A stretch of DNA of 64,000 nucleotides from a virus (Duplodnaviria > Heunggongvirae > Uroviricota > Caudoviricetes). The notes under the pieces are model-generated. The model worked only from the letters and a program-made list of their open reading frames with translations, did not search any database and was not told where the DNA came from. Location of the stretch: the IMG/VR virus record IMGVR_UViG_3300033067_000531; one strand, given 5' to 3'. Position numbers and translations under genes: made by a program. The number at the start of each line of letters is the position of its first letter. Positions within the stretch are counted from its first letter, which is position 1. This document shows, piece after piece, positions 1-64,000 of the stretch.

Positions 1-2968
1 AATAGTATTCAATATTACCAATACGCTTTTCGATATTGGCAATATCTTGCATAGTGTAACGCTTATGCAATACCTTTTCAATCGAAAGACTGGATGATAC
101 ACCAGCTGGTGTTTCTGTTGGAATGTAACCTGTGTATGGTTCGTGTGTCAAGTTGGCGATAACCAATGAACCATCTGGTTCCGCAGGGAACAATGGTACC
201 AAAGATGGTGCACCTTCGATAACTTGGAATGATTTGTCCTTAGACAATACCAATTTGTCTTTACGACCAAGGTAATATGTGTAGTCACATTCGAAAATTG
301 TTTGGTCTACTGGTGGAAGAACACCAACAAAGGCATTAGGTGCACCAGAATAGTGGTAGTCGAAATCAACTTGTGCATTTTTTCTCGATGGACGGAAATC
401 AACTGTGTCACGTAATGAGTAAACTTTACCAGAAGAACTTCTGTATGTTGGAATACTCATGTAAGAAGTTTCTGGATTAGGTGATTGTGTGTACGATTCA
501 ACAGAGAAATAACCATCACCACCAGTGTGTTGGTAGTAATCCAAGAACACCAAAATGTTACCACGTGGAATTGGTGCACCAGGTTTTAATGTGATGCTTG
601 CGTGGTCGTAGAATGTGTCACGTTGACCATCATCAAAGATGTAGTGGTTCGTAACATCATGTGCTGGGTTATTGTACATCGCAATATCGGGTAGAGTACC
701 GGAAGCGAATGTGTCAATGATTTTAACGATGCGTTTCACATCGGACAAGTACAAACTTTGTTTTTGTCCTGGTCCCAACAAACCAGCCTTCTCAATGTAA
801 ACTTGACCTGATGAACCTGCTGTGTCGTCCACATATGTCCAGTAGTTTACGTTTGTACCAGAACCATCGTTAATGATTTGTGTTGTATTTGCTTGAACCA
901 AGTTCTTGTACTTCATTACATAACTTGCGTTGTCGGCAGTCTCAACATATGTCTTGGCAATAACAATTGCGTTGAATGGTGATGTAAGACCTGAAGCAGC
1001 TGTTGCAGTGAACGTGGCAATAGTTGCGTCAAAGTTTAATGATGCTGAACGACCAGTACCAACCCACTCAATAACTTGACCTGTACTCTTAGAGATAATG
1101 GTAAAGTTTTGTTTGATTAGACTTGTGCTGAGTTGACTATTTACCGCACCCAAGTGACGGATGTAATTAGAAACAGAACTAGGAATAGAAACTGTACCTT
1201 GTACACCACCACTGTATGATTGGAACGATACGTCAGGGAATACTTGTTGTGTGGTATACACAGCGTTGGTCAACTCGGCAACGTATGGGTTACCCAAATT
1301 AAACAACAACTCTTTCGAGTTCAAGTTCTGCAATACAGTATCACCATTAACTCTACCTGTGGTTGCAATGGCAGCCTTACCAATTACTTGGTAACTGTCG
1401 TTCACCGACAAGATACAATCAATATCTTTGGTGTCGAAGTTTAGTGTGAATACAGATGCTGTAGTTGGTGTTGTTGTCCATGGTTGGTTAACTGTGGCAA
1501 CTTTGGTTGTTCCGTTGTATGCAGTAATTGTTCTGAAGTCACCGGCACTTGGACCGTTTGTGATAGAAATATTCACACCAACATATGCATCAGTTGCTGT
1601 TGCGAAGGTTGTTGGTAATGTGATTGTCGATGCACCACCACCTGTTGCATTGGCTGTCGGTGCTTTGTTGGTGATATTGTGTACGTATGCACGGTAAACA
1701 TATGTGTTGGCATCTGTGTCACTTGATGCGTGGTCAAAAACCAAACCACGAATCAGACCAGAACCAACGATGGTTGTGGAATAAGATGCACTTGCAGTGT
1801 TTACGTTTGCACTATCAACACAGTGGAAATCAATACTTTGTGGAGTTCCTGTGTCGAAGAAAGATGTGTTCGCACCTTTAACATTATCAACATAGAAGTA
1901 TGGACCGAAGTCGATAACAACTGGATTGTTTACCAAGTTTGCTGTTGTTCTTGCACGGTTGGAAACCAAATCAATTGGTGTGGTGTTTTCAACACGGTAA
2001 CCGTGAACGTAAGCCAAACCTTTACCAATAGACATGGTATATTTTGTTGAGTCTACGTTTGTTTTTGGTGTCAACATGAAGTCATTAACAACATAGTCAC
2101 CATTGGTTTCATAGTCACGTTTAGCGAAGTAGTCGTCAATAACGTTGTAAACCGAACCGTCAACCATCTTTTGAATTTCACCATCAACGATACGAACCAA
2201 TTCAACAAAGTTTTGGTCGTCACCGAATTGGATAGGACGAGAATCCAAAGTCAAACCGATGAAGTAACGGTCTGCGCCTGGTGCCTGATAGTTGGATGCA
2301 CCTACAGCTGGATCCAATAGAGAAACGTCATCAACATAATCGTAGATAGTTTCTGTGATAGTCAAACCAACTCGTCTGGTTGGTGTGTTGTCGTACTTGT
2401 CAACCACGATAGTTGATGGTTGAATCTGTACGAAGTTACCCAAAACATAGAATACACCTTCAGCAATAGATGCTGTGGAAGAAAGACCTGTTGCATCTTG
2501 GCCAATAGCCTGTACTGCCAAATTGGAGTTAACGTCATAGATAACGTCACCGTCAGTAAAGTGTTCACCTGACTTATAAGAAACAATCAATGTTGCTGGG
2601 TCTGTACCAGAACCTGCTGTTGCCTGAATAACTTGTGCAACAACCGAACCATCAGCATTTCTAACCAACAAACCAGAGTTGGTTGTTGCATCATACCACT
2701 GAGTAATATCAATAGACACGTTATTGTATGTGTCGTTCAACTTGATATAGTTACAGTTGAAGTTGGTTGTTACCTGACCACCAGTAACAGGAGAGTTTTG
2801 CTTGAAGATGTTATCAGCAAACTTTGTGATTTGGTCCTGTAGGATGGTTTGTGCCTGTGTTAATTCTCTTGCTTGAACTGCACGACCAGGTTTGAACAAG
2901 ATACGATGAAAGTTTTTTGTTTGGTCAAAATCATCGTAATATGGATCAACGTTAAAATCTAGTGGCAT
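1..2968 (-). CDS. Large virion structural protein (baseplate/tail-fibre-like), 3'-partial; start ATG at 2968-2966 and the ORF runs past the window start
   Basis: ATG at 2966-2968 on the minus strand; my translation stays open and protein-like for >900 codons. Only short scattered plus-strand ORFs occur here, consistent with antisense noise. It sits at the distal end of the baseplate gene array. Confidence 0.55.
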   Translation of the reverse strand, partial: MPLDFNVDPYYDDFDQTKNFHRILFKPGRAVQARELTQAQTILQDQITKFADNIFKQNSPVTGGQVTTNFNCNYIKLNDTYNNVSIDITQWYDATTNSGLLVRNADGSVVAQVIQATAGSGTDPATLIVSYKSGEHFTDGDVIYDVNSNLAVQAIGQDATGLSSTASIAEGVFYVLGNFVQIQPSTIVVDKYDNTPTRRVGLTITETIYDYVDDVSLLDPAVGASNYQAPGADRYFIGLTLDSRPIQFGDDQNFVELVRIVDGEIQKMVDGSVYNVIDDYFAKRDYETNGDYVVNDFMLTPKTNVDSTKYTMSIGKGLAYVHGYRVENTTPIDLVSNRARTTANLVNNPVVIDFGPYFYVDNVKGANTSFFDTGTPQSIDFHCVDSANVNTASASYSTTIVGSGLIRGLVFDHASSDTDANTYVYRAYVHNITNKAPTANATGGGASTITLPTTFATATDAYVGVNISITNGPSAGDFRTITAYNGTTKVATVNQPWTTTPTTASVFTLNFDTKDIDCILSVNDSYQVIGKAAIATTGRVNGDTVLQNLNSKELLFNLGNPYVAELTNAVYTTQQVFPDVSFQSYSGGVQGTVSIPSSVSNYIRHLGAVNSQLSTSLIKQNFTIISKSTGQVIEWVGTGRSASLNFDATIATFTATAASGLTSPFNAIVIAKTYVETADNASYVMKYKNLVQANTTQIINDGSGTNVNYWTYVDDTAGSSGQVYIEKAGLLGPGQKQSLYLSDVKRIVKIIDTFASGTLPDIAMYNNPAHDVTNHYIFDDGQRDTFYDHASITLKPGAPIPRGNILVFLDYYQHTGGDGYFSVESYTQSPNPETSYMSIPTYRSSSGKVYSLRDTVDFRPSRKNAQVDFDYHYSGAPNAFVGVLPPVDQTIFECDYTYYLGRKDKLVLSKDKSFQVIEGAPSLVPLFPAEPDGSLVIANLTHEPYTGYIPTETPAGVSSSLSIEKVLHKRYTMQDIANIEKRIGNIEYY

Positions 2969-2977
2969 TTTTTTCCT

Positions 2978-4366
2978 TTAGTAACCTAATACAAATTTAT
3001 ACTGTTCTATACCGTCTGCACTTCTTTGTACGCCTGCTCTGTTTTCAATGTATGTGATGTGACCAGAGAAAATTTGGAAATCTGGTTGATTTGCATCATA
3101 CAACAGTAGAGTTCTTGAGGTGTTAGTTGTGCGACCTTTAATTGGTTGGTTTAGTGTGGGTGTTCCAGACATATTTAGAACACTAATAATATTGGATGCT
3201 GGGTCAAAACTCAATACTGTACCAAAAAATGTTGGATTATTAGATTCACCTTGGAAAACAACCTCACCATTGGTATATGTACCAAAACCTGGTGCAACTG
3301 TTAATTCAGTATATGTTTTGTAAACTTGACCACTTGCTGGTGTATAACCTTGGCCTGAGTTTCGTAAAGACTTTAATGTTGGATTGGATACAACACCAAC
3401 TTGGAAATATTCCACATCAGTTGGGATTACCGAACCTTCTGAACCATCAAATTCAACACTCAACATGACACGTGTACAACCCAACTCAGAAATAGGATCG
3501 AATCCGTGGCCACCTATCGGTGATGTTGGTGCAACCGCAACGGCACCAAAACCTTGTGAAGATGTGATTGAAACGTTTGCGTATGTATAACCTGAACCTG
3601 GATTAACCACGGTGATATCCGTGATGGCGTTCATATCTTCTGGTACTACCGCAGTGGCCAAGGCACCAGTACCGTCACCGGTGATGGTTACGGTAATTAC
3701 CGCATTTGCTGGGTCATAGAGAGCACCACCTTCGGTCACATTAATAACATCAATGCTGCCTGCACCTGCATCAGAGAAAGGTGAAGGTGTATTTTCACCA
3801 ACAGGTACTGGAATCCATGATGTGTCCATAAACTTCAGTTTGGAACCTGAGTCTACGGTAAACATGTACTTCCATTTGTAATTATCTTCACCTTGATACA
3901 CATTGTTTGTGTTGTATGCACCAGGTTGAAAGTATGGTTCACTGGTGGACTGGCCGCCGTTATTGTTCCATAGACACTTGAACACTTGGTCATAACGGTT
4001 TTTAATATAGAAATTCTTCACATTATAACCGTTTGAATCTGTCTCAAACATATCAACAGTGTCATCGTAGTAATCATACACCGCACCGGATTCCCAATCA
4101 ACACGTTGGATAACTGGTGAAATGTCATTCGATGTAATCTTTTTGGCCACAAACATGTTCTTAAAAACTTGTTTGATACTTCTTACATCTTCTGTCGGCA
4201 CTGGTGGATTTTGGTCGTCCAACCAAGGTTCAACTTTGGATAAGAAACAGTACATGGTACTGACAGGAATTTCAGTGAAAGGCGGCACGACTGCAACAGG
4301 TGAGAAGTACACCTGTTCCACTTGAGATACCTTTGCGCCGTTTGCGATAAGAATTTTATTTGCCAT
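2978..4366 (-). CDS. Virion structural protein (462 aa) with an Ig-like 'ITVTITGDGTGALATAVV...VVNPGSGYT' module
   Basis: ORF track; contiguous with baseplate genes; shares a GDGTGA/PG(S/T)GYT module with gp6-like protein. Confidence 0.5.
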   Translation of the reverse strand: MANKILIANGAKVSQVEQVYFSPVAVVPPFTEIPVSTMYCFLSKVEPWLDDQNPPVPTEDVRSIKQVFKNMFVAKKITSNDISPVIQRVDWESGAVYDYYDDTVDMFETDSNGYNVKNFYIKNRYDQVFKCLWNNNGGQSTSEPYFQPGAYNTNNVYQGEDNYKWKYMFTVDSGSKLKFMDTSWIPVPVGENTPSPFSDAGAGSIDVINVTEGGALYDPANAVITVTITGDGTGALATAVVPEDMNAITDITVVNPGSGYTYANVSITSSQGFGAVAVAPTSPIGGHGFDPISELGCTRVMLSVEFDGSEGSVIPTDVEYFQVGVVSNPTLKSLRNSGQGYTPASGQVYKTYTELTVAPGFGTYTNGEVVFQGESNNPTFFGTVLSFDPASNIISVLNMSGTPTLNQPIKGRTTNTSRTLLLYDANQPDFQIFSGHITYIENRAGVQRSADGIEQYKFVLGY

Positions 4367-4376
4367 GATTTATTTA

Positions 4377-6152
4377 TTATGCGTTTGTGATGGAAACATA
4401 AGTGTTTGCTTGGCCATCATCAATACTAAAATACTTCAAGTAAGCACATGAATTCGACAAAATTGTGAATGAAGCTGATTGCTTTGTGGAGTTATTAGCT
4501 AAACAACCATGTGTGATGGACTTGTTTTGTGCAGCCGAGTTCGTAATCCAAACCTCAATGATTTTACCTGCGGTGAAACCAGTTAAATTAACGGAGAAGT
4601 CGTTATTGATATCAAACTTCAATAAGGAATCTGTTGCAAAATTAATTGTTCTGGATGTTGTTAATGTACCCTGAACATTTGGTGTTAAGACGAAACCTTT
4701 TTGTGGGTTGACTACACCTGTAAATGTAGCAGAGTCACCATTCAATGTCAGAATGTTTGTTAAGGTGTTTGAACCAATCGGACAGTTCCAAAATTGAATC
4801 TGTGAACCTGTATTTGCATCGGTGTAGTTTTCTGTGGCCACAAAGTCGATACGACCTGTGCCTAATGTCTGATACTTTGTGGTGCCGTAACCACTGGAAG
4901 AGAAACGTGAGATAACATCACCGGTTTGTAGTGCTGTCGGACTCTCCACTGTTCCTCTTGCAGCACGTCCTGCATACAATGCATAAGCGCCTGTACCATA
5001 AGAGTCTGTAACGATACGTGAAGGTACTCCGTTCTTACCTGAAATGTGAATCATATATCCATCATTTGCGGGTGTTACAACTGTACCTGAAGCAGAAATC
5101 GTCAATGCAGCCTGTGTGTTGGAGAAAGTACTGTTGGACAACATAACTGTTGCGTTCATTGCAACTGCACCAGTTACATTCAATGCACCAGAGAAATTTG
5201 CAGTGCCTGATGTACTAGAGGTTCCATTAATAATTAGATTACCTGTGGATATTGGACCTGAAGTTGATTGAATACCTTGAGCAACTAAGTTACCTGATAC
5301 GGTTAGGTTTCCACCAAAAATTGCATCAGATGTATTGGCCAACGCATTGTTTGCCTTAGTAAAGGCGCCGTTGGCATAGTTCTGTGTGTTCAACAAAGTC
5401 AAGTTGATTGTTGAGATAGATTCTGCGTTAGTGTTTGCCTTTGCAAATGCACCGTTGGCGTATGTGCCGGAATTATTTGCCTTTGCGTAAGCACTATTTG
5501 CATAAGAACCGACCAAATTGGACGATAAGAATGCCACGTTTGCTGTGTTATGTGCTGATACAGCATACGTATCCATGGCCGTAATTGTTGGACCTGTGAT
5601 ATCACCATCAACCACCAAATCATTTAAGAAGTGTGCTTGTGATGTTTCAAACACCGCATACACATTATCTTCTTCGAAACCACCTGCAACAAATTTCAGT
5701 TGTAGTCCTTCCGCAGCAGAGGCCGTACCAATCACCAAGTTACCGGTTGTATTTGCGTTATCGCCTTGTACAATCAAGTAACCGTCATGTGGTTGCAACA
5801 CACCCAATGGGGCATTAGAACCTTGAATACCAACGTCAATAAAGTATGTTGTGTCTGTACCATCATCGGCCGTAACAACTAGGTCACCTGAACCGGTATT
5901 GGCCAAGTTTTGTACGTTCAATTGCAGGTAGGTTTCATTGTTACCAACAAATTGTGCAACAACACCAGGGAAAATAATCTGATTATTACCCACGTTCAAT
6001 ACATCGTTTGAGTATAGTGTCTCTGCGAGCACTTTGGTTGTAATTTTTCCGGTTACACCAGTTAACAAATCAACCGCTGGCAATAAGGTCTGTGTTGTAT
6101 CCTCATTTAAACGTGGAATAATAGGTAGTTCTGAAATTTTTACTGTTGACAT
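4377..6152 (-). CDS. Tail-fibre-like structural protein (591 aa) with YAN(G/S)A(F/Y)AKAN repeats
   Basis: ORF track; internal repeats typical of phage fibre proteins; Ser/Thr/Asn/Gly-rich beta-type composition. Confidence 0.5.
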   Translation of the reverse strand: MSTVKISELPIIPRLNEDTTQTLLPAVDLLTGVTGKITTKVLAETLYSNDVLNVGNNQIIFPGVVAQFVGNNETYLQLNVQNLANTGSGDLVVTADDGTDTTYFIDVGIQGSNAPLGVLQPHDGYLIVQGDNANTTGNLVIGTASAAEGLQLKFVAGGFEEDNVYAVFETSQAHFLNDLVVDGDITGPTITAMDTYAVSAHNTANVAFLSSNLVGSYANSAYAKANNSGTYANGAFAKANTNAESISTINLTLLNTQNYANGAFTKANNALANTSDAIFGGNLTVSGNLVAQGIQSTSGPISTGNLIINGTSSTSGTANFSGALNVTGAVAMNATVMLSNSTFSNTQAALTISASGTVVTPANDGYMIHISGKNGVPSRIVTDSYGTGAYALYAGRAARGTVESPTALQTGDVISRFSSSGYGTTKYQTLGTGRIDFVATENYTDANTGSQIQFWNCPIGSNTLTNILTLNGDSATFTGVVNPQKGFVLTPNVQGTLTTSRTINFATDSLLKFDINNDFSVNLTGFTAGKIIEVWITNSAAQNKSITHGCLANNSTKQSASFTILSNSCAYLKYFSIDDGQANTYVSITNA

Positions 6153-6155
6153 TGT

Positions 6156-9035
6156 TTACCCCAATAGGATGATTCTATCATCTTCTGTTGTTAATATTTG
6201 ACCGAATTCTGTGACTAATTCTGGTATATATGTGGTGCCAATTGCACCGAATAGTTTGATTTGGTTGTACAAAAGATTACTGTTGGCAGTGAGTGTTGTA
6301 GTTACCGACAGTGTGGAATTACTGTTTGCTTCCAGGTTTTCGGTCAAATAAATGATACCTTTGCCTGTGGTGTAATCCACATATTGAACAGACTTCACTG
6401 TGTTGTTTGCGACCAAGATTTGGTCACCAGCCGAAACAATATCTTTTAATGGATATGAAGTGTTACTATACTTACCATTATTAATAATGTTGTATGTACC
6501 AGTTAATCCTGTAATATTTATGGTGTTGCTACCTGTTGTGCCAGTAATTGTGGCCACATTGGCATACGACAACCATGTGTTGGCCATAACTGTTACTTGA
6601 TTGTTTGCATAATCAACATTCACCACACGTGAGTGTACATTCATTCTGTTGGATTTTAACTGAACGTATGTGCCGGGTAAGATAACTTCACCTATGTTTA
6701 CTGACGGTGGAATATTATTGAACTGAATAATGTTGTTGCTAGGGTTTTCAAATGATGCATACATTTTAGCAACAGCACCAGTTTGGCCAATACCACCTTC
6801 AGTGGCATAGAAAGGACGACCCTTATACAATGCTTCTTGTAGAGTTTCAGTGTAGTCAACTTCGATACGGTCTACCATACGACCAAGTACATTTGTACCT
6901 GATGGATGTAATAGGTTTAACAATACACTACGATACTTTTCAATTTCTTTTGAGACGGTAATTTCGTATGTGTAGTTATTGTACTTCTCACTCTGTAATA
7001 CACTGAAGGAACTTGGTTGACCTTGTTGGTTCAGGTATTGTCCTTGACTTACAACCAAACCATTTAAGAATTTAGCTGAGGCCTTTGCTGAACCGTCACC
7101 ATAATTTTTGTATCCAAACTGGTTGTATACACCATTATAGTTGTTGTTGGCCATAACCATGTTGATTTGACCAGTCAATTTGTCAATCTTTAGGTTTTGA
7201 GTTGTGTCTGGACTGGAGTTGTACTCAAATACTCTCAAGTTATATAATGATTGTGATGGATCATTGAATGGCTGTAACAATGAAACTGAATTAACTGTTG
7301 CAGAATATACAGCCACGTTAATGTTTGCACCTTGGAACACCACATCACCAATCTTAGGTGGGTTTTCCACCGAAACGTTAGACACCAAAATGTCTTGTAC
7401 TTTCAATGAGATTCTAGGTGTTGAAATGTAATCTTCACCGGTATCCACAACTTGAATTGTTGTTACTGAACCTGCACGGTCCACATCAATTGCAAAGTCT
7501 GCACCTTCACCCAATATACCAGGAACAAACAGTGATGCACCAGATGCACTGACGTTTGCTGAATCGACTGTTGCTGTGACCAAGTCTGTTTGTTTGTAAC
7601 CCATGCCACCCAAAGGATAGATTTGGGTTTCATCATACACATATGCAACATTTAGAATTGCACCATTAGATGAAACGGACGTTACGTTTGCAAAAGCACC
7701 ATAACCAGAACCACCAGTGATAATAATTCTGTCGTTTGCAACATAACCCAAACCACCGGTTGTCACCTGTATTGGTGCCAAGATACCCAGTTTTGCCAAG
7801 TCAGCAGTTGGTGTTGTCTCATTTTCCTTAAAGTATAATGAGTGAGCCAATGCAGTTGGAATATTTGTGATGCCGCCACCGGAGTTTGTAACGATTACTG
7901 AACCGATAGGATAAGTTTCGAAGGAACTAAACTTCAGTGCATCAACCAACTGTGTTTCTACGTTTGCTGTTACTTGAGTTGCAAGAAAGTTATAATTGCT
8001 TGCATCAATGTGTGTTGTCCAAGCAGCACCTAGTGTGTCTGTTGGTACAAAGGTTGCATTTGCTTTCTTTGATTCGGTTGGGTCTAGTGATGTAATAACG
8101 GCCTCAGCAGCACCAACAGTACCGACAAACGAAATAGTTGATTGTGGATCCGCAGTGAAACCATATCCACCATTAACCACCTTGATAGCCTTAATAGAAC
8201 CCTTTGTTGTATCAGAGACACGTGCTGTGGCACCATTGTCATACACAGATTCCATACCACCATACACGATAACTGGATCACCAATCGCATAGGTTAGACC
8301 TCTGTTGTTTGGATCAATACTAATAGAACTGATTTGGCCTACAACTTTTGCTCGCAATGGTTGTCCGCCGACCAAAACATCTTGGTTCTGTTCGTCAATG
8401 ACACGTACAAACTCACCAGACTGAAATAGACGTTCAATATTAGAGATAAAAACTTCTGTTTTATTACCCACTAAAATAGAATTTTCAATCGTAGCCAAAG
8501 ATTGTGATGTTTCACCAAACAATCTATACTGGTTTATGTTTCTAAAATTTACACTATTTGTGGCCAGTTTCAAACTCTTGGCAACATACCATACACCATC
8601 AGATGGTTTAAACACAGCATCTTTAGTGTAGAACACATCAAATTCAGAATTGAATAATATTCTAAACAAGAATTGGTATGAAGAAGGTGTACCTTTTGTC
8701 TGATACAACTGTCTAGCAACTTTAACCGCCTGTTGTTTGTTTAGTAACGATTCTTTAGGAAAGAAAGGTAGAAAATCATTGTTAAAATAATCAATGAAAC
8801 CATCAATCGTTTTATCAATATCTTTGTACGACAACAAATTTTTGGTTGCGTGTGTAACACCTTGGCCACTAGAACTTGTTGTTGTGATGGCCGAGTTAGA
8901 TGTGTTAGACAGTTCCAACCATTCGTAGTATGCCTTCAAAAATAGTGAGAAGTTGGCATAATCAGGATTGTCTTTGACGAATCCTGGTAACTGTTGGTCT
9001 ACCAGTAATGAGGTTTTTTTATCGTTGTAAATCAT
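6156..9035 (-). CDS. Large baseplate wedge protein, gp7-like (959 aa)
   Basis: Immediately downstream of gp6 homologue as in T4 (6 then 7); size class; start overlaps gp6 stop (ATGA). Confidence 0.4.
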   Translation of the reverse strand: MIYNDKKTSLLVDQQLPGFVKDNPDYANFSLFLKAYYEWLELSNTSNSAITTTSSSGQGVTHATKNLLSYKDIDKTIDGFIDYFNNDFLPFFPKESLLNKQQAVKVARQLYQTKGTPSSYQFLFRILFNSEFDVFYTKDAVFKPSDGVWYVAKSLKLATNSVNFRNINQYRLFGETSQSLATIENSILVGNKTEVFISNIERLFQSGEFVRVIDEQNQDVLVGGQPLRAKVVGQISSISIDPNNRGLTYAIGDPVIVYGGMESVYDNGATARVSDTTKGSIKAIKVVNGGYGFTADPQSTISFVGTVGAAEAVITSLDPTESKKANATFVPTDTLGAAWTTHIDASNYNFLATQVTANVETQLVDALKFSSFETYPIGSVIVTNSGGGITNIPTALAHSLYFKENETTPTADLAKLGILAPIQVTTGGLGYVANDRIIITGGSGYGAFANVTSVSSNGAILNVAYVYDETQIYPLGGMGYKQTDLVTATVDSANVSASGASLFVPGILGEGADFAIDVDRAGSVTTIQVVDTGEDYISTPRISLKVQDILVSNVSVENPPKIGDVVFQGANINVAVYSATVNSVSLLQPFNDPSQSLYNLRVFEYNSSPDTTQNLKIDKLTGQINMVMANNNYNGVYNQFGYKNYGDGSAKASAKFLNGLVVSQGQYLNQQGQPSSFSVLQSEKYNNYTYEITVSKEIEKYRSVLLNLLHPSGTNVLGRMVDRIEVDYTETLQEALYKGRPFYATEGGIGQTGAVAKMYASFENPSNNIIQFNNIPPSVNIGEVILPGTYVQLKSNRMNVHSRVVNVDYANNQVTVMANTWLSYANVATITGTTGSNTINITGLTGTYNIINNGKYSNTSYPLKDIVSAGDQILVANNTVKSVQYVDYTTGKGIIYLTENLEANSNSTLSVTTTLTANSNLLYNQIKLFGAIGTTYIPELVTEFGQILTTEDDRIILLG

Positions 9036-11119
9036 GTCTTAGCGTATACGTTAACAATAATTGCACCACTATCAAAAGGATCAACAGTAATAATTCTATT
9101 AAAGGATGATGATAATAACGATGTTGTTGGTGTTGATGTAATAGTTATCTGACCTAATGGGTTATCAATTGATATCGGTGAGAACGCATTTAATGTAACT
9201 GTACCTGACGCATAATCCACTGTACCAACATTGTTGTTGAATACAGTCTTAACGTTATCTGTATTATTGTAATATGTTCTCAGTGTACCAAAACGACCTT
9301 CTAGATTCACAATTAATGAACCACCTTGACCAACATCACCCTCTTTGGTTGTCACAACAGCAATAGCACTTGTGTATCCTGTTCCTGGTTTTGTTACAAT
9401 AACATTCTTAATTGTACCAGAACCACTCAACACAGCATATGCCTCAGCACCTGTGCCATCACCCCTGATGGTGATTGTAGGTGGTGTTGTGTAGTTGTAA
9501 CCTGGGTTAACAATCGTGATAGACTCCACACCACCCGTAGTGGATGGAACTTCTTCCACATACACACTATCAATTGTGTTGGAGTAATTAACAGGATTTC
9601 TATACTGTAATGCTGGGTAACTACTTACACCACTCTGGAACATACCTTTCTTCAATGGAACACCAAATTTTAGATTGTATGTTGTTGGTGTACTGAAGTT
9701 TGGATAAAATTTCTTTTGCAATTTAACATCAATCTCATTGGTGATGATTGCTTGATTGACATTCTTAACCACTTCATTGAAATTGGTCAAAGAGAACACA
9801 GAGTTGAAAGTGTTTAGTGACTGATTTGCATATGAAGAAATGGCTGACTTGATTGCAGATTGTAATTGATTAGGTGACAGATTTGTTTTCTTAGGATCAT
9901 ACCATACGTTTGCAGTTAATTGCAGATAGGTGTAATCTGGATCAACGAAAGTTGGTACCACGGTCATCATGGAAATTGGTTTAATAACATCTCGTGTCAA
10001 CTTTTCTTTCTGTACCTGTGTCAATGAGTATGCATTGGAAGGTTTAATAGAAATCATCACTTGACCATATACAGGAGGATCATTTTCTTCACCGCCCCAT
10101 ACGTTAACAGCATCAAACGAATATCCTAGATTATTATTTTGAATGGCTGTGATGTAATCTTCTTTGGACACCGCACGTTTTTGTGCAGAGAATGCCTTAG
10201 GTGCATGGAAACGAATAGAATCAATTGATTCCTTCAAGGCACCTTGTGATGCTTCGTTGATTGGATTGACTGTGATATTAGAATAACTATCAATAGAATC
10301 CATCATCACAAAACTATTGGCACCGTGTGCTGCTGTACCTGATGAAGTGATGTACGTTAGGCGCACAATATTACCATCAGTCAATTGTTTACCTAAAACA
10401 CCATCACCGAAATAAATCTCATAATTACCGTCAATACCTTCTTGTAGGAAGTAAACAGTTGAACTACCAGATAGAGACAAGTAATCATCCGCAGGTGTAT
10501 ACACTTCATATTGTGTGTTAGATGAAGACCTTTGTACCAACACCTGAAGTGTTGTGGTATCAATATTAGGTTCATTAATCACAATCTTCGATGAAGGGTT
10601 TGTGTTGTTGTTTACCACCAAACTTGTTGACGCTGGAATACCCTGTTTTATGGTTACACCAGAAAATGTTGCACGGAATGTACTAAAATTTGTATCGGCG
10701 GTGTATGTGTCTGTGACCACAAACGTGTAGTTGACACCATCAACAGATTCAGACATTAATTTTGAGTATTTTGGTAAAACCAACTGTGGAGTGGATGCCA
10801 AAACATTATTAACCACAATATCAACTGTCGCAGTTGGTGCAATTACAGATTTTGGTGTGTAACCTAGTGATTTAGCTAACGAAACAACAGAACTTCTTTG
10901 AATGGCAGTATCCAAAAACATTTCATTAGCGGCCATGTTTGTATAAAATGCTTGGTATTGTGTATTGTATGCCAACACATCAAGCAATGTCGAAAGTGCA
11001 GAACCTTCGTAATTGTAATCCCTCAGTGTGTCTTGAGATTTTAGATAATTCTTTAGATTGTTTTTGATACTATCAAAATCTAAATCTGTGATTTGGATAT
11101 TAGAATTAGCGCCTGCCAT
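9032..11119 (-). CDS. 6: Baseplate wedge protein gp6
   Basis: N-terminal 'DYNYEGSALSTLLDVLAYNTQYQ' matches remembered T4 gp6 'DYDFEGSRLNVLCDLLAYNTLY'; 695 aa vs 660 aa in T4; follows gp25. Confidence 0.75.
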   Translation of the reverse strand: MAGANSNIQITDLDFDSIKNNLKNYLKSQDTLRDYNYEGSALSTLLDVLAYNTQYQAFYTNMAANEMFLDTAIQRSSVVSLAKSLGYTPKSVIAPTATVDIVVNNVLASTPQLVLPKYSKLMSESVDGVNYTFVVTDTYTADTNFSTFRATFSGVTIKQGIPASTSLVVNNNTNPSSKIVINEPNIDTTTLQVLVQRSSSNTQYEVYTPADDYLSLSGSSTVYFLQEGIDGNYEIYFGDGVLGKQLTDGNIVRLTYITSSGTAAHGANSFVMMDSIDSYSNITVNPINEASQGALKESIDSIRFHAPKAFSAQKRAVSKEDYITAIQNNNLGYSFDAVNVWGGEENDPPVYGQVMISIKPSNAYSLTQVQKEKLTRDVIKPISMMTVVPTFVDPDYTYLQLTANVWYDPKKTNLSPNQLQSAIKSAISSYANQSLNTFNSVFSLTNFNEVVKNVNQAIITNEIDVKLQKKFYPNFSTPTTYNLKFGVPLKKGMFQSGVSSYPALQYRNPVNYSNTIDSVYVEEVPSTTGGVESITIVNPGYNYTTPPTITIRGDGTGAEAYAVLSGSGTIKNVIVTKPGTGYTSAIAVVTTKEGDVGQGGSLIVNLEGRFGTLRTYYNNTDNVKTVFNNNVGTVDYASGTVTLNAFSPISIDNPLGQITITSTPTTSLLSSSFNRIITVDPFDSGAIIVNVYAKT

Positions 11120-11121
11120 TT

Positions 11122-11514
11122 TTATCTATTTCTTTCTAAAATAACTGATAATGTTGTTGCCTGTGTTGCATTTTCCAAGAAAAACGTTATGGAAACAGTA
11201 TATGCATTTCCATCAGGCACCGGAACAACTTTGACGCTTTTCACAATAGCTCTAGGTTCATAGTTGTCTAGTGTTGTTTTTATCGTTGTCTCTAATTGAG
11301 AAGAAGTCAACGAACTGATGGGTTGGAATAATAAAGCATTTACACTGGAACCCAAATCAGGATTAAATGGTCTCTCATAGTGATTTGTCAACAAAAGGTT
11401 GCGTATAGAACGAATGACTGCTTGTTGGTCATAACTTAAAGCAACGTCACCACCACCAGGTTTCTTGGTGAAGGTAAAGTCTATGTCTGAGTAAATCTTT
11501 TGTAAGTTTGCCAT
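11122..11514 (-). CDS. 25: Baseplate wedge protein gp25 (lysozyme-fold gpW/gp25 family)
   Basis: 'IYSDIDFTF...RPFNPDLGS...NYEPR' matches T4 gp25 'LYSDID...RPFDPEFG...NYEPR'; 130 aa vs 132 aa. Confidence 0.8.
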   Translation of the reverse strand: MANLQKIYSDIDFTFTKKPGGGDVALSYDQQAVIRSIRNLLLTNHYERPFNPDLGSSVNALLFQPISSLTSSQLETTIKTTLDNYEPRAIVKSVKVVPVPDGNAYTVSITFFLENATQATTLSVILERNR

Positions 11515-11605
11515 CTTTTATTTATTGAGCTAGGAGTAAATTCGCTTTTTGGAACCTAGAAAGCGCTGGAAAAAAATCTTGAGCCGGAACGCAAAAATTC
11601 GAAAT

Positions 11606-12409
11606 TTAGGAATTCAATCGTTGTAGTAGTTTATCTGAACCAATAAGATTTGTGACCATATCGGTTTGAGTTTGTCCCATATTACTAAATGTTTTCAGGG
11701 TATTATATTCCTCAACAATGGTTCTGGAATTGTAGTAGAAATTGACATCCGCAGTTCTTCTGTCATTCATAAATGATGTAATACTACTCAAATTAGCAAT
11801 CATGTTGTTGGCCTGTTGTTGTGTCAGGTTAGATGTATATGATGTACTTGGTGGTTCTTCGATTGAAATGGTGGTAATGCTGTTCTGGATGGTTGTTGCA
11901 TAACCTTGTATAATATTGGAATATGCATCCAAGTCATTTTTTGTGTATAGACTACTGAAACAGGCGACCATAGGTGAGTTATTTTGTACTCCGTCAGTTT
12001 GGTACACAATATACATCACCATTTTACCTACACTTGAAGCGGTTTTATATGTTGGTAGTGTAGGGTCACTTTCCGGTGGTTCTGCCAATCCTGACAATCT
12101 GTTGGTATGATTATAGAAATTGTTTGCAGACGCATACAGTGATTGCGCAGCTGTCAATATAGAAGATACATTGGTGGATGCCAAATTAGGCACCGCAATG
12201 ATGTTATTTGCTGAATTCCATACGTTTTGTATGGACGTTTGTAGTGGATTCTTAAAATAGTCACTGACATTGTTGTTTGCCATGTCTTCCTTTTGCCATG
12301 GTTGCAACATATCTGGCATAGAATCCATTTGTTTTTTCACCGCATCAGACAAGTTCGACACACTCGATCCTGAATAAGGTGTATATCCTAATCTACCAAA
12401 AACACTCAT
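11606..12409 (-). CDS. Hypothetical virion/baseplate-associated protein (267 aa)
   Basis: ORF track; position between hub and wedge genes; Ser/Asn/Thr-rich. Confidence 0.4.
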   Translation of the reverse strand: MSVFGRLGYTPYSGSSVSNLSDAVKKQMDSMPDMLQPWQKEDMANNNVSDYFKNPLQTSIQNVWNSANNIIAVPNLASTNVSSILTAAQSLYASANNFYNHTNRLSGLAEPPESDPTLPTYKTASSVGKMVMYIVYQTDGVQNNSPMVACFSSLYTKNDLDAYSNIIQGYATTIQNSITTISIEEPPSTSYTSNLTQQQANNMIANLSSITSFMNDRRTADVNFYYNSRTIVEEYNTLKTFSNMGQTQTDMVTNLIGSDKLLQRLNS

Positions 12410-12418
12410 TATATCTCC

Positions 12419-13255
12419 TTAAACCATTTTGATGGATGGTGGTCCAGATGGACCTTTTGGTGTTGGATGAATATGTGAATTATAAATCGTTGTGTTCATA
12501 TCATCATGCATCAAAATAGAATTCATCACACCAAATGTGCCTTGTGGTGAGTTGACTGCAATGGCCGCATCGACCGTGCCTCCTGCAACCACGTCCGTTG
12601 CCACTAAGACTTTTGATGGAACAGCAACAGGTATACCAACCGCCACTCCACCTTCTGTGGTGACGAAACCTAGTGGACCTGCACTCATACCGGTAACCGC
12701 ATCAACCCTGGATTTAGAAGTAATCTTCTGTGCGGTCATCTCACCATTAATAGCAAGATCCGACTTGATGAATACTGCATCACCTGTTTCCAAAGCAATT
12801 GAACCGGTGGCACTATAACCACCACCAATAAGCATATCACCTTGTGATTGAACGGTAGAAGTTTTTTCGATTAATTGTTTATAGTGACCTTTGATGTGTT
12901 GTTCAAAGTTGCCTTCTACGGTCTGTACCATGTCGCCTTGTACTCGCATATTACAATCACCTTCAATAGTGATGTTGCATGTACCCTTAATCAACACATT
13001 CTTGTCTTTTACAACAATTTCATATCCATCACCAAAAATTTTATGCACTTCATCACCATTTGGGTGCATCTCAATAAATGTGTTTGAACGGTGTGAAATT
13101 CGGATTCTTTCACGTCCAGGTGTGTCATCCATTTCAAACATGTGTCCACGTGGAGTTTCCTTAACATGATTATAACGATACTCTGGCTGGTAATCAGTAT
13201 TTGCAGCCGATTCAGGTTCAAAAAAACCTTTATAGAATTCTGGTTTTGTGGTCAT
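12419..13255 (-). CDS. Central spike beta-helix protein (gp5 C-terminal-like / spike tip)
   Basis: Repetitive beta-strand segments (VxGxxVxxVxG type), Gly-rich 'GGVAVGIPVAVPSKVLVATDVVAGGTVD', C-terminal HIHPTPKGPSGPP; start overlaps upstream hub ORF stop. Confidence 0.45.
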   Translation of the reverse strand: MTTKPEFYKGFFEPESAANTDYQPEYRYNHVKETPRGHMFEMDDTPGRERIRISHRSNTFIEMHPNGDEVHKIFGDGYEIVVKDKNVLIKGTCNITIEGDCNMRVQGDMVQTVEGNFEQHIKGHYKQLIEKTSTVQSQGDMLIGGGYSATGSIALETGDAVFIKSDLAINGEMTAQKITSKSRVDAVTGMSAGPLGFVTTEGGVAVGIPVAVPSKVLVATDVVAGGTVDAAIAVNSPQGTFGVMNSILMHDDMNTTIYNSHIHPTPKGPSGPPSIKMV

Positions 13256-14394
13256 GGTGATTGCATTGATGATTTATTGAATGAATTTGCGGTTGCATTG
13301 GCTAACGCAACGTTCGCATCTCCATAATTTGTGTTGATGAAATCCATGATTAAATTTGCATGGTCAGCATCAGTTTGATATAAAGTTATTGAGATTAGAT
13401 TCGACACACTGTTATTTGCAGTATTTGCACTTTCAACGTTACTGTTTGCTGTATCTAGTGCTGTCTGTGTTGATGAACCTAGTTGTTCCAACATACTTTC
13501 CATACTGGAAGAAAACATACCAGGAATGGATTTAATCATATCAATAAAATTATTGATGGAAGTCAAGAACTGGGTGATACATCCTTGTATCATTGCTGCA
13601 ATTCTGCTAGGTAGACTATTCAAATAATCTACGATTTGTTGTATGTCCTTGACCAAATTGTAATATAGTGAAGCAGTTTCTGCAATTCTGGCCACAGTTT
13701 TAGTTAGTTCGTTGATTTGACGGACCAAATCCTTGGCCACAGAATAAGACTTTGATGCTATTCCTGTAGGATCCATACCCAACGCAGGCAACAATGAATT
13801 GATAACCGCTCTTAATTGAGTATTCATTTGTGTCAATATCAAACTCATTAATTGAGCAGAATGGTTTTTACCTCTTTTAATTGCATCTTGTATTTCACTT
13901 ACAGGATTGTTAATACCGATAGTGACGGTGGGTAATGTGATGAAGTATCTGAAATCACAAGCGTGGTCTAACGTTCTATTTGTGGTAGCTATCATTGTGT
14001 TTGCAACGTCACCTTGAGCTGCATAACCAACACTTGTTGAATTTAATGAACCATAAACTGGAATTCCATTAGGTCTATCTCTTTGTATCCAACCTGCAAC
14101 ATTGGCCAATGCACCAATTTGTGCAAACACTTGTGGTACTGTTCCTGTAACCACTGGCATCTGAGATTTCATACCATCCGAGAAATAACCGATTACATTC
14201 GTGCCTTCCAATAAGACAGAGAATGTTCCCCAAACATTTGGTGGTTGTTGTACAGATGCCCACGGCAAATCGGCTGTTGGTACCAATAATTTATTGTCTG
14301 TGTGTATTCCTTTGATACGAACCTTCACACGACCCAATTTCAATGGGTCTCTCGTATCTTCTACAACACCAAACCACTCGCCTCGTGCTACCAT
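13252..14394 (-). CDS. 5: Baseplate hub/spike protein, gp5-like N-terminal OB-fold domain
   Basis: N-terminus 'GEWFGVVEDTRDPLKLGRVKVRI' is the gp5/gpV/VgrG OB-fold signature; no lysozyme motif recognised. Confidence 0.6.
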   Translation of the reverse strand: MVARGEWFGVVEDTRDPLKLGRVKVRIKGIHTDNKLLVPTADLPWASVQQPPNVWGTFSVLLEGTNVIGYFSDGMKSQMPVVTGTVPQVFAQIGALANVAGWIQRDRPNGIPVYGSLNSTSVGYAAQGDVANTMIATTNRTLDHACDFRYFITLPTVTIGINNPVSEIQDAIKRGKNHSAQLMSLILTQMNTQLRAVINSLLPALGMDPTGIASKSYSVAKDLVRQINELTKTVARIAETASLYYNLVKDIQQIVDYLNSLPSRIAAMIQGCITQFLTSINNFIDMIKSIPGMFSSSMESMLEQLGSSTQTALDTANSNVESANTANNSVSNLISITLYQTDADHANLIMDFINTNYGDANVALANATANSFNKSSMQSP

Positions 14395-14397
14395 TTT

Positions 14398-15705
14398 TTA
14401 TCCTGAGTTACTATTTTTAGAAATTTCTAATACGGTTTGATAAACACCACTACTTTGTATAATATGTCGAACAGCTGTAATCAAATATTTACCCGAATAC
14501 ACTTCATCCAACTTTCTATTGTCGTCAGCCTGCTCAATTTGCAAGGAGTGAATTAGAATATTTACAGTCGAACCAACAGTCAAAAATGCATTGCCTGGAA
14601 CGACAATTTTTAATACGGTATGATTGGCTAAAGTCAACTGTGATGTTCTTAGACTTAATGTTTCCTGTAGATAGAAGTCTGGTGTAACACCTTTGTTGTT
14701 TTTTATATAGTCAACGGTATTCTCACCAGAATTTGTGGGAATCACACGAATGTAACCTTCTGGTCTTTGATTGAATTGTATTCCTTGTGTCAAAGGTTGA
14801 ACACCTTGGCCGTTTTCTGGACTAATTTGTGAAAGATATTTCAGATAATCAAAATCTTTTACAAACGTTTGGCCTGTGGTATAGTTGACACCAATAAATC
14901 TATTGGAGTATGCACCGTTGGACACTTCTCTTAGTGTGTTGTATGAACGAACATATTCCAGTGAAAGTATTGAATCTGATTCGCCAGTTTCATCTGGTTT
15001 AGTTTTTTCGGTGCTTAAGTTACTTTGTTCATAACGATATGTGAATAAAGGTTCTGTCTGCATCAACGAATTGAGTGATGCGAAAATGTAACCAAATCTG
15101 TTCTCAAAAAGGAACATGTCGGCACCAACAGTACCGGATGTGCTGTTATTTTGTGGTCTTGCATAATTTGATAGTTCACTGATGACCTCAAAGGGTCTAA
15201 TCATCGGTGCAATATAATCATAAAAACCTAATGTTGGTTGTATGGCCTGTATCTCGTTCTCTGTTTTCAGTTCGTTTTGTAATATGTCCTTAACGATGTA
15301 GTCAATACCTTTGCCCTTGTATGACTTACTGATGGCCATCGGTTGATTCATAACCAGGTCCACTGAACAGAAATAAATCTTATAGATTTCACTGGTCATG
15401 TTAACCGGTCTTCTGTCTTTGACCGTATATGCAATCATTTTCTTACTAGGTAAACGTGTGTTCCCATATTTGTCGAAATTGATTTCAATCATTTCCGAAC
15501 CACGTAACATACCCTTTTCGATGATACCTAAACCGTCACGGATCATCACAAAACCACTAACACTAAAACTGTAAATGTCCTCGAAATAGGACAATTCAAT
15601 AATCATGTCCTTTAGGTCGATTATAGAACCATCAGGTAGATGTAATATACATCCTTCTACTGAGGCTGTTTGTGTATAGAACGCGGAATTATCAGAATCA
15701 CTCAT
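14398..15705 (-). CDS. Baseplate hub protein, gp27-like (435 aa)
   Basis: Size and position directly upstream of gp5-like gene (the gp27-gp5 pair); no sequence motif recalled. Confidence 0.4.
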   Translation of the reverse strand: MSDSDNSAFYTQTASVEGCILHLPDGSIIDLKDMIIELSYFEDIYSFSVSGFVMIRDGLGIIEKGMLRGSEMIEINFDKYGNTRLPSKKMIAYTVKDRRPVNMTSEIYKIYFCSVDLVMNQPMAISKSYKGKGIDYIVKDILQNELKTENEIQAIQPTLGFYDYIAPMIRPFEVISELSNYARPQNNSTSGTVGADMFLFENRFGYIFASLNSLMQTEPLFTYRYEQSNLSTEKTKPDETGESDSILSLEYVRSYNTLREVSNGAYSNRFIGVNYTTGQTFVKDFDYLKYLSQISPENGQGVQPLTQGIQFNQRPEGYIRVIPTNSGENTVDYIKNNKGVTPDFYLQETLSLRTSQLTLANHTVLKIVVPGNAFLTVGSTVNILIHSLQIEQADDNRKLDEVYSGKYLITAVRHIIQSSGVYQTVLEISKNSNSG

Positions 15706-16310
15706 TTATTACCCAATAATTTCTTGAATTCATTTTCCACTTGTTGTACGTAGTTCTTGTTCAACAACTTGATATTTCTTTTGGATTCATTCAGACTCAC
15801 CTCATAATCATAGTATGATTGTGTGGATCTTTCTATCGAAACACTAACTGTTTCACCGGAAATCGTAAAAGTATCTGAATAAGGAACAAAATCGTTATAT
15901 TCTTGTTGAGAAATATCCACCGTATTCACTGTGGTTTCACCTGAAACTGAATTGACTTGGGTGGTTACTTTTTGGTATGATTTTACAGTTGTATATGGAT
16001 CGAAACCTAATGCATCATATTTTTCAGTGATGAATTTATCCAAAGTGTTGTTGTTTAATGGCCAATCCCACTGTGGATCCATAAGATTGTTACAGAAAAG
16101 AACTATCCAATAACGATATCCATCTCCATAATATTTTTGAGCCACAATCTCTGGTGTGTCTCCGTCTTGGATATCATAAGAATAGTAAACCAAAGGGTTT
16201 GATAAAATACTTGGAATAACACTCACTCGTGCTAATATGTTTTTATACGTCTGTGTTGTACCAGACGCATCCGTAATATCAATTAAAGGAATTGCACTAA
16301 AATATTTCAT
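15702..16310 (-). CDS. Baseplate protein (gp53-like?)
   Basis: 202 aa vs 196 aa for T4 gp53; overlapping junctions with neighbours; synteny only. Confidence 0.3.
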   Translation of the reverse strand: MKYFSAIPLIDITDASGTTQTYKNILARVSVIPSILSNPLVYYSYDIQDGDTPEIVAQKYYGDGYRYWIVLFCNNLMDPQWDWPLNNNTLDKFITEKYDALGFDPYTTVKSYQKVTTQVNSVSGETTVNTVDISQQEYNDFVPYSDTFTISGETVSVSIERSTQSYYDYEVSLNESKRNIKLLNKNYVQQVENEFKKLLGNK

Positions 16311-17311
16311 GTTTTTGCTCTATTTTCCAATTCATCAATCATGTCTCTGTCTAACAATTCGATTTCTCGGAACGATAGTGACATAGTTGTTTGTACAGGT
16401 GCACCATCACTTAATGCTGACCAACCATTTGGTGCATAGTTAACATCAACATTTTGCAATGCACATCTTAGTACAGGCGGAACATTTGGATTTGGTACAC
16501 CATTGAAAAAGAAACCTAAATCAAATACTGATGGTGGTTTCCAGAAAAATCCAGCTAGACCAGTTTGTTTTGTTGGTGCAGCTGCTCGTTTGAAAAGACG
16601 TATAATTTCTCTCACATTCGCAGCCTCATCGGGTGAAACAGGTGTAAATGTGAATTGCAACTCAAACTCTCTGAAATCAATACCTTCAAACAACATTTGT
16701 TGTTGTGGATTGAATGTGTAACCTAATTTTTTACCAATCAATTTTGCGGCGTTGTTGTTGACCATGGATGTGATGGCAGTAGAAATTTTACCAACAACTG
16801 GTGTTGAATTGATTGCTTCCGCTAAACTCAACTTATCATATTGTGCTTGATAATCAAAACTTAAAGTGTCTGGCATATAAAGGCGAATGGTGGTCAATTT
16901 ATCATCAACCGTTTCTGGTTGAGTATTAATTGCTCCAGTACCTAGGCGACCGAACATTGAAGCGCCTATATTACTTAATGTCTCTACTTTATTTTCACTG
17001 TGATATACACTGGAAACACCAGATTGTAGTTCACTGAATTTTTGTTTAGTATAATTCAGAATTTCTTCTGCATTAGTTTTGAATGGTTTAATATCACGTA
17101 TATTAAACTGTATTGCATGACCTTTATCGAAAGAATCCAAATCCTTAGGATAAGCAATAGATGTTGGATTATAAGGATTGTTTTGCAGACTCGATAACGG
17201 ACCTTTTACCTCAACGTTAGTTACTGTGCCCCATGAACGAACTTCACCTTTCTGAACTGGACTCAGTGGTGTATTATCTACTCTAGATTGTGTGGTTTGG
17301 ATATCGGCCAT
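16307..17311 (-). CDS. Baseplate/tail-tube junction protein, gp48/gp54-like
   Basis: 334 aa; head of the minus-strand baseplate operon, divergent from the gp4 gene; synteny only. Confidence 0.35.
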   Translation of the reverse strand: MADIQTTQSRVDNTPLSPVQKGEVRSWGTVTNVEVKGPLSSLQNNPYNPTSIAYPKDLDSFDKGHAIQFNIRDIKPFKTNAEEILNYTKQKFSELQSGVSSVYHSENKVETLSNIGASMFGRLGTGAINTQPETVDDKLTTIRLYMPDTLSFDYQAQYDKLSLAEAINSTPVVGKISTAITSMVNNNAAKLIGKKLGYTFNPQQQMLFEGIDFREFELQFTFTPVSPDEAANVREIIRLFKRAAAPTKQTGLAGFFWKPPSVFDLGFFFNGVPNPNVPPVLRCALQNVDVNYAPNGWSALSDGAPVQTTMSLSFREIELLDRDMIDELENRAKT

Positions 17312-17313
17312 GA

Positions 17314-17775
17314 TTGTTTAAAAAAAGATTATACATAGTATTTATGGCATATTCTGGAATATTCAAACCTAAAAATCCTCGCAAATACATTGGTGACCAC
17401 ACCAATATCATCTGGCGTTCCACGTGGGAATGTCGTGTTATGACTTGGTTGGACAACAATCCAAACGTTATTTCGTGGGCATCTGAAGAACTTATCATAC
17501 CCTACGTTTCTCCTGTGGATGGTAGGTGGCATAGGTATTTCCCAGACTTTTTGGTTAAAGTGAACACACAACAGGGTCCTAAAACCATGTTGATTGAGGT
17601 CAAACCTAAGAAACAAACACAACCACCCAAACAACAAAAACGTGTAACCAAGAGGTATATCACCGAAGTTGCAACTTGGGGTGTCAATCAGGCCAAATGG
17701 AAGGCCGCAGAAGAATACTGCTTGGATCGTGGTTGGGAGTTCAAAGTCATCACAGAAGACCATCTAGGACTCTAA
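17314..17775 (+). CDS. 4: Head completion protein gp4
   Basis: 'WHRYFPDFLVK...LIEVKPKKQTQ...NQAKWKAAEEYCLDRGWEFKVITE' matches T4 gp4 'HRYYPDF...EVKP...NQAKWEAA'; 153 aa. Confidence 0.65.
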   Translation: MFKKRLYIVFMAYSGIFKPKNPRKYIGDHTNIIWRSTWECRVMTWLDNNPNVISWASEELIIPYVSPVDGRWHRYFPDFLVKVNTQQGPKTMLIEVKPKKQTQPPKQQKRVTKRYITEVATWGVNQAKWKAAEEYCLDRGWEFKVITEDHLGL

Positions 17776-17786
17776 TAAATATCCAA

Positions 17787-18398
17787 ATGAAACCATCTAT
17801 ACTTACATCTCTATCAGACGAAAAAATTGCAGCTCAGTATCCATTAATGAGTCGTGATGCAATTCAATGGTTGCGTTTAAAGGTTGATACACTCAAAAAC
17901 CCATCACTGATGGTCAGAGGAATCACAAAAGAACGTGACCGATACACAAAAACCACAGATTATAGAAAATTCTTAATTGGTGGAATGTATATGTTTGCAT
18001 ATGATCCTTTGACCAAGAAAGATTTGCCTTATTACGACAGATTTCCTCTGGTATTACCACTGAAACGTGAAGGTGACGGTTTCTTGGGACTAAACTTACA
18101 TTATCTACCAATCGGTTATCGTATTAGATTTCTGAAAAAGTTGTTGCCTTTGGCACAATATGCTGATGATGACATTAGAAGATTAAGAATCACTTATGAT
18201 ATTCTGTCGGCCTCCAGTAGATATAGAGAATTTAGACCTTGTATTAAAAAGTATCTTTTACCACAAATCAAATCACGTATTTTGAAAGTTGAATCTGAGG
18301 AATGGGACACTGCGCTGTTCTTACCTATTCACCAATTCAAGAAAACACAAGCTCCAACAGTCTGGAAAGAATCTGTTGAAACAATAAGGAAGTCATAA
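17787..18398 (+). CDS. 2: DNA end-protector protein gp2-like (start trimmed to MKPSILTSL)
   Basis: ORF 17676-18398 overlaps the gp4 end; internal ATG at 17787 directly after gp4 stop; adjacency to gp4 and a gp3/19-fold gene as in T4; basic protein. Confidence 0.45.
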   Translation: MKPSILTSLSDEKIAAQYPLMSRDAIQWLRLKVDTLKNPSLMVRGITKERDRYTKTTDYRKFLIGGMYMFAYDPLTKKDLPYYDRFPLVLPLKREGDGFLGLNLHYLPIGYRIRFLKKLLPLAQYADDDIRRLRITYDILSASSRYREFRPCIKKYLLPQIKSRILKVESEEWDTALFLPIHQFKKTQAPTVWKESVETIRKS

Positions 18399-18399
18399 A

Positions 18400-18942
18400 A
18401 TGGCAGGAAGTATTGCTGATTTTAAAGCAAGTTTTAATACAGACCTTGCACGACCAAATAAATTTGATGTGACACTCAATGTTCCGCCTGGATTAATTTT
18501 TCTATCCGGCGTTTCGTCTAGAAAACTATCATTCCGTTGTGAGGCTGCACAACTTCCTGGTCGAACATTCGCAACCTTAGATAGAAAAACCTATGGTCCT
18601 ATCGAAAAGTTACCCCACTTAACCACATACAACGACATTGACCTGACATTTATCTTAGATGATGATATGAAAACCAAGTTGATGTTCGATTCTTGGATGG
18701 ATTTGGTTAATCCTAAACAAACAAACAACTTCAATTACAGAAGTGATTATGAAACGTCTATTCTGATTAACCAGTATGATGTGACTAACAAATTATCATA
18801 CTCTGTGGAGTTATTTCATGCGTATCCAATCTCTATGAACCAATTGGACTTAGATTGGTCTAATGATGGTATGCACAAATTGACCGTGACTTTTGCCTAT
18901 ACAAAATGGCAGAACAATTCTATTACAAATTATATCTATTGA
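18400..18942 (+). CDS. Tail tube-fold protein (gp19 tail tube / gp3 tail completion family)
   Basis: 'ARPNKFDVTL...FRCEAAQLPG' and C-terminal 'QLDLDWSNDGMHKLTVTFAYTKW' match T4 gp19 'ARPNLFQVEI...FQCKATALP' and 'LQLDWDSNNEIQTFEVTLALDYWE'; synteny favours gp3. Confidence 0.6.
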   Translation: MAGSIADFKASFNTDLARPNKFDVTLNVPPGLIFLSGVSSRKLSFRCEAAQLPGRTFATLDRKTYGPIEKLPHLTTYNDIDLTFILDDDMKTKLMFDSWMDLVNPKQTNNFNYRSDYETSILINQYDVTNKLSYSVELFHAYPISMNQLDLDWSNDGMHKLTVTFAYTKWQNNSITNYIY

Positions 18943-18956
18943 ACTGAGGAGTTATT

Positions 18957-19697
18957 ATGGCTTTACCAAAAATTGAAGTGCCTTCATATGAACTTGAATT
19001 GCCTATTTCTAAGAAAACAATTAAATTCAGACCATTCCTGGTAAAAGAACAGAAAATTCTGTTGATGGCCATGGAATCAGAAGATGCAAAGACCATTCAG
19101 AACTCAGTAATTGACATCCTGAATGCTTGTATCTTGACACCGAATTTCCCATTATATGAGATGCCGATTATTGATGTTGAATATTTGTTCATGCATCTTC
19201 GTGCAAAATCTGTCAGTGAAATTGTAGAAACAAAGTATCGTTGCAACAATGAAGTTGATAACGGTGAAGGTGGTACTAAGGCCTGTGGTAATACGATTGA
19301 ATCGAAGGTCAATTTGACAGAGATTACGCCTCAGGTTGAGACGGTTGTAAATCCAGAAATCCAACTGACCGATAAAATTACAGTTAAAATGAGATATCCA
19401 ACTTTCTCGGTTATCAAAGACTCGGCAGATACCAAAGATATTTCAAAGATGACGATGGATTTAATTGCATCTTGTATTGAATACATCTATGATGGTGAAC
19501 AGTTCTACTACTCAAATGAAACTACCAACGAGGAGTTGGTTGAGTTTATTGAAATGCTCAGTCAGGAACAGTTTGAGAAAATGGAAGAATTCTTCAACAA
19601 TATGCCTAAGTTGAAACATAAAGTCGAACTTAAATGTAAGAAGTGTGGTTTTGACCACGTATTTGAAATGGAAGGACTCCAAAGTTTTTTCGGATGA
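18957..19697 (+). CDS. Baseplate hub subunit-like protein (gp26-like?) with C-terminal CxxC pair
   Basis: 246 aa; follows gp2/gp3 in a plus-strand structural operon; 'CKKCGFDH' Zn-ribbon-like end. Confidence 0.3.
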   Translation: MALPKIEVPSYELELPISKKTIKFRPFLVKEQKILLMAMESEDAKTIQNSVIDILNACILTPNFPLYEMPIIDVEYLFMHLRAKSVSEIVETKYRCNNEVDNGEGGTKACGNTIESKVNLTEITPQVETVVNPEIQLTDKITVKMRYPTFSVIKDSADTKDISKMTMDLIASCIEYIYDGEQFYYSNETTNEELVEFIEMLSQEQFEKMEEFFNNMPKLKHKVELKCKKCGFDHVFEMEGLQSFFG

Positions 19698-19894
19698 TAC
19701 TTCGTTATGATGATTTAGGTAATTATTACAAGACTAACTTTTCATTGATGCAACACCATAAGTATAGTCTAACTGAACTTGAAAGCATGATACCTTGGGA
19801 ACGAGATATCTATGTCACTTTATTAATACAATACATTGAAGAAGAAAACAGAAAACTAAAAGAGATACAAAACAAACATGGCAAGTCTATCTGA
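19694..19894 (+). CDS. Small protein (66 aa), possibly gp51-like hub assembly catalyst
   Basis: Overlapping start/stop with flanking genes; size similar to short gp51 of marine T4-likes; weak. Confidence 0.3.
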   Translation: MILRYDDLGNYYKTNFSLMQHHKYSLTELESMIPWERDIYVTLLIQYIEEENRKLKEIQNKHGKSI

Positions 19895-21098
19895 ACAATC
19901 TAAAGATACTGCTGGTGATTTACTTTCATTACTGAATAGTAAACCTTCTGGTGATGTTGGACCTTCGTCCAGCACATATGAGTTGTTATTGTCTATCTTT
20001 AAGATACTGGTAAAAAAAGAAGAATTGAAGTTGCGTCAAGATGAATCTGACGATGACCTGAATGACCAAAGACACTTCAATCGTGAGAAAAGACACGCCG
20101 AGTTGCTTGATGCACTCGGTGTTAAACCTGGTGTTCCAAAAAAAGAAAAACGGGAATTCGATAGTAATAGTTTAGATTTCAAAAAATATTTGAAGAAACA
20201 CAAGTTAAAAGAACCAAAGATGCCGAAGGTTTCAAAAAAGGAATCCTCTGAAGGTGGTTTTGGTCTTGGTTCGATGGCTATTACTGGTCTGAAAATGGCA
20301 TCAATTGGTGCCATCGGCGTAGGTTTAATTGCTGGCGGTAAGGGTGCGTTGGCCTCTGTTATTGGCAAAGGTGAGAGTTTTGGTGGTGATCCGACCGCCT
20401 ACAACGTAAAGTCAGGTGGTAGTTATGTTGGTCGCCGAGGTGCCACAGAAACCGGTAGACCTATTACAGAAATGACCGTTGGTGAAATCCGACAAATGCA
20501 GGATAGTGGTAAGTTATTTGCTGTAGGTAAATGGCAAATGATTCCTGATACCTTGCAAATGGCCATCAAATCAGGTAAAGTTAATTTGAATGATACCTTC
20601 AATGAAGCTGTACAAGATAAGTTATTAGACTTCTTGATTGAAAAACGACCATTAGCAAAAAGATATTTGAGTGGTGATCCGAATGTTTCTAGAGATGATG
20701 CGATTGCTGATTTAGCTAAAGAATGGGCAGCATTAGGTGTACCTTATGATATGCAAGGTGCAAAACGTTGGGTTAAAAAAGGCGAATCTTACTATTCCGG
20801 TGTAGCAGGCAACAAAGCATCCATTTCACCTGATATGATTGGTGAAGCACTAGACAGAGATAGAGATTCATTGACATCCGCCAAACTACAAAACTTTCAA
20901 GGTCTAGATAAAGTTTCTATGAACCTTGAACAAGCATCCAGAGATAATATTGAGTCGAATGAAATATTAGCAGGTATGTCCCAACAAAGTAATATCACCA
21001 ATAACTACAATGTTGGTGTACGAGAACAAAATCAACAACGTAATGATATTGTGGAAGATGACCGTCCGGTATTTGAAAGAAAGAGTGTTGTAAGATGA
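19878..21098 (+). CDS. Baseplate hub/tail-associated protein (406 aa) with Gly-rich membrane-like segment
   Basis: ORF track; 'GFGLGSMAITGLKMASIGAIGVGLIAGG'; upstream of tape-measure-like gene. Confidence 0.4.
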   Translation: MASLSEQSKDTAGDLLSLLNSKPSGDVGPSSSTYELLLSIFKILVKKEELKLRQDESDDDLNDQRHFNREKRHAELLDALGVKPGVPKKEKREFDSNSLDFKKYLKKHKLKEPKMPKVSKKESSEGGFGLGSMAITGLKMASIGAIGVGLIAGGKGALASVIGKGESFGGDPTAYNVKSGGSYVGRRGATETGRPITEMTVGEIRQMQDSGKLFAVGKWQMIPDTLQMAIKSGKVNLNDTFNEAVQDKLLDFLIEKRPLAKRYLSGDPNVSRDDAIADLAKEWAALGVPYDMQGAKRWVKKGESYYSGVAGNKASISPDMIGEALDRDRDSLTSAKLQNFQGLDKVSMNLEQASRDNIESNEILAGMSQQSNITNNYNVGVREQNQQRNDIVEDDRPVFERKSVVR

Positions 21099-22660
21099 CA
21101 ATCACATATCAACAAGCAAAACGAATCAGAAAAACTGGTTTCTTGGACCTGATGGCCGACCAGTTGATGTATGAGAAAAAGGTTACCACAGCTATTGGTA
21201 AAACCATCTCATTAAAATCTCGTGGTACGATGATGGGCATTGGTCAATATTTTGACCCATTGAATATCGCTAGAATTATGACGTTTGGTAGTTCTATTGG
21301 TCCTGCTTTATTAGGTCACTTCACTGGTCGTTCGGCACAAGACATTCAATATTTCTCCAAACGTTACAAACCAATTCACGAAAAGAGAAAGACTGGTGAA
21401 AAACTTACCAGACTTGGTGGTTCTGGTGGTTTTGACGTTCAATCGAATCAAGTCTTAACTAAGATATACGCACTCATGGCCAACTCCTATGAAATGGAGA
21501 AAACACGTAAACAACTGGCTAAGAATCGTGAAGAAGAACATGAGTTAGAGGACCAAAAGAAACACAAAGAACTGTTACAAGCATTACAGACTAGACCTAC
21601 ATTAGTAAAAATGGGAGATGGTCAATCGGAAAAATCATGGACCGAAAAACTGTTGGAATTTATGAAAACGGTCGGCACTCTCTTTTCTGGTGTGCGAATG
21701 TTGATACAGAATGCTTTAGGTAAAGTCGTTGGTTGGATGCTCAAACGTTTGGGTTCTGTTGCCAAGATGATTGTTAGTCTAATGAGTAAGACTGGCGGTT
21801 TCTTGTTTAATATGATTCGTGCTATGGGTGCAGGTGTACTGTCTATTTTTAGAAGTCCTGTTTTCTTGCGCCTCATGGGTGTTGCAGGTGTTGCAGCAGC
21901 CATTTATGAATTTCATAATTCCTTGATGTTCAAGGAAGGACAAATGAATCGCATCAACTCAGAGTTGATTGATGAATATCGTATGTTGGATTACTTGAAA
22001 TCTAAACATGGAGAAGATTCTAATATTGTCAGTAAACAAGAAGATAATATTGCCAAGTTGGAAATTAAGAAGTCGGATTTACAGGCAGAAATTCACACAA
22101 TGAAAAAACCTGAAAATCAGGATGTTGGTAGTTTAATCGGACAGTTTGGTGCTTTCTTTGATTCCATCTCAAATCCTTTCAGTGATTTGTCATTAGATGA
22201 TAGTACATTATCTAAACTAGAACAGGTTCCGGATATCAACGTTTCCGAAGACCTATCAAGTGTTGATATTGGTTCTGGTGGAAATTGGGACAGTGCCTTT
22301 AAAGGTATATTCAACGAGAGGTTGGCCGGTTTCGATAGAACCGCAAGTGACAATGCTAAGATTGCCTCTGGTCAGGGTGTAGTTGGTGAATTACAACGTC
22401 TTCCTAAAGAACCTGTTGCTGCACAGAATGTAACTGCGCCATCCAGACCAGCAACCACCGTGGCGACACCTAGTATCGAAAATAGTGATACCAAGTTACA
22501 GAATAGAATGGTGACTTCTGTGCCAAAGGTACAAAACAACACCACTAATATCAAACAAGGTTCGGATGGAATACCTCTAAAAAGAAAGATACCATCCGTA
22601 AGAAATGCGGAAGAAAGTTACACTTCAGCATTGTTTCAGAATGTTAGAATGCCAAATTAA
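21095..22660 (+). CDS. Tail length tape-measure / baseplate hub protein, gp29-like (521 aa)
   Basis: Coiled-coil plus hydrophobic/Gly-rich segments typical of tape measures; last gene of the structural operon, followed by a strong terminator. Confidence 0.4.
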   Translation: MTITYQQAKRIRKTGFLDLMADQLMYEKKVTTAIGKTISLKSRGTMMGIGQYFDPLNIARIMTFGSSIGPALLGHFTGRSAQDIQYFSKRYKPIHEKRKTGEKLTRLGGSGGFDVQSNQVLTKIYALMANSYEMEKTRKQLAKNREEEHELEDQKKHKELLQALQTRPTLVKMGDGQSEKSWTEKLLEFMKTVGTLFSGVRMLIQNALGKVVGWMLKRLGSVAKMIVSLMSKTGGFLFNMIRAMGAGVLSIFRSPVFLRLMGVAGVAAAIYEFHNSLMFKEGQMNRINSELIDEYRMLDYLKSKHGEDSNIVSKQEDNIAKLEIKKSDLQAEIHTMKKPENQDVGSLIGQFGAFFDSISNPFSDLSLDDSTLSKLEQVPDINVSEDLSSVDIGSGGNWDSAFKGIFNERLAGFDRTASDNAKIASGQGVVGELQRLPKEPVAAQNVTAPSRPATTVATPSIENSDTKLQNRMVTSVPKVQNNTTNIKQGSDGIPLKRKIPSVRNAEESYTSALFQNVRMPN

Positions 22661-22691
22661 AAAACCCCGCTTTATGCGGGGTTCTTTTTTA
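22661..22691. terminator. Bidirectional rho-independent terminator between convergent genes
   Basis: AAAAACCCCGCTTTATGCGGGGTTCTTTTTT: GC stem CCCCGC/GCGGGG flanked by an A-run and a T-run. Confidence 0.75.
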
Positions 22692-23573
22692 GTCGTCTGC
22701 CAACTTTGAGAAGTAGGCCATGTCATCATCTTCATCAGCTGAAGGTTCAAACGGTGCATCCTCAGCAACTGGTTTTGCTTTTGGTGCAGATGCCTTTGCT
22801 TGTTCAACAGTAGTCTTAGGTACATCAGCTGCACCCAATACCTTGTCAAGGCGTTTCTTCAAATCATCGTAAGATTTGAATTCTTTATCAGAAACCAATT
22901 CTTGCAATGAGTGTTCAGACTTCCAAACCTTTTCTAGTTTGTCGTCATCCTCGAACAATGCCGAAGCAGATTCGAATTCAGACTTGTCGTAGTTTTGGTA
23001 ACCATCAACTTTACGGATACGCAACTTGAAGTTTGCACCTTCCCACAAATCGAATGGGTTGATTGGTGTTTCATCTTCGAAAGCTGGGTTCATTGCTTCG
23101 TTAATCTTGTCAAAGATTTTCTTACCGAACTTAAACAACTTAACTTGTCCTTCGTTTTCTGGATGTTTTGGATCCGAAACGATGTACACGTTTGCAATGT
23201 AGTTGAGTTTACGTTTTTGTTTACGCACAACTTCTTTGTTGGCTTCAACACCAGAGTTCCACAATTTGTTATTGTGTTCACATACTGGACATTGAGCATT
23301 CTTTGTGGTCAAACAGTTATCAATCAACCAGCCACCAGGACCCTGGAAACCGTGTGAGAAAACTTTAACCCAAGGAAGACCATCATCACCGTCAGCTGCT
23401 GGTGCAGGCAAGAAACGGATAGTAGCCATGCCGTTACCAGCCTTGTCTACTTCTGGTCGCCAGAATTTGTCATCGGATTTGCCACCTTCGGACGAAGCGT
23501 TGAGAGCTTCAATGGCTTTTGTGAGTTTGTCCAGATTGCCTGAACCACGTTTTAGTTTAGCGAAATCGCTCAT
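22689..23573 (-). CDS. 32: Single-stranded DNA-binding protein gp32
   Basis: 'IRFLP', 'GFQGPGGW', Zn ligands 'CPVCEH', 'KFGKKIFDKI', 'WEGANFKLR', acidic tail 'DEDDDMAYF' all match T4 gp32. Confidence 0.85.
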   Translation of the reverse strand: MSDFAKLKRGSGNLDKLTKAIEALNASSEGGKSDDKFWRPEVDKAGNGMATIRFLPAPAADGDDGLPWVKVFSHGFQGPGGWLIDNCLTTKNAQCPVCEHNNKLWNSGVEANKEVVRKQKRKLNYIANVYIVSDPKHPENEGQVKLFKFGKKIFDKINEAMNPAFEDETPINPFDLWEGANFKLRIRKVDGYQNYDKSEFESASALFEDDDKLEKVWKSEHSLQELVSDKEFKSYDDLKKRLDKVLGAADVPKTTVEQAKASAPKAKPVAEDAPFEPSADEDDDMAYFSKLADD

Positions 23574-23642
23574 AGTATTTTCCTTTATAAACGGAGTATT
23601 AACGGAGTGTTACGGATTATCCACATATTTCATTATATGGAT

Positions 23643-24137
23643 TTATTTAGGCGTCCTGAACAAGGTTTCTAGTTCAATAATGGTAGACTTTGCATCTTTG
23701 TGATGAATAGCAATACCACCCGCATTACGCCAATCTTCAATGACACTGTAAGTATCATCAATGATTACTGCATCAGGTTGAGCATACTTATACTTGTGTC
23801 GTTTGCCTGGAACAAAGATAGGATCAGGCCAATAAATGTCATGGTTACCCAACCATTCTTTCTTCTGTTCACTGATTGTATCATATACTTCTTCATAAGC
23901 GGTAGATGATAGAATCTGTTTTGGTTCATCCAAAATGGTCAGATATGCTCTGAGGATGAAAAAGTCTTTCATGGGTTCTAACGTAGCGAATTGCTTTGTC
24001 AGAATGAAATCGGAGAAGTTGGTACGGAACTTAGACCTACGCACTTGTTCTGGCACTTCACCATATAGTTCTACATAACGTTTCTCGAAGTCACATAGAA
24101 CACCGTCCATGTCAACATAAATCTTACTGATTTCCAT
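23643..24137 (-). CDS. HAD-family 5'(3')-deoxyribonucleotidase-like protein
   Basis: N-terminal 'IYVDMDGVLCDF' HAD motif I (DxDGVL); 164 aa. Confidence 0.55.
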   Translation of the reverse strand: MEISKIYVDMDGVLCDFEKRYVELYGEVPEQVRRSKFRTNFSDFILTKQFATLEPMKDFFILRAYLTILDEPKQILSSTAYEEVYDTISEQKKEWLGNHDIYWPDPIFVPGKRHKYKYAQPDAVIIDDTYSVIEDWRNAGGIAIHHKDAKSTIIELETLFRTPK

Positions 24138-24738
24138 AGTGTTCTTTCACAATAGCCTTTAATTTGGCCTTATCATAATTTACAAAAGGTGTATACTTTT
24201 CCAGTTTCAGTTTCCAATTTGGCCAGATAATATCGTCTTTGATTTTCTTTGACCACATTGGGAAGAAACCCATCAAATCATTCAGTATAACCACAGTCTC
24301 AATCATAATGTTACGTTGCATCATTTCCTCTAGTAACCTAGGGTAATGGTCGTCAACAACACTAATCATGTCCTTAGCGGCATACTTGTCGAATAGGTAA
24401 ATTATATCTTGTTCGAACTGGTATGTCAAGCGTTGAATTCTTGTTTGCCACTTGGTATAGTTCTGTTCACCTTCAAGACCAGATATATCACCGATCCACT
24501 TGATATCGGATTCTAGGAAGTTAGCAATATAAAACGAACGTAAATCATCTAAATTGTACTTCCTGGAGAGTTTATAGAATGAGTACTTTGCCTTATTTTT
24601 GGCAAAGCTATCCTTACTCACATTCGTCTTGCCGTTGTACTTAAAGTAATCGTAAGATGGTGATGTGAAATGTAATCTCAATGCATTATATAAAGCGAAG
24701 GCAGAAAATCCACTGCCTTCTTCAAGTTGAAAACTCAT
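24124..24738 (-). CDS. 59: Helicase loader gp59
   Basis: 'KYSFYKLSRKYNLDDLRSFYIANFLESDIKWIGDIS' matches T4 gp59 'KYFFQKLSEKYKLKELALIFISNLVANQDAWIGDIS'; adjacent to gp32 as in T4. Confidence 0.7.
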   Translation of the reverse strand: MSFQLEEGSGFSAFALYNALRLHFTSPSYDYFKYNGKTNVSKDSFAKNKAKYSFYKLSRKYNLDDLRSFYIANFLESDIKWIGDISGLEGEQNYTKWQTRIQRLTYQFEQDIIYLFDKYAAKDMISVVDDHYPRLLEEMMQRNIMIETVVILNDLMGFFPMWSKKIKDDIIWPNWKLKLEKYTPFVNYDKAKLKAIVKEHYGNQ

Positions 24739-24956
24739 ACTGGTAATCTAGCGGTCTTCTTTAATAGATTTGCTTCTTGTGCTTCTTCACGAAGTTTTGA
24801 TTTAAGTGCGGCCGAAATAAGTGTTGACGCTACATCAACTTCAAGGCCTGTTTGTTCACAGTGATGAATGATTGCTTCTAGTCGAGTCATGCTCTCTTTG
24901 GTTGCAATTTCATTAATCAAATCACTGAATTCACTAATTTCATTTTTTGTAGGCAT
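24735..24956 (-). CDS. Small acidic protein, possibly gp33-like late transcription co-activator
   Basis: 73 aa; position next to gp59 as in T4 (59-33-32 region); no motif confirmation. Confidence 0.3.
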   Translation of the reverse strand: MPTKNEISEFSDLINEIATKESMTRLEAIIHHCEQTGLEVDVASTLISAALKSKLREEAQEANLLKKTARLPV

Positions 24957-25432
24957 TAACGTGTATAAAATAGATGGTTACCGATACGTGCAACATACTT
25001 CAAGTTCCAACCAGGATTAACCTTGTTGTTGTGATAGTACATTGATTTTGTTTTGTGAATTGTATCATGTAGTTTGTGTTCTGTCAAGGCCTTCCTTGCC
25101 ACAATCATACATTCTTCCCATGCATATTTGTTGTTGACGGCTTTAACCTTTTCACCAACCCATGAGAATTGATATGTGTTACCAGTCTTTTGGTATACCA
25201 CTTCACACACAGTCTTTGGATACAATGGACTTTGTGTTCTATTCATTGTTACTTGCGCTACGGCCAGTTTTCCCTCAAATGGTTCTGAGGCTGCTTCGTA
25301 GTAAATGTTTCTTGCCATACATTCAATCTGTTGACTTAGATTGATTGAAACATGTTGTTTTTCAGTCAATGGCTCTTGGTGAGAAATCACCGGAAACAAT
25401 GCGAATAGTGTAATTAGGATGAATTTCTTCAT
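24956..25432 (-). CDS. Secreted cell-wall hydrolase, SleB/CwlJ (Hydrolase_2) family
   Basis: Signal peptide MKKFILITLFALFPVIS; 'ARNIYYEAASEPFEGKLAVAQVTMNR' is the Hydrolase_2 signature. Confidence 0.65.
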   Translation of the reverse strand: MKKFILITLFALFPVISHQEPLTEKQHVSINLSQQIECMARNIYYEAASEPFEGKLAVAQVTMNRTQSPLYPKTVCEVVYQKTGNTYQFSWVGEKVKAVNNKYAWEECMIVARKALTEHKLHDTIHKTKSMYYHNNKVNPGWNLKYVARIGNHLFYTR

Positions 25433-25444
25433 TACTTCTCCTTT

Positions 25445-25619
25445 AAATTGTGTTTGGTGCTTCTGTTACGAGGTGCACCAAACGAAACCCTAGTCAGCGC
25501 TTAGGCTGCCAATGCGTAACTTTCGTCATTTGCATTTATTTTGATTTGCTTGATTTACGGTCATCGCCTACCGTGTTGCCGTCTCCACTATCTACCCCTG
25601 TCGAAACCATGGCATCCCC
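25445..25619 (-). ncRNA. ssrA: Two-piece tmRNA (ssrA), coding piece: 5' acceptor strand GGGGAUG, D-like UUUCGACAGGGG, tag frame, 3' hairpin
   Basis: Minus-strand GGGGATGCCATGGTTTCGACAGGGG resembles the canonical tmRNA 5' end GGGGCUGAUUCUGGAUUCGACGGG. About 85 nt downstream is GCA AAT GAC GAA AGT TAC GCA TTG GCA GCC TAA = ANDESYALAA. It ends in a GTTTGGTGC...GCACCAAAC hairpin. Confidence 0.7.
25501..25533 (-). other. tmRNA tag reading frame (resume codon GCA to TAA): ANDESYALAA
   Basis: Direct translation; matches proteobacterial tag consensus (E. coli ANDENYALAA). Confidence 0.7.
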
Positions 25620-25707
25620 ATCAAAAACATACTAAGGTGAAATGAACTTACTAAGTAGAGGTTCCGGCTTACCAATCCCGAACTTTTTACAGTTTTAAGT
25701 ATGTTTT

Positions 25708-25790
25708 TGGTGGAGATGGGGGGAGTCGAACCCCCGTCCAGAAGTCCTTCGCTTTGAAGGGATTACAACAATTTCTTTAATTATACAACA
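25708..25790 (-). ncRNA. ssrA: Two-piece tmRNA (ssrA), acceptor piece: T-arm GGGGG-UUCGACU-CCCCC, 3' acceptor strand CAUCUCC, discriminator A, encoded CCA
   Basis: Minus strand ...GGACGGGGGTTCGACTCCCCCCATCTCCACCA. The 3' strand pairs with GGGGAUG of the coding piece, giving G3:U70. There is no D-arm, no anticodon arm and no 5' acceptor strand upstream, so this is not a tRNA. It lies upstream of the coding piece, as in permuted ssrA genes. Confidence 0.7.
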
Positions 25791-25794
25791 AAAC

Positions 25795-26475
25795 CTATCG
25801 CTTGGCAATAGAATCGTGGTAAAATTTTATATAGTCGAATAAAGTATTTATGTGGTCTTCGGTTTTCTCGACAAATAACAAGGGTTCCTCATCATCCACC
25901 GCCATGATAATGACAATCTGTTCGATAGGTTGGCCAACCAGTTCCTCATACATCATCGCATATGCAACACACTGAGCAAAGTAATTGTCAATGTCCTCAC
26001 GTTTCTTGATACGTTTGGAAGTCTTAAAGTCAATTACAGATAACTTACCATCAAACTCACCAATACAATCAACACGACCCGCCATACCAATCTTAACTGA
26101 CCACAAGGCCTGTTCTTGGAAATGTATGTTGTTAATACGATTCAATAAAGGTTTGATAGACTTAAACATCTGTAATGCATCCGGCATAACCTTCATCAGG
26201 TACTTTGGATCATTATTCAGATATTTTTCACATAAGGTGTGTAGGTTGGTACCACGACCAGAGGCAATACGTGATATCTTGTTGGCTTCTTCTTCACCTA
26301 CACGTTTACGCCATTTCATAATGGCCTCTTTACCTTTCGCACCAATAACAGTGGTGACCGAAGGCAACTTAACGCCGTCTGGTGTTACATAGTATCGTTT
26401 GCCATCAGGAAACGTTTGCGATTTTAAATCTTTCAAATCACACGGCGGACAATAATTAAAAATCATATTATTCAA
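25795..26475 (-). CDS. PD-(D/E)xK nuclease (Cas4/YqaJ-like putative exonuclease)
   Basis: 'GRVDCIGEFDGKLSVIDFKTSK' (D...D/ExK) and 'YFAQCVAYAMMYEE' (QxxxY) motifs. Confidence 0.6.
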   Translation of the reverse strand: MNNMIFNYCPPCDLKDLKSQTFPDGKRYYVTPDGVKLPSVTTVIGAKGKEAIMKWRKRVGEEEANKISRIASGRGTNLHTLCEKYLNNDPKYLMKVMPDALQMFKSIKPLLNRINNIHFQEQALWSVKIGMAGRVDCIGEFDGKLSVIDFKTSKRIKKREDIDNYFAQCVAYAMMYEELVGQPIEQIVIIMAVDDEEPLLFVEKTEDHINTLFDYIKFYHDSIAKR

Positions 26476-27103
26476 AAGTTAGGTGAAAAACAAAACACAA
26501 TCTAGTTTCTTTAGAGTTGTGTTCTCCTACAGCATGCCACAATTCTGGTGTATGTATGACCAAATCACCACTTCTAGGTTTAACATAGAACTTATCTTCT
26601 TCCAGAAACGAACTATGTTTTAATCCTGTTTGACCATTGCGTATGAAGATTAAATCGGATCCATTTTCTGGATTATTCACATAGAAAATGGCATTCAAGT
26701 CTGTGTGACCGTTATAATCTTTGGTTTTGTCGTACTGAAAACCAACATGATTATGACACAAACCCTGAGATTTGTCAAACATTTGATTCATCCAGGATTT
26801 CTTGACATTTACCCTCGTCACATCCTCACCAAACATTTCCTTGTATGCCAATAACGATTGGTTCGTTATCCACTGCATCAGTGGTTGTGCATCAGGTATG
26901 TTTGCTGGTCCTAGTAAAGGATTGTTTTCGGTGGTTTCACCTTGACCGTATTGTGAATCCCAATCACCACCACGTGTGCGGTTCAATACTTCAGGTAATG
27001 AGAAGATTCTTTCGGTTGTTTTTCGCAGTTGTTTATTTTTGTATAGTGTTTCATCATTACACTTGGTAACAAAAATTTTACCGTTAAACACTTCCAGTAT
27101 CAT
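26468..27103 (-). CDS. 2OG-Fe(II) oxygenase superfamily protein
   Basis: 211 aa; HxD...H-type jelly-roll signature region 'GDLVIHTPELWHAVGE'; overlapping junctions with neighbours. Confidence 0.5.
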   Translation of the reverse strand: MILEVFNGKIFVTKCNDETLYKNKQLRKTTERIFSLPEVLNRTRGGDWDSQYGQGETTENNPLLGPANIPDAQPLMQWITNQSLLAYKEMFGEDVTRVNVKKSWMNQMFDKSQGLCHNHVGFQYDKTKDYNGHTDLNAIFYVNNPENGSDLIFIRNGQTGLKHSSFLEEDKFYVKPRSGDLVIHTPELWHAVGEHNSKETRLCFVFHLTFE

Positions 27104-27707
27104 TTCTCACTCGTATATTCATAACAATACAAATACGATTCTCATCACTCAAATTTGGTTCCGTTGAATGTATGACGTAGTTTGGAAACAAGATTAACAT
27201 TCCAGGTTTAGGTTTAATCTCATAGAATGTTCTACCTGGTCGACCCCATTTATCCGCAGCAAGGTGTTTATCGTGCCATGGAATATCCACATGACCACGC
27301 GGATCACATAACATGATACTACCACTATTCTCCGGAATAGTAACATAGAACACACCAACCAATTCAGCACCAAAGTGTGTATGTGGTGTGTCCCACTCAT
27401 TAGGATACAATACAGATTGTTTTGTTTTGATTGTTGGAGTAAATTCTGGCCAGCCAGAGTCCTTTTTCACAACTTCAACAGCCTCAAGAATCTTCTCTTT
27501 GAGTTTACTGATTCCATAACCATTAAAATCTAAAAAGTCATGTTGATAAATGTCAAACTTATCACCATCAATCTGTTTTTGTTTATCTATAAATCTACTG
27601 AAATTAGAACCATCCATTTCAATAGACTTAACGAGATACTTGTCATCTTCACTCAAGTCGAATGTCCACACAGGAGTGGCAAACATCTGTTTTAAATCAT
27701 ATTTCAT
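27084..27707 (-). CDS. 2OG-Fe(II) oxygenase superfamily protein (second, divergent copy)
   Basis: 207 aa; 'PHTHFGAELVGVFYV...GHVDIPWHDKH...YVIHSTEPN' His/Asp-His triad pattern. Confidence 0.5.
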   Translation of the reverse strand: MKYDLKQMFATPVWTFDLSEDDKYLVKSIEMDGSNFSRFIDKQKQIDGDKFDIYQHDFLDFNGYGISKLKEKILEAVEVVKKDSGWPEFTPTIKTKQSVLYPNEWDTPHTHFGAELVGVFYVTIPENSGSIMLCDPRGHVDIPWHDKHLAADKWGRPGRTFYEIKPKPGMLILFPNYVIHSTEPNLSDENRICIVMNIRVRNDTGSV

Positions 27708-28315
27708 CGTATAATGTTTATGGCAGTTTCAACGTCTTTTAAGATTCTATCGTGTTGTGTGATATCCTCACACTCTTGCATAGTTACAAGGTGACTGTAA
27801 TCAATATCAATAATTTCATCACTGTCTTGTACTTGTTTTGATACACCAACAATGTCAATATTGATACTCAACATACCTTCGTTTTGGATAGACCTAAAGA
27901 TATTAGCATGAACCACTCGTTCGAGTTTATTCAAACGTCTTACCAAGACTTGACCAATTGGACTAAACTTAACAGGTTTCAAAGAGAAACCCATAAGTGG
28001 TAAACTGTCCATCTTATGTGGACAGATAAAAAATACAGGTACTCTTTGATGCAAGGTTGTATCAGCCAACTTAGAAATTTCTTCCGCTGGTGGCAAACTA
28101 CCCTTCGAATAGACTTCAAAAGGAACTATCGCAGTGGTTGTTACCGATTCACCTTTTGAATTGCGTACGGTAATATACATCAATGATGGTTCGGTGACCA
28201 GATTATACTCTGTCAAGTGTTGTAACATCCATTCTTCTGGACGTAGAACCCTGATGTTGAGAATATCGGTTCTTTCTTTTGCTTTAGATAAGAATTGTTT
28301 TAGTTCTGGATTCAT
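27704..28315 (-). CDS. Hypothetical protein (203 aa) in rSAM/oxygenase operon
   Basis: ORF track; 4-nt overlaps at both ends (translational coupling). Confidence 0.5.
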   Translation of the reverse strand: MNPELKQFLSKAKERTDILNIRVLRPEEWMLQHLTEYNLVTEPSLMYITVRNSKGESVTTTAIVPFEVYSKGSLPPAEEISKLADTTLHQRVPVFFICPHKMDSLPLMGFSLKPVKFSPIGQVLVRRLNKLERVVHANIFRSIQNEGMLSINIDIVGVSKQVQDSDEIIDIDYSHLVTMQECEDITQHDRILKDVETAINIIR

Positions 28316-29760
28316 TTTTGTTCTACTCTAGATTGCCCATAAACATCTACATCATCAATCTTACCTACAATTTCAGTCACAACCTTTATGGGGATGATTT
28401 TAGTTTTCTGTTTTTCTTTGTGTTCGTAAGTTGTACCCCAAATGTCAACTCGGTCAAGTGGCAAATCACCACCCTGAATCAACATAGGAATATAACCTGT
28501 CATCTTTTCCATACTCAAAGCAAACAATGATACATTATCTGAATATGCTGTGTCACAAGTCTTTTCCCAATATTCACCTTCGAGGTACATACAAGAACCC
28601 TTACATAGGTGTAATACCGGACAAGTAGAACATTCCTTTCTGTTCTTCCAGTGTGTCACAGATTTGATTGCAACATTATCATAGTCGTCTAGATTACCAC
28701 CCAAATGAGATTCACCGTTCTTGGAGTTCTCTTTGACTGACACGTTTTGACAAGTGATAACGTTACCTTTAAGGTCAATAGCAATCACATTCTCCATGTC
28801 CATACCACACTTCTGTCCAAGATATTTGGACTCATTATGTGATAAGACACTATCTGTAAAACTATTAATCTTATTCAAGATAGCATCAAAATTAATTTGG
28901 CCATCAGTTGAACGAATGTCATTGAACGCTGTTTTTCTATATTCAAAATGTTCTTGGTATGTACCTAAAGAATTATTGATACCATCAGCATCATATGCAT
29001 CAACCATCGTACCTTCACCGATGGAAACAGTTTCATCACCAGTAAATTCTTTGAACCACTCATACACATCTTTACGACTTGTATTTTGTCTGTTCATCAT
29101 TACATTGAAACTGATTCGACCTTGTGGGTGCATAGAGTTATAGAACTCCATCAGAATCTTCTTTTTGGATTCGTCAACAAAAGGATCAGGACCACGGACA
29201 TGTTGATTAGGACCATCATGTGAGATACCAACAGAAAAACCCATGTAGTACAACCATGCACAGATATCTTTGGTCAACAACGAACCATTGGTCACCATAC
29301 TAAATTGTGGTTTGTTCTTCCAATGGTCGAACTTTTCCACGATGGCTTCTGTCAAAGGCTTCAGAGTCTTCCAATAGACAAGAGGTTCACCACCCCAGAA
29401 TTCAATCTTCAAACCTTTTTGTTCATCAAAGTTTAATACATCCAGTTTTTGTAGGAATGATTCGATATCTTTCTTACTTGTTTCTGGTGGACGTTCGACA
29501 AATTTCTGTGAACAATAATCACAAGAATAGTTGCAAGATAGACCAAGTTGAATCTTTAGAATTTGAATATCTTTAGACTTCTTTAGTGGATGATTTTTAT
29601 CGAAGGCACGGGTTGGTTCTCCTGAATCAACATAACGTTGTTCAACAGGACTCTCAAAGATATAGCCTTCTTCATCACTCAAAACATTCGACTCATTATC
29701 GTAGTAAAATGTCTTAGAGTCTCCATCAATCATTCTCAAAGCATTAATAGTAAATTTCAT
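28312..29760 (-). CDS. Radical SAM enzyme with C-terminal SPASM/twitch auxiliary-cluster domain
   Basis: 'CNYSCDYC' CxxxCxxC rSAM motif; C-terminal 'CSTCPVLHLCKGSC' plus upstream Cys ('GQKCGMD', 'ITCQN') typical of SPASM maturases. Confidence 0.7.
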   Translation of the reverse strand: MKFTINALRMIDGDSKTFYYDNESNVLSDEEGYIFESPVEQRYVDSGEPTRAFDKNHPLKKSKDIQILKIQLGLSCNYSCDYCSQKFVERPPETSKKDIESFLQKLDVLNFDEQKGLKIEFWGGEPLVYWKTLKPLTEAIVEKFDHWKNKPQFSMVTNGSLLTKDICAWLYYMGFSVGISHDGPNQHVRGPDPFVDESKKKILMEFYNSMHPQGRISFNVMMNRQNTSRKDVYEWFKEFTGDETVSIGEGTMVDAYDADGINNSLGTYQEHFEYRKTAFNDIRSTDGQINFDAILNKINSFTDSVLSHNESKYLGQKCGMDMENVIAIDLKGNVITCQNVSVKENSKNGESHLGGNLDDYDNVAIKSVTHWKNRKECSTCPVLHLCKGSCMYLEGEYWEKTCDTAYSDNVSLFALSMEKMTGYIPMLIQGGDLPLDRVDIWGTTYEHKEKQKTKIIPIKVVTEIVGKIDDVDVYGQSRVEQK

Positions 29761-29768
29761 AATAACCC

Positions 29769-30437
29769 TTATTTGTTGTTGTTCTTATCATCCAGTTCTT
29801 TAATTGCTTCAATTAATAACGGTATAAGTTTGTAATAATCAACGATATTATATTTACCATCAATCTTAATGTTACTCAGTCCCACTGGGTAATGTTTCTC
29901 AATGTCTTGAGCAGACACACCAGCAGACAATGAGGTATCTAATCCTAATCGTTCAGCTTCGGCGTTGCCTTCAAATATAAAACCAGTTAAGGACTTAACA
30001 ATGTCTAATGCACCAGTGATATCAGACTTTCTGTTTTTCAATCTATCATCGGACCAGAAACAGTTACAGTTGCAATTACAGTTGTAAACACGACTCTTTG
30101 ATGTGGTACAATTATACACTGGATCACAGTTACAGTTGGCTTGATAATACTTTTTAGTATCACAATTTCTACAATTCGTCAGAGCAACTTGAATACAGTT
30201 TGCACATTGAATATTTCCTGTGCAATTACAATTCGTTACTGCTGGGTTTGGAGCTGAATCGCAGTTTCCATCCATGTTTCTCTGATAGTATGTTTTTCCA
30301 TGCAAACTATCATAGTTGTTTGGATTGCCTTTTGTGTTATCTTTAACCCAACTCATTGCCAATTGAGCGGTGCTGGGTAGTACCGCTTCTTCATTTATGT
30401 TATGTGCGGCAATTTGTCCGGATGCTGGTAAAGTCAT
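29769..30437 (-). CDS. Cys-rich (Asn-Cys repeat) protein fused to C-terminal intramolecular-chaperone auto-cleaving domain (Peptidase_S74-like)
   Basis: 14 Cys in about 75 aa, 13 of them as NC dipeptides (NCNCTGNIQCANC...NCNCNCNCFW). Followed by 'SDDRLKNRKSDITGALDIVKSLTGFIF...SAGVSAQDIEKHYP...DYYKLIPLLIEAIKELD', the endosialidase/tail-fibre chaperone motif SDxRLK. Confidence 0.6.
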   Translation of the reverse strand: MTLPASGQIAAHNINEEAVLPSTAQLAMSWVKDNTKGNPNNYDSLHGKTYYQRNMDGNCDSAPNPAVTNCNCTGNIQCANCIQVALTNCRNCDTKKYYQANCNCDPVYNCTTSKSRVYNCNCNCNCFWSDDRLKNRKSDITGALDIVKSLTGFIFEGNAEAERLGLDTSLSAGVSAQDIEKHYPVGLSNIKIDGKYNIVDYYKLIPLLIEAIKELDDKNNNK

Positions 30438-30474
30438 TTGTTAATGTCCTAATAAAATACTGTGGATATTTATC

Positions 30475-31236
30475 CTAGTACCCCAGTTTTTCACACGACA
30501 CAATCCAGTCCTTGACCAAACTGGAACGAACAATATCATCTGGAGTAAAGTAGATTTCTTGAAATGCCTTCATGTTTCTGGCCACTTCACGGAATGAATG
30601 GAACGCACTTTGGTCACGATTATTCTTAATCAAGTCTGTTTGCTTGAAGTCACCACAGAAAATGATTTTAGAACGGTGTCCGCAACGGGTAATAATTGTA
30701 TTGACTTCCGACCAGTTTAAGTTCTGGTTTTCGTCTACAATTATGATTGCATCGTCAATAGAAATACCACGAATAGCAGTAGTACTAATAAATCTGGCAT
30801 GACCTTGTTCCTTCAATCTGTCCCATGCATCAGGACGACCAAACAAAGTGGTACAGATTTCTTTGTATGGCAATTCATAGATTTCTTGTTTTTCTTCCAA
30901 GTTACCTGGAAGGTGACCAACTTCACGTAATTGTACCAAAGAACGTACAACCACAATTTGTTTGAATGAGTTGGTTTTGTCCAACACTTCTTCAATGGCT
31001 TTATACAATGCTAAGAATGTTTTACCTACACCTGGACTACCAAATAGTCCCATGAAATAGGCACCACCCTTATACATTTCAAAAAATAACCTTTGATTCT
31101 CCGTTAGAGGTTCAAAAGTTTTCAAGTGATCCAGTTTGATTCGTAAAGCATTACCTGTTGCAGGCTGATGTTTATGTTTGTGTGGATCGTTTAGTTCCAG
31201 TTCTTCTCTTGGTTGAACTTGCTTCTTTGTTGCCAT
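30475..31236 (-). CDS. phoH: PhoH-like ATPase
   Basis: Walker A 'GSPGVGKTFLAL', Walker B 'IIIVDENQN', PhoH-like overall pattern; 253 aa. Confidence 0.8.
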   Translation of the reverse strand: MATKKQVQPREELELNDPHKHKHQPATGNALRIKLDHLKTFEPLTENQRLFFEMYKGGAYFMGLFGSPGVGKTFLALYKAIEEVLDKTNSFKQIVVVRSLVQLREVGHLPGNLEEKQEIYELPYKEICTTLFGRPDAWDRLKEQGHARFISTTAIRGISIDDAIIIVDENQNLNWSEVNTIITRCGHRSKIIFCGDFKQTDLIKNNRDQSAFHSFREVARNMKAFQEIYFTPDDIVRSSLVKDWIVSCEKLGY

Positions 31237-31353
31237 TAATGCTCCCTGTTAATAATGCACAAATCTTATAATTATTCTTTTTTCGTTCCACAAATTTAGG
31301 AGTCAATTTTGTGGATAACGTTTTACTGCCAGAGGATAGTAGGTACGCTTGCA

Positions 31354-31629
31354 TTACCACTCTCTTGGCATTTTTGTTTTGTGGCCACTCATGGTGTTAC
31401 CAGGAATAGTCTCTTTCATGCGTTGAATCACACCACGTTCAAATGCCATATGTGATTGGCCGATACCAGGAACGGACATACGTTGACCGTCACCTAAACC
31501 AACAACATCTTCCGGTGCAAAGTAACGCACGAGGTGTGGATTATCTTCTTTAAACTTGTCATACTCCGCAAGGCGCATTGTATGTTCTTCAACTTTACCG
31601 GTATTATTATTTAAAAATGTGTAAATCAT
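31354..31629 (-). CDS. Hypothetical protein (91 aa)
   Basis: ORF track; ATGA-type overlap with downstream neighbour. Confidence 0.45.
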   Translation of the reverse strand: MIYTFLNNNTGKVEEHTMRLAEYDKFKEDNPHLVRYFAPEDVVGLGDGQRMSVPGIGQSHMAFERGVIQRMKETIPGNTMSGHKTKMPREW

Positions 31630-32180
31630 AGTTGTGTATTAGCGTACCAAGATGGTGTTGCACGATTTTTCCATGACGCAAGGTGCGTCTTATTACTTAT
31701 ATAGTAATTATGATACGATTTGATAGAATCGCCGGCCACTTTTACTTCATCAGGCATTGCTGGTGTAGGTTCAGTGAAACGGTTGGACATTTTGATATTT
31801 TGTGGATTGTTGGCCAATAAAGCCACTAGGCCATCACGTTCACACTTGTGGACTTTACCGTAACGATAGGTGTATTCTTTGCATAGAGCAACCAGCAATG
31901 AATGTAACCACATATATTCGGCATAACCACGGCGACACCAGATGGCTGATGGGTGGTTCAAGTGTGTTGCTTTGTATAGAACGTGCTCACGCAGTGGATC
32001 ATTCAGTTTGTAACGTGTAATTTTACGACCAGAAGAACTGTCAATATACAATTCACCGTCAATAACACGGTGAGCTGTAGACAAGAGTTGACAATACTCA
32101 AGGATCATTTTTACACAATGCTTGTCGTTGTGCATTTGCGCACATTTTACGGGGTCATGGTCGAGATAAAAGATATTCAT
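31626..32180 (-). CDS. Conserved phage hypothetical protein (184 aa), N-term 'MNIFYLDHDPVKCAQMHNDKHCVKMILE'
   Basis: ORF track; N-terminal motif recalled from a family conserved in phages (exact family not recalled). Confidence 0.45.
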   Translation of the reverse strand: MNIFYLDHDPVKCAQMHNDKHCVKMILEYCQLLSTAHRVIDGELYIDSSSGRKITRYKLNDPLREHVLYKATHLNHPSAIWCRRGYAEYMWLHSLLVALCKEYTYRYGKVHKCERDGLVALLANNPQNIKMSNRFTEPTPAMPDEVKVAGDSIKSYHNYYISNKTHLASWKNRATPSWYANTQL

Positions 32181-32198
32181 AACGAGTATTATACCACA

Positions 32199-32483
32199 TC
32201 ATCCAACAAATGGCAAGCGTACACGTGGAACGTCTTTCCAGGGTTCTTTTATGAAACCTACACCATAATTATCATGTTCGGTCACCTGCACTTGCAGTCC
32301 GACCTTCACCACATCACCATTCTTATCCTCATATTCAGCCACACGGAATTCATAAGATAGTGGTTTTGCCAGCATAACGGAAGATTGTGGAATCTCCATT
32401 TTCAATGGGCCACCCGAACCTTGATAAACCGTTGATGATGTATTAAATGTTGTACAAACCGTTTGTGTGTTTAGGAATTCCAT
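32199..32483 (-). CDS. Hypothetical protein (94 aa)
   Basis: ORF track; minus-strand array. Confidence 0.4.
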   Translation of the reverse strand: MEFLNTQTVCTTFNTSSTVYQGSGGPLKMEIPQSSVMLAKPLSYEFRVAEYEDKNGDVVKVGLQVQVTEHDNYGVGFIKEPWKDVPRVRLPFVG

Positions 32484-32764
32484 AACATTCTCACCAGCCC
32501 AACACTATCAATGGTGGTGAGCAAGATATAGTTAGCCAACATGCCAAAAGATTTACGAGTCCAAGCAGCCCAAGCGTACATAGCACAACCGCAAATCCAA
32601 ACAGGATATAGAGAAAGTAGTGGAGGATTGGGAACCGTGAACGCCATGGTGAGTGAACATCCAATAGATATAACCCAAGCAAGAAGCTCCACTGCAAAAC
32701 GAGTACGGTTAGATGACCAATCATCTTTAATCCATCCAAACGTACTCAATAAAATGTCGTTCAT
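32471..32764 (-). CDS. Small membrane protein (97 aa, 2-3 TM)
   Basis: Hydrophobic segments 'FAVELLAWVISIGCSLTMAF', 'LYPVWICGCAMYAWAAW'. Confidence 0.45.
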   Translation of the reverse strand: MNDILLSTFGWIKDDWSSNRTRFAVELLAWVISIGCSLTMAFTVPNPPLLSLYPVWICGCAMYAWAAWTRKSFGMLANYILLTTIDSVGLVRMLWNS

Positions 32765-33096
32765 TTCTTAGTTGTTTTGGTGGTCTTACCGATAGTTGGG
32801 ATTTCCAATTCATCTTCTTGCTTAACGAATTCACGTGGTTCACCCAAAGGTTTATCGGTTGGTTTAGGGAAACGGCGAGCAATATCTTCTGCTGTCACAG
32901 TTTGCATAGCAAATTGTTTAAACATGGAGTAATCTTCTTTGACACGCATGGCGCTCTTTGAGTTCATACCTGCACTGTCAGTCATAAACAATGCACAACC
33001 ACCAGCTGTCAAGGGTGCAATTTCAACGATATGGTCCAAGTTGACAATAACAGGACAACCCTTATCAACGGACGTAACTTCAACAAACAAACTCAT
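32761..33096 (-). CDS. Hypothetical protein (111 aa)
   Basis: ORF track. Confidence 0.45.
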   Translation of the reverse strand: MSLFVEVTSVDKGCPVIVNLDHIVEIAPLTAGGCALFMTDSAGMNSKSAMRVKEDYSMFKQFAMQTVTAEDIARRFPKPTDKPLGEPREFVKQEDELEIPTIGKTTKTTKK

Positions 33097-33098
33097 AA

Positions 33099-33263
33099 TT
33101 ATTCACCCTTATCTTTAAATTTTGATTTTCTGTAATCTTCTTCAGCCAATGCTGCCTGAATGAAGGATTGTTTCCACAGGTCTCTTTCCTGTTTATTTTT
33201 GATACCACCCAACATATTTTTGGTTGCGTTAGGCATCTTAAAGTTTTTATCTGGCTTTCTCAT
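33099..33263 (-). CDS. Small basic protein (54 aa; MRKPDKNFKMPNATKNMLGGIKNKQ...), below the 60-aa ORF-track cutoff
   Basis: Hand translation; fills the 33.10-33.27 kb gap; stop 2 nt before next ATG. Confidence 0.35.
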   Translation of the reverse strand: MRKPDKNFKMPNATKNMLGGIKNKQERDLWKQSFIQAALAEEDYRKSKFKDKGE

Positions 33264-33275
33264 ATACTCACTTTC

Positions 33276-33527
33276 TTATTTTTTGTCACAATCTGTAACA
33301 CGAATCAAATAAACTGTCACATCGTCATTAGGTCGAACGAAGAAACACTGACCTTTAATGTCCCATGTAAGATGGTTCTGAATACCGTCTTTGTAGTCTT
33401 TCAGTACTGGATTACTTTTTGGTTGTAATGGATCCGTCCAAAAAAAATAACCAGCAACAACAAGGAAAATTAACAACTCAAGTAATGGTCTACCTTTGTT
33501 TTTTAAGAAATCCCAAATCTTACTCAT
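33276..33527 (-). CDS. Small membrane protein (83 aa)
   Basis: ORF track; 'LLELLIFLVVAGYFFW' TM. Confidence 0.4.
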   Translation of the reverse strand: MSKIWDFLKNKGRPLLELLIFLVVAGYFFWTDPLQPKSNPVLKDYKDGIQNHLTWDIKGQCFFVRPNDDVTVYLIRVTDCDKK

Positions 33528-33767
33528 TTAAACTCCGTGTGTAACTTTATATATGACCCATGCAAGGAAGCACAGAACAAAAATAAACAACAGAATGAAG
33601 TTCATGTTGACACATTCTTCCGCATAGTATTCTTTTTCCAACTTGATAAAGTCTCTCTGTGCTCTTACCATTTCAGGTGCTTCTCTTTCACCTCCAAGCA
33701 TTGTAACAGATTTTTCTGATTCGTGCAAGCGTCTTAGTGCCGAGAAGTAGTGTACATATCGCATCAT
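33528..33767 (-). CDS. Small membrane protein (79 aa)
   Basis: ORF track; C-terminal TM 'FILLFIFVLCFLAWVIY'. Confidence 0.4.
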   Translation of the reverse strand: MMRYVHYFSALRRLHESEKSVTMLGGEREAPEMVRAQRDFIKLEKEYYAEECVNMNFILLFIFVLCFLAWVIYKVTHGV

Positions 33768-34321
33768 AGAAAACCATCCTCATTTTGTGCTGGTGTCTGT
33801 GGTTCTGCATCCGAATGACGATACACATATTCTGGTTCCTCTGGTGCTGTATATGGAAAAGTTACAGGCACACGAGACTCACGGCAGGTGTAATATGATT
33901 TATACACTCTCATGCCTGGATAACCTTCTTCATCAGAATCTAATTGGCGTCTACTCCATTCCCAAAAGACTTTACCATCAATATCGTAGGCATTACCATC
34001 TTCATCCTTGAATACGGAAGAAAGTCGGTTGTTTTGATATGTGATATGGCCATTACCATAATCATGTTTGACCCATTCATCATCTTCGCCGGTCAATGGT
34101 GTCAGTGGTTTGAATGATGCAATTTTCTGAAACAGATTGATTGCATAAGGTGCGGTAGAACCGGAGTGACCTTCTTCGGAGAAAATCTCAATCAATTTCA
34201 TTACATGTTTGCAAATCATGCTTTGCATTTCGTCTTTGAATGTACCATCATCATTGATCCATCCTGCGGCCTTGAATTCTCTCAAAGCATGTTTTTCAAA
34301 GTTATTCATTTTCGCTCCCAA
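33764..34321 (-). CDS. Hypothetical protein (185 aa)
   Basis: ORF track. Confidence 0.45.
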   Translation of the reverse strand: MGAKMNNFEKHALREFKAAGWINDDGTFKDEMQSMICKHVMKLIEIFSEEGHSGSTAPYAINLFQKIASFKPLTPLTGEDDEWVKHDYGNGHITYQNNRLSSVFKDEDGNAYDIDGKVFWEWSRRQLDSDEEGYPGMRVYKSYYTCRESRVPVTFPYTAPEEPEYVYRHSDAEPQTPAQNEDGFL

Positions 34322-34569
34322 AGTTTACCACTCATACCACAAGTAGCAAACCATACTTTTTCACGTTCATCACGGCAACTGGATCCAACAACTTCTGTGG
34401 CCGCTAAAGACCAAGGATCTTTGGAATTGACCACTGGATGGTTACATCGTAAAGTCCAAGTGCTGTGTCGGTCTGGTGAAGACCATTTACATTCTGTGCA
34501 GTATTTAACTCGTTTCATTATTTCTCCAAGTCGCCAAAGGTAAAATGTCTTCCATTGTTTGACCTTCAA
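34306..34569 (-). CDS. Small Cys-rich (Zn-ribbon-like) protein (87 aa)
   Basis: 'CTECKW...CNHP...CRDE...CGMSGK' four-Cys pattern. Confidence 0.4.
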   Translation of the reverse strand: MKVKQWKTFYLWRLGEIMKRVKYCTECKWSSPDRHSTWTLRCNHPVVNSKDPWSLAATEVVGSSCRDEREKVWFATCGMSGKLWERK

Positions 34570-34789
34570 TCTTTAACAACATTTCAATCATAATTTGAAA
34601 TAGACTGATAGTGAATCCTGATGCCAAACCACCATACACACACATATCTAAAACTTCCAACACCTGCAATGAGGTTGGTTGGTCATCCCATTTTCTGATT
34701 AGTGGAAACACACAGGCATCTAACTGCCCATCAGGTGCTTCCAATATCAAATCTCTCAGTTGTTTCCAATCATCCATAATCAATCCCAC
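34505..34789 (-). CDS. Hypothetical protein (94 aa)
   Basis: ORF track; overlaps neighbour by 65 nt so true start may be internal. Confidence 0.35.
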   Translation of the reverse strand: MGLIMDDWKQLRDLILEAPDGQLDACVFPLIRKWDDQPTSLQVLEVLDMCVYGGLASGFTISLFQIMIEMLLKIEGQTMEDILPLATWRNNETS

Positions 34790-35427
34790 AAGGTACGGAA
34801 GTATTTACCAAACAACACCAAACCACGGTCAATACGTGCATTGTGTGCGTTCAAACCTTCACGGTCAACTTTCATTTTACTAACTTGTGACATAATATCG
34901 TCATCATAGTTACATTCGGAATGGTCATAGAATTGTGATTCGTGGTCTTCATCACACAATTGTTCAAATGTCCAAATCATTTCATCCAAGACCCATTCAT
35001 AACGAGCCTCAGCATTACCATCCCATTCCCATGATTCTTTTGGAAGTGCATAGATGGATTGTAGTTGTTTTGGTACATCTTCATCGTCAATCATTCCATA
35101 ACCTTGTTTGGTTGCCTTGAGTTGTTTCAACATAGGCAGAATGATGGGAGACAAAGTGTGGTCCATAGACCAAGTGTCGTAGTAATGAATCTTTATAACG
35201 TCTTTATTCCAAGGAAGTTGACGGCGTTTCTTGTCAAACCAAGTTAGGAACTTGGACAACAAAGATTGTCGTTTATCACCAGCCAAGAAGGTACCAAAGT
35301 TGTGTACCCAATCTGGTTTATCTTTGAAACCGTATTGGTCTTTGGTACTTGGTGCCCAAAAGCATAGTGCTTCGGCCAATTGATATGGACCGAACCACGA
35401 TACTGGTTTTTTCAACTTAACTTTCAT
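34780..35427 (-). CDS. Hypothetical protein (215 aa)
   Basis: ORF track. Confidence 0.45.
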   Translation of the reverse strand: MKVKLKKPVSWFGPYQLAEALCFWAPSTKDQYGFKDKPDWVHNFGTFLAGDKRQSLLSKFLTWFDKKRRQLPWNKDVIKIHYYDTWSMDHTLSPIILPMLKQLKATKQGYGMIDDEDVPKQLQSIYALPKESWEWDGNAEARYEWVLDEMIWTFEQLCDEDHESQFYDHSECNYDDDIMSQVSKMKVDREGLNAHNARIDRGLVLFGKYFRTLWD

Positions 35428-35711
35428 TTGTAATCCACTTCATTAATACTATCTAATTTCTGTTCCTTGGTCCAACCTTTTAGGTAGTCGTTATCTTTAT
35501 CAAACAACTCCAAGTATTGTTCTTCTGTCAACTCACGTGAGGAGAAGATGTGTGTGCCGATGTGTTCTTGTGAAAACTCTTTGAAGTCTGTGTTATGTTC
35601 TTCCATCACAACTTCATCCAATGCGTGTTCTTCACTGCGAGCCTTAACAACATAACGCATACGGAAGGTGGACATTACATCAACCACATATAACTTCTTA
35701 GATTCGTCCAT
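35424..35711 (-). CDS. Hypothetical protein (start trimmed to MDESKK..., 96 aa)
   Basis: ORF 35424-35843 overlaps the exonuclease by 145 nt; internal ATG at 35711 has GGAGAAAAGAG SD and lies just after exonuclease stop. Confidence 0.4.
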   Translation of the reverse strand: MDESKKLYVVDVMSTFRMRYVVKARSEEHALDEVVMEEHNTDFKEFSQEHIGTHIFSSRELTEEQYLELFDKDNDYLKGWTKEQKLDSINEVDYK

Positions 35712-36138
35712 CTCTTTTCTCCAACATATATGAATCACGAATAGCACGTGCATCCCACAAGGCATTATGTGGTACCTGTGAATTATAACGGATATTAAAG
35801 TCCAAGGCAAACTGTATGTTGTGTAGTGGCCACAGGCATTCACCAGGACCAGTAATCAATGATTCGCATAGGTGTCGAATGTCATCTGGCCAATCCGCAA
35901 CGATGGTGCATGGTCCAATCATGTATAGGTACCGTTTCAGGTTTTCTTGGAATTGTTTACGGGTAATCGCAGTCAAAAATAGTGATGGCACTACATTAGT
36001 TTGCACCCAAGGATCAATTGGTTTATCAATTACAATTTCATTATAGAAATCTGGTTTGGTTGGATCTTCTGGAACCAACGCCATTGAAATCAATTCACCC
36101 TGAAAACTATTAAATTCTGTATCCAAAAACAACTTCAT
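35698..36138 (-). CDS. DEDDh 3'-5' exonuclease (DnaQ/RNase T-like; DexA-like)
   Basis: Exo I 'LFLDTEF', Exo III 'HNALWDARA'. Confidence 0.6.
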   Translation of the reverse strand: MKLFLDTEFNSFQGELISMALVPEDPTKPDFYNEIVIDKPIDPWVQTNVVPSLFLTAITRKQFQENLKRYLYMIGPCTIVADWPDDIRHLCESLITGPGECLWPLHNIQFALDFNIRYNSQVPHNALWDARAIRDSYMLEKRDGRI

Positions 36139-36395
36139 TGCTTATTCCATTCTTTGACCATCATGTGGTACATCTTAAAAATTTCATCTTCAACGGATGG
36201 TCGAACCTTACCATCAATATCATCCAGTAAGTCCTGCAACAGGTCAATCTGACCTTGTTTCCATCTACGGTCAAAATCATTGTGTGCAGTATCACGAATG
36301 TCCTTGTGCCACAATATACTCAGTTCCAAATAAATGGCAAAATCATCCAAGGACATTGGATGTGTCAGTCGAAAAGGTATATGAGGTATTGTCAT
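36135..36395 (-). CDS. Hypothetical protein (86 aa)
   Basis: ORF track. Confidence 0.4.
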   Translation of the reverse strand: MTIPHIPFRLTHPMSLDDFAIYLELSILWHKDIRDTAHNDFDRRWKQGQIDLLQDLLDDIDGKVRPSVEDEIFKMYHMMVKEWNKQ

Positions 36396-36616
36396 TCTTC
36401 AACTCCGAAATGTTCTTTAATAAGTTCAGCAGAATAATTCATACCTTTTGACCACGCTTGATTATCTTTAGCCCATTGATTAGACTTGATTGTATCAACA
36501 CATTCAGCCACAATCAACTCGGCGAACTTTTCCATAAACTTTGTCTGCTCATCCCAAGAATCATCTTGAGTTGTTTTAGCAGCCTGTTCCCAAAGTTCTT
36601 TAATTCGTTCGTTCAT
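36392..36616 (-). CDS. Small protein, MNERIKEL...EHFGVEE paralogue family member 1
   Basis: Paralogous to 47110-47325 and 50355-50558, with conserved N- and C-termini at protein and DNA level. Confidence 0.55.
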   Translation of the reverse strand: MNERIKELWEQAAKTTQDDSWDEQTKFMEKFAELIVAECVDTIKSNQWAKDNQAWSKGMNYSAELIKEHFGVEE

Positions 36617-36748
36617 TGTGCCAATTTTTCACAAACAGGAATCGCATTGAGTATGAAGGCAAACAGGTTGATCCAACACAACCAAGAGGTTGGTTTCTCA
36701 ATATAAAAATACATGAACAGAAAACCATTCAGTATCACAAAAAACAGA

Positions 36749-36883
36749 TTAACGAATACCATAAATTTTCAATACTTTTTCCGGTGGATGGCCACATGCC
36801 ACATAAAACTGATCCTTGGTATTGGGCACCTTGCGGATAACCCAATGACCTCGGACAGTAAACCATTTCAATTCATCATCCAT
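36749..36883 (-). CDS. Small protein (44 aa, MDDELKWFTVRGHWVIRKVPNTKDQFYVACGHPPEKVLKIYGIR)
   Basis: C-terminal part of ORF 36749-37051 that does not overlap the phosphoesterase; GAGG SD 7 nt upstream of ATG. Confidence 0.3.
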   Translation of the reverse strand: MDDELKWFTVRGHWVIRKVPNTKDQFYVACGHPPEKVLKIYGIR

Positions 36884-36884
36884 A

Positions 36885-37736
36885 TCAAACCTCGATGTAT
36901 TGAAGTTTGAAATTGTCAGCCAAATCTTCGTAGTTGATGTAACCACGTGGGTTAGCAACAACACGAGTAGAACCAACCATGTAATCGAATGGCTCGTGTG
37001 TATGACCATGAGTCCACACTTTGATTTGTGGACGGTCCAAGATGAAATCACTCAAATCGGAACTGTATGCACCGTTAATGAGTTGTTCACCTTTGTAACG
37101 TGGGTGAGTTGATTGTTTAGTTGGTGCATGATGACCAACAACAACAAACTTTGCCCATGGCCATGCAGCACAGGTTGCACTGATATGTGCCAACATTGCT
37201 TTGTGGTCTTCAACCACATCAGCAGGCATCAAACGAGCAATGCGCTCATGTGAGTTACCATCTTCATCACGGAAGTATGTGACATTCTTGCTGTTAGTGA
37301 CTGTCTTAAAGTCATTCATAACACCAGTGATGGCGTACATGGTATGTGGATCTTCCTTGTTCATGTCAGTCCACAAAGTACCACCAATGAAAGTCACATC
37401 TCCAAAGACAAAGTTTTCTTTATCCAAGATATGGAGATTTTCACGGTGACCAAGATTCTTTCTCAACAGATTGACTGTGTATTGAAAGTCACCATGGTAG
37501 TGTTCGTGGTTACCCATAACGTATAGAACGTGAGGGAATTCTTCACACACTTGATTGAAAAACTTTTGCAACATCAAGGACTTGCTTGTGTCCATGATTT
37601 CGTAAGGATCAGGAGAACGCAAGTCTTTGGCCACCAGAATGTCACCGGACAACACCAGCACATCGGCACCTTCGGTATTAAACAATTCAATCGGACCAAA
37701 TTCCAAATGGATATCCGAGGCCAAAGCAAACTTCAT
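36885..37736 (-). CDS. Calcineurin-like metallophosphoesterase
   Basis: 'DIHLE', 'GDIL', 'GNHEHY', 'GHTHEP' motifs. Confidence 0.7.
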   Translation of the reverse strand: MKFALASDIHLEFGPIELFNTEGADVLVLSGDILVAKDLRSPDPYEIMDTSKSLMLQKFFNQVCEEFPHVLYVMGNHEHYHGDFQYTVNLLRKNLGHRENLHILDKENFVFGDVTFIGGTLWTDMNKEDPHTMYAITGVMNDFKTVTNSKNVTYFRDEDGNSHERIARLMPADVVEDHKAMLAHISATCAAWPWAKFVVVGHHAPTKQSTHPRYKGEQLINGAYSSDLSDFILDRPQIKVWTHGHTHEPFDYMVGSTRVVANPRGYINYEDLADNFKLQYIEV

Positions 37737-37761
37737 TTCTATCTCCTAAAACTCTATTATA

Positions 37762-38127
37762 TCACCAAGTCAATGAAGTGGCAACCTTATTTTCCCGTAG
37801 GATTCTAACTTGTGTATCCGGTACAACAAAAATCCTTGCATGGAACCGGTGGACACCACTGGCCGCATCCTGTATCTTGGTAAATTCGATATTTTTATCT
37901 TCAAACATTTTTTCAACCAATTGATTCATCAATCTCAATTTGATTTCCATTGGATCAATTGGTTTTTGCATCATATCATAATCCGATACAACGTATGTCA
38001 CAGTGAACATCTTACCTTGAATTGCATGTTGCATTTGATTAAAGGTGGTACCACCACTATTGGCATTGGTGATTGCTGTATTCCAAGGATTGTTTACTAT
38101 TGTATTTGGATAATTAATTGCCATATT
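37762..38127 (-). CDS. Hypothetical protein (start likely MAINYP...)
   Basis: ORF track; start trimmed to reduce overlap with upstream gene. Confidence 0.4.
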   Translation of the reverse strand, partial: NMAINYPNTIVNNPWNTAITNANSGGTTFNQMQHAIQGKMFTVTYVVSDYDMMQKPIDPMEIKLRLMNQLVEKMFEDKNIEFTKIQDAASGVHRFHARIFVVPDTQVRILRENKVATSLTW

Positions 38128-38746
38128 TCCATCCTTTATTAAAGAATTTTTGTTCACGTGATGATGTGATAGCACTTGCGTTATTCCATTTCAGTGTCTT
38201 ATTCATATTCAAATCATATTGTTTCTTTGAAATATACAACTTCTGGTCACGAGAATCGAAATACGGTGTGCAATGAATAAAGTCAAACGTCTTACGAACC
38301 TCCTCTGGCATTCCGTAATGCTTGGTGATAATTTGGACACCATTCTTTAATGTGATGGCATTCTCTGTAATCAATTTGCCAGAAGGTGCATCAATCACAT
38401 CACGGTACTTGTCATTAATATCAGCTACTTCATTTTTGTATGATTCATCTTCGGTGAATAACTTGATAACTGGCAAAGCATCAACACCACTAAAGAAATA
38501 AACATCAATATCATTGACTGTATCACCACGCAGTAAAGAACCAATACAACCACCAGAGACAAACCAAGAATTATCACGGTTGACTTTTTGTGTGGTCATC
38601 CAAAAGGTTTGTAGTCTATTAATCAATTCCTGTTTGGCAGCAACAATTTTGATTTCATCAATGGGAGCAAATACAGTCATATCGCTAATCCAATTATTAG
38701 TGTAAGGCAGTGGAGTTGTTGGAGAAAGTGGCTTGTGATATTTCAT
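38114..38746 (-). CDS. Pol-beta superfamily nucleotidyltransferase-like protein
   Basis: 'SGGCIGSLLRGDTVNDIDVYF' (GG/GS...hhRG....D.D) minimal NTase motif, as in CCA-adding/poly(A) polymerase heads. Confidence 0.45.
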   Translation of the reverse strand: MKYHKPLSPTTPLPYTNNWISDMTVFAPIDEIKIVAAKQELINRLQTFWMTTQKVNRDNSWFVSGGCIGSLLRGDTVNDIDVYFFSGVDALPVIKLFTEDESYKNEVADINDKYRDVIDAPSGKLITENAITLKNGVQIITKHYGMPEEVRKTFDFIHCTPYFDSRDQKLYISKKQYDLNMNKTLKWNNASAITSSREQKFFNKGWKYGN

Positions 38747-38948
38747 TCATCATTACAATTTCGGTTAATAACTTTGTGTAGTTGTCTGGATATCCGAATT
38801 GTTGTGCCATTTTGGTCATACGTGCCAAGAATACACCAGACATAGCCAAAGGCATCAATCGGTGTTTCTCACAAAAGTCCAACGCAAAGTCATCAAACTC
38901 TGCGGCCATTACCAACAATTCTTCTTCACTAGGAATTTCTAAACTCAT
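38697..38948 (-). CDS. Hypothetical protein (83 aa)
   Basis: ORF track. Confidence 0.4.
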   Translation of the reverse strand: MSLEIPSEEELLVMAAEFDDFALDFCEKHRLMPLAMSGVFLARMTKMAQQFGYPDNYTKLLTEIVMMNEISQATFSNNSTALH

Positions 38949-38957
38949 TATATTCTT

Positions 38958-39380
38958 TCAGTAAGGCCAAGTGCCTTTTTGTGTTGGTGTCACTGCACCG
39001 GTCGGTTCAATCATTTCAATTTCCATCTCACAGTTGATAAACATTTCTGTATCACAACTGGACCATCCATGTTCTTCTAGGTCAAACACAGAATTTTCTT
39101 CAAAGAATTCTTCTAACCATTCACGTGTTTCGTCATCGCAACCATCATAATGATAGTCATCCCAACAACCATCATCACAACCAACAACCTCAGCATCATA
39201 ACCACAGTTGTAGATATCAATACCTTCTTCTAAAACTGGTGGTGTGTCATCCTCAGTCTCAACGACAAACTCACCCCAACGCCAACCTGTTTCATATGTG
39301 AATGATTGGCCGTCTTTAATCCATTCTTGATATTCAACAACAGACTTTTTAAATTTGGGTGTGACTTTCCACTTAGCCAT
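38958..39380 (-). CDS. Acidic hypothetical protein (140 aa), Cys/Asp-rich
   Basis: ORF track. Confidence 0.4.
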   Translation of the reverse strand: MAKWKVTPKFKKSVVEYQEWIKDGQSFTYETGWRWGEFVVETEDDTPPVLEEGIDIYNCGYDAEVVGCDDGCWDDYHYDGCDDETREWLEEFFEENSVFDLEEHGWSSCDTEMFINCEMEIEMIEPTGAVTPTQKGTWPY

Positions 39381-39555
39381 TTTTCTTTACTTTCTTTTTG
39401 GGTTTATCTAATGATGCAATCGCTTCTTCACATTCACGTTGCAGTGACACATCATCCCATGCAAGAATGGTACGACCATCTTCAAATTCTGTTACAGTTA
39501 AGTGTGTGCCTACGGTAATCTTAGGCCACTTCTCACTTTTCTTTTTTGTTGCCAT
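39373..39555 (-). CDS. Small protein (60 aa)
   Basis: ORF track; overlapping junctions. Confidence 0.35.
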   Translation of the reverse strand: MATKKKSEKWPKITVGTHLTVTEFEDGRTILAWDDVSLQRECEEAIASLDKPKKKVKKNG

Positions 39556-39880
39556 CTACACTCTCCTTGGAAATAGGTTCATCAATAATAAAAGGTTCTG
39601 CACGGTGATTGATAATATTACTGATTGCAATTCTAATGGCATGTAGTGGAAAGAATAACAATGCAAGTGCAACAGTTAAAATAACACCTAATGCAGCAAA
39701 TATTTTCACATACATTACAAACACAATTTCAAGTAACAGATTCCAAAATCCATTTACACCAAAACTGTTTTCATCATTCGTGCCATCATTAAATGTACGA
39801 ATGTGTTTTGAGAAAGCGGCATTCAAACCTTCACATCGAGCGGTAAGAATATCAACAAGTCCACGATACAATTCTAACAT
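39533..39880 (-). CDS. Membrane protein (115 aa)
   Basis: ORF track; 'ALGVILTVALALLFFPLHAI' TM. Confidence 0.4.
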   Translation of the reverse strand: MLELYRGLVDILTARCEGLNAAFSKHIRTFNDGTNDENSFGVNGFWNLLLEIVFVMYVKIFAALGVILTVALALLFFPLHAIRIAISNIINHRAEPFIIDEPISKESVDGNKKEK

Positions 39881-40158
39881 TATTTTGCTACCTCAAAAGT
39901 TACTTCATAACCACCTTTACGGTCGGTCCACCAATCATCTTCATCAAGCCATTCCCAGTCAATATCAACACTGTCGTTCCATGCTTTCTGGAAGATTTCT
40001 TCGAGGTCTAATTCTCCGTTCTCAAACTGGAGAAACATCAAATCAATCTCACCTTCATCTTCAATATCTGAATAGATTTCACCAAATTTCTCACGGTCAA
40101 TTTCAATACCGTAACGTTTCTCAACTTGGTGCCATTCAGATTTAATAATCTGTACCAT
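39880..40158 (-). CDS. Acidic hypothetical protein (92 aa)
   Basis: ORF track. Confidence 0.4.
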   Translation of the reverse strand: MVQIIKSEWHQVEKRYGIEIDREKFGEIYSDIEDEGEIDLMFLQFENGELDLEEIFQKAWNDSVDIDWEWLDEDDWWTDRKGGYEVTFEVAK

Positions 40159-40167
40159 ATATTTCCT

Positions 40168-40629
40168 TTAACGATAGGTTGCTTGCATCACTACTGCATT
40201 AGGCTTATTAATTGCACTAGCACGCTTAATTTTATATTCTTGATTATCCACGTCCAGTAGTTTAGTATCACTGACGGGTCGAAATTCATCCTCCGATACG
40301 GAGACCTCCTTCACAGTCTCGCCTTGTCGGCCATTCCATAGTTTTTTACATTCATACATGGAATAATCCGCTACCTCGATACAATCTTTCATGTATGCTT
40401 GGTATTCGTCAAACACTTCTTCTTTTTGCTCGGTCTTTGCTTCCTGTTTTGGTGTAACATCGGATGGTGCCACGTAAAACAACGAAGCAACCAAAATGAT
40501 AATAGAACCAGGAAGAATGTAATGCCAGAATAGGCCAATGACACCGGCGGCAACCAGTGCCAGAACTGCAAGGATAAGAATCTGGTGGGAGATACCAACA
40601 GAGGCTAGAGCGGACATTGCTGGAGACAT
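40168..40629 (-). CDS. Membrane protein (153 aa)
   Basis: ORF track; N-terminal two TM segments. Confidence 0.45.
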   Translation of the reverse strand: MSPAMSALASVGISHQILILAVLALVAAGVIGLFWHYILPGSIIILVASLFYVAPSDVTPKQEAKTEQKEEVFDEYQAYMKDCIEVADYSMYECKKLWNGRQGETVKEVSVSEDEFRPVSDTKLLDVDNQEYKIKRASAINKPNAVVMQATYR

Positions 40630-40637
40630 TTTACACC

Positions 40638-40946
40638 TCAGCGTGACAAGGTTGGAGCATACACATCACAGTGGACATCCACAGGAACTGGGACCACACC
40701 GTGAGCAGTCTTTTGTGAAAGGTATACAACCACAGGTTTCATCTTGTTGTTCACACAATCACGGGCACCTTGTACCACACCAGCACGATCCAAAGACTTT
40801 GGACCCTCATAACCTTTGATGGTAGGTGTACCACAACCAACCAATAGGATTGGTACCAGTAAAATCAAACGTTTCATAATAAAAAGTTCCTTCTCAAACG
40901 ATGGAAAGGAGTATAACACACCGACAAGGAATGGCAAGTAACACAA
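40638..40946 (-). CDS. Putative lipoprotein (102 aa)
   Basis: 'LILLVPILLVGCG' lipobox. Confidence 0.45.
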   Translation of the reverse strand: MCYLPFLVGVLYSFPSFEKELFIMKRLILLVPILLVGCGTPTIKGYEGPKSLDRAGVVQGARDCVNNKMKPVVVYLSQKTAHGVVPVPVDVHCDVYAPTLSR

Positions 40947-40951
40947 AAGTG

Positions 40952-41278
40952 TTACATATCTTTCTGGTCAATACCTACGGTACGGATCCTGTCTAAGATA
41001 TGTTTTGCTTCACCAATGTCATCCTCGTACATGATGGCTGCATACTGCAAGTCCATCTGTTCAATCATCAGTTCTGATTTTGACTTGCGGATAATCTCCA
41101 AGGCATACTCAATGTCATCCATGGATGCCTCGTCCATCCACTTATCAAAATCTTCCTGTTCCGATTTCAACAAGAAGTCTAGGTTTTTCTTGTCATGTTC
41201 GTTCATACTTTGGTTTTTACTTCTGCACCCTTGAACAATCCAGTGCAAAGAATGTTTAGACCCCAAGCCTGCAACCAT
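40952..41278 (-). CDS. Hypothetical protein (108 aa)
   Basis: ORF track. Confidence 0.4.
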   Translation of the reverse strand: MVAGLGSKHSLHWIVQGCRSKNQSMNEHDKKNLDFLLKSEQEDFDKWMDEASMDDIEYALEIIRKSKSELMIEQMDLQYAAIMYEDDIGEAKHILDRIRTVGIDQKDM

Positions 41279-41409
41279 GAAATTTCATTCACGCCGTTGA
41301 CAGCTGGTACCAAACAGGCGTTCCATAACAACCAGATTGGCAAGGACAACAATAGTCCCAAGAATACAATTAATGCAACAATACCCAAGATTTTAGTCAA
41401 TGCTTCCAT
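41203..41409 (-). CDS. Small membrane protein (68 aa)
   Basis: ORF track; overlaps neighbour, start uncertain. Confidence 0.3.
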   Translation of the reverse strand: MEALTKILGIVALIVFLGLLLSLPIWLLWNACLVPAVNGVNEISWLQAWGLNILCTGLFKGAEVKTKV

Positions 41410-41729
41410 TATTCAACCTCAATTTCTTCTTCTGTGGCCACTGGTGCAACAACTTGTGGTTTTGCTGGACCAATGTAACGACCATTCTCATTAAACTCGG
41501 TGAAGTTCACCAACTGATATGCGGCCACTTTACGACCTTCTTTAATCACTTTCACAATACCACCGTCTTTGCGGATGTTGTAAATGTTTGTACTTAAACG
41601 ATACAACACCGATTCTTGGTCGGTGCCTTTGAACACTGCCTCAATCTCCGCAGGAGATACGGGTTTACCTGACAATAAGACTGTTGCAATTTTTTCGTGG
41701 CGGTTAATTTTACCGGTATGCTTACTCAT
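41409..41729 (-). CDS. Hypothetical protein (106 aa)
   Basis: ORF track. Confidence 0.45.
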   Translation of the reverse strand: MSKHTGKINRHEKIATVLLSGKPVSPAEIEAVFKGTDQESVLYRLSTNIYNIRKDGGIVKVIKEGRKVAAYQLVNFTEFNENGRYIGPAKPQVVAPVATEEEIEVE

Positions 41730-41826
41730 AATATAGTTCCTTCTTTAAGGTTTTTTCAAAACAAAATTTATATTGATGTAATTGACTGGCTGAATGGGAT
41801 GATATGTTGCAACCCATTCAGCTTCA

Positions 41827-42975
41827 TCAAAAGGGGATTTCTTCACCAACGTTTGTTGATGTTATCACAGGTTTTTGTGGGTTTGCTTTCTCGTCAACTT
41901 TACTGTAAAGGTCCAAGAAGGCCTCTTTAGTTTCATCATCGAAACGAGCAACACACAACTTGATTGCCTTCATACGGTCTTTAAAGATATTGAAGGCCTT
42001 TGCAATGTGAACCAAACGGCGAGTAGAAATAATTTCGTCAACGCCACCTTGTTCAAAGGTTTGACGCACAATATCTGCCCACTGGGTCAAACGGTCCACA
42101 AATTCTTCATCCTGAATAAGAGGAGTCAGAATCTTTTTCTCAGTCTTTGCATCAGGATATTCCTGTTCGACTGTAATAGGGAAACGTTCCAAGAACGCAT
42201 CATCCAAAATTTGTGACAGGTACTTACCTTCTTCACTACCACGACCTTTGGTGTTAGCAGTAGCAATCACATTGAAACCTTCCTTTGGATGCACCATTTC
42301 ACCGTTCTTTTTGTTGTAGTACGGTTTGCCTTCCATGATACCCTGCAAACACATCAACTTATTAGAACCACGGTCAACTTCGTCAATCAAAAGAATAGCA
42401 CCACGTTTCATTGCGGCCAATACAGGACCATCACGGTTAACAACATTACCGTTGACGAGAGTAGGACCACCCAGTAAATCCGATTCATCAGTTTCAATAG
42501 AGATATTAACTCGGATACATTCTCGTCCGAGATTGGCACAAACCTGTTCGACCATAAGTGTCTTTCCGTTACCAGACAAGCCAGTAATGAATACGGGATA
42601 AAAATCATTAGACTTAATGATATTCCGCAAATCGTTAAAAAAACCAAAAGGGACATAATCGGGATACTTTACGGGAATAGATACATCAGATTCATCAACC
42701 AGTTTAGGTTGACGTAATGCAATCACTTGTGCGGATAAGGACATTTCTTCCTCAGGTTCAGGTTGTTTTTCAATAATTTTGGTACCAATACTAGGCAATT
42801 TGTATTGACCACGGTCGTGACGAAATTCAGATTTAGTCACCAACCAATAAGGGTAACTTAGACCCTTTTCTTCACATACATGCTCAATACCATCACGAGT
42901 GAGAATCGCTTCAACACCAAATAGTTCTTCAGCAGCTTTAATAAATGTGGTTTGGTTACGATTCAAACTCATCAT
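41827..42975 (-). CDS. cobS: CobS-like AAA+ ATPase (MoxR/CobS family)
   Basis: Walker A 'GLSGNGKT', Walker B 'LLIDEVD'; 382 aa. Confidence 0.65.
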   Translation of the reverse strand: MMSLNRNQTTFIKAAEELFGVEAILTRDGIEHVCEEKGLSYPYWLVTKSEFRHDRGQYKLPSIGTKIIEKQPEPEEEMSLSAQVIALRQPKLVDESDVSIPVKYPDYVPFGFFNDLRNIIKSNDFYPVFITGLSGNGKTLMVEQVCANLGRECIRVNISIETDESDLLGGPTLVNGNVVNRDGPVLAAMKRGAILLIDEVDRGSNKLMCLQGIMEGKPYYNKKNGEMVHPKEGFNVIATANTKGRGSEEGKYLSQILDDAFLERFPITVEQEYPDAKTEKKILTPLIQDEEFVDRLTQWADIVRQTFEQGGVDEIISTRRLVHIAKAFNIFKDRMKAIKLCVARFDDETKEAFLDLYSKVDEKANPQKPVITSTNVGEEIPF

Positions 42976-43010
42976 TTCTCCATAACAAAAATAGTATTAT
43001 ACCATATAGG

Positions 43011-43040
43011 TCAAAAAAAGGCAACCATCAGGTTGCCTCT
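43011..43040 (-). terminator. Rho-independent terminator downstream of rIIB
   Basis: Minus strand AGGCAACCTGATGGTTGCCTTTTTTTGA: 8-bp GC-rich stem, 4-nt loop, T7 run. Confidence 0.7.
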
Positions 43041-43043
43041 TTC

Positions 43044-44051
43044 TTACTTCGGTTGTGGCCAACCGTATTGACTACCAAGGTTCCTTGCCAGTGTTTCAGC
43101 AGAACGGAAGGATGGTGCTGCAACAAACTTGTATGCACGTGGACACCCGTTGTTACGGTCAAACTTACCATCGGTGTAACCTTCGTCATAGTTGTCGGTT
43201 CCATTTTGGTTGAATGAACCATCACCATTGTATCCGTTTTCATAACCACGGACATACTCACCACTACCAACCTTAGGTTCTTTTACCTTCACGCTGTTGG
43301 CGTTAGATTGCACTGGTGCAGTGAATTCAGTTGAATCTTCAGCATCCAAACCAACCTCACCAATGACTTCGTAACGGCAGCAACGACCTTTGCTGTTGTT
43401 GTAATCCACAGGGATAGAAACAACATCACGTGGGTTGATTTTCAAAATCATCACGTGGTCATCAGAATGACGGCCACTACCAAAGTTTGGAAGGTACTGC
43501 TCAGAACAGAAGTGCAAACCAGCTGAACAGGTTTGTTCCTTGTTGTCATCAACAGCATTACGTTCCATTTCACACACAGCACCAACAGAGTTATCAAAGG
43601 TGCCAGAATGAATATCTTTAAAGTCGCCACGCACTTTCTTGTAAGCAAGGAAATGGCCATCTGGTGTGATTGGCAAACTGTTCTTTTCCAAGAAACCAAA
43701 CAGTTCATTCACAGCACGGTATGATGGGTTTTGCATCAAGTTTTCCATGAACAGAACCAATGGTTCAATTGGGAAATCTTCTTGCAACATAGCAAACATA
43801 CGTTTAGACATTGCATTGTGGAACTCAGTACCTTTCCAGTACATCTTCTCACCTTTGATGGAGAGGTGACCAGAACCATAGTTCAACACCATTTGCTTAG
43901 GGTCAATGATATTCTCAACCACATCCCACTTACCATCTTTAATGGCCTGTTTCACCTTTTCATAGGTGGGATGTGTCTTACTAATTGTATGTGGTTTGTT
44001 CTTGATAACAATAGTGATATTGCTACCTTGAATCAGATAGGGATAAGACAT
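43044..44051 (-). CDS. rIIB: rIIB-like protein
   Basis: 335 aa (T4 rIIB 312 aa), immediately downstream of the rIIA homologue in the same orientation as in T4. Confidence 0.5.
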   Translation of the reverse strand: MSYPYLIQGSNITIVIKNKPHTISKTHPTYEKVKQAIKDGKWDVVENIIDPKQMVLNYGSGHLSIKGEKMYWKGTEFHNAMSKRMFAMLQEDFPIEPLVLFMENLMQNPSYRAVNELFGFLEKNSLPITPDGHFLAYKKVRGDFKDIHSGTFDNSVGAVCEMERNAVDDNKEQTCSAGLHFCSEQYLPNFGSGRHSDDHVMILKINPRDVVSIPVDYNNSKGRCCRYEVIGEVGLDAEDSTEFTAPVQSNANSVKVKEPKVGSGEYVRGYENGYNGDGSFNQNGTDNYDEGYTDGKFDRNNGCPRAYKFVAAPSFRSAETLARNLGSQYGWPQPK

Positions 44052-44068
44052 GACAATTTTCCTTTCAA

Positions 44069-46216
44069 TTAAACTTTGTCAATCAGATTAACATAATCAA
44101 TAACGTCTTTTGTATCAGCACGATAGTCCAATTTTTCAATCAGTGGGTATCGTTTTGTAATTTCATCAAACATTTTGATATACTTAGTGAGCAACACATC
44201 AAAGTCAGTGGAACCATCACCAAACATATCAGAGACGGTACGGAGACCAAAGAAGTTTTCACTCTTAGGTACATCAACAAATTCTTTCAGTGCATCACGT
44301 GCGGGACCAACATGAATATTATCAACGATTTCGGAGATATTATACTTCATAATGGCATACATGGCAAGCTTCTCGACCGCACAACCTAGGATCATCTTGT
44401 CACCCAGGTTTTGCACGAGTTCTTTGACGTAGGATTCCAAGTTAATCCAGTTGGATTTTTTCTTGATTTCCTCAATGTCACCTTTACGCACACCAAACAC
44501 TTTAATGTTCTTCAACTCAGGAATACCACAACCTTGAATCAGTTTAACGAATTCGGATGATGTATAACTTTTAACAATCTCAAATTGAGGTGAAAAACCA
44601 GACAATGGAATGTAGTAGTGGTTAACTGTATCATCAAACTCACTAGACTTGCCGGCATCACGCCACACCAAATCATGTGAAGCAGATTGCCAACGTGAAC
44701 CACCACGTTTTTCAATTTGCATGATGGTCACATCTTTACCAAGGCCGCCAGAATTAACAGCACGGTCTTTCTGACGCAAATCAGAAACCTTACGGCGTTG
44801 TGATTCTGGTGGATTGTGGAGTGCTTCATAGAAAGCATCCAACTTCATTGGCAAGGAACGGTCAATTGGTTCAACCACATACACATCGGCACTTGGACGT
44901 TTTGTCTCAGTACGCATGTGATGTTTGGAACGTTCCAATGCACCAACCTTAGTGTCGTTCTCAACAAACATAGTACGCTTCGACACATGGATATTCCATT
45001 GTGTTTCACGAATTGCATTATGGTCTTTGTCGTAACCAATGGTACGTGAAGATGGCTTCAATGTACTCATGGAAGTGTAATGTGGATCAGAGGAGAAACC
45101 ACGCAAATGAATATTCATTGCAGCGAAGTCGTCAACGTTGATTTCAAATGTATATTGGTGTGCCCATTGGTTGCCGCTCATCAATTCAAAATTGGTATCC
45201 GACACATACTTGTCAACGGCAGTTTTAAACAAACCATGGCGTTTCTTCTCATGCAAGAAGAAGGACTTTTCCCACTCGTTCTCAATCTTGTTCACTTCTT
45301 CAGCAACAAATTCAGACAAACGGCCGTTGATAGCTTCAAGTTTGCGCTTGATTGATTCAATGGTTTGTGGAATATAGGACAAACCTTCACGTGATGCTTG
45401 GAAGTCCAACTCACCAATACCAAATTCAATCACAACACCATGAGACAAGATGTGACGCAGGTCTCCCAAGGTCTTCTCAGCATTAGGCACTTCAATTGGA
45501 TACGAAATGTTGCCCATGATAGCAGCTGACGCATGGGAGTTCTTACGGATGTGAACACCAGGAATCAGGTTCTCAGTATCATATTCAATAGGAGAAATGT
45601 TAACGGACTTACCAGTGAAATTTGGCAGTTCTTTGAACCAACGGAACACATTGGCCGCTTCTTGTTCAAACTTGTAGAAATCGTTTTGGTTTTCTACAGC
45701 GAAACGAATCTCAACACCATTGTGTTCATCAGTTTCTTCGGTTGTCATCAATGCAATAGATGGTACACCTTGGTCGTTAATGAAGGCAGTGTAAATGCGT
45801 TTGTTGCCATCTTTGATGGCGGTTACTGTAAAATTTTCTGTATAAGAAAATGGAGACTTCGAACCGAGACCCAGAGCGCCAATAAAAGAGTTGCTGTTTG
45901 TCTTAGTGCTCTCAAAGTACGTTGTGTAGATGTTCGTAACTTGGTCATGGTCAAGGCCTGTACCGTAGTCACGTACAGAAAAGTAGGGTTCCAAATATGT
46001 TGGGATATGCACATCAATAGGTTTATCGGTGCCTGCTGCCACATGGGAATCCAATGCGTTACAGGACAATTCACGAATGACGGCTTTGATTTTGTTTGCG
46101 TAGAGGCCAGAGGACAGAATGTTAAATGCCTTTGCCGAATTACGAATACGGAATTCACCAATTTCGCCTACGTTGGAGAGAACCGCTTCGTTTTGGGGTG
46201 TATTGTTCAGAATCAT
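44069..46216 (-). CDS. rIIA: rIIA-like protein with GHKL (Bergerat-fold) ATPase N-domain
   Basis: 715 aa (T4 rIIA 725 aa); N-box 'IRELSCNALDS', G1 'VRDYGTGL', G2 'GALGLGSKS'. Confidence 0.65.
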   Translation of the reverse strand: MILNNTPQNEAVLSNVGEIGEFRIRNSAKAFNILSSGLYANKIKAVIRELSCNALDSHVAAGTDKPIDVHIPTYLEPYFSVRDYGTGLDHDQVTNIYTTYFESTKTNSNSFIGALGLGSKSPFSYTENFTVTAIKDGNKRIYTAFINDQGVPSIALMTTEETDEHNGVEIRFAVENQNDFYKFEQEAANVFRWFKELPNFTGKSVNISPIEYDTENLIPGVHIRKNSHASAAIMGNISYPIEVPNAEKTLGDLRHILSHGVVIEFGIGELDFQASREGLSYIPQTIESIKRKLEAINGRLSEFVAEEVNKIENEWEKSFFLHEKKRHGLFKTAVDKYVSDTNFELMSGNQWAHQYTFEINVDDFAAMNIHLRGFSSDPHYTSMSTLKPSSRTIGYDKDHNAIRETQWNIHVSKRTMFVENDTKVGALERSKHHMRTETKRPSADVYVVEPIDRSLPMKLDAFYEALHNPPESQRRKVSDLRQKDRAVNSGGLGKDVTIMQIEKRGGSRWQSASHDLVWRDAGKSSEFDDTVNHYYIPLSGFSPQFEIVKSYTSSEFVKLIQGCGIPELKNIKVFGVRKGDIEEIKKKSNWINLESYVKELVQNLGDKMILGCAVEKLAMYAIMKYNISEIVDNIHVGPARDALKEFVDVPKSENFFGLRTVSDMFGDGSTDFDVLLTKYIKMFDEITKRYPLIEKLDYRADTKDVIDYVNLIDKV

Positions 46217-46246
46217 TACAAGCCTTTTTAATCAATCAATACACGT

Positions 46247-46275
46247 ATTATACCACACTTGATGGTGTGTGGCAA
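46247..46275 (-). promoter_or_regulatory. Sigma70-type promoter (TTGCCA-N17-TGGTATAAT, extended -10) for rIIA
   Basis: Minus strand GGTTGCCACACACCATCAAGTGTGGTATAATACGTGTATTGATTGATTAAAAAGGCTTGTAATG. Confidence 0.5.
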
Positions 46276-46299
46276 CCATTGTGTTGCAGGATTACAACA

Positions 46300-46560
46300 T
46301 CACTCCAACCATCGGGAGGTCTGGTCAAAGGATTTCTCCTGTACCGTTCTATCACCAGTCACTTTGCGTGGACTGGCGCACATATGGCATTCGGGATTAC
46401 CACAGTCCATGGCGTGGTGTTTGGCAAATCGGTGTGGTTCTCGTTCCACATCCTTACGGTCCATTCCGTGTTGTATAGCAATCTTTTGTTGTTTCTTAAT
46501 TGCAGCACTTTCTTTGTGGAGGCGAGTGCTACGTTTTTCTTTTGCTTCTGGATTGCTCAT
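46300..46560 (-). CDS. Hypothetical basic His/Cys-containing protein (86 aa)
   Basis: ORF track; orientation matches neighbours; alternative plus-strand ORFs overlap. Confidence 0.35.
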   Translation of the reverse strand: MSNPEAKEKRSTRLHKESAAIKKQQKIAIQHGMDRKDVEREPHRFAKHHAMDCGNPECHMCASPRKVTGDRTVQEKSFDQTSRWLE

Positions 46561-46569
46561 ATAATCTCC

Positions 46570-46932
46570 TTATGTTACTAAATCAATCAACCATATGTAT
46601 GTCAGTGCATGAAGGTATTGGTCGAGGCCAAGTAACCACCAAAATTGTTCATGTGTGTTTGGACCCCACCTCATCCGAGCATTGAGGTTCATCTTTGCCC
46701 AGTCAATGTGATAGTGAATAAACGCATCAATGAATCCTAGGATCAAACAAGACAAAGGAGCGTACCACCAGAAACAAAGCATAGTAGCATTGCCATGCAA
46801 GGCAGCATGAAGCAAACCACCTGGATGTCCGTACTTGTCCTTGTTTGACCATTGATATTTGTTTTGCAATGGGAAGTCCACAATAAAATGTTTTGTGAAC
46901 AGTAAGGCAACTAAAAGTAATGTGTCGTTCAT
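46570..46932 (-). CDS. Membrane protein (120 aa)
   Basis: ORF track; multiple TM segments, Trp-rich. Confidence 0.45.
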   Translation of the reverse strand: MNDTLLLVALLFTKHFIVDFPLQNKYQWSNKDKYGHPGGLLHAALHGNATMLCFWWYAPLSCLILGFIDAFIHYHIDWAKMNLNARMRWGPNTHEQFWWLLGLDQYLHALTYIWLIDLVT

Positions 46933-47171
46933 TCTTCATCCTCATAAGGTAGATAACCAACAATCTCACATACTTCTTCAACCAATTCAGGTGCAGCAAC
47001 TAATGTGCTGTCCATCTGCCAGATTGATTCAACACAACCAATTTCGTGTTTCTTAATGAAATTCATGCAGGCATTCCACAATTTGGCCATCTCTTGTACA
47101 CTAGGTTCATCATTCATTTTCAACTCCGAAATGTTCTTCAATATCCCATACAGCATTCGACATTGCTTCAT
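46929..47171 (-). CDS. Hypothetical protein (80 aa)
   Basis: ORF track. Confidence 0.4.
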   Translation of the reverse strand: MKQCRMLYGILKNISELKMNDEPSVQEMAKLWNACMNFIKKHEIGCVESIWQMDSTLVAAPELVEEVCEIVGYLPYEDEE

Positions 47172-47325
47172 CCACTAACCAATCAGCATCAATGGCAGCA
47201 TCTTTACGCTTATTGACAATATCAACACAATCTTGAATAATCAACTCAGCAAACTCTTGCATACGAGGTTCACTGACCATGTGTAGTTTTGCTTTCGCAG
47301 CAAGTTCTTTAATTCGTTCATTCAT
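47110..47325 (-). CDS. Small protein, MNERIKEL...EHFGVEN paralogue family member 2
   Basis: Paralogue of 36392-36616 and 50355-50558. Confidence 0.5.
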   Translation of the reverse strand: MNERIKELAAKAKLHMVSEPRMQEFAELIIQDCVDIVNKRKDAAIDADWLVDEAMSNAVWDIEEHFGVENE

Positions 47326-47896
47326 ATTTGTTCACTCCATAAATCATTTGCATTGCATCAAACACACAATCATCAATTGGATTATGCTTGGTGATATCAA
47401 TACGAGAATCAAACCCTGGATAATCCACATCCACATAACCATCGGTTGTGTTGTATAGAAAATCAATACAGGTTCTCACATCACGCCAACGGTTGAATGG
47501 CCAAATAGGTGTAAGACCACATTGTTCTTCAATGTCATCAAGCACCAATTGATCCAAGTTACCACGTGCCCACACATAACACTTCTTGTCATTCTTTGAT
47601 TCTGCCCACTTACGCATAGATTCATAACCATCTTCAAAGATACAATCGCTCTCATGTGGAATGAATGATGCCTTCTTCACATTGTCGCATTGCTTTGCCC
47701 ACCATTCCATAGTAGACTGTCCCATTTCACGACCAAGGCGTTTGTGTTGGTCACGTACATTAAACTTTGCAAAGAATGCTTCTTCACGCAGTTGTTGTGG
47801 TGATGGTTTGTCATCAGGATTAAAATAGATTGCGGCCATAGACAGAATCACCGAATTGGATCTTTTGCCAAGTGTCTCAACATCAAAAATAAACAT
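47318..47896 (-). CDS. DEDD 3'-5' exonuclease (second DnaQ-like copy)
   Basis: 'MFIFDVETLG' Exo I, 'HNPIDDCVFDAMQ' Exo III. Confidence 0.55.
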   Translation of the reverse strand: MFIFDVETLGKRSNSVILSMAAIYFNPDDKPSPQQLREEAFFAKFNVRDQHKRLGREMGQSTMEWWAKQCDNVKKASFIPHESDCIFEDGYESMRKWAESKNDKKCYVWARGNLDQLVLDDIEEQCGLTPIWPFNRWRDVRTCIDFLYNTTDGYVDVDYPGFDSRIDITKHNPIDDCVFDAMQMIYGVNKYE

Positions 47897-48198
47897 TATA
47901 CATTTCCTAATCCAATACGACTGTAACCCAACTTTGATTTAATCTCTTTACTTTTCTTCTCTGGTTTCCATGCTCTTGGGTCAACTGTTTCACCAGTTAG
48001 CACATAACGAAAGTCTGGATCATAGACCATATAACCCATTTTGTTCCACTTTGGTTCTTTGTCATAGAGGAAGATACACCCACGACACATACAAAAGGAT
48101 GCACCATTGTCTGCCATCACATTACCATTCACTGTGCCAATATATTTGACCACATTTCCTTTGTGCATTTCTTTGATGGCATCATGGTAATCAATCAT
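47896..48198 (-). CDS. Hypothetical protein (100 aa)
   Basis: ORF track. Confidence 0.4.
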   Translation of the reverse strand: MIDYHDAIKEMHKGNVVKYIGTVNGNVMADNGASFCMCRGCIFLYDKEPKWNKMGYMVYDPDFRYVLTGETVDPRAWKPEKKSKEIKSKLGYSRIGLGNV

Positions 48199-48349
48199 TC
48201 AAATTCTCCACTGGGAAACGTTCCGGTCTATTCACACAATACTCACACGTTGGATCATCACACTTCGATTCAACCCACTCACCAGTTTCTACAATGTAAT
48301 ATGCATCATATTCTTCTGAATAATCAAACAGTTCAATCTTGTCGGTCAT
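48191..48349 (-). CDS. Small Cys-rich protein (52 aa; ...CDDPTCEYC...), below the ORF-track cutoff
   Basis: Hand translation codon by codon; ATGA overlap with the upstream gene stop and ATGATTGA overlap with the downstream start. Confidence 0.4.
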   Translation of the reverse strand: MTDKIELFDYSEEYDAYYIVETGEWVESKCDDPTCEYCVNRPERFPVENLND

Positions 48350-48702
48350 AAGTATTCTTCAAACTCAGGTGGCACCATCACATTGTCAGTCACACCTTTA
48401 AACATTGGACCAATTTGATATGGTTTATAACCAGCCAAACCACAACCAATAGGTGTCAGTTGAAACGTAAGGTGTGGATGTAGTCGTGCATAGTCCAAAA
48501 AGTAATCAACGAACACTTGAATACGTTCCAGTGCCATTGTTTCGATGTTTTCGTCCTTGGTTGGAATGCCATACGAATCACCTTGCATACCAACACCCTT
48601 GCCCCAAACAGCACCTTTGTTTTCTAATGCCCATTTGGCTGCACCAGCACCATGTCGACCTGCAAGGTTGGAACCAAATACAAAAATTGTTCTATCACTC
48701 AT
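48346..48702 (-). CDS. Conserved hypothetical protein (118 aa), 'FGSNLAGRHGAGAAKWA' Rossmann-like motif
   Basis: ORF track; Gly-rich nucleotide-binding-like motif. Confidence 0.45.
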   Translation of the reverse strand: MSDRTIFVFGSNLAGRHGAGAAKWALENKGAVWGKGVGMQGDSYGIPTKDENIETMALERIQVFVDYFLDYARLHPHLTFQLTPIGCGLAGYKPYQIGPMFKGVTDNVMVPPEFEEYL

Positions 48703-48983
48703 TATTCAATTCCAAAATGGTGCATCACATATTCACAAGCCAACACATTGGCATCATCAGCCTCTTGTGTCTTGTCTAATACTTCCAAGATTAGTTTCTC
48801 GACAAACTCATTCATATCAAGGTGTGGAATGTCCAGTATATCATACCGGCATTCTTCAATCAATTCATTGATACGGTTCTTTTCGTCCACAATACGGACA
48901 TGATAATTATTGACTGTAATACTCATTAGGGTCCTCGCATGGTGCAAATTGAACACACTTACCAAAATAGAATGGCAACTCAA
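48702..48983 (-). CDS. Hypothetical protein (93 aa)
   Basis: ORF track. Confidence 0.4.
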   Translation of the reverse strand: MSCHSILVSVFNLHHARTLMSITVNNYHVRIVDEKNRINELIEECRYDILDIPHLDMNEFVEKLILEVLDKTQEADDANVLACEYVMHHFGIE

Positions 48984-49119
48984 AGTATTTCACTTCTTCA
49001 CGTTGCATCAGTTGAATGGTTTTTTCGCCTGTGATTTCATCAATCAAGTCCATTTCAAACTGACTATACTGAATTGAATAGTTGAAACGACCGTGTTGAA
49101 AACGTCTAGTTCTAAGCAT
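48907..49119 (-). CDS. Hypothetical protein (70 aa)
   Basis: ORF track; overlaps neighbour, start uncertain. Confidence 0.3.
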   Translation of the reverse strand: MLRTRRFQHGRFNYSIQYSQFEMDLIDEITGEKTIQLMQREEVKYFELPFYFGKCVQFAPCEDPNEYYSQ

Positions 49120-49149
49120 AATAACTCCTTTGTTAGTATTATACCACTA

Positions 49150-49608
49150 TCACTTGCGTTTGTCAAGCTCTTTGTTGGCCTTCTTCTTAGCTTCCTCGAT
49201 ACCATCATCAATATAAGAATCCAGTTTCTGTTCGATAACTTTCAACACCTTGCCGGACATTTGAGCAACCTTCTCGTTCTCTACAACCTTCTGTGCTGCA
49301 TAGGCACCAACCATTGTGTATGCTGTCTTTTCATTCGGAATCAAAATCTGAATAAAACTAGCCAACACCAAAACAATAATGGACCATTTCAAGGACTTTT
49401 TAACTGCTGCACGTTTGGCCAATACCGATTCTTTCAGTGTACCATCTTTATTCAGGTTCCACGAATACTCATAACCACCACTACCAGCATCAAGTGTGAA
49501 GATTAATGTGCCAAGTGCCGCACACGCTGCTGTACCAATAACAAATCCGAAAAATACTTGGAACTTTTCCAACAACGAAATTGCGTATACCAATAATGCC
49601 AAATCCAT
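49150..49608 (-). CDS. Membrane protein (152 aa)
   Basis: ORF track; 3 TM segments. Confidence 0.45.
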   Translation of the reverse strand: MDLALLVYAISLLEKFQVFFGFVIGTAACAALGTLIFTLDAGSGGYEYSWNLNKDGTLKESVLAKRAAVKKSLKWSIIVLVLASFIQILIPNEKTAYTMVGAYAAQKVVENEKVAQMSGKVLKVIEQKLDSYIDDGIEEAKKKANKELDKRK

Positions 49609-49609
49609 A

Positions 49610-50050
49610 TTAACCTCTGTCTTTCAAAATTTTTGCTTTGCGTTCTTCATGGTGTTCATCACACAATGTAACAATCCATCCTAAGTCATCACGTGATTTA
49701 CCACGTTCACCACACATTTCACAGGTATCACTGGCCCAATATTCTGCCATTGCAACCAAACCCTCAATGTAGTCATCACCGCCAGAATAATAGAAACGGA
49801 GACCACCAAATTTCTCTTTGACCTGTTCAACCGTAACCTGTGGCACCAACACCGCAGTCAATTGGTGTCCTTGGTCAACCATCCATTGTTGTCGTGAATT
49901 ATGCGAATCAATATAATTCTGAATTGCACGTGACAACTTGATAATGATATGTTCCCATCCTTCACCAACCCACACACTGGTGTTTTCACCATACATCAAA
50001 GGAAATTCTTTGTGTAGTCTATCACAAAAATCTGTCATTGTCAACCCCAT
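49610..50050 (-). CDS. Hypothetical protein (146 aa) with C-terminal CxxC...CDEHH
   Basis: ORF track. Confidence 0.45.
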   Translation of the reverse strand: MGLTMTDFCDRLHKEFPLMYGENTSVWVGEGWEHIIIKLSRAIQNYIDSHNSRQQWMVDQGHQLTAVLVPQVTVEQVKEKFGGLRFYYSGGDDYIEGLVAMAEYWASDTCEMCGERGKSRDDLGWIVTLCDEHHEERKAKILKDRG

Positions 50051-50358
50051 GTTCTATGAACTTCAGCAATCCATTCATTGCCATCATATTCTTCAATACA
50101 CCAATCCACATCATCAGGTATTTCTACCACAACCAGATTAGCAAAGTGGCCTGAAGCAGTATTCCCAAGGCGTTCCACGATTTCCACTAGAACAGGGTCA
50201 TCACGTTGAATTTCACGGTCATAAAAATCACCATCTTGATAATAACCCCAAGTATCGTTAAACTTGCCTACGTTCAGACCTTTAGCCTTTGCGTAATCTT
50301 CACAAGCAGTCTTGGATAATCCAAAACCACCAAAACATTTATTGATAACTACTTTCAT
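50041..50358 (-). CDS. Hypothetical protein (105 aa)
   Basis: ORF track. Confidence 0.45.
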   Translation of the reverse strand: MKVVINKCFGGFGLSKTACEDYAKAKGLNVGKFNDTWGYYQDGDFYDREIQRDDPVLVEIVERLGNTASGHFANLVVVEIPDDVDWCIEEYDGNEWIAEVHRTWG

Positions 50359-50558
50359 TCTTCAACTCCGAAATGTTCTTTCAACTCTGCACCGCCAATG
50401 CCTTCTTCAACATGGTTTTCTCGGTTAAAAGCATCAAGGTAATCAGCACATTCTTTAACAATCAACTCGGCGAACTTTTCAACATTCCCTTCGCCATAGC
50501 CCATCCCATCAATACTGCATCCAGCCTGTCCAGCAAGTTCTTTGATTCGTTCGTTCAT
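50355..50558 (-). CDS. Small protein, MNERIKEL...EHFGVEE paralogue family member 3
   Basis: Paralogue of 36392-36616 and 47110-47325. Confidence 0.5.
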   Translation of the reverse strand: MNERIKELAGQAGCSIDGMGYGEGNVEKFAELIVKECADYLDAFNRENHVEEGIGGAELKEHFGVEE

Positions 50559-50968
50559 TCAAACTCCACCTTTGCACAGAATTTATCTTTCCAGCTACGG
50601 TATGCCAAACGGACAAAACCTGGTTTGGCTTCTTGTAACTTGTTCTCAATAGTTTCTTTTGCGAATACTGAACCAAGCAACAAACCACCTAAACCAATTA
50701 AACTACCAAAGAAGATAAAGAACCCTCTTGCATATTTTTCCAATTCATAACCAAACAACAACCAACCAATGCCGTTGATGAATGATGCCAAGGCAACTAC
50801 AGCAAGTCCCGCACCAATAGTTGCAACAAATAAGAACCAGAAGGTACCAATTAATACACTACGCACATAAGAACAAATGTCCGTACCATGGGAGGCATAT
50901 ACACGGCGGTCACCAAAATTGGCCAACCAAAAGTGCCAAGAATCGTGTTTCAAATTAAATGTCATCAT
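50555..50968 (-). CDS. Membrane protein (start trimmed to MMTFNL...)
   Basis: ORF 50555-51040 overlaps the upstream ATPase by 50 nt; internal start removes the overlap. Confidence 0.4.
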   Translation of the reverse strand: MMTFNLKHDSWHFWLANFGDRRVYASHGTDICSYVRSVLIGTFWFLFVATIGAGLAVVALASFINGIGWLLFGYELEKYARGFFIFFGSLIGLGGLLLGSVFAKETIENKLQEAKPGFVRLAYRSWKDKFCAKVEFE

Positions 50969-50990
50969 ATTATTTCCTTTTTTTACCTGA

Positions 50991-51875
50991 TTAACCACAG
51001 ATTGCATACTCAGCAAGGTTACGCCAATTGTTACCTGCACTAGAACGGATTTTTACTACCTGAATGAGTGTGCGAAGCGACAACTCTTTGACTTTATCTT
51101 GCAACAGGTCAACCAAAGTGATAGCATCTACCTTGTGTTGCATGTCAGCATCAGGCATAAACTCACCTGATTCCATGATGTGACGCATACGTTCCACTTT
51201 TTGTTGTGTGGTCATAGTCAAATCCACGGCCATCGAGCGGGTGATAATCGCTTGGTCAATCTGTGAGGACGACAGGTTAGAGATAAACACCACACGGCCT
51301 TTGAATTCAAAGGTTGTTGGCAGGTCTTCGTCTTTGATATCCGCACGCCATGAGATAATGCGGCGGTCGTATGAATCGAGTGCACCTTTGAGCAAGTTAA
51401 GAGATACAGGATCCTTGAGCACGCTGTCGCAGTCATCGAATACGATAACGCCGTCCTTGTTCTCAAACAGCAAACGGTACAAACCTTTGGGAGTGGAGTG
51501 GCCTTTGACCACGATAAACTTGTTTTTTGCCACTTTGGTGCCAACGTCATAAACACCATCGAGCAGTGACATATCGGCGAAACCATTGGCTTCTAAGGCA
51601 CGGGTCACGGTGTAGGACTTACCAAGACCACCAGGACCAGTGATAACAACGGATGCCTGTGCGCCTTTGCACAACATGGAAACCATGTCGGTAACGAATC
51701 CAAAGCGCTCGTTGATAGTGAAACGGGACTCAGTAGGTTGTGACACCTCCGCAGCGTTGGACGCCAATCCTGCCTTGCGGAGAACGTAATCCATGTGTGC
51801 TTTGTTGGTACGTTTAACGACCTTGCCGTTGATGGTGGCTTGATACTTTCCGTTTACAAATGTTACTTGTGTCAT
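50991..51875 (-). CDS. P-loop NTPase / AAA-like ATPase (294 aa)
   Basis: Walker A 'GPGGLGKSY', Walker B-like 'VIVFDDCD'. Confidence 0.5.
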   Translation of the reverse strand: MTQVTFVNGKYQATINGKVVKRTNKAHMDYVLRKAGLASNAAEVSQPTESRFTINERFGFVTDMVSMLCKGAQASVVITGPGGLGKSYTVTRALEANGFADMSLLDGVYDVGTKVAKNKFIVVKGHSTPKGLYRLLFENKDGVIVFDDCDSVLKDPVSLNLLKGALDSYDRRIISWRADIKDEDLPTTFEFKGRVVFISNLSSSQIDQAIITRSMAVDLTMTTQQKVERMRHIMESGEFMPDADMQHKVDAITLVDLLQDKVKELSLRTLIQVVKIRSSAGNNWRNLAEYAICG

Positions 51876-51967
51876 CGCTGTGTCCTAATCAATCAATACA
51901 AGTATTCTATCACAACCACCGAAAATGGCAATATACTACTTTAGTTCTCGACCAAACCGGTCAACTA

Positions 51968-52330
51968 TTAACGGCGGCGTGTGGCACGGCGGACAAGCTT
52001 GGTGCGTTCAACCATAAACACGTAAGGTTCATCCGTTGCGGAGACTGTGGAACCCCATCCTTGGCGCTTCATTGCTGAACGGATAGACTCCGCTGCATGA
52101 GCACGGACACGTGCCTTGGAACCAATTTTCTTCAATCGTTTAATTTGACGGGTAACCTCGCCGTGTGGCAATTCTGGAACTGTATCAGAAACGTATTGTG
52201 GTGTGGATGAAGAATTTGAAGAACCGCCAATTTGAACAGAACCATCAGAACCAATGGAAATGCCAATACCTTTGTTCAATGCTGTTTCGATAACCAATTG
52301 AGCGATGTTAGTCATAATCAAATCTTTCAT
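51968..52330 (-). CDS. Basic hypothetical protein (start MKDLIMTNIAQ...)
   Basis: ORF 51968-52378 trimmed because its 5' end overlaps the promoter -10 (TATACT at about 52356); Arg-rich C-terminus. Confidence 0.4.
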   Translation of the reverse strand: MKDLIMTNIAQLVIETALNKGIGISIGSDGSVQIGGSSNSSSTPQYVSDTVPELPHGEVTRQIKRLKKIGSKARVRAHAAESIRSAMKRQGWGSTVSATDEPYVFMVERTKLVRRATRRR

Positions 52331-52411
52331 AATGTTTAAATGATGCGTGAAGTATACCACATCCACCGAAAATGGCAATATACTACTTTAGTACTCCATT
52401 TGTCCGGTCAA

Positions 52412-52621
52412 CTATTCAAACTTTTTAATCTTGAATCGTTCACGGTTCTCAAAATACTCCAACCACATTAGATAGAACATCCACACAAGTATGGAAGCCA
52501 GCACAAACAACAATAATGGTCCCAAGAAATTAGCAACGATAAAACCAATAACCATGAAGATTATTGGTATTACGAATAGTGTGCCTATTGCAAATAAGAA
52601 TGCTTTAGCTTTTGGTTTCAT
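52412..52621 (-). CDS. Small membrane protein (69 aa)
   Basis: ORF track; two TM segments. Confidence 0.4.
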   Translation of the reverse strand: MKPKAKAFLFAIGTLFVIPIIFMVIGFIVANFLGPLLLFVLASILVWMFYLMWLEYFENRERFKIKKFE

Positions 52622-52866
52622 AGGTATTCCGCATCAGGACCATAACGATATGGTTTGATTAATAGAAAACGGACCGCATCTTCAAACAACACACGTGATG
52701 CCAACCAAACAAAATCTTCATCAAAGTCACACACATTACATACATTAGAGACTATTGAATCTTGGTTCCAATCTTGGTCTCCGTCCAAGAATAACTGTGC
52801 TGAATACAACACATTTTCTTCAACATAATCTAATGCGTTAGCAGCAACATACTCAATTATTTCCAT
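52618..52866 (-). CDS. Acidic hypothetical protein (82 aa)
   Basis: ORF track. Confidence 0.4.
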   Translation of the reverse strand: MEIIEYVAANALDYVEENVLYSAQLFLDGDQDWNQDSIVSNVCNVCDFDEDFVWLASRVLFEDAVRFLLIKPYRYGPDAEYL

Positions 52867-53128
52867 TTTTATTCCTTTGCACTTCTAGTGCTTTGAACCA
52901 ACCAAAGGCATAGGCCGTTTTCTCTGCATCGGTGACGGCCTCGTGCGGCATATTCTTATACATTTCCTCGTACATGGTCAAACGACTATTGAGATATTCA
53001 ACCCATGCACGTGCGGTTGCCATATCTTTCTCCAATGCCTCGACCTTTTCTTCCAAGGTACCAATGGCACTAGATTGTCCCATGTCAATCGCCCAATTCA
53101 ATGCACTCATTACAAATTCCCCATACAA
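52853..53128 (-). CDS. Hypothetical protein (91 aa)
   Basis: ORF track. Confidence 0.4.
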   Translation of the reverse strand: MYGEFVMSALNWAIDMGQSSAIGTLEEKVEALEKDMATARAWVEYLNSRLTMYEEMYKNMPHEAVTDAEKTAYAFGWFKALEVQRNKNGNN

Positions 53129-53364
53129 TGTGACATTAGATAATCATGCACCGAATGTGGATCAATTTCAAACTGTGCCGCCGGTGTATGTTTGAATGCC
53201 TTATTGTAACTCACCCACCATTGTTTGGCAAGTTCTTCGGAACCCACCAAACCAATCAGGAAGGCGTCACAACGGGATTTTAGTAACTCTGTGTTTGGTT
53301 TAGTTCCAACTTTCATAATCTTCTCACTCACCAATGTCTTATGACACCTGCAACAATAAAACAA
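53110..53364 (-). CDS. Hypothetical protein (84 aa; alternative start MKVGTK at 53316)
   Basis: ORF track. Confidence 0.4.
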   Translation of the reverse strand: MFYCCRCHKTLVSEKIMKVGTKPNTELLKSRCDAFLIGLVGSEELAKQWWVSYNKAFKHTPAAQFEIDPHSVHDYLMSHCMGNL

Positions 53365-53478
53365 TTTGTAATAATGTAAGTTGCCACGATTGTAAGACGA
53401 ATCGCAGCAACTTTATCGGCTTCATTGTCGCAACTGCTGGCCTTTTCACCAAGAGCTTTTGCAAGCAGTCGCCACATA

Positions 53479-54330
53479 TTACTTACCCAAATTCATCATC
53501 ATGCCATTAGAACCATTCACAACGGTATTAGGCATTTTACCATCCCACTTATCAATCCATTGCAATTGAACGTACTGAGCACCACCATTACTTTGGATAG
53601 CACTTGCTTGAATAGCAATCGCTTTCGCTTCACCTTCAGCCTGTGCAATACGTGATGCAGCTTCAACTTTAATACGTTCCAAATCTTGTTCAGCCTTTTG
53701 CTTTTGTTGCATTGCAATCACTTTAGCTTCAACTGCCTTTTGGTAATCGGCATTAAATGCAAAGTTGACCAATGAAATAGAATCAATTGAAATATCAAAC
53801 TGTGCCACTTTGGTCTTTACTTGTTGCAAAATCTCTGCACTTACAATATCACGTTTGGTAATCAATTCTTCACTGGTATAATGACCAGTAACAGATTTAA
53901 ATGCTTCATTCAATGATGGCCCCAATACTTTATCAACCACATTCAAACCAAGGTCTTTGTAAATGGATGCAACCTTATCACTATTCAATCGGTAATTGGC
54001 AGTAATATCAGTATGCACTTGCTGCATATCTTTGGTACCAGCACTTGCACCCTCATAAGTGGCACGTTGCATCTGGATATTCACATTACGTACACTGGAG
54101 ATTGGATTAACCATGTGTACACCGTTTTGTAATGGTGTTGGGTTAACGGTACCCATGGTTACTTGAACACCTGCAAAACCAGCAGGCACAATAGTAAACG
54201 ATTCAAACAATACAACCAACACAAACAAACCAGCACCAGCAAAGGCACCATATTTGGGTTTATCCAACACCAACCATGCAGCGACAGTCAATGCAATGGC
54301 AACCAATAACGACAATACAATCAAAAACAT
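53479..54330 (-). CDS. SPFH/Band-7 (prohibitin/stomatin/HflC-like) membrane protein
   Basis: N-terminal TM, SPFH core, Ala/Gln/Glu-rich coiled-coil 'QKQKAEQDLERIKVEAASRIAQAEGEAKAIAIQ'. Confidence 0.65.
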   Translation of the reverse strand: MFLIVLSLLVAIALTVAAWLVLDKPKYGAFAGAGLFVLVVLFESFTIVPAGFAGVQVTMGTVNPTPLQNGVHMVNPISSVRNVNIQMQRATYEGASAGTKDMQQVHTDITANYRLNSDKVASIYKDLGLNVVDKVLGPSLNEAFKSVTGHYTSEELITKRDIVSAEILQQVKTKVAQFDISIDSISLVNFAFNADYQKAVEAKVIAMQQKQKAEQDLERIKVEAASRIAQAEGEAKAIAIQASAIQSNGGAQYVQLQWIDKWDGKMPNTVVNGSNGMMMNLGK

Positions 54331-54343
54331 AATAACTCCTTAA

Positions 54344-54817
54344 TTACTCAAAACCACGCAAGATGGAAGCATAATCTAATCCATCAATCTTTTCAACCAC
54401 CACTTTGTTACGACTATCAGCATGGAATGATAGGTTCTCGTGGTGTACTTTCACCAAACCCTTACGACCCAATGATTCTAAGGTCAGGAAGGATACCAAT
54501 GAATTGGTACGTTCATTAAATTCATCAAAGTCCTTGGCTTGGTCACAACCTTCACCAGTGGCCAACATTTCGGACATTAGGATAATATCCTTAAAATCTT
54601 GTGCTTCAACACAATCTTGCAATAAGGCAAGGTCCATATCCGACAATTCGGAAATATACTCACCAACCACAATATATGGATTCTCCATCATGCGGTGCAC
54701 CAATAGTTTGGTCACTGACATTAAATCCTTCTGTTTGAGAATGAGGTCATAATTAAGAGAATAACCACCACCAATACCAATATCAAAACCATCCATACCA
54801 AATCCTTTATACATCAA
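54344..54817 (-). CDS. Hypothetical protein (157 aa)
   Basis: ORF track. Confidence 0.45.
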   Translation of the reverse strand: MMYKGFGMDGFDIGIGGGYSLNYDLILKQKDLMSVTKLLVHRMMENPYIVVGEYISELSDMDLALLQDCVEAQDFKDIILMSEMLATGEGCDQAKDFDEFNERTNSLVSFLTLESLGRKGLVKVHHENLSFHADSRNKVVVEKIDGLDYASILRGFE

Positions 54818-54865
54818 AACGGCTACACCGCATTATATGGTGAAAATATCACCGTGTCAAGCCAA

Positions 54866-55087
54866 TTACTGGCAATCTTCCATAAGTTTCTCAATACCAC
54901 GGGTGTAACCATTCTCATAGCCTGCCCATTGGTCATATTGGGTCAGTTCATCGTATGGATTATAATTCTCACCACTACCATTGAATGCTTCATCATAGCC
55001 TTCAGCGAAAGCAATACGGTTCAATTGGTGGTCATCCAAGTCTGGGAAATCAATTGGATTATCTGTGTTTGTTGTATGGTAGGTCAT
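54866..55087 (-). CDS. Small acidic protein (73 aa)
   Basis: ORF track. Confidence 0.4.
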   Translation of the reverse strand: MTYHTTNTDNPIDFPDLDDHQLNRIAFAEGYDEAFNGSGENYNPYDELTQYDQWAGYENGYTRGIEKLMEDCQ

Positions 55088-55290
55088 ACTGCTCGTCCTG
55101 TTTGTTCATATAAGAATTGGTCCAATAGGTGTTCATACGGTTGACCGCATCGGCGTGCATTGAATATCCTATCAACCAATGAATTGGTGATGCCATGGGT
55201 TTCTTCGTTCTTATCAAAGATACGATAACCACGAATCTCCAATTCATCCATCAAATCGTAGGTCTTGAAATCTTGTAATGTCACACTCAT
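55084..55290 (-). CDS. Small protein (68 aa)
   Basis: ORF track. Confidence 0.4.
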   Translation of the reverse strand: MSVTLQDFKTYDLMDELEIRGYRIFDKNEETHGITNSLVDRIFNARRCGQPYEHLLDQFLYEQTGRAV

Positions 55291-55499
55291 TTTAAAATTC
55301 CTGTATTTACAGCCAAACTCAACACACTAACAATTAGTGCCAAAATACCAATGCATTTGCTAAAGGTATTACCACCACCCAATGTGAATACAAATCCAAA
55401 CAATAACAACAACACATTGGAAACAAGGGGCATCCACATTTCAATCATATCACCACCATGAATCATAATAAACGGCATCACCTTCTTCAATAGCATCAC
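55287..55499 (-). CDS. Small membrane protein (70 aa)
   Basis: ORF track; two TM. Confidence 0.4.
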   Translation of the reverse strand: MMLLKKVMPFIMIHGGDMIEMWMPLVSNVLLLLFGFVFTLGGGNTFSKCIGILALIVSVLSLAVNTGILK

Positions 55500-55842
55500 G
55501 TGCTGCTTGAATGAATTTCAAATCTTCCGCCAATGATTCCATACTTGGTGGGTTATCACCAAAAAAGAAACCAGTGGTGTGCGGCAATGCACTATTCAAT
55601 AGGTCAGTTTGCAATTCATCCAAATCTTGTGGATATAACCGAACAGGCACACAATTAAATGATTGTGCTTGGCCACCTTTAAAACGGTAGAGGTTTTGCA
55701 TCCAACCATGCAAGTCGTGGTGTTTACGCCAATACCACAATTCATTCAATTCACCTACACGTCCATCTTCCTGTGACCGGATAGTAAAATCATCAATCAC
55801 ATCTTCGGCTTTAACACGCCAAGCAAACATATCTAAACCCAT
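55450..55842 (-). CDS. Hypothetical protein (130 aa)
   Basis: ORF track. Confidence 0.4.
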   Translation of the reverse strand: MGLDMFAWRVKAEDVIDDFTIRSQEDGRVGELNELWYWRKHHDLHGWMQNLYRFKGGQAQSFNCVPVRLYPQDLDELQTDLLNSALPHTTGFFFGDNPPSMESLAEDLKFIQAARDAIEEGDAVYYDSWW

Positions 55843-55923
55843 ATTTTTACCTCAATATTTTACCTGAATTATCGGAGGTGGACTTATTGACATTGCCACC
55901 TACGCACACTGCGGGGAGTTCGT

Positions 55924-56445
55924 TTACTCTTTAGGTAACACGGTACCTGTGTGGTTGTATTTCTTCTGCAAGAAGGCCAAGCAGGCTTCGGCAGTTGGTC
56001 GTGCCGCTTCTTGTTTACCTGCCCACATGGCAACCCACTTATTACGGTCAGCACGGAAGAATACGGTGCCATCTGGGTGGACAATCTTACCTGACGCCTT
56101 AGCGATAGAACCTACCTTGGTGTTACCTACTTGGGTAATAACCAGTTTGGACTTCGCCATGCGCTTTTTGGCAGGTTTGGCAGTTTTAGTTGGTTTAGTG
56201 TCGTCAGTCACAACATGGACTGGAGACTTAGGCACAAACTTGTTGCCTGTCAATGGACCGCACCATGGGTAGAAACCAACGGCGGTTTTGTCTTTGTTGT
56301 CGAGCGCTTCGTTCATATCGAAACCGCACATACCCCATTGGTTGGTGTCTGCATCAAACCAACGATATGCCTTGCCTTGCAAGCCACGGTCGACCAAGTA
56401 CAAAGCAGTAGCGGAAGGGTTACCAGTCTGGGTGAAATTCATCAT
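55924..56445 (-). CDS. Hypothetical protein (173 aa) with basic K/T/A-rich linker
   Basis: ORF track; own promoter module and AGGAG SD upstream. Confidence 0.5.
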   Translation of the reverse strand: MMNFTQTGNPSATALYLVDRGLQGKAYRWFDADTNQWGMCGFDMNEALDNKDKTAVGFYPWCGPLTGNKFVPKSPVHVVTDDTKPTKTAKPAKKRMAKSKLVITQVGNTKVGSIAKASGKIVHPDGTVFFRADRNKWVAMWAGKQEAARPTAEACLAFLQKKYNHTGTVLPKE

Positions 56446-56636
56446 ATAAACTCCTAATCAATCAATGGATGTAGTATAACACAATGGCAGGAAATGGCAA
56501 TATACAACAAAAGTACTCAAGCATTCCGCTTGTAAGACTAAAGTTCTAATACCAAAATCGCTGGACAGTTTTGGATGCATCCTTGCTCATCCAGCTGGTT
56601 AGGATGCGTCCAAAACACTCTTGAAAACAAAAGTAC

Positions 56637-56819
56637 TCACATTGTACGGGTCATGCTTGCTCGGAACTCAATGGCCAGAACGGTTGCCAGAATGAGCAGG
56701 AATTCCACTGGTTTATCGACCACACCAACACCAGCTAGGTCTAACTGTAAACCCAACACACCAAACAAAAAAATGGATAACCAACTTACTTGCATTTCAC
56801 CAATTCCATTAAAAATCAA
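56637..56819 (-). CDS. Small membrane protein (60 aa)
   Basis: ORF track; hydrophobic 'WLSIFLFGVLGLQLDLAGVGVV'. Confidence 0.35.
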   Translation of the reverse strand: MIFNGIGEMQVSWLSIFLFGVLGLQLDLAGVGVVDKPVEFLLILATVLAIEFRASMTRTM

Positions 56820-57003
56820 ATTCTCTTATCCATTCAAATCTAGTGGATGCTGGCACCCATTTAAAATTGAATTTCTTTCGCTCTGCTTGTTCAAAGTCAA
56901 AACATACCATCACCCAACCAGTATCGGTTGAAAAAGGCACGGTGTTAGCAGTCTTGATAATTTGCACAAGTTTGCCATTCATCTTGCCGATGGTGATGGT
57001 CAT
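56809..57003 (-). CDS. Small protein (64 aa)
   Basis: ORF track. Confidence 0.4.
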   Translation of the reverse strand: MTITIGKMNGKLVQIIKTANTVPFSTDTGWVMVCFDFEQAERKKFNFKWVPASTRFEWIREFDF

Positions 57004-57014
57004 ATTTTAATCCT

Positions 57015-57200
57015 TTACAGTGCTGCGAATTTCTCCATTTTGGTTGGAGTATACAAACGCTCGGTTAATTTAAGGTGTTCTTTTGTCTCAATAACATCAC
57101 CACATGATAATTGAGCAACTTGGTGTAAGCCAAAGTTATTGAATTGGATGCCACGCAATTGGCCAATCATCAAATCCCATTGAAAATCATTCTTATTCAT
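57015..57200 (-). CDS. Small protein (61 aa)
   Basis: ORF track. Confidence 0.4.
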   Translation of the reverse strand: MNKNDFQWDLMIGQLRGIQFNNFGLHQVAQLSCGDVIETKEHLKLTERLYTPTKMEKFAAL

Positions 57201-57415
57201 ACAATTACTCCAAAATCATGCACAATTTGTTTATCATCAACCAATAAGGTTGTGCGAGGTTCATCATCCCATGGCAATACCAATGGTTCTTTTAATTTCA
57301 ATTCATGTTGAACGGAACCACCATAACGGATACGGGTTTCAACGACCACACCAATTGCTGGGTATTCACTCAAATACATGGCTTTCACGGTGTGCCGTTC
57401 TTTATTCCATCCCAT
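57197..57415 (-). CDS. Small protein (72 aa)
   Basis: ORF track. Confidence 0.4.
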   Translation of the reverse strand: MGWNKERHTVKAMYLSEYPAIGVVVETRIRYGGSVQHELKLKEPLVLPWDDEPRTTLLVDDKQIVHDFGVIV

Positions 57416-57738
57416 TATAATCCTTTCGGATACATCATCAAAAACTCAGCACCAACATCAAATGACACATATGAGCTGCGTTGCATACCCTGCTCGGAAT
57501 ACTCAATATCGTTGGTTCCAAACAAAATGCGAATATGTTCCAAAAATGCAGGATCAGTATAAATCAAACCATCAGTTTTCACATTCCATGATTTTGGGTT
57601 GAAATATACACACAATTCACCAAAATCACAGGTATCGTTGCAATATGGCACATCGTAACCTTTTAATTTCACATCAGCCACACGTTCCGACCATAGTCCG
57701 GTGCCCGAGGTTGTCACAACCGCAGCAATTTGTTTCAT
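57415..57738 (-). CDS. Hypothetical protein (start MKQIAAVV..., 107 aa)
   Basis: ORF 57415-57792 trimmed; promoter module and conserved leader ...TTTGAAAGGCAACAAAATG place the start at 57738. Confidence 0.45.
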   Translation of the reverse strand: MKQIAAVVTTSGTGLWSERVADVKLKGYDVPYCNDTCDFGELCVYFNPKSWNVKTDGLIYTDPAFLEHIRILFGTNDIEYSEQGMQRSSYVSFDVGAEFLMMYPKGL

Positions 57739-57828
57739 TTTGTTGCCTTTCAAACTATGGATGGAGTATAACACAAGTGGTAGAAATGGCAACCTAATAC
57801 TTTAGTACTCCATTTCTCCGGTCAACTA

Positions 57829-58032
57829 TTAATTGACTTTGTAGGGACCTTCCGCTTGCATATACCAGTCCGGTGCAGGACCTGGGGGATTGGTGGAATT
57901 ATACTTTGCAACAAAAGCATCGGCTTCAGCAAAATTGTCAAAATATTTGGTTTCGTCAATCTTACGGCCCCAGCCACGTTCCGATTCGATAATATCAACA
58001 CGGTACAAACCAGCAAATTTTACTTCAGCCAT
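57829..58032 (-). CDS. Small protein (67 aa)
   Basis: ORF track. Confidence 0.4.
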   Translation of the reverse strand: MAEVKFAGLYRVDIIESERGWGRKIDETKYFDNFAEADAFVAKYNSTNPPGPAPDWYMQAEGPYKVN

Positions 58033-58043
58033 GATTTTCTCCT

Positions 58044-58265
58044 TTAGTCAAGCAATACCATATATTCGGCAGGGAAATACTTACGGAACCAATCCAAACC
58101 CTTGCGGACGGTTGTATAATCACCAAACATCTCAGCACCACGCATGGTATCATAGACAGCAACGGCATCTGGTTCAAGCATTACACTTTCACCGCTAAAT
58201 GGGTTTTCAACACGGACAGGTGCTTCGTCCAACACCATACAATCAAAGGGGAGCTTACGGGTCAT
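58044..58265 (-). CDS. Small protein (73 aa, MTRKLPFD...)
   Basis: ORF track; promoter module and conserved leader directly upstream. Confidence 0.5.
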   Translation of the reverse strand: MTRKLPFDCMVLDEAPVRVENPFSGESVMLEPDAVAVYDTMRGAEMFGDYTTVRKGLDWFRKYFPAEYMVLLD

Positions 58266-58353
58266 TTTGTTGTCCTTTTCAAATCTATGGATGGAGTATA
58301 CGTCAAAGTGATAGAAATGGCAACCTGTATACTTTAGTTCTCGACCAATCCGG

Positions 58354-58578
58354 TCAGTCTTTCAATTCATAAGGTGAGATACACCAACCATTAATTTCAA
58401 TAATATCCACTTCCCTGAAGGATTTTGTATGTGGTCGGTGTGATATAACCATTTTTTCACCAGATAATCCATAGGTGTCGGAACAATCACTAACGCTAAA
58501 ATTAATGGATACTCTATATTTCTCCAATAGAGCCTTTAATTCAGCACGGAATTCTTTAATTTCTTGTTCGGTCATCAA
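58354..58578 (-). CDS. Small protein (74 aa)
   Basis: ORF track. Confidence 0.4.
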   Translation of the reverse strand: MMTEQEIKEFRAELKALLEKYRVSINFSVSDCSDTYGLSGEKMVISHRPHTKSFREVDIIEINGWCISPYELKD

Positions 58579-58775
58579 TAATCCCCTTGGTAAATAATAT
58601 CACAAAACCAATCGCCAGCACGGTCATAAATCAAACGATATTTTTTGTCGTTCAATTCATAATAGAACTCTGAGCAGTCCTTGTCATATTCAATATTGAA
58701 TGGTTCCAATTTGGCATCACAAATTTGTTTATATACCAATTTGGTTTCTTCGGTTGATAATTGGACTTCGGTCAT
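58575..58775 (-). CDS. Small protein (66 aa)
   Basis: ORF track. Confidence 0.4.
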   Translation of the reverse strand: MTEVQLSTEETKLVYKQICDAKLEPFNIEYDKDCSEFYYELNDKKYRLIYDRAGDWFCDIIYQGDY

Positions 58776-58978
58776 TAGTTCCCCGCATAAATTGAGATAT
58801 ATTGAGCACCATCGTCCAAATCAAATGGACCACATTGGTCATCAATTTCATCGGTAACACGTGCCGAACTCAATAGGCCACAATCACCGGATGCACCATG
58901 GCGGTAGAATACTTCCAAATCACCATGGCCTTGTTCTTGCAATTTGACCAAATTAGCAATAAAATCATTCAGTTTCAT
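58775..58978 (-). CDS. Small protein (67 aa)
   Basis: ORF track. Confidence 0.4.
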   Translation of the reverse strand: MKLNDFIANLVKLQEQGHGDLEVFYRHGASGDCGLLSSARVTDEIDDQCGPFDLDDGAQYISIYAGN

Positions 58979-58981
58979 ATA

Positions 58982-59434
58982 TTACTCCACAACTCGAACT
59001 TGGATTTTATTCACAATGGTATTCAAATCAATTTCCATAGCAGTACCAAGGACCATTTCTTTGATATAAAAATGGCGAGAACGTGCTTGGTATGAATGGC
59101 CATGGTCGGAATATGTAATGGACACCATTCGGTTGACCACATCATATCGCTTACCATTAATTTCAACGGCCGAGATATTATCAACACGGACACCATTCAG
59201 GTAATACTCGTCCGATTCCCAGTTGTTTTTATATTTCAATATGTGGGATTCTTTGGCAATTTCCTTCTCCAAATAGTCCTCGATATTATAGCAAACTTTG
59301 ATGGCACCATCCAATGCCGTGAAATTATGGCCTTTCAATACATCCAAGACCTCACACATTAAGGTCGTGGCAGTTTCCAATTTGTTTAATGCCGTGAGTT
59401 TTTCCAATTTGTTTACTGTTTCTTGGTTTGTCAT
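58982..59434 (-). CDS. Hypothetical protein (150 aa)
   Basis: ORF track. Confidence 0.45.
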   Translation of the reverse strand: MTNQETVNKLEKLTALNKLETATTLMCEVLDVLKGHNFTALDGAIKVCYNIEDYLEKEIAKESHILKYKNNWESDEYYLNGVRVDNISAVEINGKRYDVVNRMVSITYSDHGHSYQARSRHFYIKEMVLGTAMEIDLNTIVNKIQVRVVE

Positions 59435-59706
59435 TTGATTTTAATTCCTAATGCTTCTTTTTCCATTTCGGACAACTTGGCCAATGCGCCTTTGATGATA
59501 TTCTCCCGTGAATACAATTCCACTTCCTTCAGGTCTTCAAAAACCATATAAGTTTTCTTTACACGGTTTTTACCCATATATGCCTTGTTTTTATCGTTCG
59601 CAATATATTGAGCGGCCAATGCTTCCGTTTCAAAATAGGCAATATGACGGATTTCACGGTCATAACCAGAATATACTTCCCAACAATCAATATTATGCTG
59701 AAACAT
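59431..59706 (-). CDS. Hypothetical protein (91 aa)
   Basis: ORF track. Confidence 0.4.
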   Translation of the reverse strand: MFQHNIDCWEVYSGYDREIRHIAYFETEALAAQYIANDKNKAYMGKNRVKKTYMVFEDLKEVELYSRENIIKGALAKLSEMEKEALGIKIK

Positions 59707-59731
59707 TTTACTTTACCTCAATGCTATCCAA

Positions 59732-59986
59732 TTAGATAGATTCCAACAATTCAATGCGCTCACGCAAATCTGCTACCTCATCGGCATCCGATTCTTCATC
59801 TAAACGTTCCAAATCGTAACGTAGGTCCTCAATCATATTATCCGCAAATTCGGAGCACATGATACGGTAGGCCGTTGGGTCCATTTCCTTGATAATCGCT
59901 GATGGGTAGAATTCCATGCCAGCAACGGTAACCACGCCGTCCATATCCAACATTTCGTCAACCATTTCCTCAATCATTTCACGCAT
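59732..59986 (-). CDS. Acidic protein (start MREMIEEMVDEM..., 84 aa)
   Basis: ORF 59732-60046 trimmed; TTGACT-N17-TATAAT promoter and AAGGA SD place the start at 59986. Confidence 0.45.
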   Translation of the reverse strand: MREMIEEMVDEMLDMDGVVTVAGMEFYPSAIIKEMDPTAYRIMCSEFADNMIEDLRYDLERLDEESDADEVADLRERIELLESI

Positions 59987-60121
59987 TGCTGTTCCTTTTC
60001 GTTTTTTTGTTGAATCAATTATACCAGAATTGCTACCTGAAGTCAACCTGAATACTTTAATACTCCATCTACCTACTGGAGAACTAAAGTATACAGGTTA
60101 GTGTATACTAACCAAAAAGTA

Positions 60122-60325
60122 TTAAAATCTACCTTCTGTCTGGTTATTGAAAACCATCATATCAAATTCCATTTCGATACCGCAAACCAAATCATACACA
60201 TCATCCGAATTGTAAGACATTAGTTCATCATATAACGCCTTCACCATCGGATCCGCATAACCGTAAGCATTCAGAGCTTCGTCATACTCTTTCAATAGTA
60301 AGTCTAAAGTTTTCATTTTGCTCAT
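60122..60325 (-). CDS. Small protein (67 aa)
   Basis: ORF track; AAGGAACACT-ATG SD. Confidence 0.45.
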   Translation of the reverse strand: MSKMKTLDLLLKEYDEALNAYGYADPMVKALYDELMSYNSDDVYDLVCGIEMEFDMMVFNNQTEGRF

Positions 60326-60492
60326 AGTGTTCCTTTGTATACTTTATCATTAATGGTAGACCTTAGTACTACAATTTCATCATCTGTAAACTTTGGTACT
60401 ATTCCATTCAATTTGTCAAACAATAGTTCTAATTCATTAGAGGTTAGAACTAAAGTATACATTTCCTGTTTTGTGTCTTGTTGCTGTATCAT
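60322..60492 (-). CDS. Small protein (start MIQQQDTKQEMYTL..., 56 aa)
   Basis: ORF 60322-60531 trimmed because its first codons overlap the promoter -35/-10 (TTGCCT-N16-TATAAT). Confidence 0.4.
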   Translation of the reverse strand: MIQQQDTKQEMYTLVLTSNELELLFDKLNGIVPKFTDDEIVVLRSTINDKVYKGTL

Positions 60493-60500
60493 GTTAGCAA

Positions 60501-60689
60501 TTATACCAGAAAATCCGAAAAAGGCAAGCATAATTGACCAGTCCGGTCAAGTATTACTCCATCATATGCTATTACATACAGTAATGCTAATTCTCTATTA
60601 GATAGAACCAAAGTATTACCAGAGGGGAATTGAATTTCGTAGGTCATGGGTAGAATATAACCGAATCCTGTAGGAATGGCAAGTCGCAC
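60501..60689 (-). CDS. Small protein (62 aa)
   Basis: ORF track; last minus-strand ORF before the noncoding junction. Confidence 0.3.
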   Translation of the reverse strand: MRLAIPTGFGYILPMTYEIQFPSGNTLVLSNRELALLYVIAYDGVILDRTGQLCLPFSDFLV

Positions 60690-61143
60690 AAAAGTACTCC
60701 ATTCCTGTAATGGGTTATTATATGAAAAGTCAATAAAATCAACAGCTTATCCACAGCTCCTAGAATGTTCCGAAGTCTTGTGGGTAAGCTGTTGATAACG
60801 CTAGTTGCCGTGCGCACCAATAATCGCAACTATACGCCACCGCTTTGTAATTAATCCGACTTAGTTTGTGGGTTAGATGCCATTTTATTACAGGATCATC
60901 CCCAATGGGTCAAAAAGTATTACACAAGACCCGCTTAGTATCTCTGTTTTCATTCTCTCGGACGCCTGCAAACCAAAAGACTACATCCTGGAATGTAGTC
61001 GTAAGTATTCATCCGGTAATGACAGGCAGGTGCCACGTCCATCCCAGTCTTGCTTTCGAATGGGTCAATTATACACCAACCGTGCCCCTTGGCAATATAC
61101 GAAAAAAGTTCTCATATGATCCGGTCAAGTATTATTTCAATGC

Positions 61144-61172
61144 TTGCCAAAATGCAGTTTTTCGCTTACAAT
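61144..61172 (+). promoter_or_regulatory. Sigma70-type promoter TTGCCA-N17-TACAAT
   Basis: Followed by conserved leader CCAATCCATGATAGTTGAAAAGGATTCGAAAATG. Confidence 0.5.
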
Positions 61173-61203
61173 CCAATCCATGATAGTTGAAAAGGATTCG
61201 AAA

Positions 61204-61350
61204 ATGAACCGCCACGATACCATTGAGCTTATTCTAGACCACGCCATTCAGCAAGGCCGTTATTCTGCCAATTATATGGCTCAGCTGACAGCTATGACAG
61301 ATACCGAGCTGGATGCTGAATTGTCTCGCTTAGAGGATCTGGCTGTATGA
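61204..61350 (+). CDS. Small protein (48 aa, MNRHDTIELILDHAIQQGRYSANYMAQLTAMTDTELDAELSRLEDLAV)
   Basis: ORF 61144-61350 trimmed to the ATG positioned by promoter and AAGGA SD. Confidence 0.45.
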   Translation: MNRHDTIELILDHAIQQGRYSANYMAQLTAMTDTELDAELSRLEDLAV

Positions 61351-61487
61351 CAAACCAACAACAAACCCCACAGGACCAAGCATGGGAGCGCCTGAAGCAG
61401 AAGCTCTCCACGCCTGAATTGCTGGCTGTGCTGAAGAGGTTGGCCAACAAATAACCCACTGGCATACTGGAAGAAAAAAGTTTACAG

Positions 61488-61516
61488 TTGCCAAAACGGT
61501 AAAAATCAGTTAGAAT
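61488..61516 (+). promoter_or_regulatory. Sigma70-type promoter TTGCCA-N17-TAGAAT
   Basis: Followed by leader CCATTCCATAGTAAATTGAAAAGGACGCAAAAAATG. Confidence 0.5.
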
Positions 61517-61550
61517 CCATTCCATAGTAAATTGAAAAGGACGCAAAAAA

Positions 61551-61873
61551 TGCAAAAGCTCTTCGCCGCTCTCTCTATCGCTGACCAACGTGCCATGCTC
61601 AAGACCCTCCGTGCCGATTATGTCACCAACGTGGCTAATGCCAAGGCTGCAAAGGTACAGGCAAAAGAAGCCAAGGCACTTGCCAAGGCTGAAAAGCAGG
61701 CAGCATCCATTGCCAAGGCACAGGCTCGATTGGATAAACTGCTCGCAAAGCAGGCTGGTCTGGTTGGTACCAAAGCCGCAAAGGCAAACCGCAAACCAGG
61801 CAAGGTTGTGACATATGGTGCCGAGGACAATGCCATAGCCTCTGCTATTATGGCGAAAAAGGCAAGCGCCTAA
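61551..61873 (+). CDS. Ala/Lys-rich basic protein (107 aa), histone H1-like/AlgP-like low-complexity DNA-binding candidate
   Basis: 'AKAAKVQAKEAKALAKAEKQAASIAKAQARLDKLLAKQAGLVGTKAAKANRKPGK'. Confidence 0.5.
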
Positions 61874-61902
61874 TTTGACCCAGTAAACCGGTCGACTATT
61901 GG

Positions 61903-61930
61903 TTGCCATCCTGACCGGTTGTGGTATACT
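61903..61930 (+). promoter_or_regulatory. Sigma70-type promoter TTGCCA-N16-TATACT
   Basis: Preceded by ACCGGTCGACTATTGG element; leader CCATTCCATAGTGATAAGGAATGAAAATG. Confidence 0.5.
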
Positions 61931-61956
61931 CCATTCCATAGTGATAAGGAATGAAA

Positions 61957-62148
61957 ATGAAAACCGCAAGCATCAGAGAATTAAAGGCAAAGCAGGACGA
62001 AGCACTGCTCCGATACCATGCTGAGTTTGCCGCTTTGGAAGAGCAAATCAAGGCTATCCGTAAGGTGCGTGGTACCGTATTGAAGCCAAAGGGTATCGGA
62101 GAGGAATGGTTTGAGCCAGGTCGCTCGCGTGAACCAGGTCCACGATAA
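61957..62148 (+). CDS. Small basic protein (about 63 aa, MKTASIRELKAKQDEALLRYHAEF...)
   Basis: ORF 61951-62148; second ATG has better SD spacing. Confidence 0.45.
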   Translation: MKTASIRELKAKQDEALLRYHAEFAALEEQIKAIRKVRGTVLKPKGIGEEWFEPGRSREPGPR

Positions 62149-62172
62149 CCCACCAATCTGGTCGACAATTGG

Positions 62173-62201
62173 TTGCCATTCCATGTGGTTTGCGGTATAA
62201 T
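62173..62201 (+). promoter_or_regulatory. Sigma70-type promoter TTGCCA-N17-TATAAT
   Basis: Preceded by GGTCGACAATTGG; leader ...AACAAAAGGACAGCATTATG. Confidence 0.5.
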
Positions 62202-62231
62202 TGATCCAACAAAAAACAAAAGGACAGCATT

Positions 62232-62330
62232 ATGACATTTTCCCGCTTAGAAGCTCTTGTGGTTAACTTGGTACTGGTTGCCGCAGTGATAACCGTTGCT
62301 TTGGATATCTTGGTTTGGAGAGCAGTATGA
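62232..62330 (+). CDS. Tiny membrane peptide (32 aa, MTFSRLEALVVNLVLVAAVITVALDILVWRAV)
   Basis: Hand translation; AAGGA SD 8 nt upstream; single TM; ATGA overlap with next ORF. Confidence 0.4.
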   Translation: MTFSRLEALVVNLVLVAAVITVALDILVWRAV

Positions 62331-62494
62331 ATTTCCTCCGTAAGCAAATCCTTTCACGTGGAATTGTGGTTTTTATGGCATTCTATGTGCTGGTGGTTGG
62401 CCTCTACAATCCACGCAAAATGCTGGATGCTGTGACGGATGCCATAGGTCGGAATGATATGGTGGATGCTGAGATAGACCGACTCCACAAATAA
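62327..62494 (+). CDS. Small membrane protein (55 aa, MNFLRKQILSRGIVVFMAFYVLVVGLYNPRK...)
   Basis: Hand translation codon by codon; translationally coupled to the preceding peptide. Confidence 0.4.
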   Translation: MNFLRKQILSRGIVVFMAFYVLVVGLYNPRKMLDAVTDAIGRNDMVDAEIDRLHK

Positions 62495-62527
62495 CCCACT
62501 AGGTGGATGGAATGAAAAAGTATTAGG

Positions 62528-62555
62528 TTGCCATTTTCAGTGGTTGTGGTATAAT
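62528..62555 (+). promoter_or_regulatory. Sigma70-type promoter TTGCCA-N16-TATAAT
   Basis: GGTTGCCATTTTCAGTGGTTGTGGTATAATTCTTCCAACAAATCAACAAAAGGACAGCAAATG. Confidence 0.5.
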
Positions 62556-62585
62556 TCTTCCAACAAATCAACAAAAGGACAGCAA

Positions 62586-63230
62586 ATGGTCAAGCTCTCA
62601 AAAACCTCCAAGTTAGGCACCAAATCATGGTCCCTCCAAGCAATTGAAACCTGTCCCGGTTCTGTGGGTAAGGATGGCGAATTGGTCCCTGCTTGCTCTG
62701 GTTGCTATGCCACCACCGGTATGTACCACTTTGGTGCTGTGAAAGCTGTCCGTGCTGACAATAAGGCAGACTGGCAGCGTGCTGAATGGACCACTGATAT
62801 GATCCAAGCACTTAAAAAGGACACCCACTTCCGTTGGTTTGATTCTGGCGATATGTACGCTCTCGAGCTGGCAGAGAAAATGCTTGCCATCATGGCTGCC
62901 ACCCCTAACACCAAGCACTGGTTGCCCACCCGTATGCACAAATTTGCCAAGTTTAAGCCAGTGCTAGAGAAAATGATGGCCTTGCCTAACGTGATGGTCC
63001 GTCCCTCTAGTGATGCTGTGGATGGCACGTACACCAAAGGCGTGCATGGTAGCACTATCGTTCCGGATTCTACCTCAACACCATCCGGCGTTACCTTGTG
63101 CCCAGCATACACCCAAGGTGGTAAGTGCCTGACCTGCCGTGCCTGCTATGACAAATCCGTGGAGGTTATCGGATACCCTGCCCATGGTAAGAAAATGGCA
63201 AAGGTTATCCGCTTGGCTGTTGCTGCTTAA
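62586..63230 (+). CDS. Hypothetical protein (214 aa) with conserved Cys cluster 'ETCPGS...VPACSGCYATTGMY' (possibly Gp37/Gp68 (DUF5131)-like)
   Basis: ORF 62544-63230 trimmed to MVKLSK at 62586 by promoter and SD; Cys motif resembles the CxxxCxxCYA pattern of that family (weak recall). Confidence 0.4.
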   Translation: MVKLSKTSKLGTKSWSLQAIETCPGSVGKDGELVPACSGCYATTGMYHFGAVKAVRADNKADWQRAEWTTDMIQALKKDTHFRWFDSGDMYALELAEKMLAIMAATPNTKHWLPTRMHKFAKFKPVLEKMMALPNVMVRPSSDAVDGTYTKGVHGSTIVPDSTSTPSGVTLCPAYTQGGKCLTCRACYDKSVEVIGYPAHGKKMAKVIRLAVAA

Positions 63231-63260
63231 TTGAATTGCTGTCCCACTGCTTGTGGGTTG

Positions 63261-63296
63261 GAGGCACTGCTCTTCTGGGTGGTGCCTCTTTTTTTG
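63261..63296 (+). terminator. Rho-independent terminator ending the plus-strand early unit
   Basis: GAGGCACTGCTCTTCTGGGTGGTGCCTCTTTTTTTGG: 7-bp stem plus T7 run. Confidence 0.65.
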
Positions 63297-63435
63297 GTGG
63301 TTGCGGTTTGACTGTGGTTGTAGTACTTTTTGACTATTAAACCATGGAATGGGAAGCCCCATAGGGAAGCGTTAGCTAATAAAAGCTCCTCCAGGTCAAA
63401 CTCTTTTTTTCCATTTTTTATTTTCTGGGGCCCCT

Positions 63436-63669
63436 CTAAGGATTTCGTTTTTTCGTTCCTGAGGATTTTTTCTTGGACCGGAAATAGATTCTTTTGAAAT
63501 CTACAAAGGACATTCTAAATTCCAACCTAGGGTCATCCTCTTTGGCTTTTCGCCATGCATCGGCCGCCTTTGAGTTTTTTCTTATCTTATTACTAAAAGC
63601 TTTATTCAGTCCTTCTGTCACATCATTCTGATAAAGACCGGAACCTGAATGTGTATTTTTCTTACTCAT
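63436..63669 (-). CDS. Small basic protein (77 aa)
   Basis: ORF track; Lys/Arg-rich; codon usage differs from the rest of the window. Confidence 0.4.
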   Translation of the reverse strand: MSKKNTHSGSGLYQNDVTEGLNKAFSNKIRKNSKAADAWRKAKEDDPRLEFRMSFVDFKRIYFRSKKKSSGTKKRNP

Positions 63670-63848
63670 TTCTTCCTCAAGGCCAGTTCTAAGAGCTCTC
63701 TATCAATTTCTCGAGCCAACATCGCGGCTCCTCTATTGATACCCTCTTGGTATTTCTTTTTATTTTGGGCAACGCAACAACCGCAAGGTAGAAGTTTCTC
63801 TGGTTTACCCTTCATCTTTACATTACCGTAATTCTGATACTTACTCAT
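63666..63848 (-). CDS. Small basic protein (60 aa) with CGCC motif
   Basis: ORF track; ATGA overlap with neighbours. Confidence 0.4.
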   Translation of the reverse strand: MSKYQNYGNVKMKGKPEKLLPCGCCVAQNKKKYQEGINRGAAMLAREIDRELLELALRKK

Positions 63849-64000
63849 TCCTGTAGGTCCTTATACATCCACTCATACTCTTGCAGTCTCTCTATCTCCA
63901 GAGCCGCTTCATCTAGTAGGTCTGCAAGTCTGTCAGGTTGACCTTCTTGCACGGACTTTCTTGACGGTATCTGCCTTCTGATTTCTGCTCGTTTTCTTAG
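63845..64000 (-). CDS. 5'-partial ORF continuing beyond the window end (...ADLLDEAALEIERLQEYEWMYKDLQE*)
   Basis: Hand translation of the minus strand; stop overlaps the next ATG (ATGA). Confidence 0.35.
   Translation of the reverse strand, partial: LRKRAEIRRQIPSRKSVQEGQPDRLADLLDEAALEIERLQEYEWMYKDLQE

Follow-up and report, generated by a model that had tools for sequence, protein, structure and literature searches.

A predicted two-piece tmRNA gene of betaproteobacterial type conserved among uncultured T4-like phages

Results

A permuted tmRNA gene between two phage protein-coding genes

The stretch of DNA that we analyzed (the window) comprises 64,000 nucleotides of the viral record IMGVR_UViG_3300033067_000531, assigned to the Caudoviricetes. 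On its minus strand, genes for a PD-(D/E)XK exonuclease and a SleB-type cell-wall hydrolase flank a gap, beyond which lie genes for the coactivator gp33, the helicase loader gp59, a nucleotidase and gp32 (Table 1). An earlier note on this DNA, made from the sequence alone, had named the two flanking genes and had proposed that the gap between them is not empty and holds a phage-encoded, circularly permuted tmRNA with the tag ANDESYALAA. The flanking assignments are supported by matches to PF12705 and phrog_298 for the nuclease and to PF07486 for the hydrolase. Pfam calls on identical contigs back the context genes. In the PHROG annotation of the window, the backbone is that of a lytic T4-like phage, with no integrase nearby.

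Two of the detectors that the note had suggested call a tmRNA gene in the gap. ARAGORN reported a "tmRNA*" (its permuted class) at 25410-25800 on the minus strand, with the tag ANDESYALAA, and the Rfam covariance models matched above threshold for both RF01850 (beta_tmRNA; 160.9 bits against a gathering score of 84, E=9e-50) and RF04321 (tmRNA_permuted; 154.4 bits against a gathering score of 47, E=1e-30). These scores are far beyond chance. The match to RF01850 is full-length (model positions 1-331) and beat the alpha and cyano models in clan competition; by this comparison the window tmRNA is of the betaproteobacterial type, a lineage that the note had left unspecified. The proposed permuted tmRNA is thus upheld by two independent detectors, as well as by the covariation in related phages described below. 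A 61-codon ORF on the plus strand (25450-25635) is antisense to the tmRNA gene and was dismissed.

Table 1. Features of the tmRNA locus and its neighbors in the window (positions from the first nucleotide of the window; mature pieces and helices as predicted).
Feature	Position	Strand	Details and basis
PD-(D/E)XK exonuclease, upstream neighbor	25795..26475	-	phrog_298, E=1e-75; PF12705
Sigma-70-type promoter	25780..25808	-	-35 TTGCCA 25808-25803; 17-nt spacer; -10 TATAAT 25785-25780
Acceptor piece	25708..25773	-	~66 nt; 5' end predicted from promoter; Rfam alignment
Outer inter-piece helix, 5' strand	25770-25765	-	RNAalifold
Local hairpin CCUUC/GAAGG	25760-25746	-	in acceptor piece
P2a, 5' strand ACUUCUG	25745-25739	-	covariation
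T-arm	25735-25719	-	GGGGG 25735-25731; loop UUCGACU 25730-25724; CCCCC 25723-25719
Acceptor 3' strand CAUCUCC	25718-25712	-	read from sequence
Discriminator A; CCA	25711; 25710-25708	-	read from sequence
Intervening sequence	25620..25707	-	88 nt; presumably removed on maturation, as in known two-piece tmRNAs (PMC11915505)
Coding piece	25452..25619	-	~168 nt; 3' end approximate; sequence, Rfam, RNAalifold, covariation
Acceptor 5' strand GGGGAUG	25619-25613	-	pairs with CAUCUCC
D-loop analogue CCAUGGUUUCGA	25612-25601	-	follows 5' acceptor strand
P2a, 3' strand CAGGGGU	25600-25594	-	covariation
Outer inter-piece helix, 3' strand GCAACA	25579-25574	-	covariation
Pre-tag hairpin CGGU/ACCG	25573-25558	-	4 bp; covariation
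Tag frame	25501..25533	-	resume codon GCA 25533-25531; ANDESYALAA; UAA ending 25501 (ARAGORN)
Stop-codon helix CCUA/UAGG	25505-25502; 25492-25489	-	RNAalifold; encloses stop codon
3' hairpin	25452..25483	-	9-bp stem GUUUGGUGC/GCACCAAAC; 14-nt loop ACCUCGUAACAGAA
SleB-type cell-wall hydrolase, downstream neighbor	24956..25432	-	PF07486, 86.9 bits; endolysin PHROGs
gp33 late-transcription coactivator	24735-24956	-	PF16805, 60.9 bits
gp59 helicase loader	24124-24738	-	phrog_269 (PHROG search)
NT5C nucleotidase	23643-24137	-	PF06941
gp32 single-stranded DNA binding protein	22689-23573	-	gp32 tblastn

Architecture of the two pieces

The order of the gene is that of a permuted tmRNA, with the acceptor piece ahead of the coding piece: the CCA end lies at 25708, a spacer follows from 25707 to 25620 (exactly the 88 nt that the note had given as approximate), and the GGGG of the coding piece begins at 25619, where the sequence opens GGGGAUGCCAUGGUUUCGACAGGGG as had been stated. 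The T-arm, the CAUCUCC strand, the discriminator A and the encoded CCA are all present in the minus-strand sequence. The note had placed this acceptor end at 25708-25790; its 3' boundary stands, but its 5' start does not, as the -10 hexamer of the promoter occupies 25785-25780 and the RNA therefore probably starts near 25773. A sigma-70 consensus scan matched this promoter at 11 of 12 positions, with that same predicted start. Promoters that match at 11 or more of the 12 positions, with a 17-nt spacer and 42-45 nt before the T-arm, are present in 15 of the 24 distinct family members described below, and the scan found no recognizable sigma-70 promoter in the other 9.

RNAalifold, applied to 19 aligned family sequences, recovers the T-arm, the outer inter-piece helix and the 7-bp acceptor stem. 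The G3:U70 alanine pair that had been read in this stem is borne out, as the third pair is G.U in 19/19 sequences. The segment CCAUGGUUUCGAC at 25612-25600 aligns to the RF01850 consensus uaCUGGUUUCGAC with no anticodon arm, and this D-loop analogue stretch is invariant in the family except at three positions.

The in-frame reading GCA AAT GAC GAA AGT TAC GCA TTG GCA GCC TAA was confirmed on the minus strand. Its GCA lies 86 nt beyond the start of the coding piece (about 85 in the note) and is preceded by CAAAAUAAAU. Across the 27 related loci with an ARAGORN tag call, the frame is open for 10-11 codons and follows the pattern AN(D/E)xx(F/Y)ALAA, with tags ending YRIAA in two; synonymous changes occur at the N, D and L codons.

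Beyond the tag, the helix around the stop codon is invariant in 19 sequences, so that covariation neither supports nor contradicts it. The 3' hairpin is the counterpart of the penultimate hairpin of RF01850; its loop core CCUCGUAACAGAA does not vary among the 19 aligned members, and four of the five stem pairs tested show double changes. The final hairpin of the model is absent (the window alignment has a deletion at about model positions 300-328), a loss that touches the 3' end of the gene and not the functional core of the RNA. A consensus and terminator scan found no intrinsic terminator or U-tract after the coding piece, and for this reason its 3' end is only approximate. The ribosome-binding site and ATG of the SleB-type gene lie at 25441-25430, the former about 10 nt past the 3' hairpin, as in many relatives, and this gene is probably co-transcribed with the tmRNA.

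The last observations bear on a reading in which the RNA is selected mainly for an effect in cis, where as a 5' leader, structured and processed, it would set the 5' end, stability or timing of a downstream early operon (SleB-like, gp33, gp59, gp32), with tmRNA activity secondary or lost. Such a role would suit the lack of a terminator and the nearby ribosome-binding site, and the tmRNA of the phage Melnitz is described in a gp33 operon and fused to a riboswitch (PMC9004378). It leaves unexplained, however, the conserved tag frame, the G3.U70 pair, the ACCA end and the inter-piece helices, and no riboswitch or other Rfam element was found at the window locus (the glutamine riboswitch was absent even at E up to 1). 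We regard it as very unlikely.

The intervening sequence is marked by its ends. The 10 nt at its start (25707-25698) form a helix with 25633-25624 that lengthens the acceptor stem, and it closes with UUUUGAU directly 5' of the mature G25619. Folded with RNAfold, the spacer ends pair over 10-14 bp in 24/24 distinct family members despite their differing sequence, and the ...UUUGAU leader ahead of G+1 is likewise present in 24/24. Spacer length ranges from 56 to 142 nt across the family and the interior is not conserved; compared with the RF01850 model, the window alignment has 69 nt at the spacer where the model shows 8.

Covariation supports pairing between the pieces

The earlier note had pointed to a P2-type helix between the pieces as a check of its proposal. 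Such pairing is supported by covariation in the family but was not recovered by folding of single sequences. The outer inter-piece helix shows double compensatory changes in five of its six pairs. In P2a, two of seven pairs show double changes and the others are invariant, with 100% of cells paired. The pre-tag hairpin covaries perfectly, with six stem variants. For P2a and the pre-tag hairpin together, 100% of cells are paired, six pairs change on both sides, and the covariation score is 0.407, compared with 0.126 in shuffles (0/500 reached 0.407) and at most 0.063 in a slid-register control.

Thermodynamic folding was uninformative: the folding z-score of the precursor is only -1.85, shuffled sequences gain as much from co-folding as the two pieces do, and the unconstrained minimum free energy structure contains P2a in 4/24 sequences. 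Forcing P2a to form raises the free energy by only 0-4.8 kcal/mol. We therefore relied on covariation as the evidence for the inter-piece helices. By eye, we found neither a consistent second PK1 stem, where RF01850 models only a hairpin, nor a pseudoknot partner for the invariant 3' loop, whose columns, being invariant, give no covariation. Because both inter-piece helices, the pre-tag and 3' hairpins and the helix that closes the spacer stay paired through compensatory changes, the gene is under selection and almost certainly functional.

A family of related genes in uncultured phages

The same beta-type gene was found in 28 IMG/VR viral loci, of which 27 pass the RF01850 threshold (87-169 bits); one locus, truncated by a contig end, passes only RF04321. 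Among Rfam families, RF01850 scores best for the window, as it does for each of the 27 relatives reaching a clan-family threshold. These loci hold 24 distinct sequences, the window included. In most of the 28, the gene order is exonuclease, tmRNA, SleB-like hydrolase, gp33, gp59 and gp32, and the flanking proteins of the relatives are 26-85% identical to those of the window. By these comparisons, the two-piece tmRNA gene has been conserved within a clade of uncultured T4-like phages. No close isolate was found by blastn among 50,697 isolate phage genomes, where the matches were confined to 44-80 nt of the acceptor piece and came mostly from Pseudomonas phages.

We considered whether the gene might be a non-functional remnant of host DNA, such as a captured ssrA fragment or the att site of a temperate element. 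Integration often occurs at the 3' end of tmRNA, and of 59 IMG/VR hits to an acceptor 25-mer, 26 are mere 3' fragments of 26-39 nt and four more are standard tmRNAs. The gene studied here, in contrast, is complete, has kept one position while its flanking proteins diverged to 26-50% identity, and shows compensatory substitutions, in a lytic T4-like backbone that lacks a nearby integrase. The relatives are not one recent clone, and a remnant is strongly disfavored and highly improbable.

Six independent assemblies of the window phage all break within the tmRNA gene, which for that reason we consider a hot spot for assembly problems. The breaks would suit an artifact in which a bacterial tmRNA had been mis-joined into a phage contig. 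Against this, three of these six assemblies (L133, L134 and L137) carry the tmRNA joined to the downstream phage genes found in the window, at 98.8-99.7% identity, and the tmRNA lies between the same phage genes in most of the 28 related loci, so that we give a mis-join almost no credence.

The search for a bacterial donor was made in 185,579 bacterial species representatives with a 36-nt sequence made up of TTCTGGAC, the T-arm and the acceptor strand. It matched 67 loci. In none of the representatives did the 36-nt scan find a permuted copy of the window tRNA-like domain, and BLAST found neither the permuted gene nor the window flanking genes at any of the 67 loci; the six sampled loci with an ARAGORN tmRNA call all hold standard tmRNAs, mostly from Chloroflexota. 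Within the window, no SmpB-like ORF was found by tblastn (best E=5.5), a weak test with an E. coli query. As no SmpB gene was found in these 64 kb, the RNA would have to rely on host SmpB.

Discussion

Relationship to known phage tmRNAs

The earlier note had implied that a two-piece tmRNA in a T4-like phage was new. This does not hold, as such RNAs have been published for the T4-like marine myophages Melnitz, HTVC008M and Mosig: Buchholz et al. (2022) reported them from Melnitz and pelagimyophages and listed about 50 more phages, with ARAGORN "Permuted" calls in several cyanomyophages as given in their Table S1 (PMC9004378). In one cyanomyophage genome, S-CAM1, we saw no tmRNA beside the exonuclease in the stretch inspected. 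In text form, the supplementary tables accompanying the 2025 database paper on tmRNA list no phages. The window gene is thus a well-supported further example of a published type of phage tmRNA and nothing unprecedented. What appears to be new, on comparative grounds, is the beta-type tmRNA in the T4-like clade of the window, one insertion slot common to different tmRNA lineages, and patchwise recombination inside the tmRNA gene.

The closest parallels in context are HTVC008M and the OM43 phage Melnitz (PMC9004378), both T4-like marine myophages with the tmRNA in the interval from the exonuclease to gp33 and with gp59 and gp32 close by. The Melnitz and pelagimyophage genes follow an early promoter and precede gp33, and the same functions have been proposed for them (PMC9004378). 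The window exonuclease is 42% identical to HTVC008M gp193, which likewise precedes the tmRNA there. The tmRNAs of both phages differ from that of the window in being of the alphaproteobacterial type (for HTVC008M, RF01849 at 83.8 bits and the tag ANFNEYALAA), and blastn detected no similarity of either copy to the window copy. The Melnitz tmRNA is reported to form one operon with gp33 and to be fused to a glutamine riboswitch (PMC9004378), and the window locus has none. The HTVC008M tmRNA is unannotated in its record, where hypothetical CDSs are drawn partly across it.

Close in type is the copy of Pseudomonas phage SM1, a Samunavirus that Table S1 of PMC9004378 lists as "Permuted"; this copy is also beta-type (RF01850 at 111.2 bits, RF04321 at 118.6 bits), and its acceptor piece is 81-82% identical to that of the window. 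SM1 differs in being a 93-kb siphovirus of a gammaproteobacterium, with another genomic context and a 12-residue tag, ANDTSFDVRLAA. Its tmRNA, too, is unannotated in the record. The betaproteobacterial two-piece tmRNA itself (RF01850; Sharkady and Williams 2004, cited in PMC9004378) shares with the window gene the permuted order, the tRNA-like domain with a UGGUUUCGAC D-loop analogue, the P2 architecture, the pre-tag hairpin, an ANDxxxALAA-type tag and a post-tag hairpin with a CCUxGUxAC-type loop; the window gene differs in being phage-encoded, in lacking the final hairpin of the model, and in belonging to a family with spacers of 56-142 nt. The mycobacteriophage Bxz1 and its relatives, Bacillus phage G and DS6A (PMC4131195) also carry ssrA, and no phage SmpB has been reported for them. 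Bxz1, its relatives and phage G have the one-piece standard form with actinobacterial or firmicute tags and belong to unrelated phage lineages, whereas DS6A has only the tRNA-like domain and no tag frame.

Proposed function

From these features we infer a course of action for the RNA. Host RNA polymerase would transcribe it early, from the near-consensus sigma-70 promoter, probably as the 5' part of an early transcript reaching the SleB-like, gp33 and gp59 genes. In the precursor, the acceptor stem would be extended by the helix of both ends of the 88-nt spacer; host RNase P would cut 5' of G25619, and trimming back to the CCA at 25708 would remove the spacer. The resulting acceptor piece of ~66 nt and coding piece of ~168 nt would stay joined through the 7-bp acceptor stem and the two covarying inter-piece helices. 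Charged with alanine by virtue of G3.U70 and the discriminator A, the complex would enter stalled ribosomes with host SmpB and EF-Tu. Translation would resume at the GCA at 25533 and add ANDESYALAA, so that the ribosome is released and the truncated protein is marked for host proteases. The phage may benefit from extra ribosome rescue during destruction of host mRNA or RNA cutting by defense nucleases. The two roles that the earlier note had offered, ribosome rescue and tagging of host proteins, have been proposed for phage tmRNA before (PMC9004378), and in the literature the function of any phage tmRNA has never been shown experimentally.

The RNA might act instead as an antagonist or re-programmer of host trans-translation that out-competes host tmRNA for SmpB and ribosomes, and thereby blocks host quality control or defense-linked signaling, or diverts tagging so that proteolysis feeds the phage. 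There is precedent in a DS6A-like molecule, consisting only of the tRNA-like domain, that inhibits E. coli tmRNA, possibly by titrating SmpB (PMC4131195, PMC11915505), and selective tagging of host proteins was raised as a possibility for Melnitz (PMC9004378). The lack of an SmpB hit in the window and the strong predicted early promoter would fit as well. Yet the tag frame, canonical ALAA end, resume context and stop codon are kept in 27/27 loci with an ARAGORN tag, features that a pure decoy would not need and that DS6A has lost, and we consider this role unlikely, if the least so of the alternatives weighed here. We are confident, short of certainty, that the locus holds a real phage gene, maintained by selection, for a two-piece tmRNA of betaproteobacterial structural type that would act in ribosome rescue as proposed.

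A possible tmRNA slot and its implications

The presence of an alpha- or beta-type tmRNA in one slot, together with mosaicism within the gene, suggests that cassettes may be exchanged to match the host. We tentatively extend this to a broader conjecture, which we think has a reasonable chance but would not bet on: that in heterotroph-infecting T4-like (Kyanoviridae-like) phages the exonuclease-gp33 junction might serve as a slot dedicated to tmRNA genes, whose occupants can be swapped, alpha-type in SAR11 phages and beta-type in the clade of the window. Within this clade, co-infecting phages of distant relationship would exchange sub-modules of the gene (the two P2 strands as a unit, the spacer, the segment with the tag) across the tRNA-like blocks, which are invariant. 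The slot is not universal: exonuclease and gp33 abut in S-CAM1, and Stenotrophomonas phage Mendera has no adjacent gap at this position.

The window tmRNA does not overturn current understanding. Phage tmRNAs are found by standard tools yet often go unannotated, and flagging them correctly betters phage annotation. The 24 distinct sequences, with their rich covariation and conserved promoter and processing helix, make a good comparative set for the structure of two-piece tmRNAs. They also sharpen the question of what lytic phages gain from a ribosome-rescue RNA of their own when they bring no SmpB. If the cassette tracks the tmRNA and SmpB lineage of the host, a phage RNA would work only when matched to the SmpB or the ribosome of its host, and the type of tmRNA would serve to identify hosts without culture; host-matched exchange could in this way aid the assignment of hosts to uncultured T4-like phages.

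Identification of a two-piece tmRNA gene

Examination of the region between the PD-(D/E)XK exonuclease and SleB-type hydrolase genes, neighbours that had been called correctly in the earlier note, revealed a real and well-supported phage two-piece tmRNA gene, of a kind already published. Read directly from the minus strand, the T-arm GGGGG/UUCGACU/CCCCC described in that note is found at 25735-25719 and the acceptor 3' strand CAUCUCC at 25718-25712, followed by ACCA, the last base of which is 25708. The gap between the pieces, estimated previously at about 88 nt, is exactly 88 nt; the coding piece begins with GGGGAUGCCAUGGUUUCGACAGGGG at 25619, as claimed; and the GCA resume codon (25533-25531), 86 nt past 25619, opens the ANDESYALAA-UAA frame, which ends at 25501. 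The checks proposed for the locus returned the same gene: ARAGORN called a permuted tmRNA with the tag ANDESYALAA, and of the Rfam models, RF01850 (beta_tmRNA) scored 160.9 bits against a gathering score of 84 (E=9e-50), and RF04321 (tmRNA_permuted) scored 154.4 bits against one of 47. A permissive Rfam scan of the locus yielded no further element beyond the tmRNA models.

Features of the tmRNA gene in the window
Feature	Position	Strand	Description
Sigma-70 promoter, near-consensus	25808-25780	minus	TTGCCA, 17 nt, TATAAT; 11 of 12 matches
Acceptor piece	~25773-25708	minus	5' strands of two inter-piece helices, T-arm, acceptor 3' strand
Intervening sequence	25707-25620	minus	Ends pair in the predicted fold (25707-25698 with 25633-25624), stacking on the acceptor stem
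Coding piece	25619 to ~25452	minus	Acceptor 5' strand, D-loop analogue, helix 3' strands, hairpin, A-rich stretch, tag
Inter-piece helix 3' strands	25600-25594 and 25579-25574	minus	In coding piece
Pre-tag hairpin	25573-25558	minus	Precedes A-rich stretch and tag
CCUA/UAGG helix	Around tag stop codon	minus	In coding piece
3' hairpin	25483-25452	minus	9-bp stem, 14-nt loop

Because the near-consensus promoter lies directly upstream, we predict that the transcript starts at approximately 25773, three bases ahead of where the Rfam permuted model begins. A terminator-like hairpin at the end of the exonuclease gene (25794-25812; UCUAUUGCCAAGCGAUAGG then UUUUGUUGUA) overlaps the -35 hexamer of this promoter. 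We found no terminator after the coding piece, and the SleB-like gene, with its ribosome-binding site and ATG, follows within about 20 nt. Within the 3' hairpin, the loop (25461-25474) has a core, CCUCGUAACAGAA, that is near-invariant among 19 aligned family members, as is the upstream element CUAGGGUUU (25484-25492), whereas free covariation is seen in the intervening stem. The Rfam beta model has a similar consensus in this region. The two elements are likely a pseudoknot or a protein-binding site, and inspection by eye revealed no consistent pairing partner.

A family of related genes in uncultured T4-like phages

Exact matches to the 25-nt T-arm/acceptor sequence were found at 59 IMG/VR loci, 28 of which contain a permuted tmRNA, either full or end-truncated. 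RF01850 was the best model for 27 of these (87-169 bits), and the other, L036, which is cut by a contig end, reached the threshold of RF04321 only. The remaining loci are standard tmRNAs or mere 26-39-nt 3' fragments, as left at integration sites. On most of the tmRNA contigs the genes run as in the window (exonuclease, tmRNA, 0-3 kb of variable genes, SleB-like, gp33, gp59, gp32), and their proteins are 26% to 85% identical to those of the window, which indicates that the tmRNA has been inherited within a clade of uncultured, diverse T4-like phages.

From the family alignment with the intervening sequence taken out, RNAalifold independently predicted the T-arm and the 7-bp acceptor stem, pair 3 of which is G.U in all sequences. 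In the same alignment, double compensatory changes are present at 5 of 6 pairs of the outer inter-piece helix (with variants such as UGUUG/CAACA, UGCUG/CAGCA and GAUAG/CUAUC) and at 4 of 5 pairs of the 3' hairpin. Because MAFFT mis-registers the 7-bp P2a helix and the pre-tag hairpin, we took these at fixed offsets from invariant anchors and then counted pairs. The 7-bp helix, which adjoins the tRNA-like domain, occurs as ACUUCUG/CAGGGGU, UGUUCUG/CAGGGCA and UAUUCUG/CAGGGUA, and the 4-bp hairpin has six different stems in the family; all cells are paired, with both-side changes at 6 pairs. The covariation score was 0.407, compared with 0.126 for shuffles (0 of 500 reached 0.407) and at most 0.063 when partners were slid by 1-3 columns.

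The inter-piece pairing that the earlier note suggested looking for is therefore upheld by covariation, whereas thermodynamic folding of the window sequence alone did not recover the helices. The minimum free energy structure instead pairs the 5' region of the acceptor piece with the tag region, the precursor reaches a z-score of only -1.85, and co-folding gains the same as in shuffled sequence. Forcing the helix that covariation supports costs 0-4.8 kcal/mol; it is found in the unconstrained structure of 4 of the 24 distinct sequences (IMG/VR family members plus the window). Our structural claim thus rests on covariation and not on energy.

In each of the 24 sequences the two ends of the intervening sequence pair in a closing helix, the sequence of which differs in nearly every one, and the interior, 56 to 142 nt in length, is not conserved; this is the pattern expected of a spacer that would be removed by processing. 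In 15 of the 24, the gene is preceded, at a fixed distance from the T-arm, by a promoter that has a 17-nt spacer and matches the consensus at 11 or more of 12 positions. Apart from two loci whose tags end in YRIAA, tags hold to AN(D/E)xx(F/Y)ALAA, and their Asn, Asp and Leu codons show synonymous changes. The gene has the identity and architecture of a two-piece tmRNA, and it is conserved under selection for both pairing and tag frame.

Individual family members have features of their own. In L006, L022, L015 and L001/L055, a 20-column insertion (ACGGGAAUGUGAAACCCGUAGGAUUGGGG...ACUCGGUCG) between P2 and the tag replaces the simple pre-tag hairpin, and may be a true PK1-like pseudoknot kept in one sub-lineage. 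The 96-nt intervening sequence of L033 (~10758-10853) has tRNA-like D-arm and T-arm motifs (UAGCUCAGUUG..., GGUUCGAGCCCAAC), and ARAGORN called no tRNA in it. Upstream of its intact gene, L051 has extra tmRNA fragments (1534-1568 and 1843-1881): the 5' end of a coding piece and another acceptor-like copy. They look like remnants of tandem duplication or cassette replacement.

Mosaic structure of the gene

Different segments of the window have conflicting closest relatives. Its flanking proteins are closest to those of the IMG/VR loci L046, L050 and L038 (78-82% identity), but its P2 strands and pre-tag hairpin are only 34-47% identical to theirs. Both P2 strands and the hairpin are instead 94-100% identical to those of L033, L012, L029, L021 and L042, five loci with flanking proteins just 36-53% identical to the window's. 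In its tag segment the window is 100% identical to L028, L046 and L050, and its intervening sequence has homologues in L009 (76%) and L046 (65%); the matches of these two segments are to the other P2 type, close protein relatives among them. The tmRNA gene (25452-25773) is therefore a patchwork in which both P2 strands were replaced together. Invariant tRNA-like blocks separate the patches, and the breakpoints fall there. Six independent metagenome assemblies of the same phage (L132-L137) have contig ends within the tmRNA gene (window 25499, 25499, 25575, 25598, 25614 and 25741), probably because the conserved tRNA-like domain, common to co-occurring relatives, breaks the assembly graph there. 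The 3' junction of the mosaic, confirmed in three of these six assemblies, is the only junction with independent confirmation.

Comparison with known phage tmRNAs

A 2014 survey reported only one-piece phage tmRNAs (PMC4131195). The earlier note was aware of no two-piece tmRNA in a T4-like phage; this category had in fact been published with Melnitz, a T4-like phage of OM43 in which an early promoter lies upstream of the tmRNA and the gp33 coactivator directly downstream (PMC9004378, Buchholz et al. 2022). That study found two-piece tmRNAs in 17 of 47 related contigs, and among 133 unique phage tmRNA structures, from 402 of 18,146 phage genomes, 53 were two-piece; its Table S1 includes HTVC008M, Mosig, several cyanomyophages, the phiCbK group, Stenotrophomonas phages, Pseudomonas phage SM1 and others.

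In the HTVC008M genome, as in the window, a permuted tmRNA lies between gp33 and the exonuclease (42% identical to the window's). Unlike that of the window, it is of alpha type (RF01849, 83.8 bits) with the tag ANFNEYALAA. It is unannotated in the RefSeq record (L129 6104-6462; NC_020484 ~145103-145461), where two hypothetical CDSs, gp194 and gp195, cover part of it. The isolated siphovirus SM1 shares with the window a beta-type permuted tmRNA (RF01850, 111 bits). Also unannotated (L060 1234-1625; KU245542), this gene has an unusual 12-residue tag, ANDTSFDVRLAA, and the related Pseudomonas phages PaMx31, UF_RH6, PA_L9 and FBPa45 match the same acceptor piece. In the cyanomyophage S-CAM1, in contrast, the exonuclease and gp33 genes abut with no RNA between them. 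We therefore regard the tmRNA as an insertion at this junction, common to heterotroph-infecting lineages, and the insertion carries different tmRNA lineages in different ones.

Host and proposed function

The window is from a T4-like myovirus, with rIIA, gp59, gp32, gp33, and baseplate and tail proteins, and further encodes two 2OG-Fe(II) oxygenases, a radical-SAM protein and a CobS-like ATPase. The oxygenase genes, a tandem pair, and that for the 482-residue radical-SAM protein lie upstream of the exonuclease (26468-29760); the latter protein is 56-70% identical to its counterparts in five related loci with a full-length match. The gp32 protein is at most ~57% identical to that of any isolate, with cyanomyophages as the best matches.

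In PMC9004378, phage and host tmRNA lineages are reported to match, with Melnitz as the exception. By analogy, the phage of the window probably infects a bacterium whose own two-piece tmRNA is of beta type. A scan of GTDB genomes with the 36-nt TTCTGGAC plus T-arm and acceptor returned 67 loci, none with a permuted gene; sampled calls among them were standard one-piece tmRNAs of Chloroflexota (Chloroflexia, Thermomicrobiales), with tags unrelated to the window's (e.g., ANNNARVQPRLALAA). An SmpB-like ORF was not found in the 64 kb window, in a weak test with an E. coli query sequence.

Established knowledge of two-piece tmRNAs (PMC11915505) and of trans-translation suggests how the RNA would act. 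Host RNA polymerase would transcribe the gene early, RNase P would cut at G25619 with trimming to CCA25708, and the acceptor stem and P2 helices would keep the two pieces together. After alanylation via G3.U70, host SmpB and EF-Tu would deliver the tmRNA, so that ANDESYALAA would be appended and stalled ribosomes released. The use of the RNA as a decoy or for re-tagging is less likely and fits poorly with the strict conservation of the tag. Ribosome rescue would likely give the phage extra capacity while mRNA is degraded during infection. The functions suggested in the earlier note, rescue of stalled ribosomes and tagging of host proteins for proteolysis, are those proposed in PMC9004378, and our literature search found no experiments on phage tmRNA function. 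T4-like phages may carry, at a fixed slot, a host-matched and exchangeable tmRNA cassette.

Follow-up and report, generated by a model that had tools for sequence, protein, structure and literature searches.

A radical SAM/SPASM enzyme paired with an Asn-Cys-repeat fibre-type protein in phages: a candidate pathway for fibre-tip modification

The closest described systems are the ranthipeptide maturases (PapB/freyrasin and NxxcB/NxxC), in which a radical SAM (rSAM) enzyme with a SPASM domain acts on a Cys-rich ribosomal substrate. SCIFF/CteB and CcpM likewise combine such a substrate with a SPASM rSAM enzyme. QhpD and QhpC mature the gamma subunit of quinohemoprotein amine dehydrogenase, and QhpD, also a SPASM rSAM enzyme, makes Cys-to-Asp/Glu thioethers in this small Cys-containing subunit, which is kept in a larger assembly. 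As for the ranthipeptides, NxxcB forms a beta-thioether from Cys to Asn, and Ala, Gln and Asp are also accepted (PMC9389541). Here, we compare these systems with a locus found in a 64-kb stretch of DNA from a T4-like phage (hereafter the window).

Gene content of the cassette and its radical SAM enzyme

The cassette consists of five minus-strand genes encoding an Asn-Cys-repeat (NC) protein, an rSAM/SPASM enzyme, a 203-aa protein and two 2OG-Fe(II) oxygenases. The ORF list places all five exactly where the original prediction had put them, with the tight start/stop junctions it described (an 8-nt gap, two 4-nt ATGA overlaps and a 20-nt overlap). Such junctions are the norm across the window, as at 24124-24738, 24735-24956 and 24956-25432; therefore, spacing alone does not prove functional coupling, and it is the gene content of the cassette, not its spacing, that exceeds chance. 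The same gene order, with an identical rSAM enzyme, is present in four independent metagenome samples. The cassette sits between phoH and an exonuclease gene, outside the baseplate/fibre module. Read from a TTG start, the exonuclease ORF overlaps the cassette by 8 nt; independent gene callers start it at the next ATG, just past the oxygenase gene, which gives a 223-aa protein. The exonuclease and the tmRNA (25444-25805, minus strand) had been counted as part of the unit and turn out to be mere neighbours: relatives have the exonuclease gene on the opposite flank or at another place. The phage is probably not marine, since the tmRNA is of the betaproteobacterial type and most of the cellular relatives are Burkholderiales from freshwater.

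The rSAM enzyme (28312..29760, minus strand, 482 aa) is the predicted crosslinking maturase. It has the expected domains, matching PF04055 in Pfam and the SPASM model TIGR04085 (36.1 bits, cutoff 27), together with phrog_1802 in PHROG (203 bits). The CX3CX2C motif of the radical-SAM [4Fe-4S] cluster (CNYSCDYC, 29512..29535; C76, C80 and C83) and the seven Cys of the SPASM domain (28555..28809; C318-X13-G-X4-C337 ... C377-X2-C380-X5-C386-X3-C390 ... C402) are invariant in the family alignment A1. The enzyme shares 46% identity with ORF045 of Ralstonia phage RSP15 and 42% with gp030 of Achromobacter phage JWF. Its top curated NCBIfam matches are PapB (92.9 bits), geopeptide (84), QhpD (80) and CcpM (69.7); these nearest families are without exception crosslinkers of Cys in a peptide or protein and, together with the complete SPASM domain, set the enzyme apart from housekeeping types such as QueE or NrdG. 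Yet all the scores fall far under the curated equivalog cutoffs (340 for PapB, the best match, and 453 for QhpD, the third best), and the reaction can therefore not be transferred by homology. The nearest solved structures are 8vpo, CteB (5wgg) and anSME; CteB, the second closest, aligns only over the rSAM core (residues 57-183). No RRE/PqqD domain was detected at the locus by domain search.

The two oxygenases, A (27084..27707, minus strand, 207 aa; H109-x-H111 ... H180, R191) and B (26468..27103, minus strand, 211 aa; H117-x-H119 ... H190, R201), retain the metal- and 2OG-binding residues that are invariant in the family. Of the domains anticipated for them (PF13640/PF13759 or TIGR02466), PF13759 was found in both (62 bits in A and 33.2 in B, cutoff 27), whereas TIGR02466 matched A slightly below its cutoff (60.2 against 62.5 bits). 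The accessory protein (27704..28315, minus strand, 203 aa), whose fold has no assignment, comprises two divergent domains of about 100 aa with no conserved catalytic residues. It belongs to a fast-evolving family found only in the T4-like versions of the cassette, and is thus a conserved, lineage-restricted accessory.

The Asn-Cys-repeat protein and its association with fibre genes

The NC protein (29769..30437, minus strand, 222 aa), the predicted substrate, has three regions, all on the minus strand. The N-terminal domain (30273..30437, residues 1 to about 55, MTLPASGQI...YYQRN) is kept in the T4-like family, with M1, P4 and I9 invariant and T2, S6, G7 and K36 near-invariant in alignment A4. 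It has no match in Pfam or PHROG, and AlphaFold predicts residues 1-50 with a pLDDT of 82-88. The core (30054..30266, residues 58-128) contains 14 Cys, 13 of them preceded by Asn, which bears out the description of the first gene as an Asn-Cys-repeat protein, and it ends NCNCNCNCFW; the (NC)4 run (30060-30083) is the single occurrence of the (NC)n motif in the window. Its N-C pairs are invariant or almost so in A4. AlphaFold gives the core a pLDDT of about 30, that is, no predicted fold, which would fit a core that depends on trimerisation or modification.

The third region is a Peptidase_S74 chaperone and autocleavage domain (29772..30053, residues 129-222), which was missed in the initial reading and was found by Pfam; the protein also matches the C-termini of tail fibres in PHROG. 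In described proteins, the C-terminal S74/ICA domain makes the segment before it trimerise. Once the trimer has formed, and not before, the domain releases itself by a cut on the N-terminal side of the Ser in a Ser-Lys(+5) dyad (PMC8326128). The PF13884 match (25.8 bits, cutoff 22) spans residues 129-184, with model position 1 at residue 129, and the window protein carries S129 and K134 at +5, like endosialidase endoNF, the T5 L-shaped fibre pb1 and GA-1 gp12. In contrast to these proteins, where a long triple beta-helix or fibre shaft comes before the S74 domain, it has an Asn-Cys core of 70 residues in that place, and the entire precursor is just 222 aa long. The predicted cut, W128|S129, would leave ...NCNCNCNCFW as the C-terminus, and homologues stop natively at the Trp aligned with W128 in A4. 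At five related loci (L042, L095, L070, L014 and L096), the gene directly before that of a small NC protein encodes a complete fibre, which has an S74 domain of its own; the SDDRLK motif of the window protein aligns with the S74 domains of the first three.

In the 136 family members, Cys follows Asn (69%), Ala (10%), Asp (9%) or Gln (5%); these residues, which precede 93% of the Cys, are the four acceptors of NxxcB, and the NCNC run amounts to overlapping NxxC motifs in series. Of 105 distinct proteins, 53 have a repeat that reaches the native stop or ends at most 6 aa from it, and many other NC proteins terminate in ...CACACW. Where the repeat lacks a native end, it precedes an S74 domain (the window, L009, L015 and L016) or a Hint domain (JWF gp028 and L105). 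The NC repeat thus closes the mature protein, either at the native stop or just before a self-cleaving S74 or Hint domain. Unlike short leader-core ranthipeptides, the NC substrates are fibre-type proteins of 128 to 600 aa with X-Cys dipeptides at the extreme C-terminus, and they are found among phage and prophage fibre genes; they differ from the SCIFF/CteB and CcpM substrates in motifs, size and genomic context as well. Precursors longer than 600 bp are dropped by RiPP mining pipelines (PMC10288494).

In Burkholderiales prophages, the NC gene, 0.7-4.5 kb upstream of the rSAM gene, is the tail-fibre gene itself. It comes after the gene of the J-type central fibre, and its product has PHROG matches among tail-fibre and collagen families and ends in the repeat. 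This bears out the earlier suggestion of a phage protein, not a small leader peptide, as the substrate.

About 150 other phages and prophages have the same pairing next to, or within, their tail-fibre genes. After dereplication, 154 related loci were compared (79 viral contigs and 75 genome loci). In 65 of the 79 viral loci, the rSAM gene has a same-strand NC-rich gene at most 100 nt away (34 upstream, 31 downstream); in 58 of the 75 genome loci, there is one nearby (54 upstream by 0.1-4.5 kb, 4 directly adjacent), most of the remaining genome loci being truncated contigs. When complete neighbourhoods are considered, the strict motif identifies an NC gene in 61 of 83, a figure that rises to at least 79 of 83 once 18 misses, due to variant repeats and gene-calling errors, are rescued. 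Moreover, 104 of the 1437 genes close to the rSAM gene carry the strict motif, as against 1 of 652 distant genes of the related loci. T4-like contigs, RSP15, the Achromobacter phages JWF and 2-1 and numerous Burkholderiales prophages all keep the pair, which persists while phoH, the exonuclease, F30 and the fibre genes around it vary; the cluster, as proposed, does not break up in relatives. F30 is a family of roughly 1300-1640-aa proteins, possibly VrlC-like.

The oxygenases follow the pair less strictly. They lie within 3 kb in 34 of 45 viral loci and 27 of 42 genome loci, and are missing in about 30% of the loci, JWF among them. Their link to the pair is frequent, as had been suggested, but they are optional companions and not the core of the unit. 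Relatives also encode an Asp/Asn beta-hydroxylase family protein (PF05118), a Trp-halogenase-like flavoenzyme, a B12-rSAM enzyme and a cupin. T4-like phages are known to carry several 2OG-Fe(II) dioxygenases and Trp-halogenase-like genes whose substrates are unassigned, and oxygenase arrays of unrelated or unassigned purpose are common among them; for the cyanophage arrays, Iyer et al. (2010) suggested a role in making secondary metabolites, with no substrate named (PMC2938197). The relatives of the window show the same enzyme mix; here, in contrast, a ribosomal candidate substrate and an rSAM maturase are co-conserved with the oxygenases.

Alternative readings of the pair

The strongest alternative, which we consider unlikely, is that the small NC protein gives rise to a RiPP-type product, such as a toxin, metal chelator or signalling peptide, that diffuses away or stays in the cell and is no component of the virion, with the N-terminal 55 aa as leader and the cluster as an auxiliary biosynthetic island. 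Many T4-like NC proteins are only 126-139 aa long and have no fibre domain, and the 65-aa NC peptide of phage RP12, which adjoins three rSAM genes, resembles a classical small RiPP. The tailoring-type enzymes of the relatives, the position of the window cassette outside the structural module and the secondary-metabolite roles proposed by Iyer et al. for the cyanophage arrays (PMC2938197) point the same way. Against this stands the S74 domain of the window protein and several homologues, since phage S74 domains are known only from tailspikes, fibres and neck appendages. The repeat also ends tail-fibre proteins in the prophages, and a fibre gene often directly precedes the small NC gene. Furthermore, the N-terminal region is predicted to be folded, unlike typical leaders, and no transporter, leader protease or RRE was seen nearby.

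It is much less probable that the Asn-Cys core is a metal-binding or disulfide-rich fibre-tip motif, comparable to the His-x-His iron sites of T4 gp37, and that the rSAM enzyme has another target, such as a small molecule, nucleic acid or host protein. In a trimer, Cys at regular intervals could bind metal ions, the enzyme stays under the curated maturase thresholds, and the evidence for its link to the NC protein is indirect. However, the same-strand pairing is near-universal over very different phage types in which all other neighbours vary, the closest enzyme families all modify Cys-containing peptides or proteins, and the motif is absent from fibre genes both in the window and in distant parts of related loci. 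Slightly less probable still is an anSME-like conversion of Cys to formylglycine or another non-crosslinking chemistry on Cys or Asn, for instance epimerisation or processing of the C-terminus. The reactions of SPASM enzymes are of many types (PMC9389541), the database entry of JWF gp030 calls it an 'anaerobic sulfatase-maturating enzyme', and the anSME match is full-length, including SPASM (profile positions 72-388, E 4e-8). Nevertheless, the score with the anSME model is 49 bits against a cutoff of 349, lower than with the thioether-forming families, the substrate lacks the sulfatase C/S-x-P/A-x-R motif, and no sulfatase gene was seen nearby. Finally, the comparative data already disfavour, to the point of making it very improbable, the idea that these are unrelated neighbours in a hypervariable auxiliary region that look like an operon through dense phage packing: overlapping junctions are indeed normal in the window and the exonuclease, tmRNA and phoH flanks are not co-conserved, but the NC gene adjoins the rSAM gene at 65 of 79 viral loci with shuffled surroundings, and the pair also occurs in siphovirus-type prophages and an Ackermannviridae phage.

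Proposed maturation of the fibre tip

We favour, with a probability of roughly 0.6, the reading in which an rSAM-modified Asn-Cys core forms the tip of a trimeric fibre-type protein. The 222-aa protein would be the precursor of a small trimeric phage protein. After bringing about trimerisation, its S74 domain would remove itself by cleavage at W128|S129, and the mature product of ~128 aa would have a docking domain at its N-terminus, followed by the Asn-Cys core with (NC)4FW as its end. A virion or fibre location of this protein appears probable. A second T4-like NC class of about 300 aa, with an unassigned C-terminal domain of ~170 aa and a hydrophobic, membrane-like end, and a 170-aa variant with a membrane-like segment (L010) are not easily squared with a fibre tip. 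The adjacent rSAM/SPASM enzyme would act on the core through 5'-deoxyadenosyl radical chemistry and auxiliary Fe-S clusters, an enzyme-substrate relation of which we are fairly confident. The enzyme may join the Cys sulfur to a carbon of the neighbouring Asn (or Asp, Ala, Gln); such thioether crosslinks of the ranthipeptide or sactipeptide type, within one chain or among the three chains, would yield a covalently locked tip. Cys-to-Asn/Asp thioether crosslinking of the trimeric tip is the most likely mechanism, and we lean towards thioether chemistry on the core. The 203-aa protein would probably be a non-catalytic helper, and the two oxygenases may well put hydroxyl groups or other oxidations on the same protein, a shared substrate having about even odds.

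The HK97 capsid chainmail is made of autocatalytic isopeptide bonds, and the T4 gp37 fibre tip is metal-stapled at His-x-His iron sites. The proposed NC tip would be functionally analogous to these as a reinforcement of an exposed virion structure, with the difference that a dedicated radical enzyme, encoded beside the fibre gene, is predicted to do the work. One could also speculate that the flavoenzyme of the relatives and the conserved terminal Trp of the NC substrates loosely recall QhpG and its Trp-derived cofactor; however, the window has no dehydrogenase, heme subunit or QhpG orthologue. We found no account of this system in the searchable literature. The pairing of an NC gene with an rSAM/SPASM gene points to a so far undescribed enzymatic modification of phage fibre tips.

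The cassette and its radical SAM enzyme

The five minus-strand open reading frames were found exactly where they had been placed originally: an Asn-Cys (NC) protein of 222 aa (29769-30437), a radical SAM/SPASM enzyme of 482 aa (rSAM; 28312-29760), a 203-aa protein (27704-28315), oxygenase A (27084-27707) and oxygenase B (26468-27103). The first junction is a gap of 8 nt, the next two are ATGA overlaps, and at the last the genes overlap by 20 nt. An identical rSAM is found on four metagenome contigs, where independent gene callers predicted the same five ORFs. The original prediction read this packing as a coupled unit running on into the nuclease gene and the tmRNA. Such junctions are the rule throughout the window, so that spacing by itself says little and was rejected as evidence of coupling; it is the content that counts. 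Moreover, neither the exonuclease nor the tmRNA is co-conserved with the cassette in related loci, and both were dropped from the unit. Baseplate wedge and hub proteins, together with rIIA, mark the genome as that of a T4-like myovirus, and the cassette sits outside its structural module. A nucleotide search of the cassette region against 50,697 phage records gave no match; homologues were found by protein-level searches only.

The rSAM belongs to the radical SAM superfamily (PF04055, 38.3 bits, cutoff 29.5), with invariant CX3CX2C cysteines C76, C80 and C83, and carries a SPASM domain at residues 318-394 (TIGR04085, 36.1 bits, cutoff 27). The seven-Cys SPASM motif for two auxiliary clusters, CX9-15GX4C ... 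CX2CX5CX3C ... C, is complete, all seven cysteines being invariant in 7 homologues. Its best curated matches are the PapB ranthipeptide, geopeptide, QhpD, CcpM, nif11, SCIFF and CefB maturases, every score lying far under the family cutoff. These enzymes crosslink Cys in peptides or proteins. The top match does not make the rSAM a member of the PapB family (NF047865, 92.9 bits against an equivalog cutoff of 340). Assignment to a housekeeping family such as QueE or the NrdG activase, without a SPASM domain, had been named as the outcome that would count against the pathway; it is ruled out by that domain, by the curated-family scores and by the PHROG scores (29.8 bits for the QueE-like family against 202.9 for phrog_1802). 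The nearest solved structures are 8vpo, CteB and anSME. The homologue in Achromobacter phage JWF is labelled 'anaerobic sulfatase-maturating enzyme' in GenBank (KP202971), a label unsupported by the family scores of the window homologue.

The NC protein and its counterparts in related loci

The NC protein, the only NC-repeat ORF in the 64-kb window, is tripartite. A conserved N-terminal domain of about 55 aa (AlphaFold pLDDT 82-88) precedes an Asn-Cys core in which 13 of the 14 cysteines follow an Asn and which ends in NCNCNCNCFW. The third part is a Peptidase_S74 domain (PF13884, 25.8 bits, cutoff 22), with model position 1 at S129 and K134 at +5. Domains of the S74 type use a Ser-Lys dyad to cleave the chain just before the Ser, and do so only after trimerisation (PMC8326128). 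Because of this order of events, the mature NC protein should be a trimer ending at W128, given the predicted cleavage and trimerisation. The family alignment agrees with this end: many homologues without S74 stop natively at the aligned Trp (...CACACW), and others retain ...CFW directly followed by SDDxLK. The AlphaFold model of the whole protein (mean pLDDT 50, core about 30) was too poor for a fold search; the failure of AlphaFold on the core is compatible with a segment that relies on trimerisation or modification.

The rSAM belongs to a large family, matched on over 574 contigs in IMG/VR and on 191 from genomes, and we examined the best 80 of each set. Also covered were five named phages, in which identity to the window rSAM is 46% in Ralstonia phage RSP15, about 42% in Achromobacter phages JWF and 2-1, and 26% in the jumbo phages RP12 and RP31. 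Dereplication left 154 loci. The genome contigs are mostly from Burkholderiales, for example Limnohabitans, Polynucleobacter and Burkholderia paludis. An NC-rich gene lies at most 100 nt from the rSAM gene, on the same strand, in 65 of 79 dereplicated viral loci. It is near the rSAM gene in 58 of 75 genome loci (54 at 0.1-4.5 kb upstream, 4 directly adjacent), those that lack it being mostly truncated contigs. The strict ([N/D/A]-C)x3 motif occurs in 61 of 83 complete neighbourhoods, and once 18 misses caused by variant repeats and gene-calling errors had been rescued, at least 79 of the 83 contained an NC gene. The pair is constant and its surroundings are variable: phoH, an exonuclease, a family of about 1300-1640 aa, or fibre genes. 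Carriers in culture are the two Achromobacter phages (JWF and 2-1) and RSP15, besides lysogens, among them Burkholderia paludis MSh1 and several Limnohabitans strains.

The prophages have a conserved gene order. The J-type central fibre comes first; a pair of small structural genes and a fibre with (NC)n at its end follow, then an uncharacterised protein of about 280 or 240 aa, a 2OG oxygenase and the rSAM, and lastly lysis genes. The NC-terminated prophage proteins match PHROG tail-fibre and collagen families, and the window NC protein has C-terminal matches to PHROG tail-fibre families. On several T4-like contigs and on a Polynucleobacter genome contig (L095), a complete S74-bearing fibre is directly followed by a small NC protein and then by the rSAM, an order that recalls a fibre followed by its tip adhesin. 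PHROG matches, prophage fibre identity and gene order make the NC protein, indirectly, a candidate tail fibre or receptor-binding protein.

The position of the repeat is equally regular. It lies at the native stop, or at most 6 aa from it, in 53 of 105 distinct proteins; it directly precedes S74 in the window protein and in three other types; and it precedes a self-cleaving, intein-like Hint domain in locus L105 and in the JWF tail fibre gp028 (L002, 3811-5262), where ...NCNCDCNCNCS is immediately followed by C-FPAGT. Judged from these sequences, the repeat would always end the mature chain, whether at a native stop, before S74 or before Hint. Since three independent routes expose the same C-terminal repeat, we argue that a free (X-Cys)n end would be functionally required.

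Two further forms of NC protein were found. In T4-like relatives, a second class of about 300 aa is encoded directly downstream of the rSAM (L039, 2856-3758; L053, 5515-6411) and has an uncharacterised C-terminal domain of about 170 aa (SKIICxKLY...ADQxYG...) with a hydrophobic, membrane-like end; a 170-aa variant has a transmembrane-like tail (L010, 7461-7973). Pfam and PHROG gave no match here. In jumbo phage RP12 (L003, NC_041911), an unannotated 65-aa ORF on the plus strand (993-1190), ending in ...YGSNCNCNCACTRGSL, lies upstream of three rSAM genes and looks like a small-precursor form of the same substrate motif.

Accessory enzymes and flanking features

Of the families expected for the oxygenases, PF13759 (2OG-FeII_Oxy_5) was recognised in both, at 62.0 bits in A and 33.2 in B (cutoff 27), and TIGR02466 in neither, A being marginal at 60.2 bits and B scoring 23.6 against a cutoff of 62.5. 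The metal- and 2OG-binding residues are kept (H109/H111/H180/R191 in A, H117/H119/H190/R201 in B). Oxygenases of PF13759 or related families are found at most 3 kb away in 34 of 45 viral and 27 of 42 genome loci, and the JWF locus has none; we conclude that they are frequent, optional tailoring enzymes, for which Asn/Asp hydroxylation is a plausible activity. The family of the window oxygenases (F2 in related loci) has a three-His H-x-H...H arrangement in 114 of 145 members, rather than the classical H-x-D/E...H, and Ala at +2 in six. T4-like relatives add a flavoenzyme of the Trp-halogenase family (PF04820, E 1.7e-95), a B12-binding rSAM, a PF05118 Asp/Asn beta-hydroxylase-family protein and a cupin, as exemplified by L004 (3790-4980), L048 (11793-13313), L039 (4685-5464) and L058 (9905-10549). 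The small NC proteins of these extended cassettes have a conserved terminal Trp (...CACACW), like the predicted mature end of the window protein.

The 203-aa protein belongs to a rapidly diverging superfamily located directly downstream of the rSAM in T4-like cassettes that have a small NC gene upstream. Its chain consists of two tandem domains, each about 100 aa long, and the start Met is the sole invariant residue. No family matched it in any library searched, a word-indexed homologue search returned only itself, profile comparison found it unrelated to the prophage accessory families F4 and F37, and its AlphaFold model, of moderate quality (pLDDT 68), had no convincing structural neighbour. 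With such searches behind it we give the protein neither a fold nor an RRE (RiPP recognition domain) label; very tentatively, it might be a non-catalytic helper.

As for expression, a sigma-70 promoter scan found no more sites than in shuffled sequences, and the entire 64-kb window has no copy of the canonical T4 late promoter TATAAATA. An ATAAATA lies at 30467-30474 (minus strand), 36 nt upstream of the NC-protein gene, the first of the cassette. The same element is found 30-50 nt upstream of three starts in all, the others being the tmRNA 5' end (25845-25851, minus strand) and the structural operon start at 17311 (17339-17345, minus strand). Its total count is not above chance, so that a late-type promoter is only hinted at.

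The tmRNA (25444-25805, minus strand; Rfam RF01850, 160.9 bits; ARAGORN tag ANDESYALAA) overlaps the 3' end of the exonuclease ORF and is of betaproteobacterial type, which suggests a betaproteobacterial host, probably freshwater and not marine. Just downstream, a SleB-type cell-wall hydrolase with an N-terminal hydrophobic segment (24956-25432, minus strand; PF07486, E 1.5e-24) is probably an endolysin or a virion lysin. At the window start, positions 2-658 (minus strand) encode the end of a protein related to the 1300-1640-aa family. On other contigs this family, which includes RSP15 ORF044, adjoins fibre/rSAM cassettes; it may correspond to the VrlC-like host-recognition-cluster protein known from pelagimyophages.

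Predicted chemistry, alternatives and significance

PapB, the best curated match of the rSAM, and QhpD, the third best, form Cys-to-Asp/Glu thioethers. Among 136 family members, Cys is preceded by Asn in 69% of cases, by Ala in 10%, by Asp in 9% and by Gln in 5%, and NxxC motifs overlap one another along an NCNC run. The enzyme NxxcB joins Cys to Asn by a beta-thioether and can use Ala, Gln or Asp instead of Asn (PMC9389541). Because the residues before Cys match these acceptors, the repeat overlaps NxxC and the PapB and QhpD reactions are of this kind, we favour a predicted reaction in which the rSAM would form Cys thioether crosslinks in the NC core, within or between the three chains. We propose, at a rough probability of 45%, that in phages of several unrelated morphotypes a dedicated rSAM/SPASM enzyme, often with 2OG oxygenases, crosslinks the Asn-Cys C-terminus of tail-fibre or fibre-tip proteins. 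In a bolder version, the crosslinks would link all three chains of the fibre tip or, together with the conserved terminal Trp and the flavoenzyme of relatives, give the tip a redox or metal cofactor.

The main alternative is that the small NC proteins are precursors of RiPP-like products acting outside the virion. It is kept alive by the location of the window cassette outside the structural module, by the membrane-like segment in the uncharacterised C-terminal domain of the second T4-like class, by the classical look of the RP12 peptide, and by the RRE search (PF05402 or other, E ≤ 0.1), which found none in the rSAM or its neighbours and which we count among the points against the fibre reading. 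We consider this alternative improbable. The NC precursors, at 126-616 aa, differ from the short precursors of ranthipeptide and sactipeptide systems, whose leader is recognised by a PqqD-like RRE domain. Three others rank lower still: that the repeat only binds metal; that the chemistry is anSME-like, the rSAM having been rejected as an anSME at 49.3 bits for TIGR03942 against a cutoff of 349, with no C/S-x-P/A-x-R sulfatase motif in the 222-aa protein and no sulfatase gene seen near the cassette or related loci; and that the adjacency is due to chance, the strict motif being present in 104 of 1437 genes near the rSAM against 1 of 652 distant genes of the related loci.

A full-text literature search, with most subscription journals outside its scope, did not turn up any account of an rSAM that is paired with fibres ending in Asn-Cys. 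The nearest precedents found are the cyanophage dioxygenase/halogenase arrays, for which no substrate was named (Iyer et al. 2010, PMC2938197), and the rSAM cassettes noted next to VrlC in the host-recognition clusters of pelagimyophages. Both the class of enzyme and the general type of reaction are known; what appears novel is the class of substrate, the motif and the biological setting. RiPP mining drops precursors above 600 bp (PMC10288494), so that NC-repeat systems would stay hidden.

If the fibre reading is true, virion receptor-binding structures would bear a previously unrecognised, enzyme-installed covalent modification, and enzymatic radical crosslinking would be added to the few kinds of covalent modification known in virion proteins. 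The range of rSAM/SPASM 'peptide' maturases would extend to full-size structural proteins; these would form a 'RiPP-like' class of very large substrates, which mining at present discards. Some orphan T4-like 2OG-Fe(II) oxygenases would gain a first defined substrate and pathway context, as would the halogenase-like and B12-rSAM genes of relatives. Fibre tips set the host range and environmental stability of phages. A crosslinked Asn-Cys tip could therefore bear on the ecology of phages of freshwater Betaproteobacteria and on the engineering of robust receptor-binding proteins.

Follow-up and report, generated by a model that had tools for sequence, protein, structure and literature searches.

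A conserved Asn/Cys-rich module encoded beside a radical SAM/SPASM enzyme in phages, often in tail fiber loci: a candidate cross-linked fiber protein

Why should a tailed phage encode a small protein crowded with Asn-Cys dipeptides, fuse it to a fiber-type chaperone predicted to cut itself off, and place the gene immediately before that of a radical SAM/SPASM enzyme? To our knowledge, maturases of this enzyme class serve peptide natural products of bacteria and a small number of enzyme subunits, and we know of none that acts in virus particles. The locus that raises the question lies in a 64,000-nucleotide stretch of viral DNA, the whole of which is here called the window. The gene and the parts of its product (the NC-S74 protein) are as follows.

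29769-30437, minus strand: NC-S74 gene (222 aa plus stop), an NC module fused to an S74 self-cleaving chaperone
30273-30437, minus strand: N-terminal domain, aa 1 to 55, MTLPASGxIxxSDxNxExG...SLxWxxxNTK; pLDDT of 87 to 93 in two AlphaFold runs
30060-30269, minus strand: Asn/Cys-rich region, aa 57 to 126, with 14 Cys, 15 Asn, and 13 NC dipeptides
30060-30083, minus strand: terminal (NC)4 run, aa 119 to 126, made of overlapping NxxC motifs and lying directly before the predicted cleavage site
29772-30053, minus strand: Peptidase_S74 intramolecular chaperone, aa 129 to 222, by PF13884, PDB profile matches, and Foldseek

Domain layout of the NC-S74 protein

Conservation of the N-terminal residues MTLPASG fixes the start codon. 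The domain that they open is kept in every architecture of the family, and in one relative (P0190) an insert of ~200 aa stands between it and the NC region, which argues that it is a separate module. It would be either a docking domain or a leader-like recognition element.

The Asn/Cys-rich region that follows has its Cys at residues 59, 70, 72, 78, 81, 89, 92, 102, 104, 110, 120, 122, 124, and 126, all but one of which are preceded by Asn (the exception being C78, in NIQC). Both the sequence and the counts of 14 Cys and 13 NC dipeptides are identical to those given in the initial annotation, and they lie far above chance: when the residues from 57 to 126 were shuffled in 200,000 trials, the mean number of NC dipeptides was 3.0 and the maximum was 10. 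The accompanying remark that the Cys spacing does not resemble that of a zinc finger was too strong, as two CxxC knuckles (C78xxC81 and C89xxC92) are both conserved. AlphaFold left the NC loops at a pLDDT of 36 to 47 with either alignment (34 or 59 sequences), residues 91 to 100 being the exception (75 to 80); this is consistent with folding that depends on cross-links, metal, or partners. When the NC model was compared with viral structures in a fold search, the only matches were an uncharacterized family member and Gp38-domain proteins, the latter not significant (E = 1.2 and 4.1).

The C-terminal part had been read as a Peptidase_S74 domain that cleaves itself off at the Ser of SDxRLK, and here the search with PF13884 passed the Pfam cutoff (25.8 bits over residues 129 to 184, against 22), in agreement with the profile and fold matches. 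The domain scores 50.5 bits in a relative (P0038), and a family profile matches the structure of phage S16 gp37 (6f45; E = 2.4e-7, the best PDB match) and the MyRF ICA (7dc3). The AlphaFold model of residues 130 to 222 has a pLDDT of 91 to 98 with a C-terminal helix at 201 to 221, and Foldseek searches with it recovered 7dc3 (E = 3.5e-4), 3gw6, and 3gud, so that the model agrees with the chaperone folds of both MyRF and endosialidase. The domain starts with the dyad S129-D-D-R-L-K134 (S-x4-K; Ser129 at 30051-30053 and Lys134 at 30036-30038), which is common to all S74-bearing members of the family and has the same spacing as the dyads endoNF S911/K916 and MyRF S587/K592 (PMC8326128). These profile and model matches identify residues 129 to 222 as a genuine Peptidase_S74 chaperone, for which self-cleavage is predicted.

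The radical SAM/SPASM partner and its neighborhood

The genes that follow NC-S74 in the window, and a motif ahead of it, are as follows.

28312-29760, minus strand: radical SAM/SPASM enzyme, 482 aa (PF04055, TIGR04085), 8 nt downstream of the NC-S74 gene; presumed maturase
27704-28315, minus strand: acidic 203-aa protein, its gene overlapping the radical SAM stop codon by 4 nt; possible third component
27084-27707 and 26468-27103, minus strand: two 2OG-Fe(II) oxygenase genes (PF13759)
30466-30474, minus strand: T4-type late-promoter-like motif GATAAATAT, from 37 nt (first base) to 29 nt (last base) upstream of the ATG

The enzyme matches the SPASM model TIGR04085 with 36.1 bits (cutoff, 27), and both its CX3CX2C motif (C76/C80/C83) and its seven SPASM cysteines (C318, C337, C377, C380, C386, C390, and C402) are 100% conserved in 57 homologs. 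Its best NCBIfam matches include PapB (92.9 bits against a cutoff of 340), QhpD (80 against 453, the third best), and a geopeptide maturase that is likewise below its equivalog cutoff; further scores below the cutoff are those of CcpM (69.7 against 500) and CteB/SCIFF (47 against 425). Judged by these scores, the enzyme lies outside every characterized maturase family (PapB, QhpD, CteB/SCIFF, and CcpM), and since it is far below all of the curated equivalog cutoffs, its chemistry is not readable from homology. The nearest curated families (PapB, QhpD, CcpM, and SCIFF/CteB) are maturases that form Cys thioethers. No RRE/PqqD-like domain (PF05402) was detected in a Pfam search at an E value of ≤0.01, and the region ahead of the radical SAM core is ~60 aa long, against ~90 to 100 aa in CteB and 8vpo.

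That the NC protein is the substrate of this enzyme had been proposed from adjacency in the window, and comparison strongly supports the link. Of 80 viral loci from IMG/VR, 79 have a radical SAM/SPASM gene next to the NC gene and on its strand, and the sole unpaired one (L019) is a sequence that ends ~156 bp after the NC gene; in loci from cellular genome assemblies the pairing is found in six out of six. Most of the intergenic gaps fall in the range from -8 to +33 nt, and either gene may come first. Among cultured phages close homologs of the enzyme are absent, with only RSP15, JWF, and 2-1 reaching 41 to 46% identity and RP12/RP31 26%; the Ralstonia phage RSP15 encodes its 46% identical enzyme with no Cys-rich neighbor within 22 kb. 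The homolog in JWF is annotated as a sulfatase-maturating enzyme.

The 203-aa protein belongs to a divergent family whose members (hhalign probabilities of 79 to 97%) occupy this position in 24 or more loci, with a counterpart in locus L094 too; it has no Pfam, PHROG, or NCBIfam match, and a homolog search with it returned only a 99% identical twin. The two 2OG-Fe(II) oxygenases complete a five-gene cassette in S74-type loci, with the same order in L094, L018, and L083 to L085; they are absent from sipho-type and prophage loci and are thus not universal partners. The NC-S74 gene of the window stands outside the structural module, between phoH (upstream) and auxiliary-type genes, with baseplate genes ~12 kb away.

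As to expression, scans for sigma-70 promoters and terminators gave matches at chance level only. The T4-type late-promoter-like motif that had been noticed upstream of the gene is present, 8 nt away from the coordinates first assigned to it (30458-30466). ATAAATA occurs only 7 times in the window, where 16 ± 4 occurrences are expected, and in 20 distinct loci it precedes the NC/radical-SAM pair by 28 to 38 nt, against a background of 1.8% of random 80-nt windows. A late expression signal of the NC-S74 gene is thus a prediction at the level of the motif, with comparative support.

The NC family, its architectures, and its tail fiber context

Searches with the NC-S74 protein recovered ~45 full-length homologs with 37 to 55% identity, in which C59, C81, C110, C120, and C122 are invariant and N58, N80, N88, N91, N103, N109, and N119 are conserved at ≥90%. 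For the 128-aa NC module, the representative search matched 82 clusters at 50% identity, of which ~77 are retained. The five dropped are very long proteins whose matches proved to be spurious and due to low complexity. The module has 14 to 20 Cys in the family, and the residue preceding Cys is N in 73% of cases, A in 13%, D in 5%, and Q in 4%.

The module alone has no meaningful match in Pfam, PHROGs, or NCBIfam, nor does the C-terminal domain of the type-4 architecture in the same collections. Among 50,697 phage records, a near-identity DNA search with the NC/radical-SAM pair returned nothing, and a tblastn search with the NC-S74 protein returned only the S74 domains of long fibers, the best match (Sf-FS3) having no NC region; the module is thus absent from the cultured phages of the INPHARED collection. 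A literature search found no publication that describes the NC module or that reports a phage fiber as the target of a radical SAM enzyme. On these alignments and searches, the NC module is a conserved domain of a family not previously described.

What follows the module varies. The C-terminal ends are interchangeable, being none at all, an S74 domain, an intein-like Hint domain, or another domain with no assignment, and the module boundary is constant whether a stop codon, S74, Hint, or the other domain comes next; a CxC run closes the module in every architecture. The fusion to S74 on which the initial annotation had focused is real in the window and a minority architecture in the family, so that the NC module becomes the unit of interest. 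The swappable ends suggest that the mature product is the NC module, and the presence of two unrelated self-cleaving folds (S74 and Hint) at one junction argues for its release. The commonest architecture in IMG/VR has a C-terminal domain whose tail is hydrophobic and in which no protease is recognizable, a less obvious fit to a virion fiber tip.

The role of fiber tip or adhesin, one of those first suggested, gains support from the position of the pair inside the tail fiber modules of relatives. In at least 26 viral loci a fiber gene, usually with an S74 domain of its own, abuts the pair, an arrangement also seen in L086 and L087, and a tail fiber gene directly precedes it in three prophage or phage-like contigs too. 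The Polynucleobacter contig NZ_JACVPJ010000020, from isolate JS-Safj-400b-B2, has the order tail assembly I, J, fiber-S74, NC, radical SAM, and in a prophage of Paraburkholderia sp. BCC1886 the pair is flanked by fiber genes. In the Achromobacter phages JWF and 2-1, a fiber protein has the run NCNCDCNC(NC)SC immediately before a Hint domain, and the radical SAM enzyme (41 to 42% identical) is encoded two genes downstream.

Proposed function, alternatives, and comparison with known systems

We propose, with a confidence somewhat above even, that the NC-S74 protein is a late-expressed, fiber-associated protein that its partner enzyme cross-links, probably via Cys thioethers, and that serves as a fiber tip or adhesin. 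The NC-S74 gene would be expressed late as a tail-fiber-associated precursor, whose conserved unit of ~128 aa would consist of the small folded domain (aa 1 to 55) and then the Asn/Cys-rich region (aa 57 to 126) ending in the CxC run. In the cytoplasm, the radical SAM/SPASM enzyme would modify the Asn/Cys-rich region, the likeliest chemistry being the formation of several Cys thioethers to neighboring residues with Asn as the probable acceptor, comparable to that of NxxC-type systems, ranthipeptides, and QhpC. The S74 chaperone would then trimerize the protein and cut itself off at Ser129, and the released module of ~14 kDa, ending in ...NCNCNCNCFW, would be cross-linked, resistant to proteases and reduction, and placed on the virion as a fiber tip or adhesin scaffold. 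What we infer in this scheme is that the NC module is the substrate of the enzyme, which kind of cross-link forms, that the protein trimerizes and cuts itself, and that it enters the virion.

An alternative that we regard as unlikely, while taking it more seriously than the others, is a metal-binding fiber module, in which the Cys of one or three chains bind metal ions or Fe-S-like clusters and the enzyme acts elsewhere or assists; it would be akin to the HxH iron sites of the T4 gp37 needle or to a metallothionein. The dense CxC pattern and the two conserved knuckles would suit such sites, as would a region that AlphaFold leaves unfolded when no ligand is given; the CxC run also comes shortly before a domain that folds triple beta-helices, and an alternating strand could point all of its Cys to the three-fold axis. 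Work by Bartual and colleagues from 2010 is said to have found metal sites at the T4 gp37 fiber tip. Such a module leaves unexplained, however, both the near-obligate pairing with a radical SAM/SPASM gene across gene orders and phage types and the conservation of Asn beside Cys, and it has no homology to metallothionein or zinc finger families (the SPT4 matches have E values of ~0.5).

We give a lower probability to the reading of the module as a released RiPP-like effector (a toxin, a bacteriocin-like or anti-defense peptide, or a redox or metal scavenger), for which S74 or Hint would serve release only and which would not be part of the virion. The classic ranthipeptide/SCIFF arrangement likewise pairs a Cys-rich precursor with a radical SAM/SPASM enzyme, the neighbors in the window are of the auxiliary type (phoH, the 2OG oxygenases, and a PD-(D/E)XK nuclease), and the hydrophobic tail of the type-4 architecture suggests membrane association. 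However, the pair has no conserved neighbor that encodes a transporter, a leader protease, or immunity, and in sipho-type prophages, JWF-like phages, and many IMG/VR loci it lies within tail fiber modules; late-promoter motifs are typical of structural genes, and the fused S74 domain is a trimerizing fiber chaperone.

Still more improbable, in our estimate, is that the enzyme modifies the NC module by another radical SAM chemistry that leaves no thioethers, such as D-epimerization, conversion of Cys to formylglycine or dehydroalanine, or C-C or C-O cross-linking. SPASM enzymes of similar sequence do catalyze very different reactions, and the curated matches far below the cutoff include an anaerobic sulfatase maturase and cyclophane-forming enzymes. 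Yet what is conserved in the substrate is Cys itself (14 to 20 per module), the residues beside it match the acceptor set of NxxcB, and the best-scoring families all form Cys thioethers. Finally, a compositional or repeat artefact or a nonfunctional ORF has a negligible probability: the hexanucleotide repeat found by TRF is confined to the final 24 nt of this region, encoding the (NC)4 run (30060-30083), the remainder is nonrepeat, and the reading is refuted by the Cys and Asn columns that stay invariant with different codons in homologs of 37 to 55% identity, by the spread over ~77 clusters, and by the conserved partner gene and promoter motif, so that the earlier view of the NC repeats as more than composition stands.

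Beyond the proposal of a cross-linked fiber protein, a bolder version can be put forward, tentatively and at less than even confidence. It would make this the first case in which radical chemistry of the RiPP type matures a protein of the phage virion, with a ladder of Cys-Asn thioether staples within or between three chains, the module being freed by a swappable S74 or Hint domain to form a hyper-stable receptor-binding tip and being exchanged among myo-, sipho-, and Ackermann-like phages whose hosts are marine, freshwater, and soil bacteria. If true, a new class of posttranslational modification would enter phage host-recognition proteins, and the unexplained radical SAM cassettes noted in host-recognition clusters of marine myophages (PMC7029224) would gain a function. 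Radical SAM maturases are under development as thioether-stapling tools (PMC12373016), for which a protein of ~128 aa with 14 to 20 Cys would be a new type of substrate. As a small scaffold that withstands reduction and has variable loops, the module would also lend itself to binder engineering, and the gene pair is short and self-contained.

Several known systems share parts of this arrangement. The S74 chaperones of the phage K1F endosialidase, the T5 L-shaped fiber, the GA-1 neck appendage, S16 gp37, and MyRF have the same domain, dyad, C-terminal position, and terminal helix; they follow a long fiber or tailspike, whereas the NC-S74 domain follows a Cys/Asn-rich module of 128 aa, and unlike them it is replaceable within its family by Hint, by another domain, or by nothing. 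The Achromobacter phage proteins JWF gp028/gp030 and 2-1 gp27/gp29 also combine a CxC run followed by Hint with a radical SAM/SPASM enzyme two genes downstream, but the run lies inside a fiber of ~480 aa that lacks the N-terminal domain and upstream NC region of the family. The T2/S16 gp37-gp38 pair is comparable in having a small gene directly downstream of a fiber gene with an S74-like C terminus, although gp38 has no homology to the NC module and the NC loci have a dedicated radical SAM enzyme. The needle of T4 gp37 has HxH iron sites; with it the module would share an alternating ligand-x-ligand run at the distal fiber end, formed by Cys in the NC run and by His in T4.

On the side of the enzyme, the QhpC/QhpD system is alike in that a radical SAM/SPASM enzyme puts several Cys thioethers into a small structural subunit. 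QhpC is a periplasmic enzyme subunit with four Cys and with Asp/Glu acceptors. The PapA/PapB (freyrasin) and SCIFF/CteB systems likewise place a Cys-rich precursor gene beside a seven-Cys SPASM enzyme; PapB is the best NCBIfam match of the enzyme studied here, the PDB gave only two sequence matches, one of them CteB (5wgg), and PapB forms six Cys thioethers on one substrate (PMC12373016). In contrast to PapA and SCIFF, the NC substrate is a protein of ~128 aa with a folded N-terminal domain instead of a short leader-core peptide, has Asn instead of Asp/Glu beside Cys, shows no detectable RRE in its enzyme, and is phage encoded within fiber loci. The streptococcal NxxcA/NxxcB system joins the S of Cys to the C-beta of Asn and tolerates Ala, Gln, and Asp as acceptors (PMC9389541). 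Here the likeness is one of motif only, in that (NC)n and NIQC both read as NxxC and N, A, D, or Q precedes Cys in 95% of cases.

The NC module as a conserved domain

The 222-aa protein quoted in the initial annotation is the translation of the ORF at 29769 to 30437 on the minus strand. It carries 14 Cys residues (positions 59, 70, 72, 78, 81, 89, 92, 102, 104, 110, 120, 122, 124, and 126), 13 of them directly preceded by Asn. The region spanning aa 57 to 126 holds 15 Asn, 14 Cys, and 13 NC dipeptides, versus a mean of 3.0 and a maximum of 10 NC dipeptides in 200,000 shufflings of the same residues. The short repeat present at the DNA level, (ACAGTT)x4 at 30060 to 30083, encodes only the final (NC)4 run; outside this run, the NC pattern has no microsatellite origin.

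A search of 5.8 billion proteins recovered about 45 full-length relatives (37 to 55% identity), all metagenomic. Residues 1 to 128, run exhaustively with HMMER against 1.84 billion representatives, matched 82 clusters, 5 of which were spurious long proteins. The family alignment has five invariant Cys (C59, C81, C110, C120, and C122), near-invariant Asn at positions 58, 80, 88, 91, 103, 109, and 119, and conserved non-Cys anchors at G57, D93, Q99, and Y108. Among 122 distinct members, the NC region averages 17.1 Asn and 17.2 Cys per about 75 residues, and the residue preceding Cys is Asn (73%), Ala (13%), Asp (5%), or Gln (4%). This conservation of the Cys and Asn columns among homologs refutes the reading of the repeats as a compositional artifact, which the initial annotation had raised as a check. 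The module alone has no match in Pfam, PHROGs, or NCBIfam, and the alignments point to a conserved, undescribed domain. In the metagenomic relative P0190 (337 aa), an ~200-aa Gly-rich insert separates the NC region from the ~40 conserved residues at the N terminus, which shows the two parts to be separable modules. AlphaFold, with both alignments, gave a confident fold for residues 1 to 55 and a short segment around 91 to 100 and left the Cys loops unfolded, which is consistent with a need for cross-links, metal, or partners but does not tell them apart.

Interchangeable C-terminal ends

In every relative the module ends with the last Cys of a CxC run, and the sequence that follows varies:

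NC + stop: stop codon within a few residues (...CACACW-stop, ...CACADGGGG-stop); the commonest form among the clusters
NC + S74: junction ...CFW/SDDxLK or ...CACAC/SDxxLK; the form in the window, limited to 5 of the 80 viral loci
NC + Hint: intein-like Hint domain starting with CF(P/L)AG
NC + fourth form: ~170-aa domain starting with SKIIC(A/T)KL and bearing a hydrophobic tail

The assignment of the C-terminal domain in the window to the S74 (Peptidase_S74) chaperones, suggested from inspection of the sequence, is secure. The Pfam model matches aa 129 to 184 with 25.8 bits (gathering score, 22), and 18 PHROG tail-fiber families match the C-terminal ~90 residues. A profile of the family recovered the phage S16 gp37 fragment (PDB code 6f45; E = 2.4e-7) and the MyRF self-cleaving domain (7dc3). 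Structures matched by the AlphaFold model (pLDDT 91 to 98 across aa 130 to 222) are 7dc3 (E = 3.5e-4) and the chaperones of endosialidase (3gw6) and GA-1 (3gud). The spacing of Ser129 and Lys134 is that of the catalytic dyads of endosialidase (S911/K916) and MyRF (S587/K592) (PMC8326128), and the window protein is predicted to cleave itself. Because two unrelated self-cleaving folds share this junction with forms that end there naturally, the architectures indicate that the functional product of the NC genes is probably the ~128-aa module with a free C terminus, which in the window would end in ...NCNCNCNCFW.

The ~170-aa domain has no family match. Its architecture (CSKIIC(A/T)KLYE.G..., with a hydrophobic C-terminal segment) is the commonest in IMG/VR, as at 5206 to 7799 of locus L013 and in about 38 loci like it (L023, L040, and L088 among them). 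Three conserved genes lie downstream of this type. One product, of 122 aa, has an EF-hand-like DxNxDG loop, and the other two (178 and 259 aa) are cupin/2OG-like.

Partner enzyme and genomic setting

The NC gene of the window is accompanied by the following features:

30466 to 30474, minus: GATAAATAT, T4-type late-promoter-like motif upstream of the NC gene
28312 to 29760, minus: radical SAM/SPASM gene (radical SAM core plus SPASM domain), 8 nt downstream of the NC gene
27704 to 28315, minus: 203-aa acidic protein, overlapping the enzyme stop codon by 4 nt
26468 to 27707, minus: two tandem 2OG-Fe(II) oxygenase genes (PF13759), after the 203-aa gene

All of 57 distinct enzyme homologs retain the CX3CX2C motif and the seven SPASM Cys. 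The best curated matches, namely, PapB (92.9 bits), QhpD (80 bits), CcpM (69.7 bits), and the SCIFF maturase (47 bits), all far under the family cutoffs, are thioether formers acting on Cys-rich substrates; only two PDB entries matched by sequence, one being CteB (5wgg). We fetched 80 viral loci, each encoding an NC module, and in 79 an enzyme homolog (43 to 70% identity) adjoins the NC gene on the same strand; the sequence of the sole unpaired locus, L019, stops about 156 bp past the NC gene. The pair is likewise present in six of six loci from cellular genome assemblies (Polynucleobacter, Paraburkholderia, and MAGs of Lishizhenia, Hyphomicrobiaceae, Saccharimonadales, and Bacteroidetes). Intergenic gaps are mostly -8 to +33 nt, and the NC gene precedes the enzyme in the short, S74, and Hint forms and follows it in the fourth. 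Because the pairing survives this inversion of gene order and transfer among very different phage backbones, it provides strong genomic evidence for a functional relationship in which the NC module would be the enzyme's substrate. A metal-binding role is plausible given the CxC and CxxC spacing, but by itself leaves the obligate enzyme and the conserved Asn unexplained.

The 203-aa protein, which has no family match, could be a separate partner with a role in substrate recognition or as a chaperone. Its very divergent family, comprising one or two ~100-aa units, occupies the same place after the enzyme in at least 24 related loci (profile-profile probabilities of 79 to 97%). The full five-gene cassette recurs in the S74-type loci L018, L083 to L085, and L094, one on a 201.8-kb contig; the oxygenases are absent from sipho-type loci. 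In cyanophages Sf-FS3 and S-SSM7, 2OG oxygenases lie downstream of giant S74 fibers, which hints at a broader fiber-gene/hydroxylase association. Among other variants, the NC gene of L036 (8385 to 12037) is followed by radical SAM genes of 438 and 480 aa, and in L035 and L063 the NC gene is separated from the enzyme by homologs of Ralstonia phage RSP15 ORF047 and ORF046. In RSP15, which carries the enzyme, ORF047, and ORF046, a Cys-rich neighbor is absent.

The window belongs to an uncultured T4-like myovirus, with gp6/gp7/gp8-like baseplate wedge and gp5-like hub genes at 2978 to 17311 and a CobS-like ATPase and rIIA (44069 to 46216) within 41827 to 46216. A DNA-level search with the gene pair found no matching phage record. 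Here the pair is flanked by phoH (whose identity to cyanophage phoH is only about 45%) and auxiliary-type genes. A 184-aa protein (31626 to 32180, minus) that matches pyrimidine dimer DNA glycosylase (Pyr_excise) weakly and below threshold is syntenic with the pair in 26 related loci. A fiber-like gene (211 to 1,041 aa) abuts the pair at its start or runs into it in at least 26 viral loci, and most of these fiber genes have an S74 domain of their own. The Polynucleobacter contig has the order tail assembly protein I, central fiber J, a 340-aa fiber with S74, NC (131 aa), and enzyme, and the Paraburkholderia prophage has fiber genes on both sides of the pair. In Achromobacter phages JWF and 2-1, the fiber protein encoded downstream of J terminates in NCNCDCNC(NC)SC, immediately followed by a Hint domain, and an enzyme 41 to 42% identical to that of the window lies two genes beyond. 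These fiber genes (JWF gp028, L004 1811 to 3262; phage 2-1, L093 3853 to 5295) belong to cultured siphophages, the only cultivable handles found for the CxC-run/enzyme association. Radical SAM cassettes were noted without further analysis as variable parts of the host-recognition cluster of pelagimyophages (PMC7029224). By gene neighborhood, the setting of the pair in relatives is structural, that of tail fibers.

T4 late promoters have the consensus TATAAATA/NATAAATA. The initial annotation had correctly spotted a motif of this kind upstream of the NC gene but placed it 8 nt away from its actual position. ATAAATA is scarce in the window (7 copies versus 16 ± 4 expected), and another copy lies 28 nt upstream of the first gene in a baseplate operon (ATG at 17311). 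The main coding strand carries five of the seven copies, several just upstream of baseplate/structural genes, a distribution that fits a set of T4-type late promoters; these five minus-strand sites lie at 4371 to 4377, 11519 to 11525, 17339 to 17345, 25845 to 25851, and 30467 to 30473. The late-promoter idea also gained comparative support: among about 58 distinct upstream regions from related loci, 20 have an ATAAATA that begins 28 to 38 nt ahead of the first start codon of the pair, whereas the heptamer occurs in 1.8% of random 80-nt windows, a result consistent with T4-type late transcription of the pair. In most loci lacking the motif, a fiber gene abuts the pair. The nonstructural neighborhood in the window and the hydrophobic tail of the fourth architecture would suit a released effector, a role that we nevertheless consider unlikely given the location in fiber modules, the presence of late-promoter motifs, and the lack of genes for export or immunity.

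Proposed maturation and comparison with known systems

We infer all of the functions ascribed to the NC/enzyme system, and the best-supported model has four steps. The NC protein would be synthesized late in infection, and the SPASM enzyme would alter its Cys/Asn-rich region in the cytoplasm; the S74 domain would then bring the chains into a trimer and cut at Ser129, and the compact, covalently stapled module would work at or near the fiber tip. The nearest enzyme families, the conserved Cys, the NxxC motifs, and the NxxcB-like residues before Cys lead us to propose, by parallel with known maturases, that the staples may be thioether cross-links. NxxcB links Cys to the Asn C-beta in an NxxC motif, with N, A, D, or Q taken at the acceptor position (PMC9389541); (NC)n and NIQC in the module are likewise NxxC motifs, and the residues found before Cys across the NC family form the same acceptor set. 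We give only a slim chance to the enzyme acting on the module by some other radical chemistry.

Taken singly, the ingredients of the proposed system are already known: S74 chaperones, Hint domains that process themselves, and SPASM maturases that act on Cys-rich substrates. What appears new in phages, being present in neither the family models nor the literature searched, is the combination, in a fiber-locus setting, of an ~128-aa NC module with an enzyme dedicated to it and with self-cleaving ends that can be swapped, a combination of high interest for both phage structural biology and RiPP enzymology.
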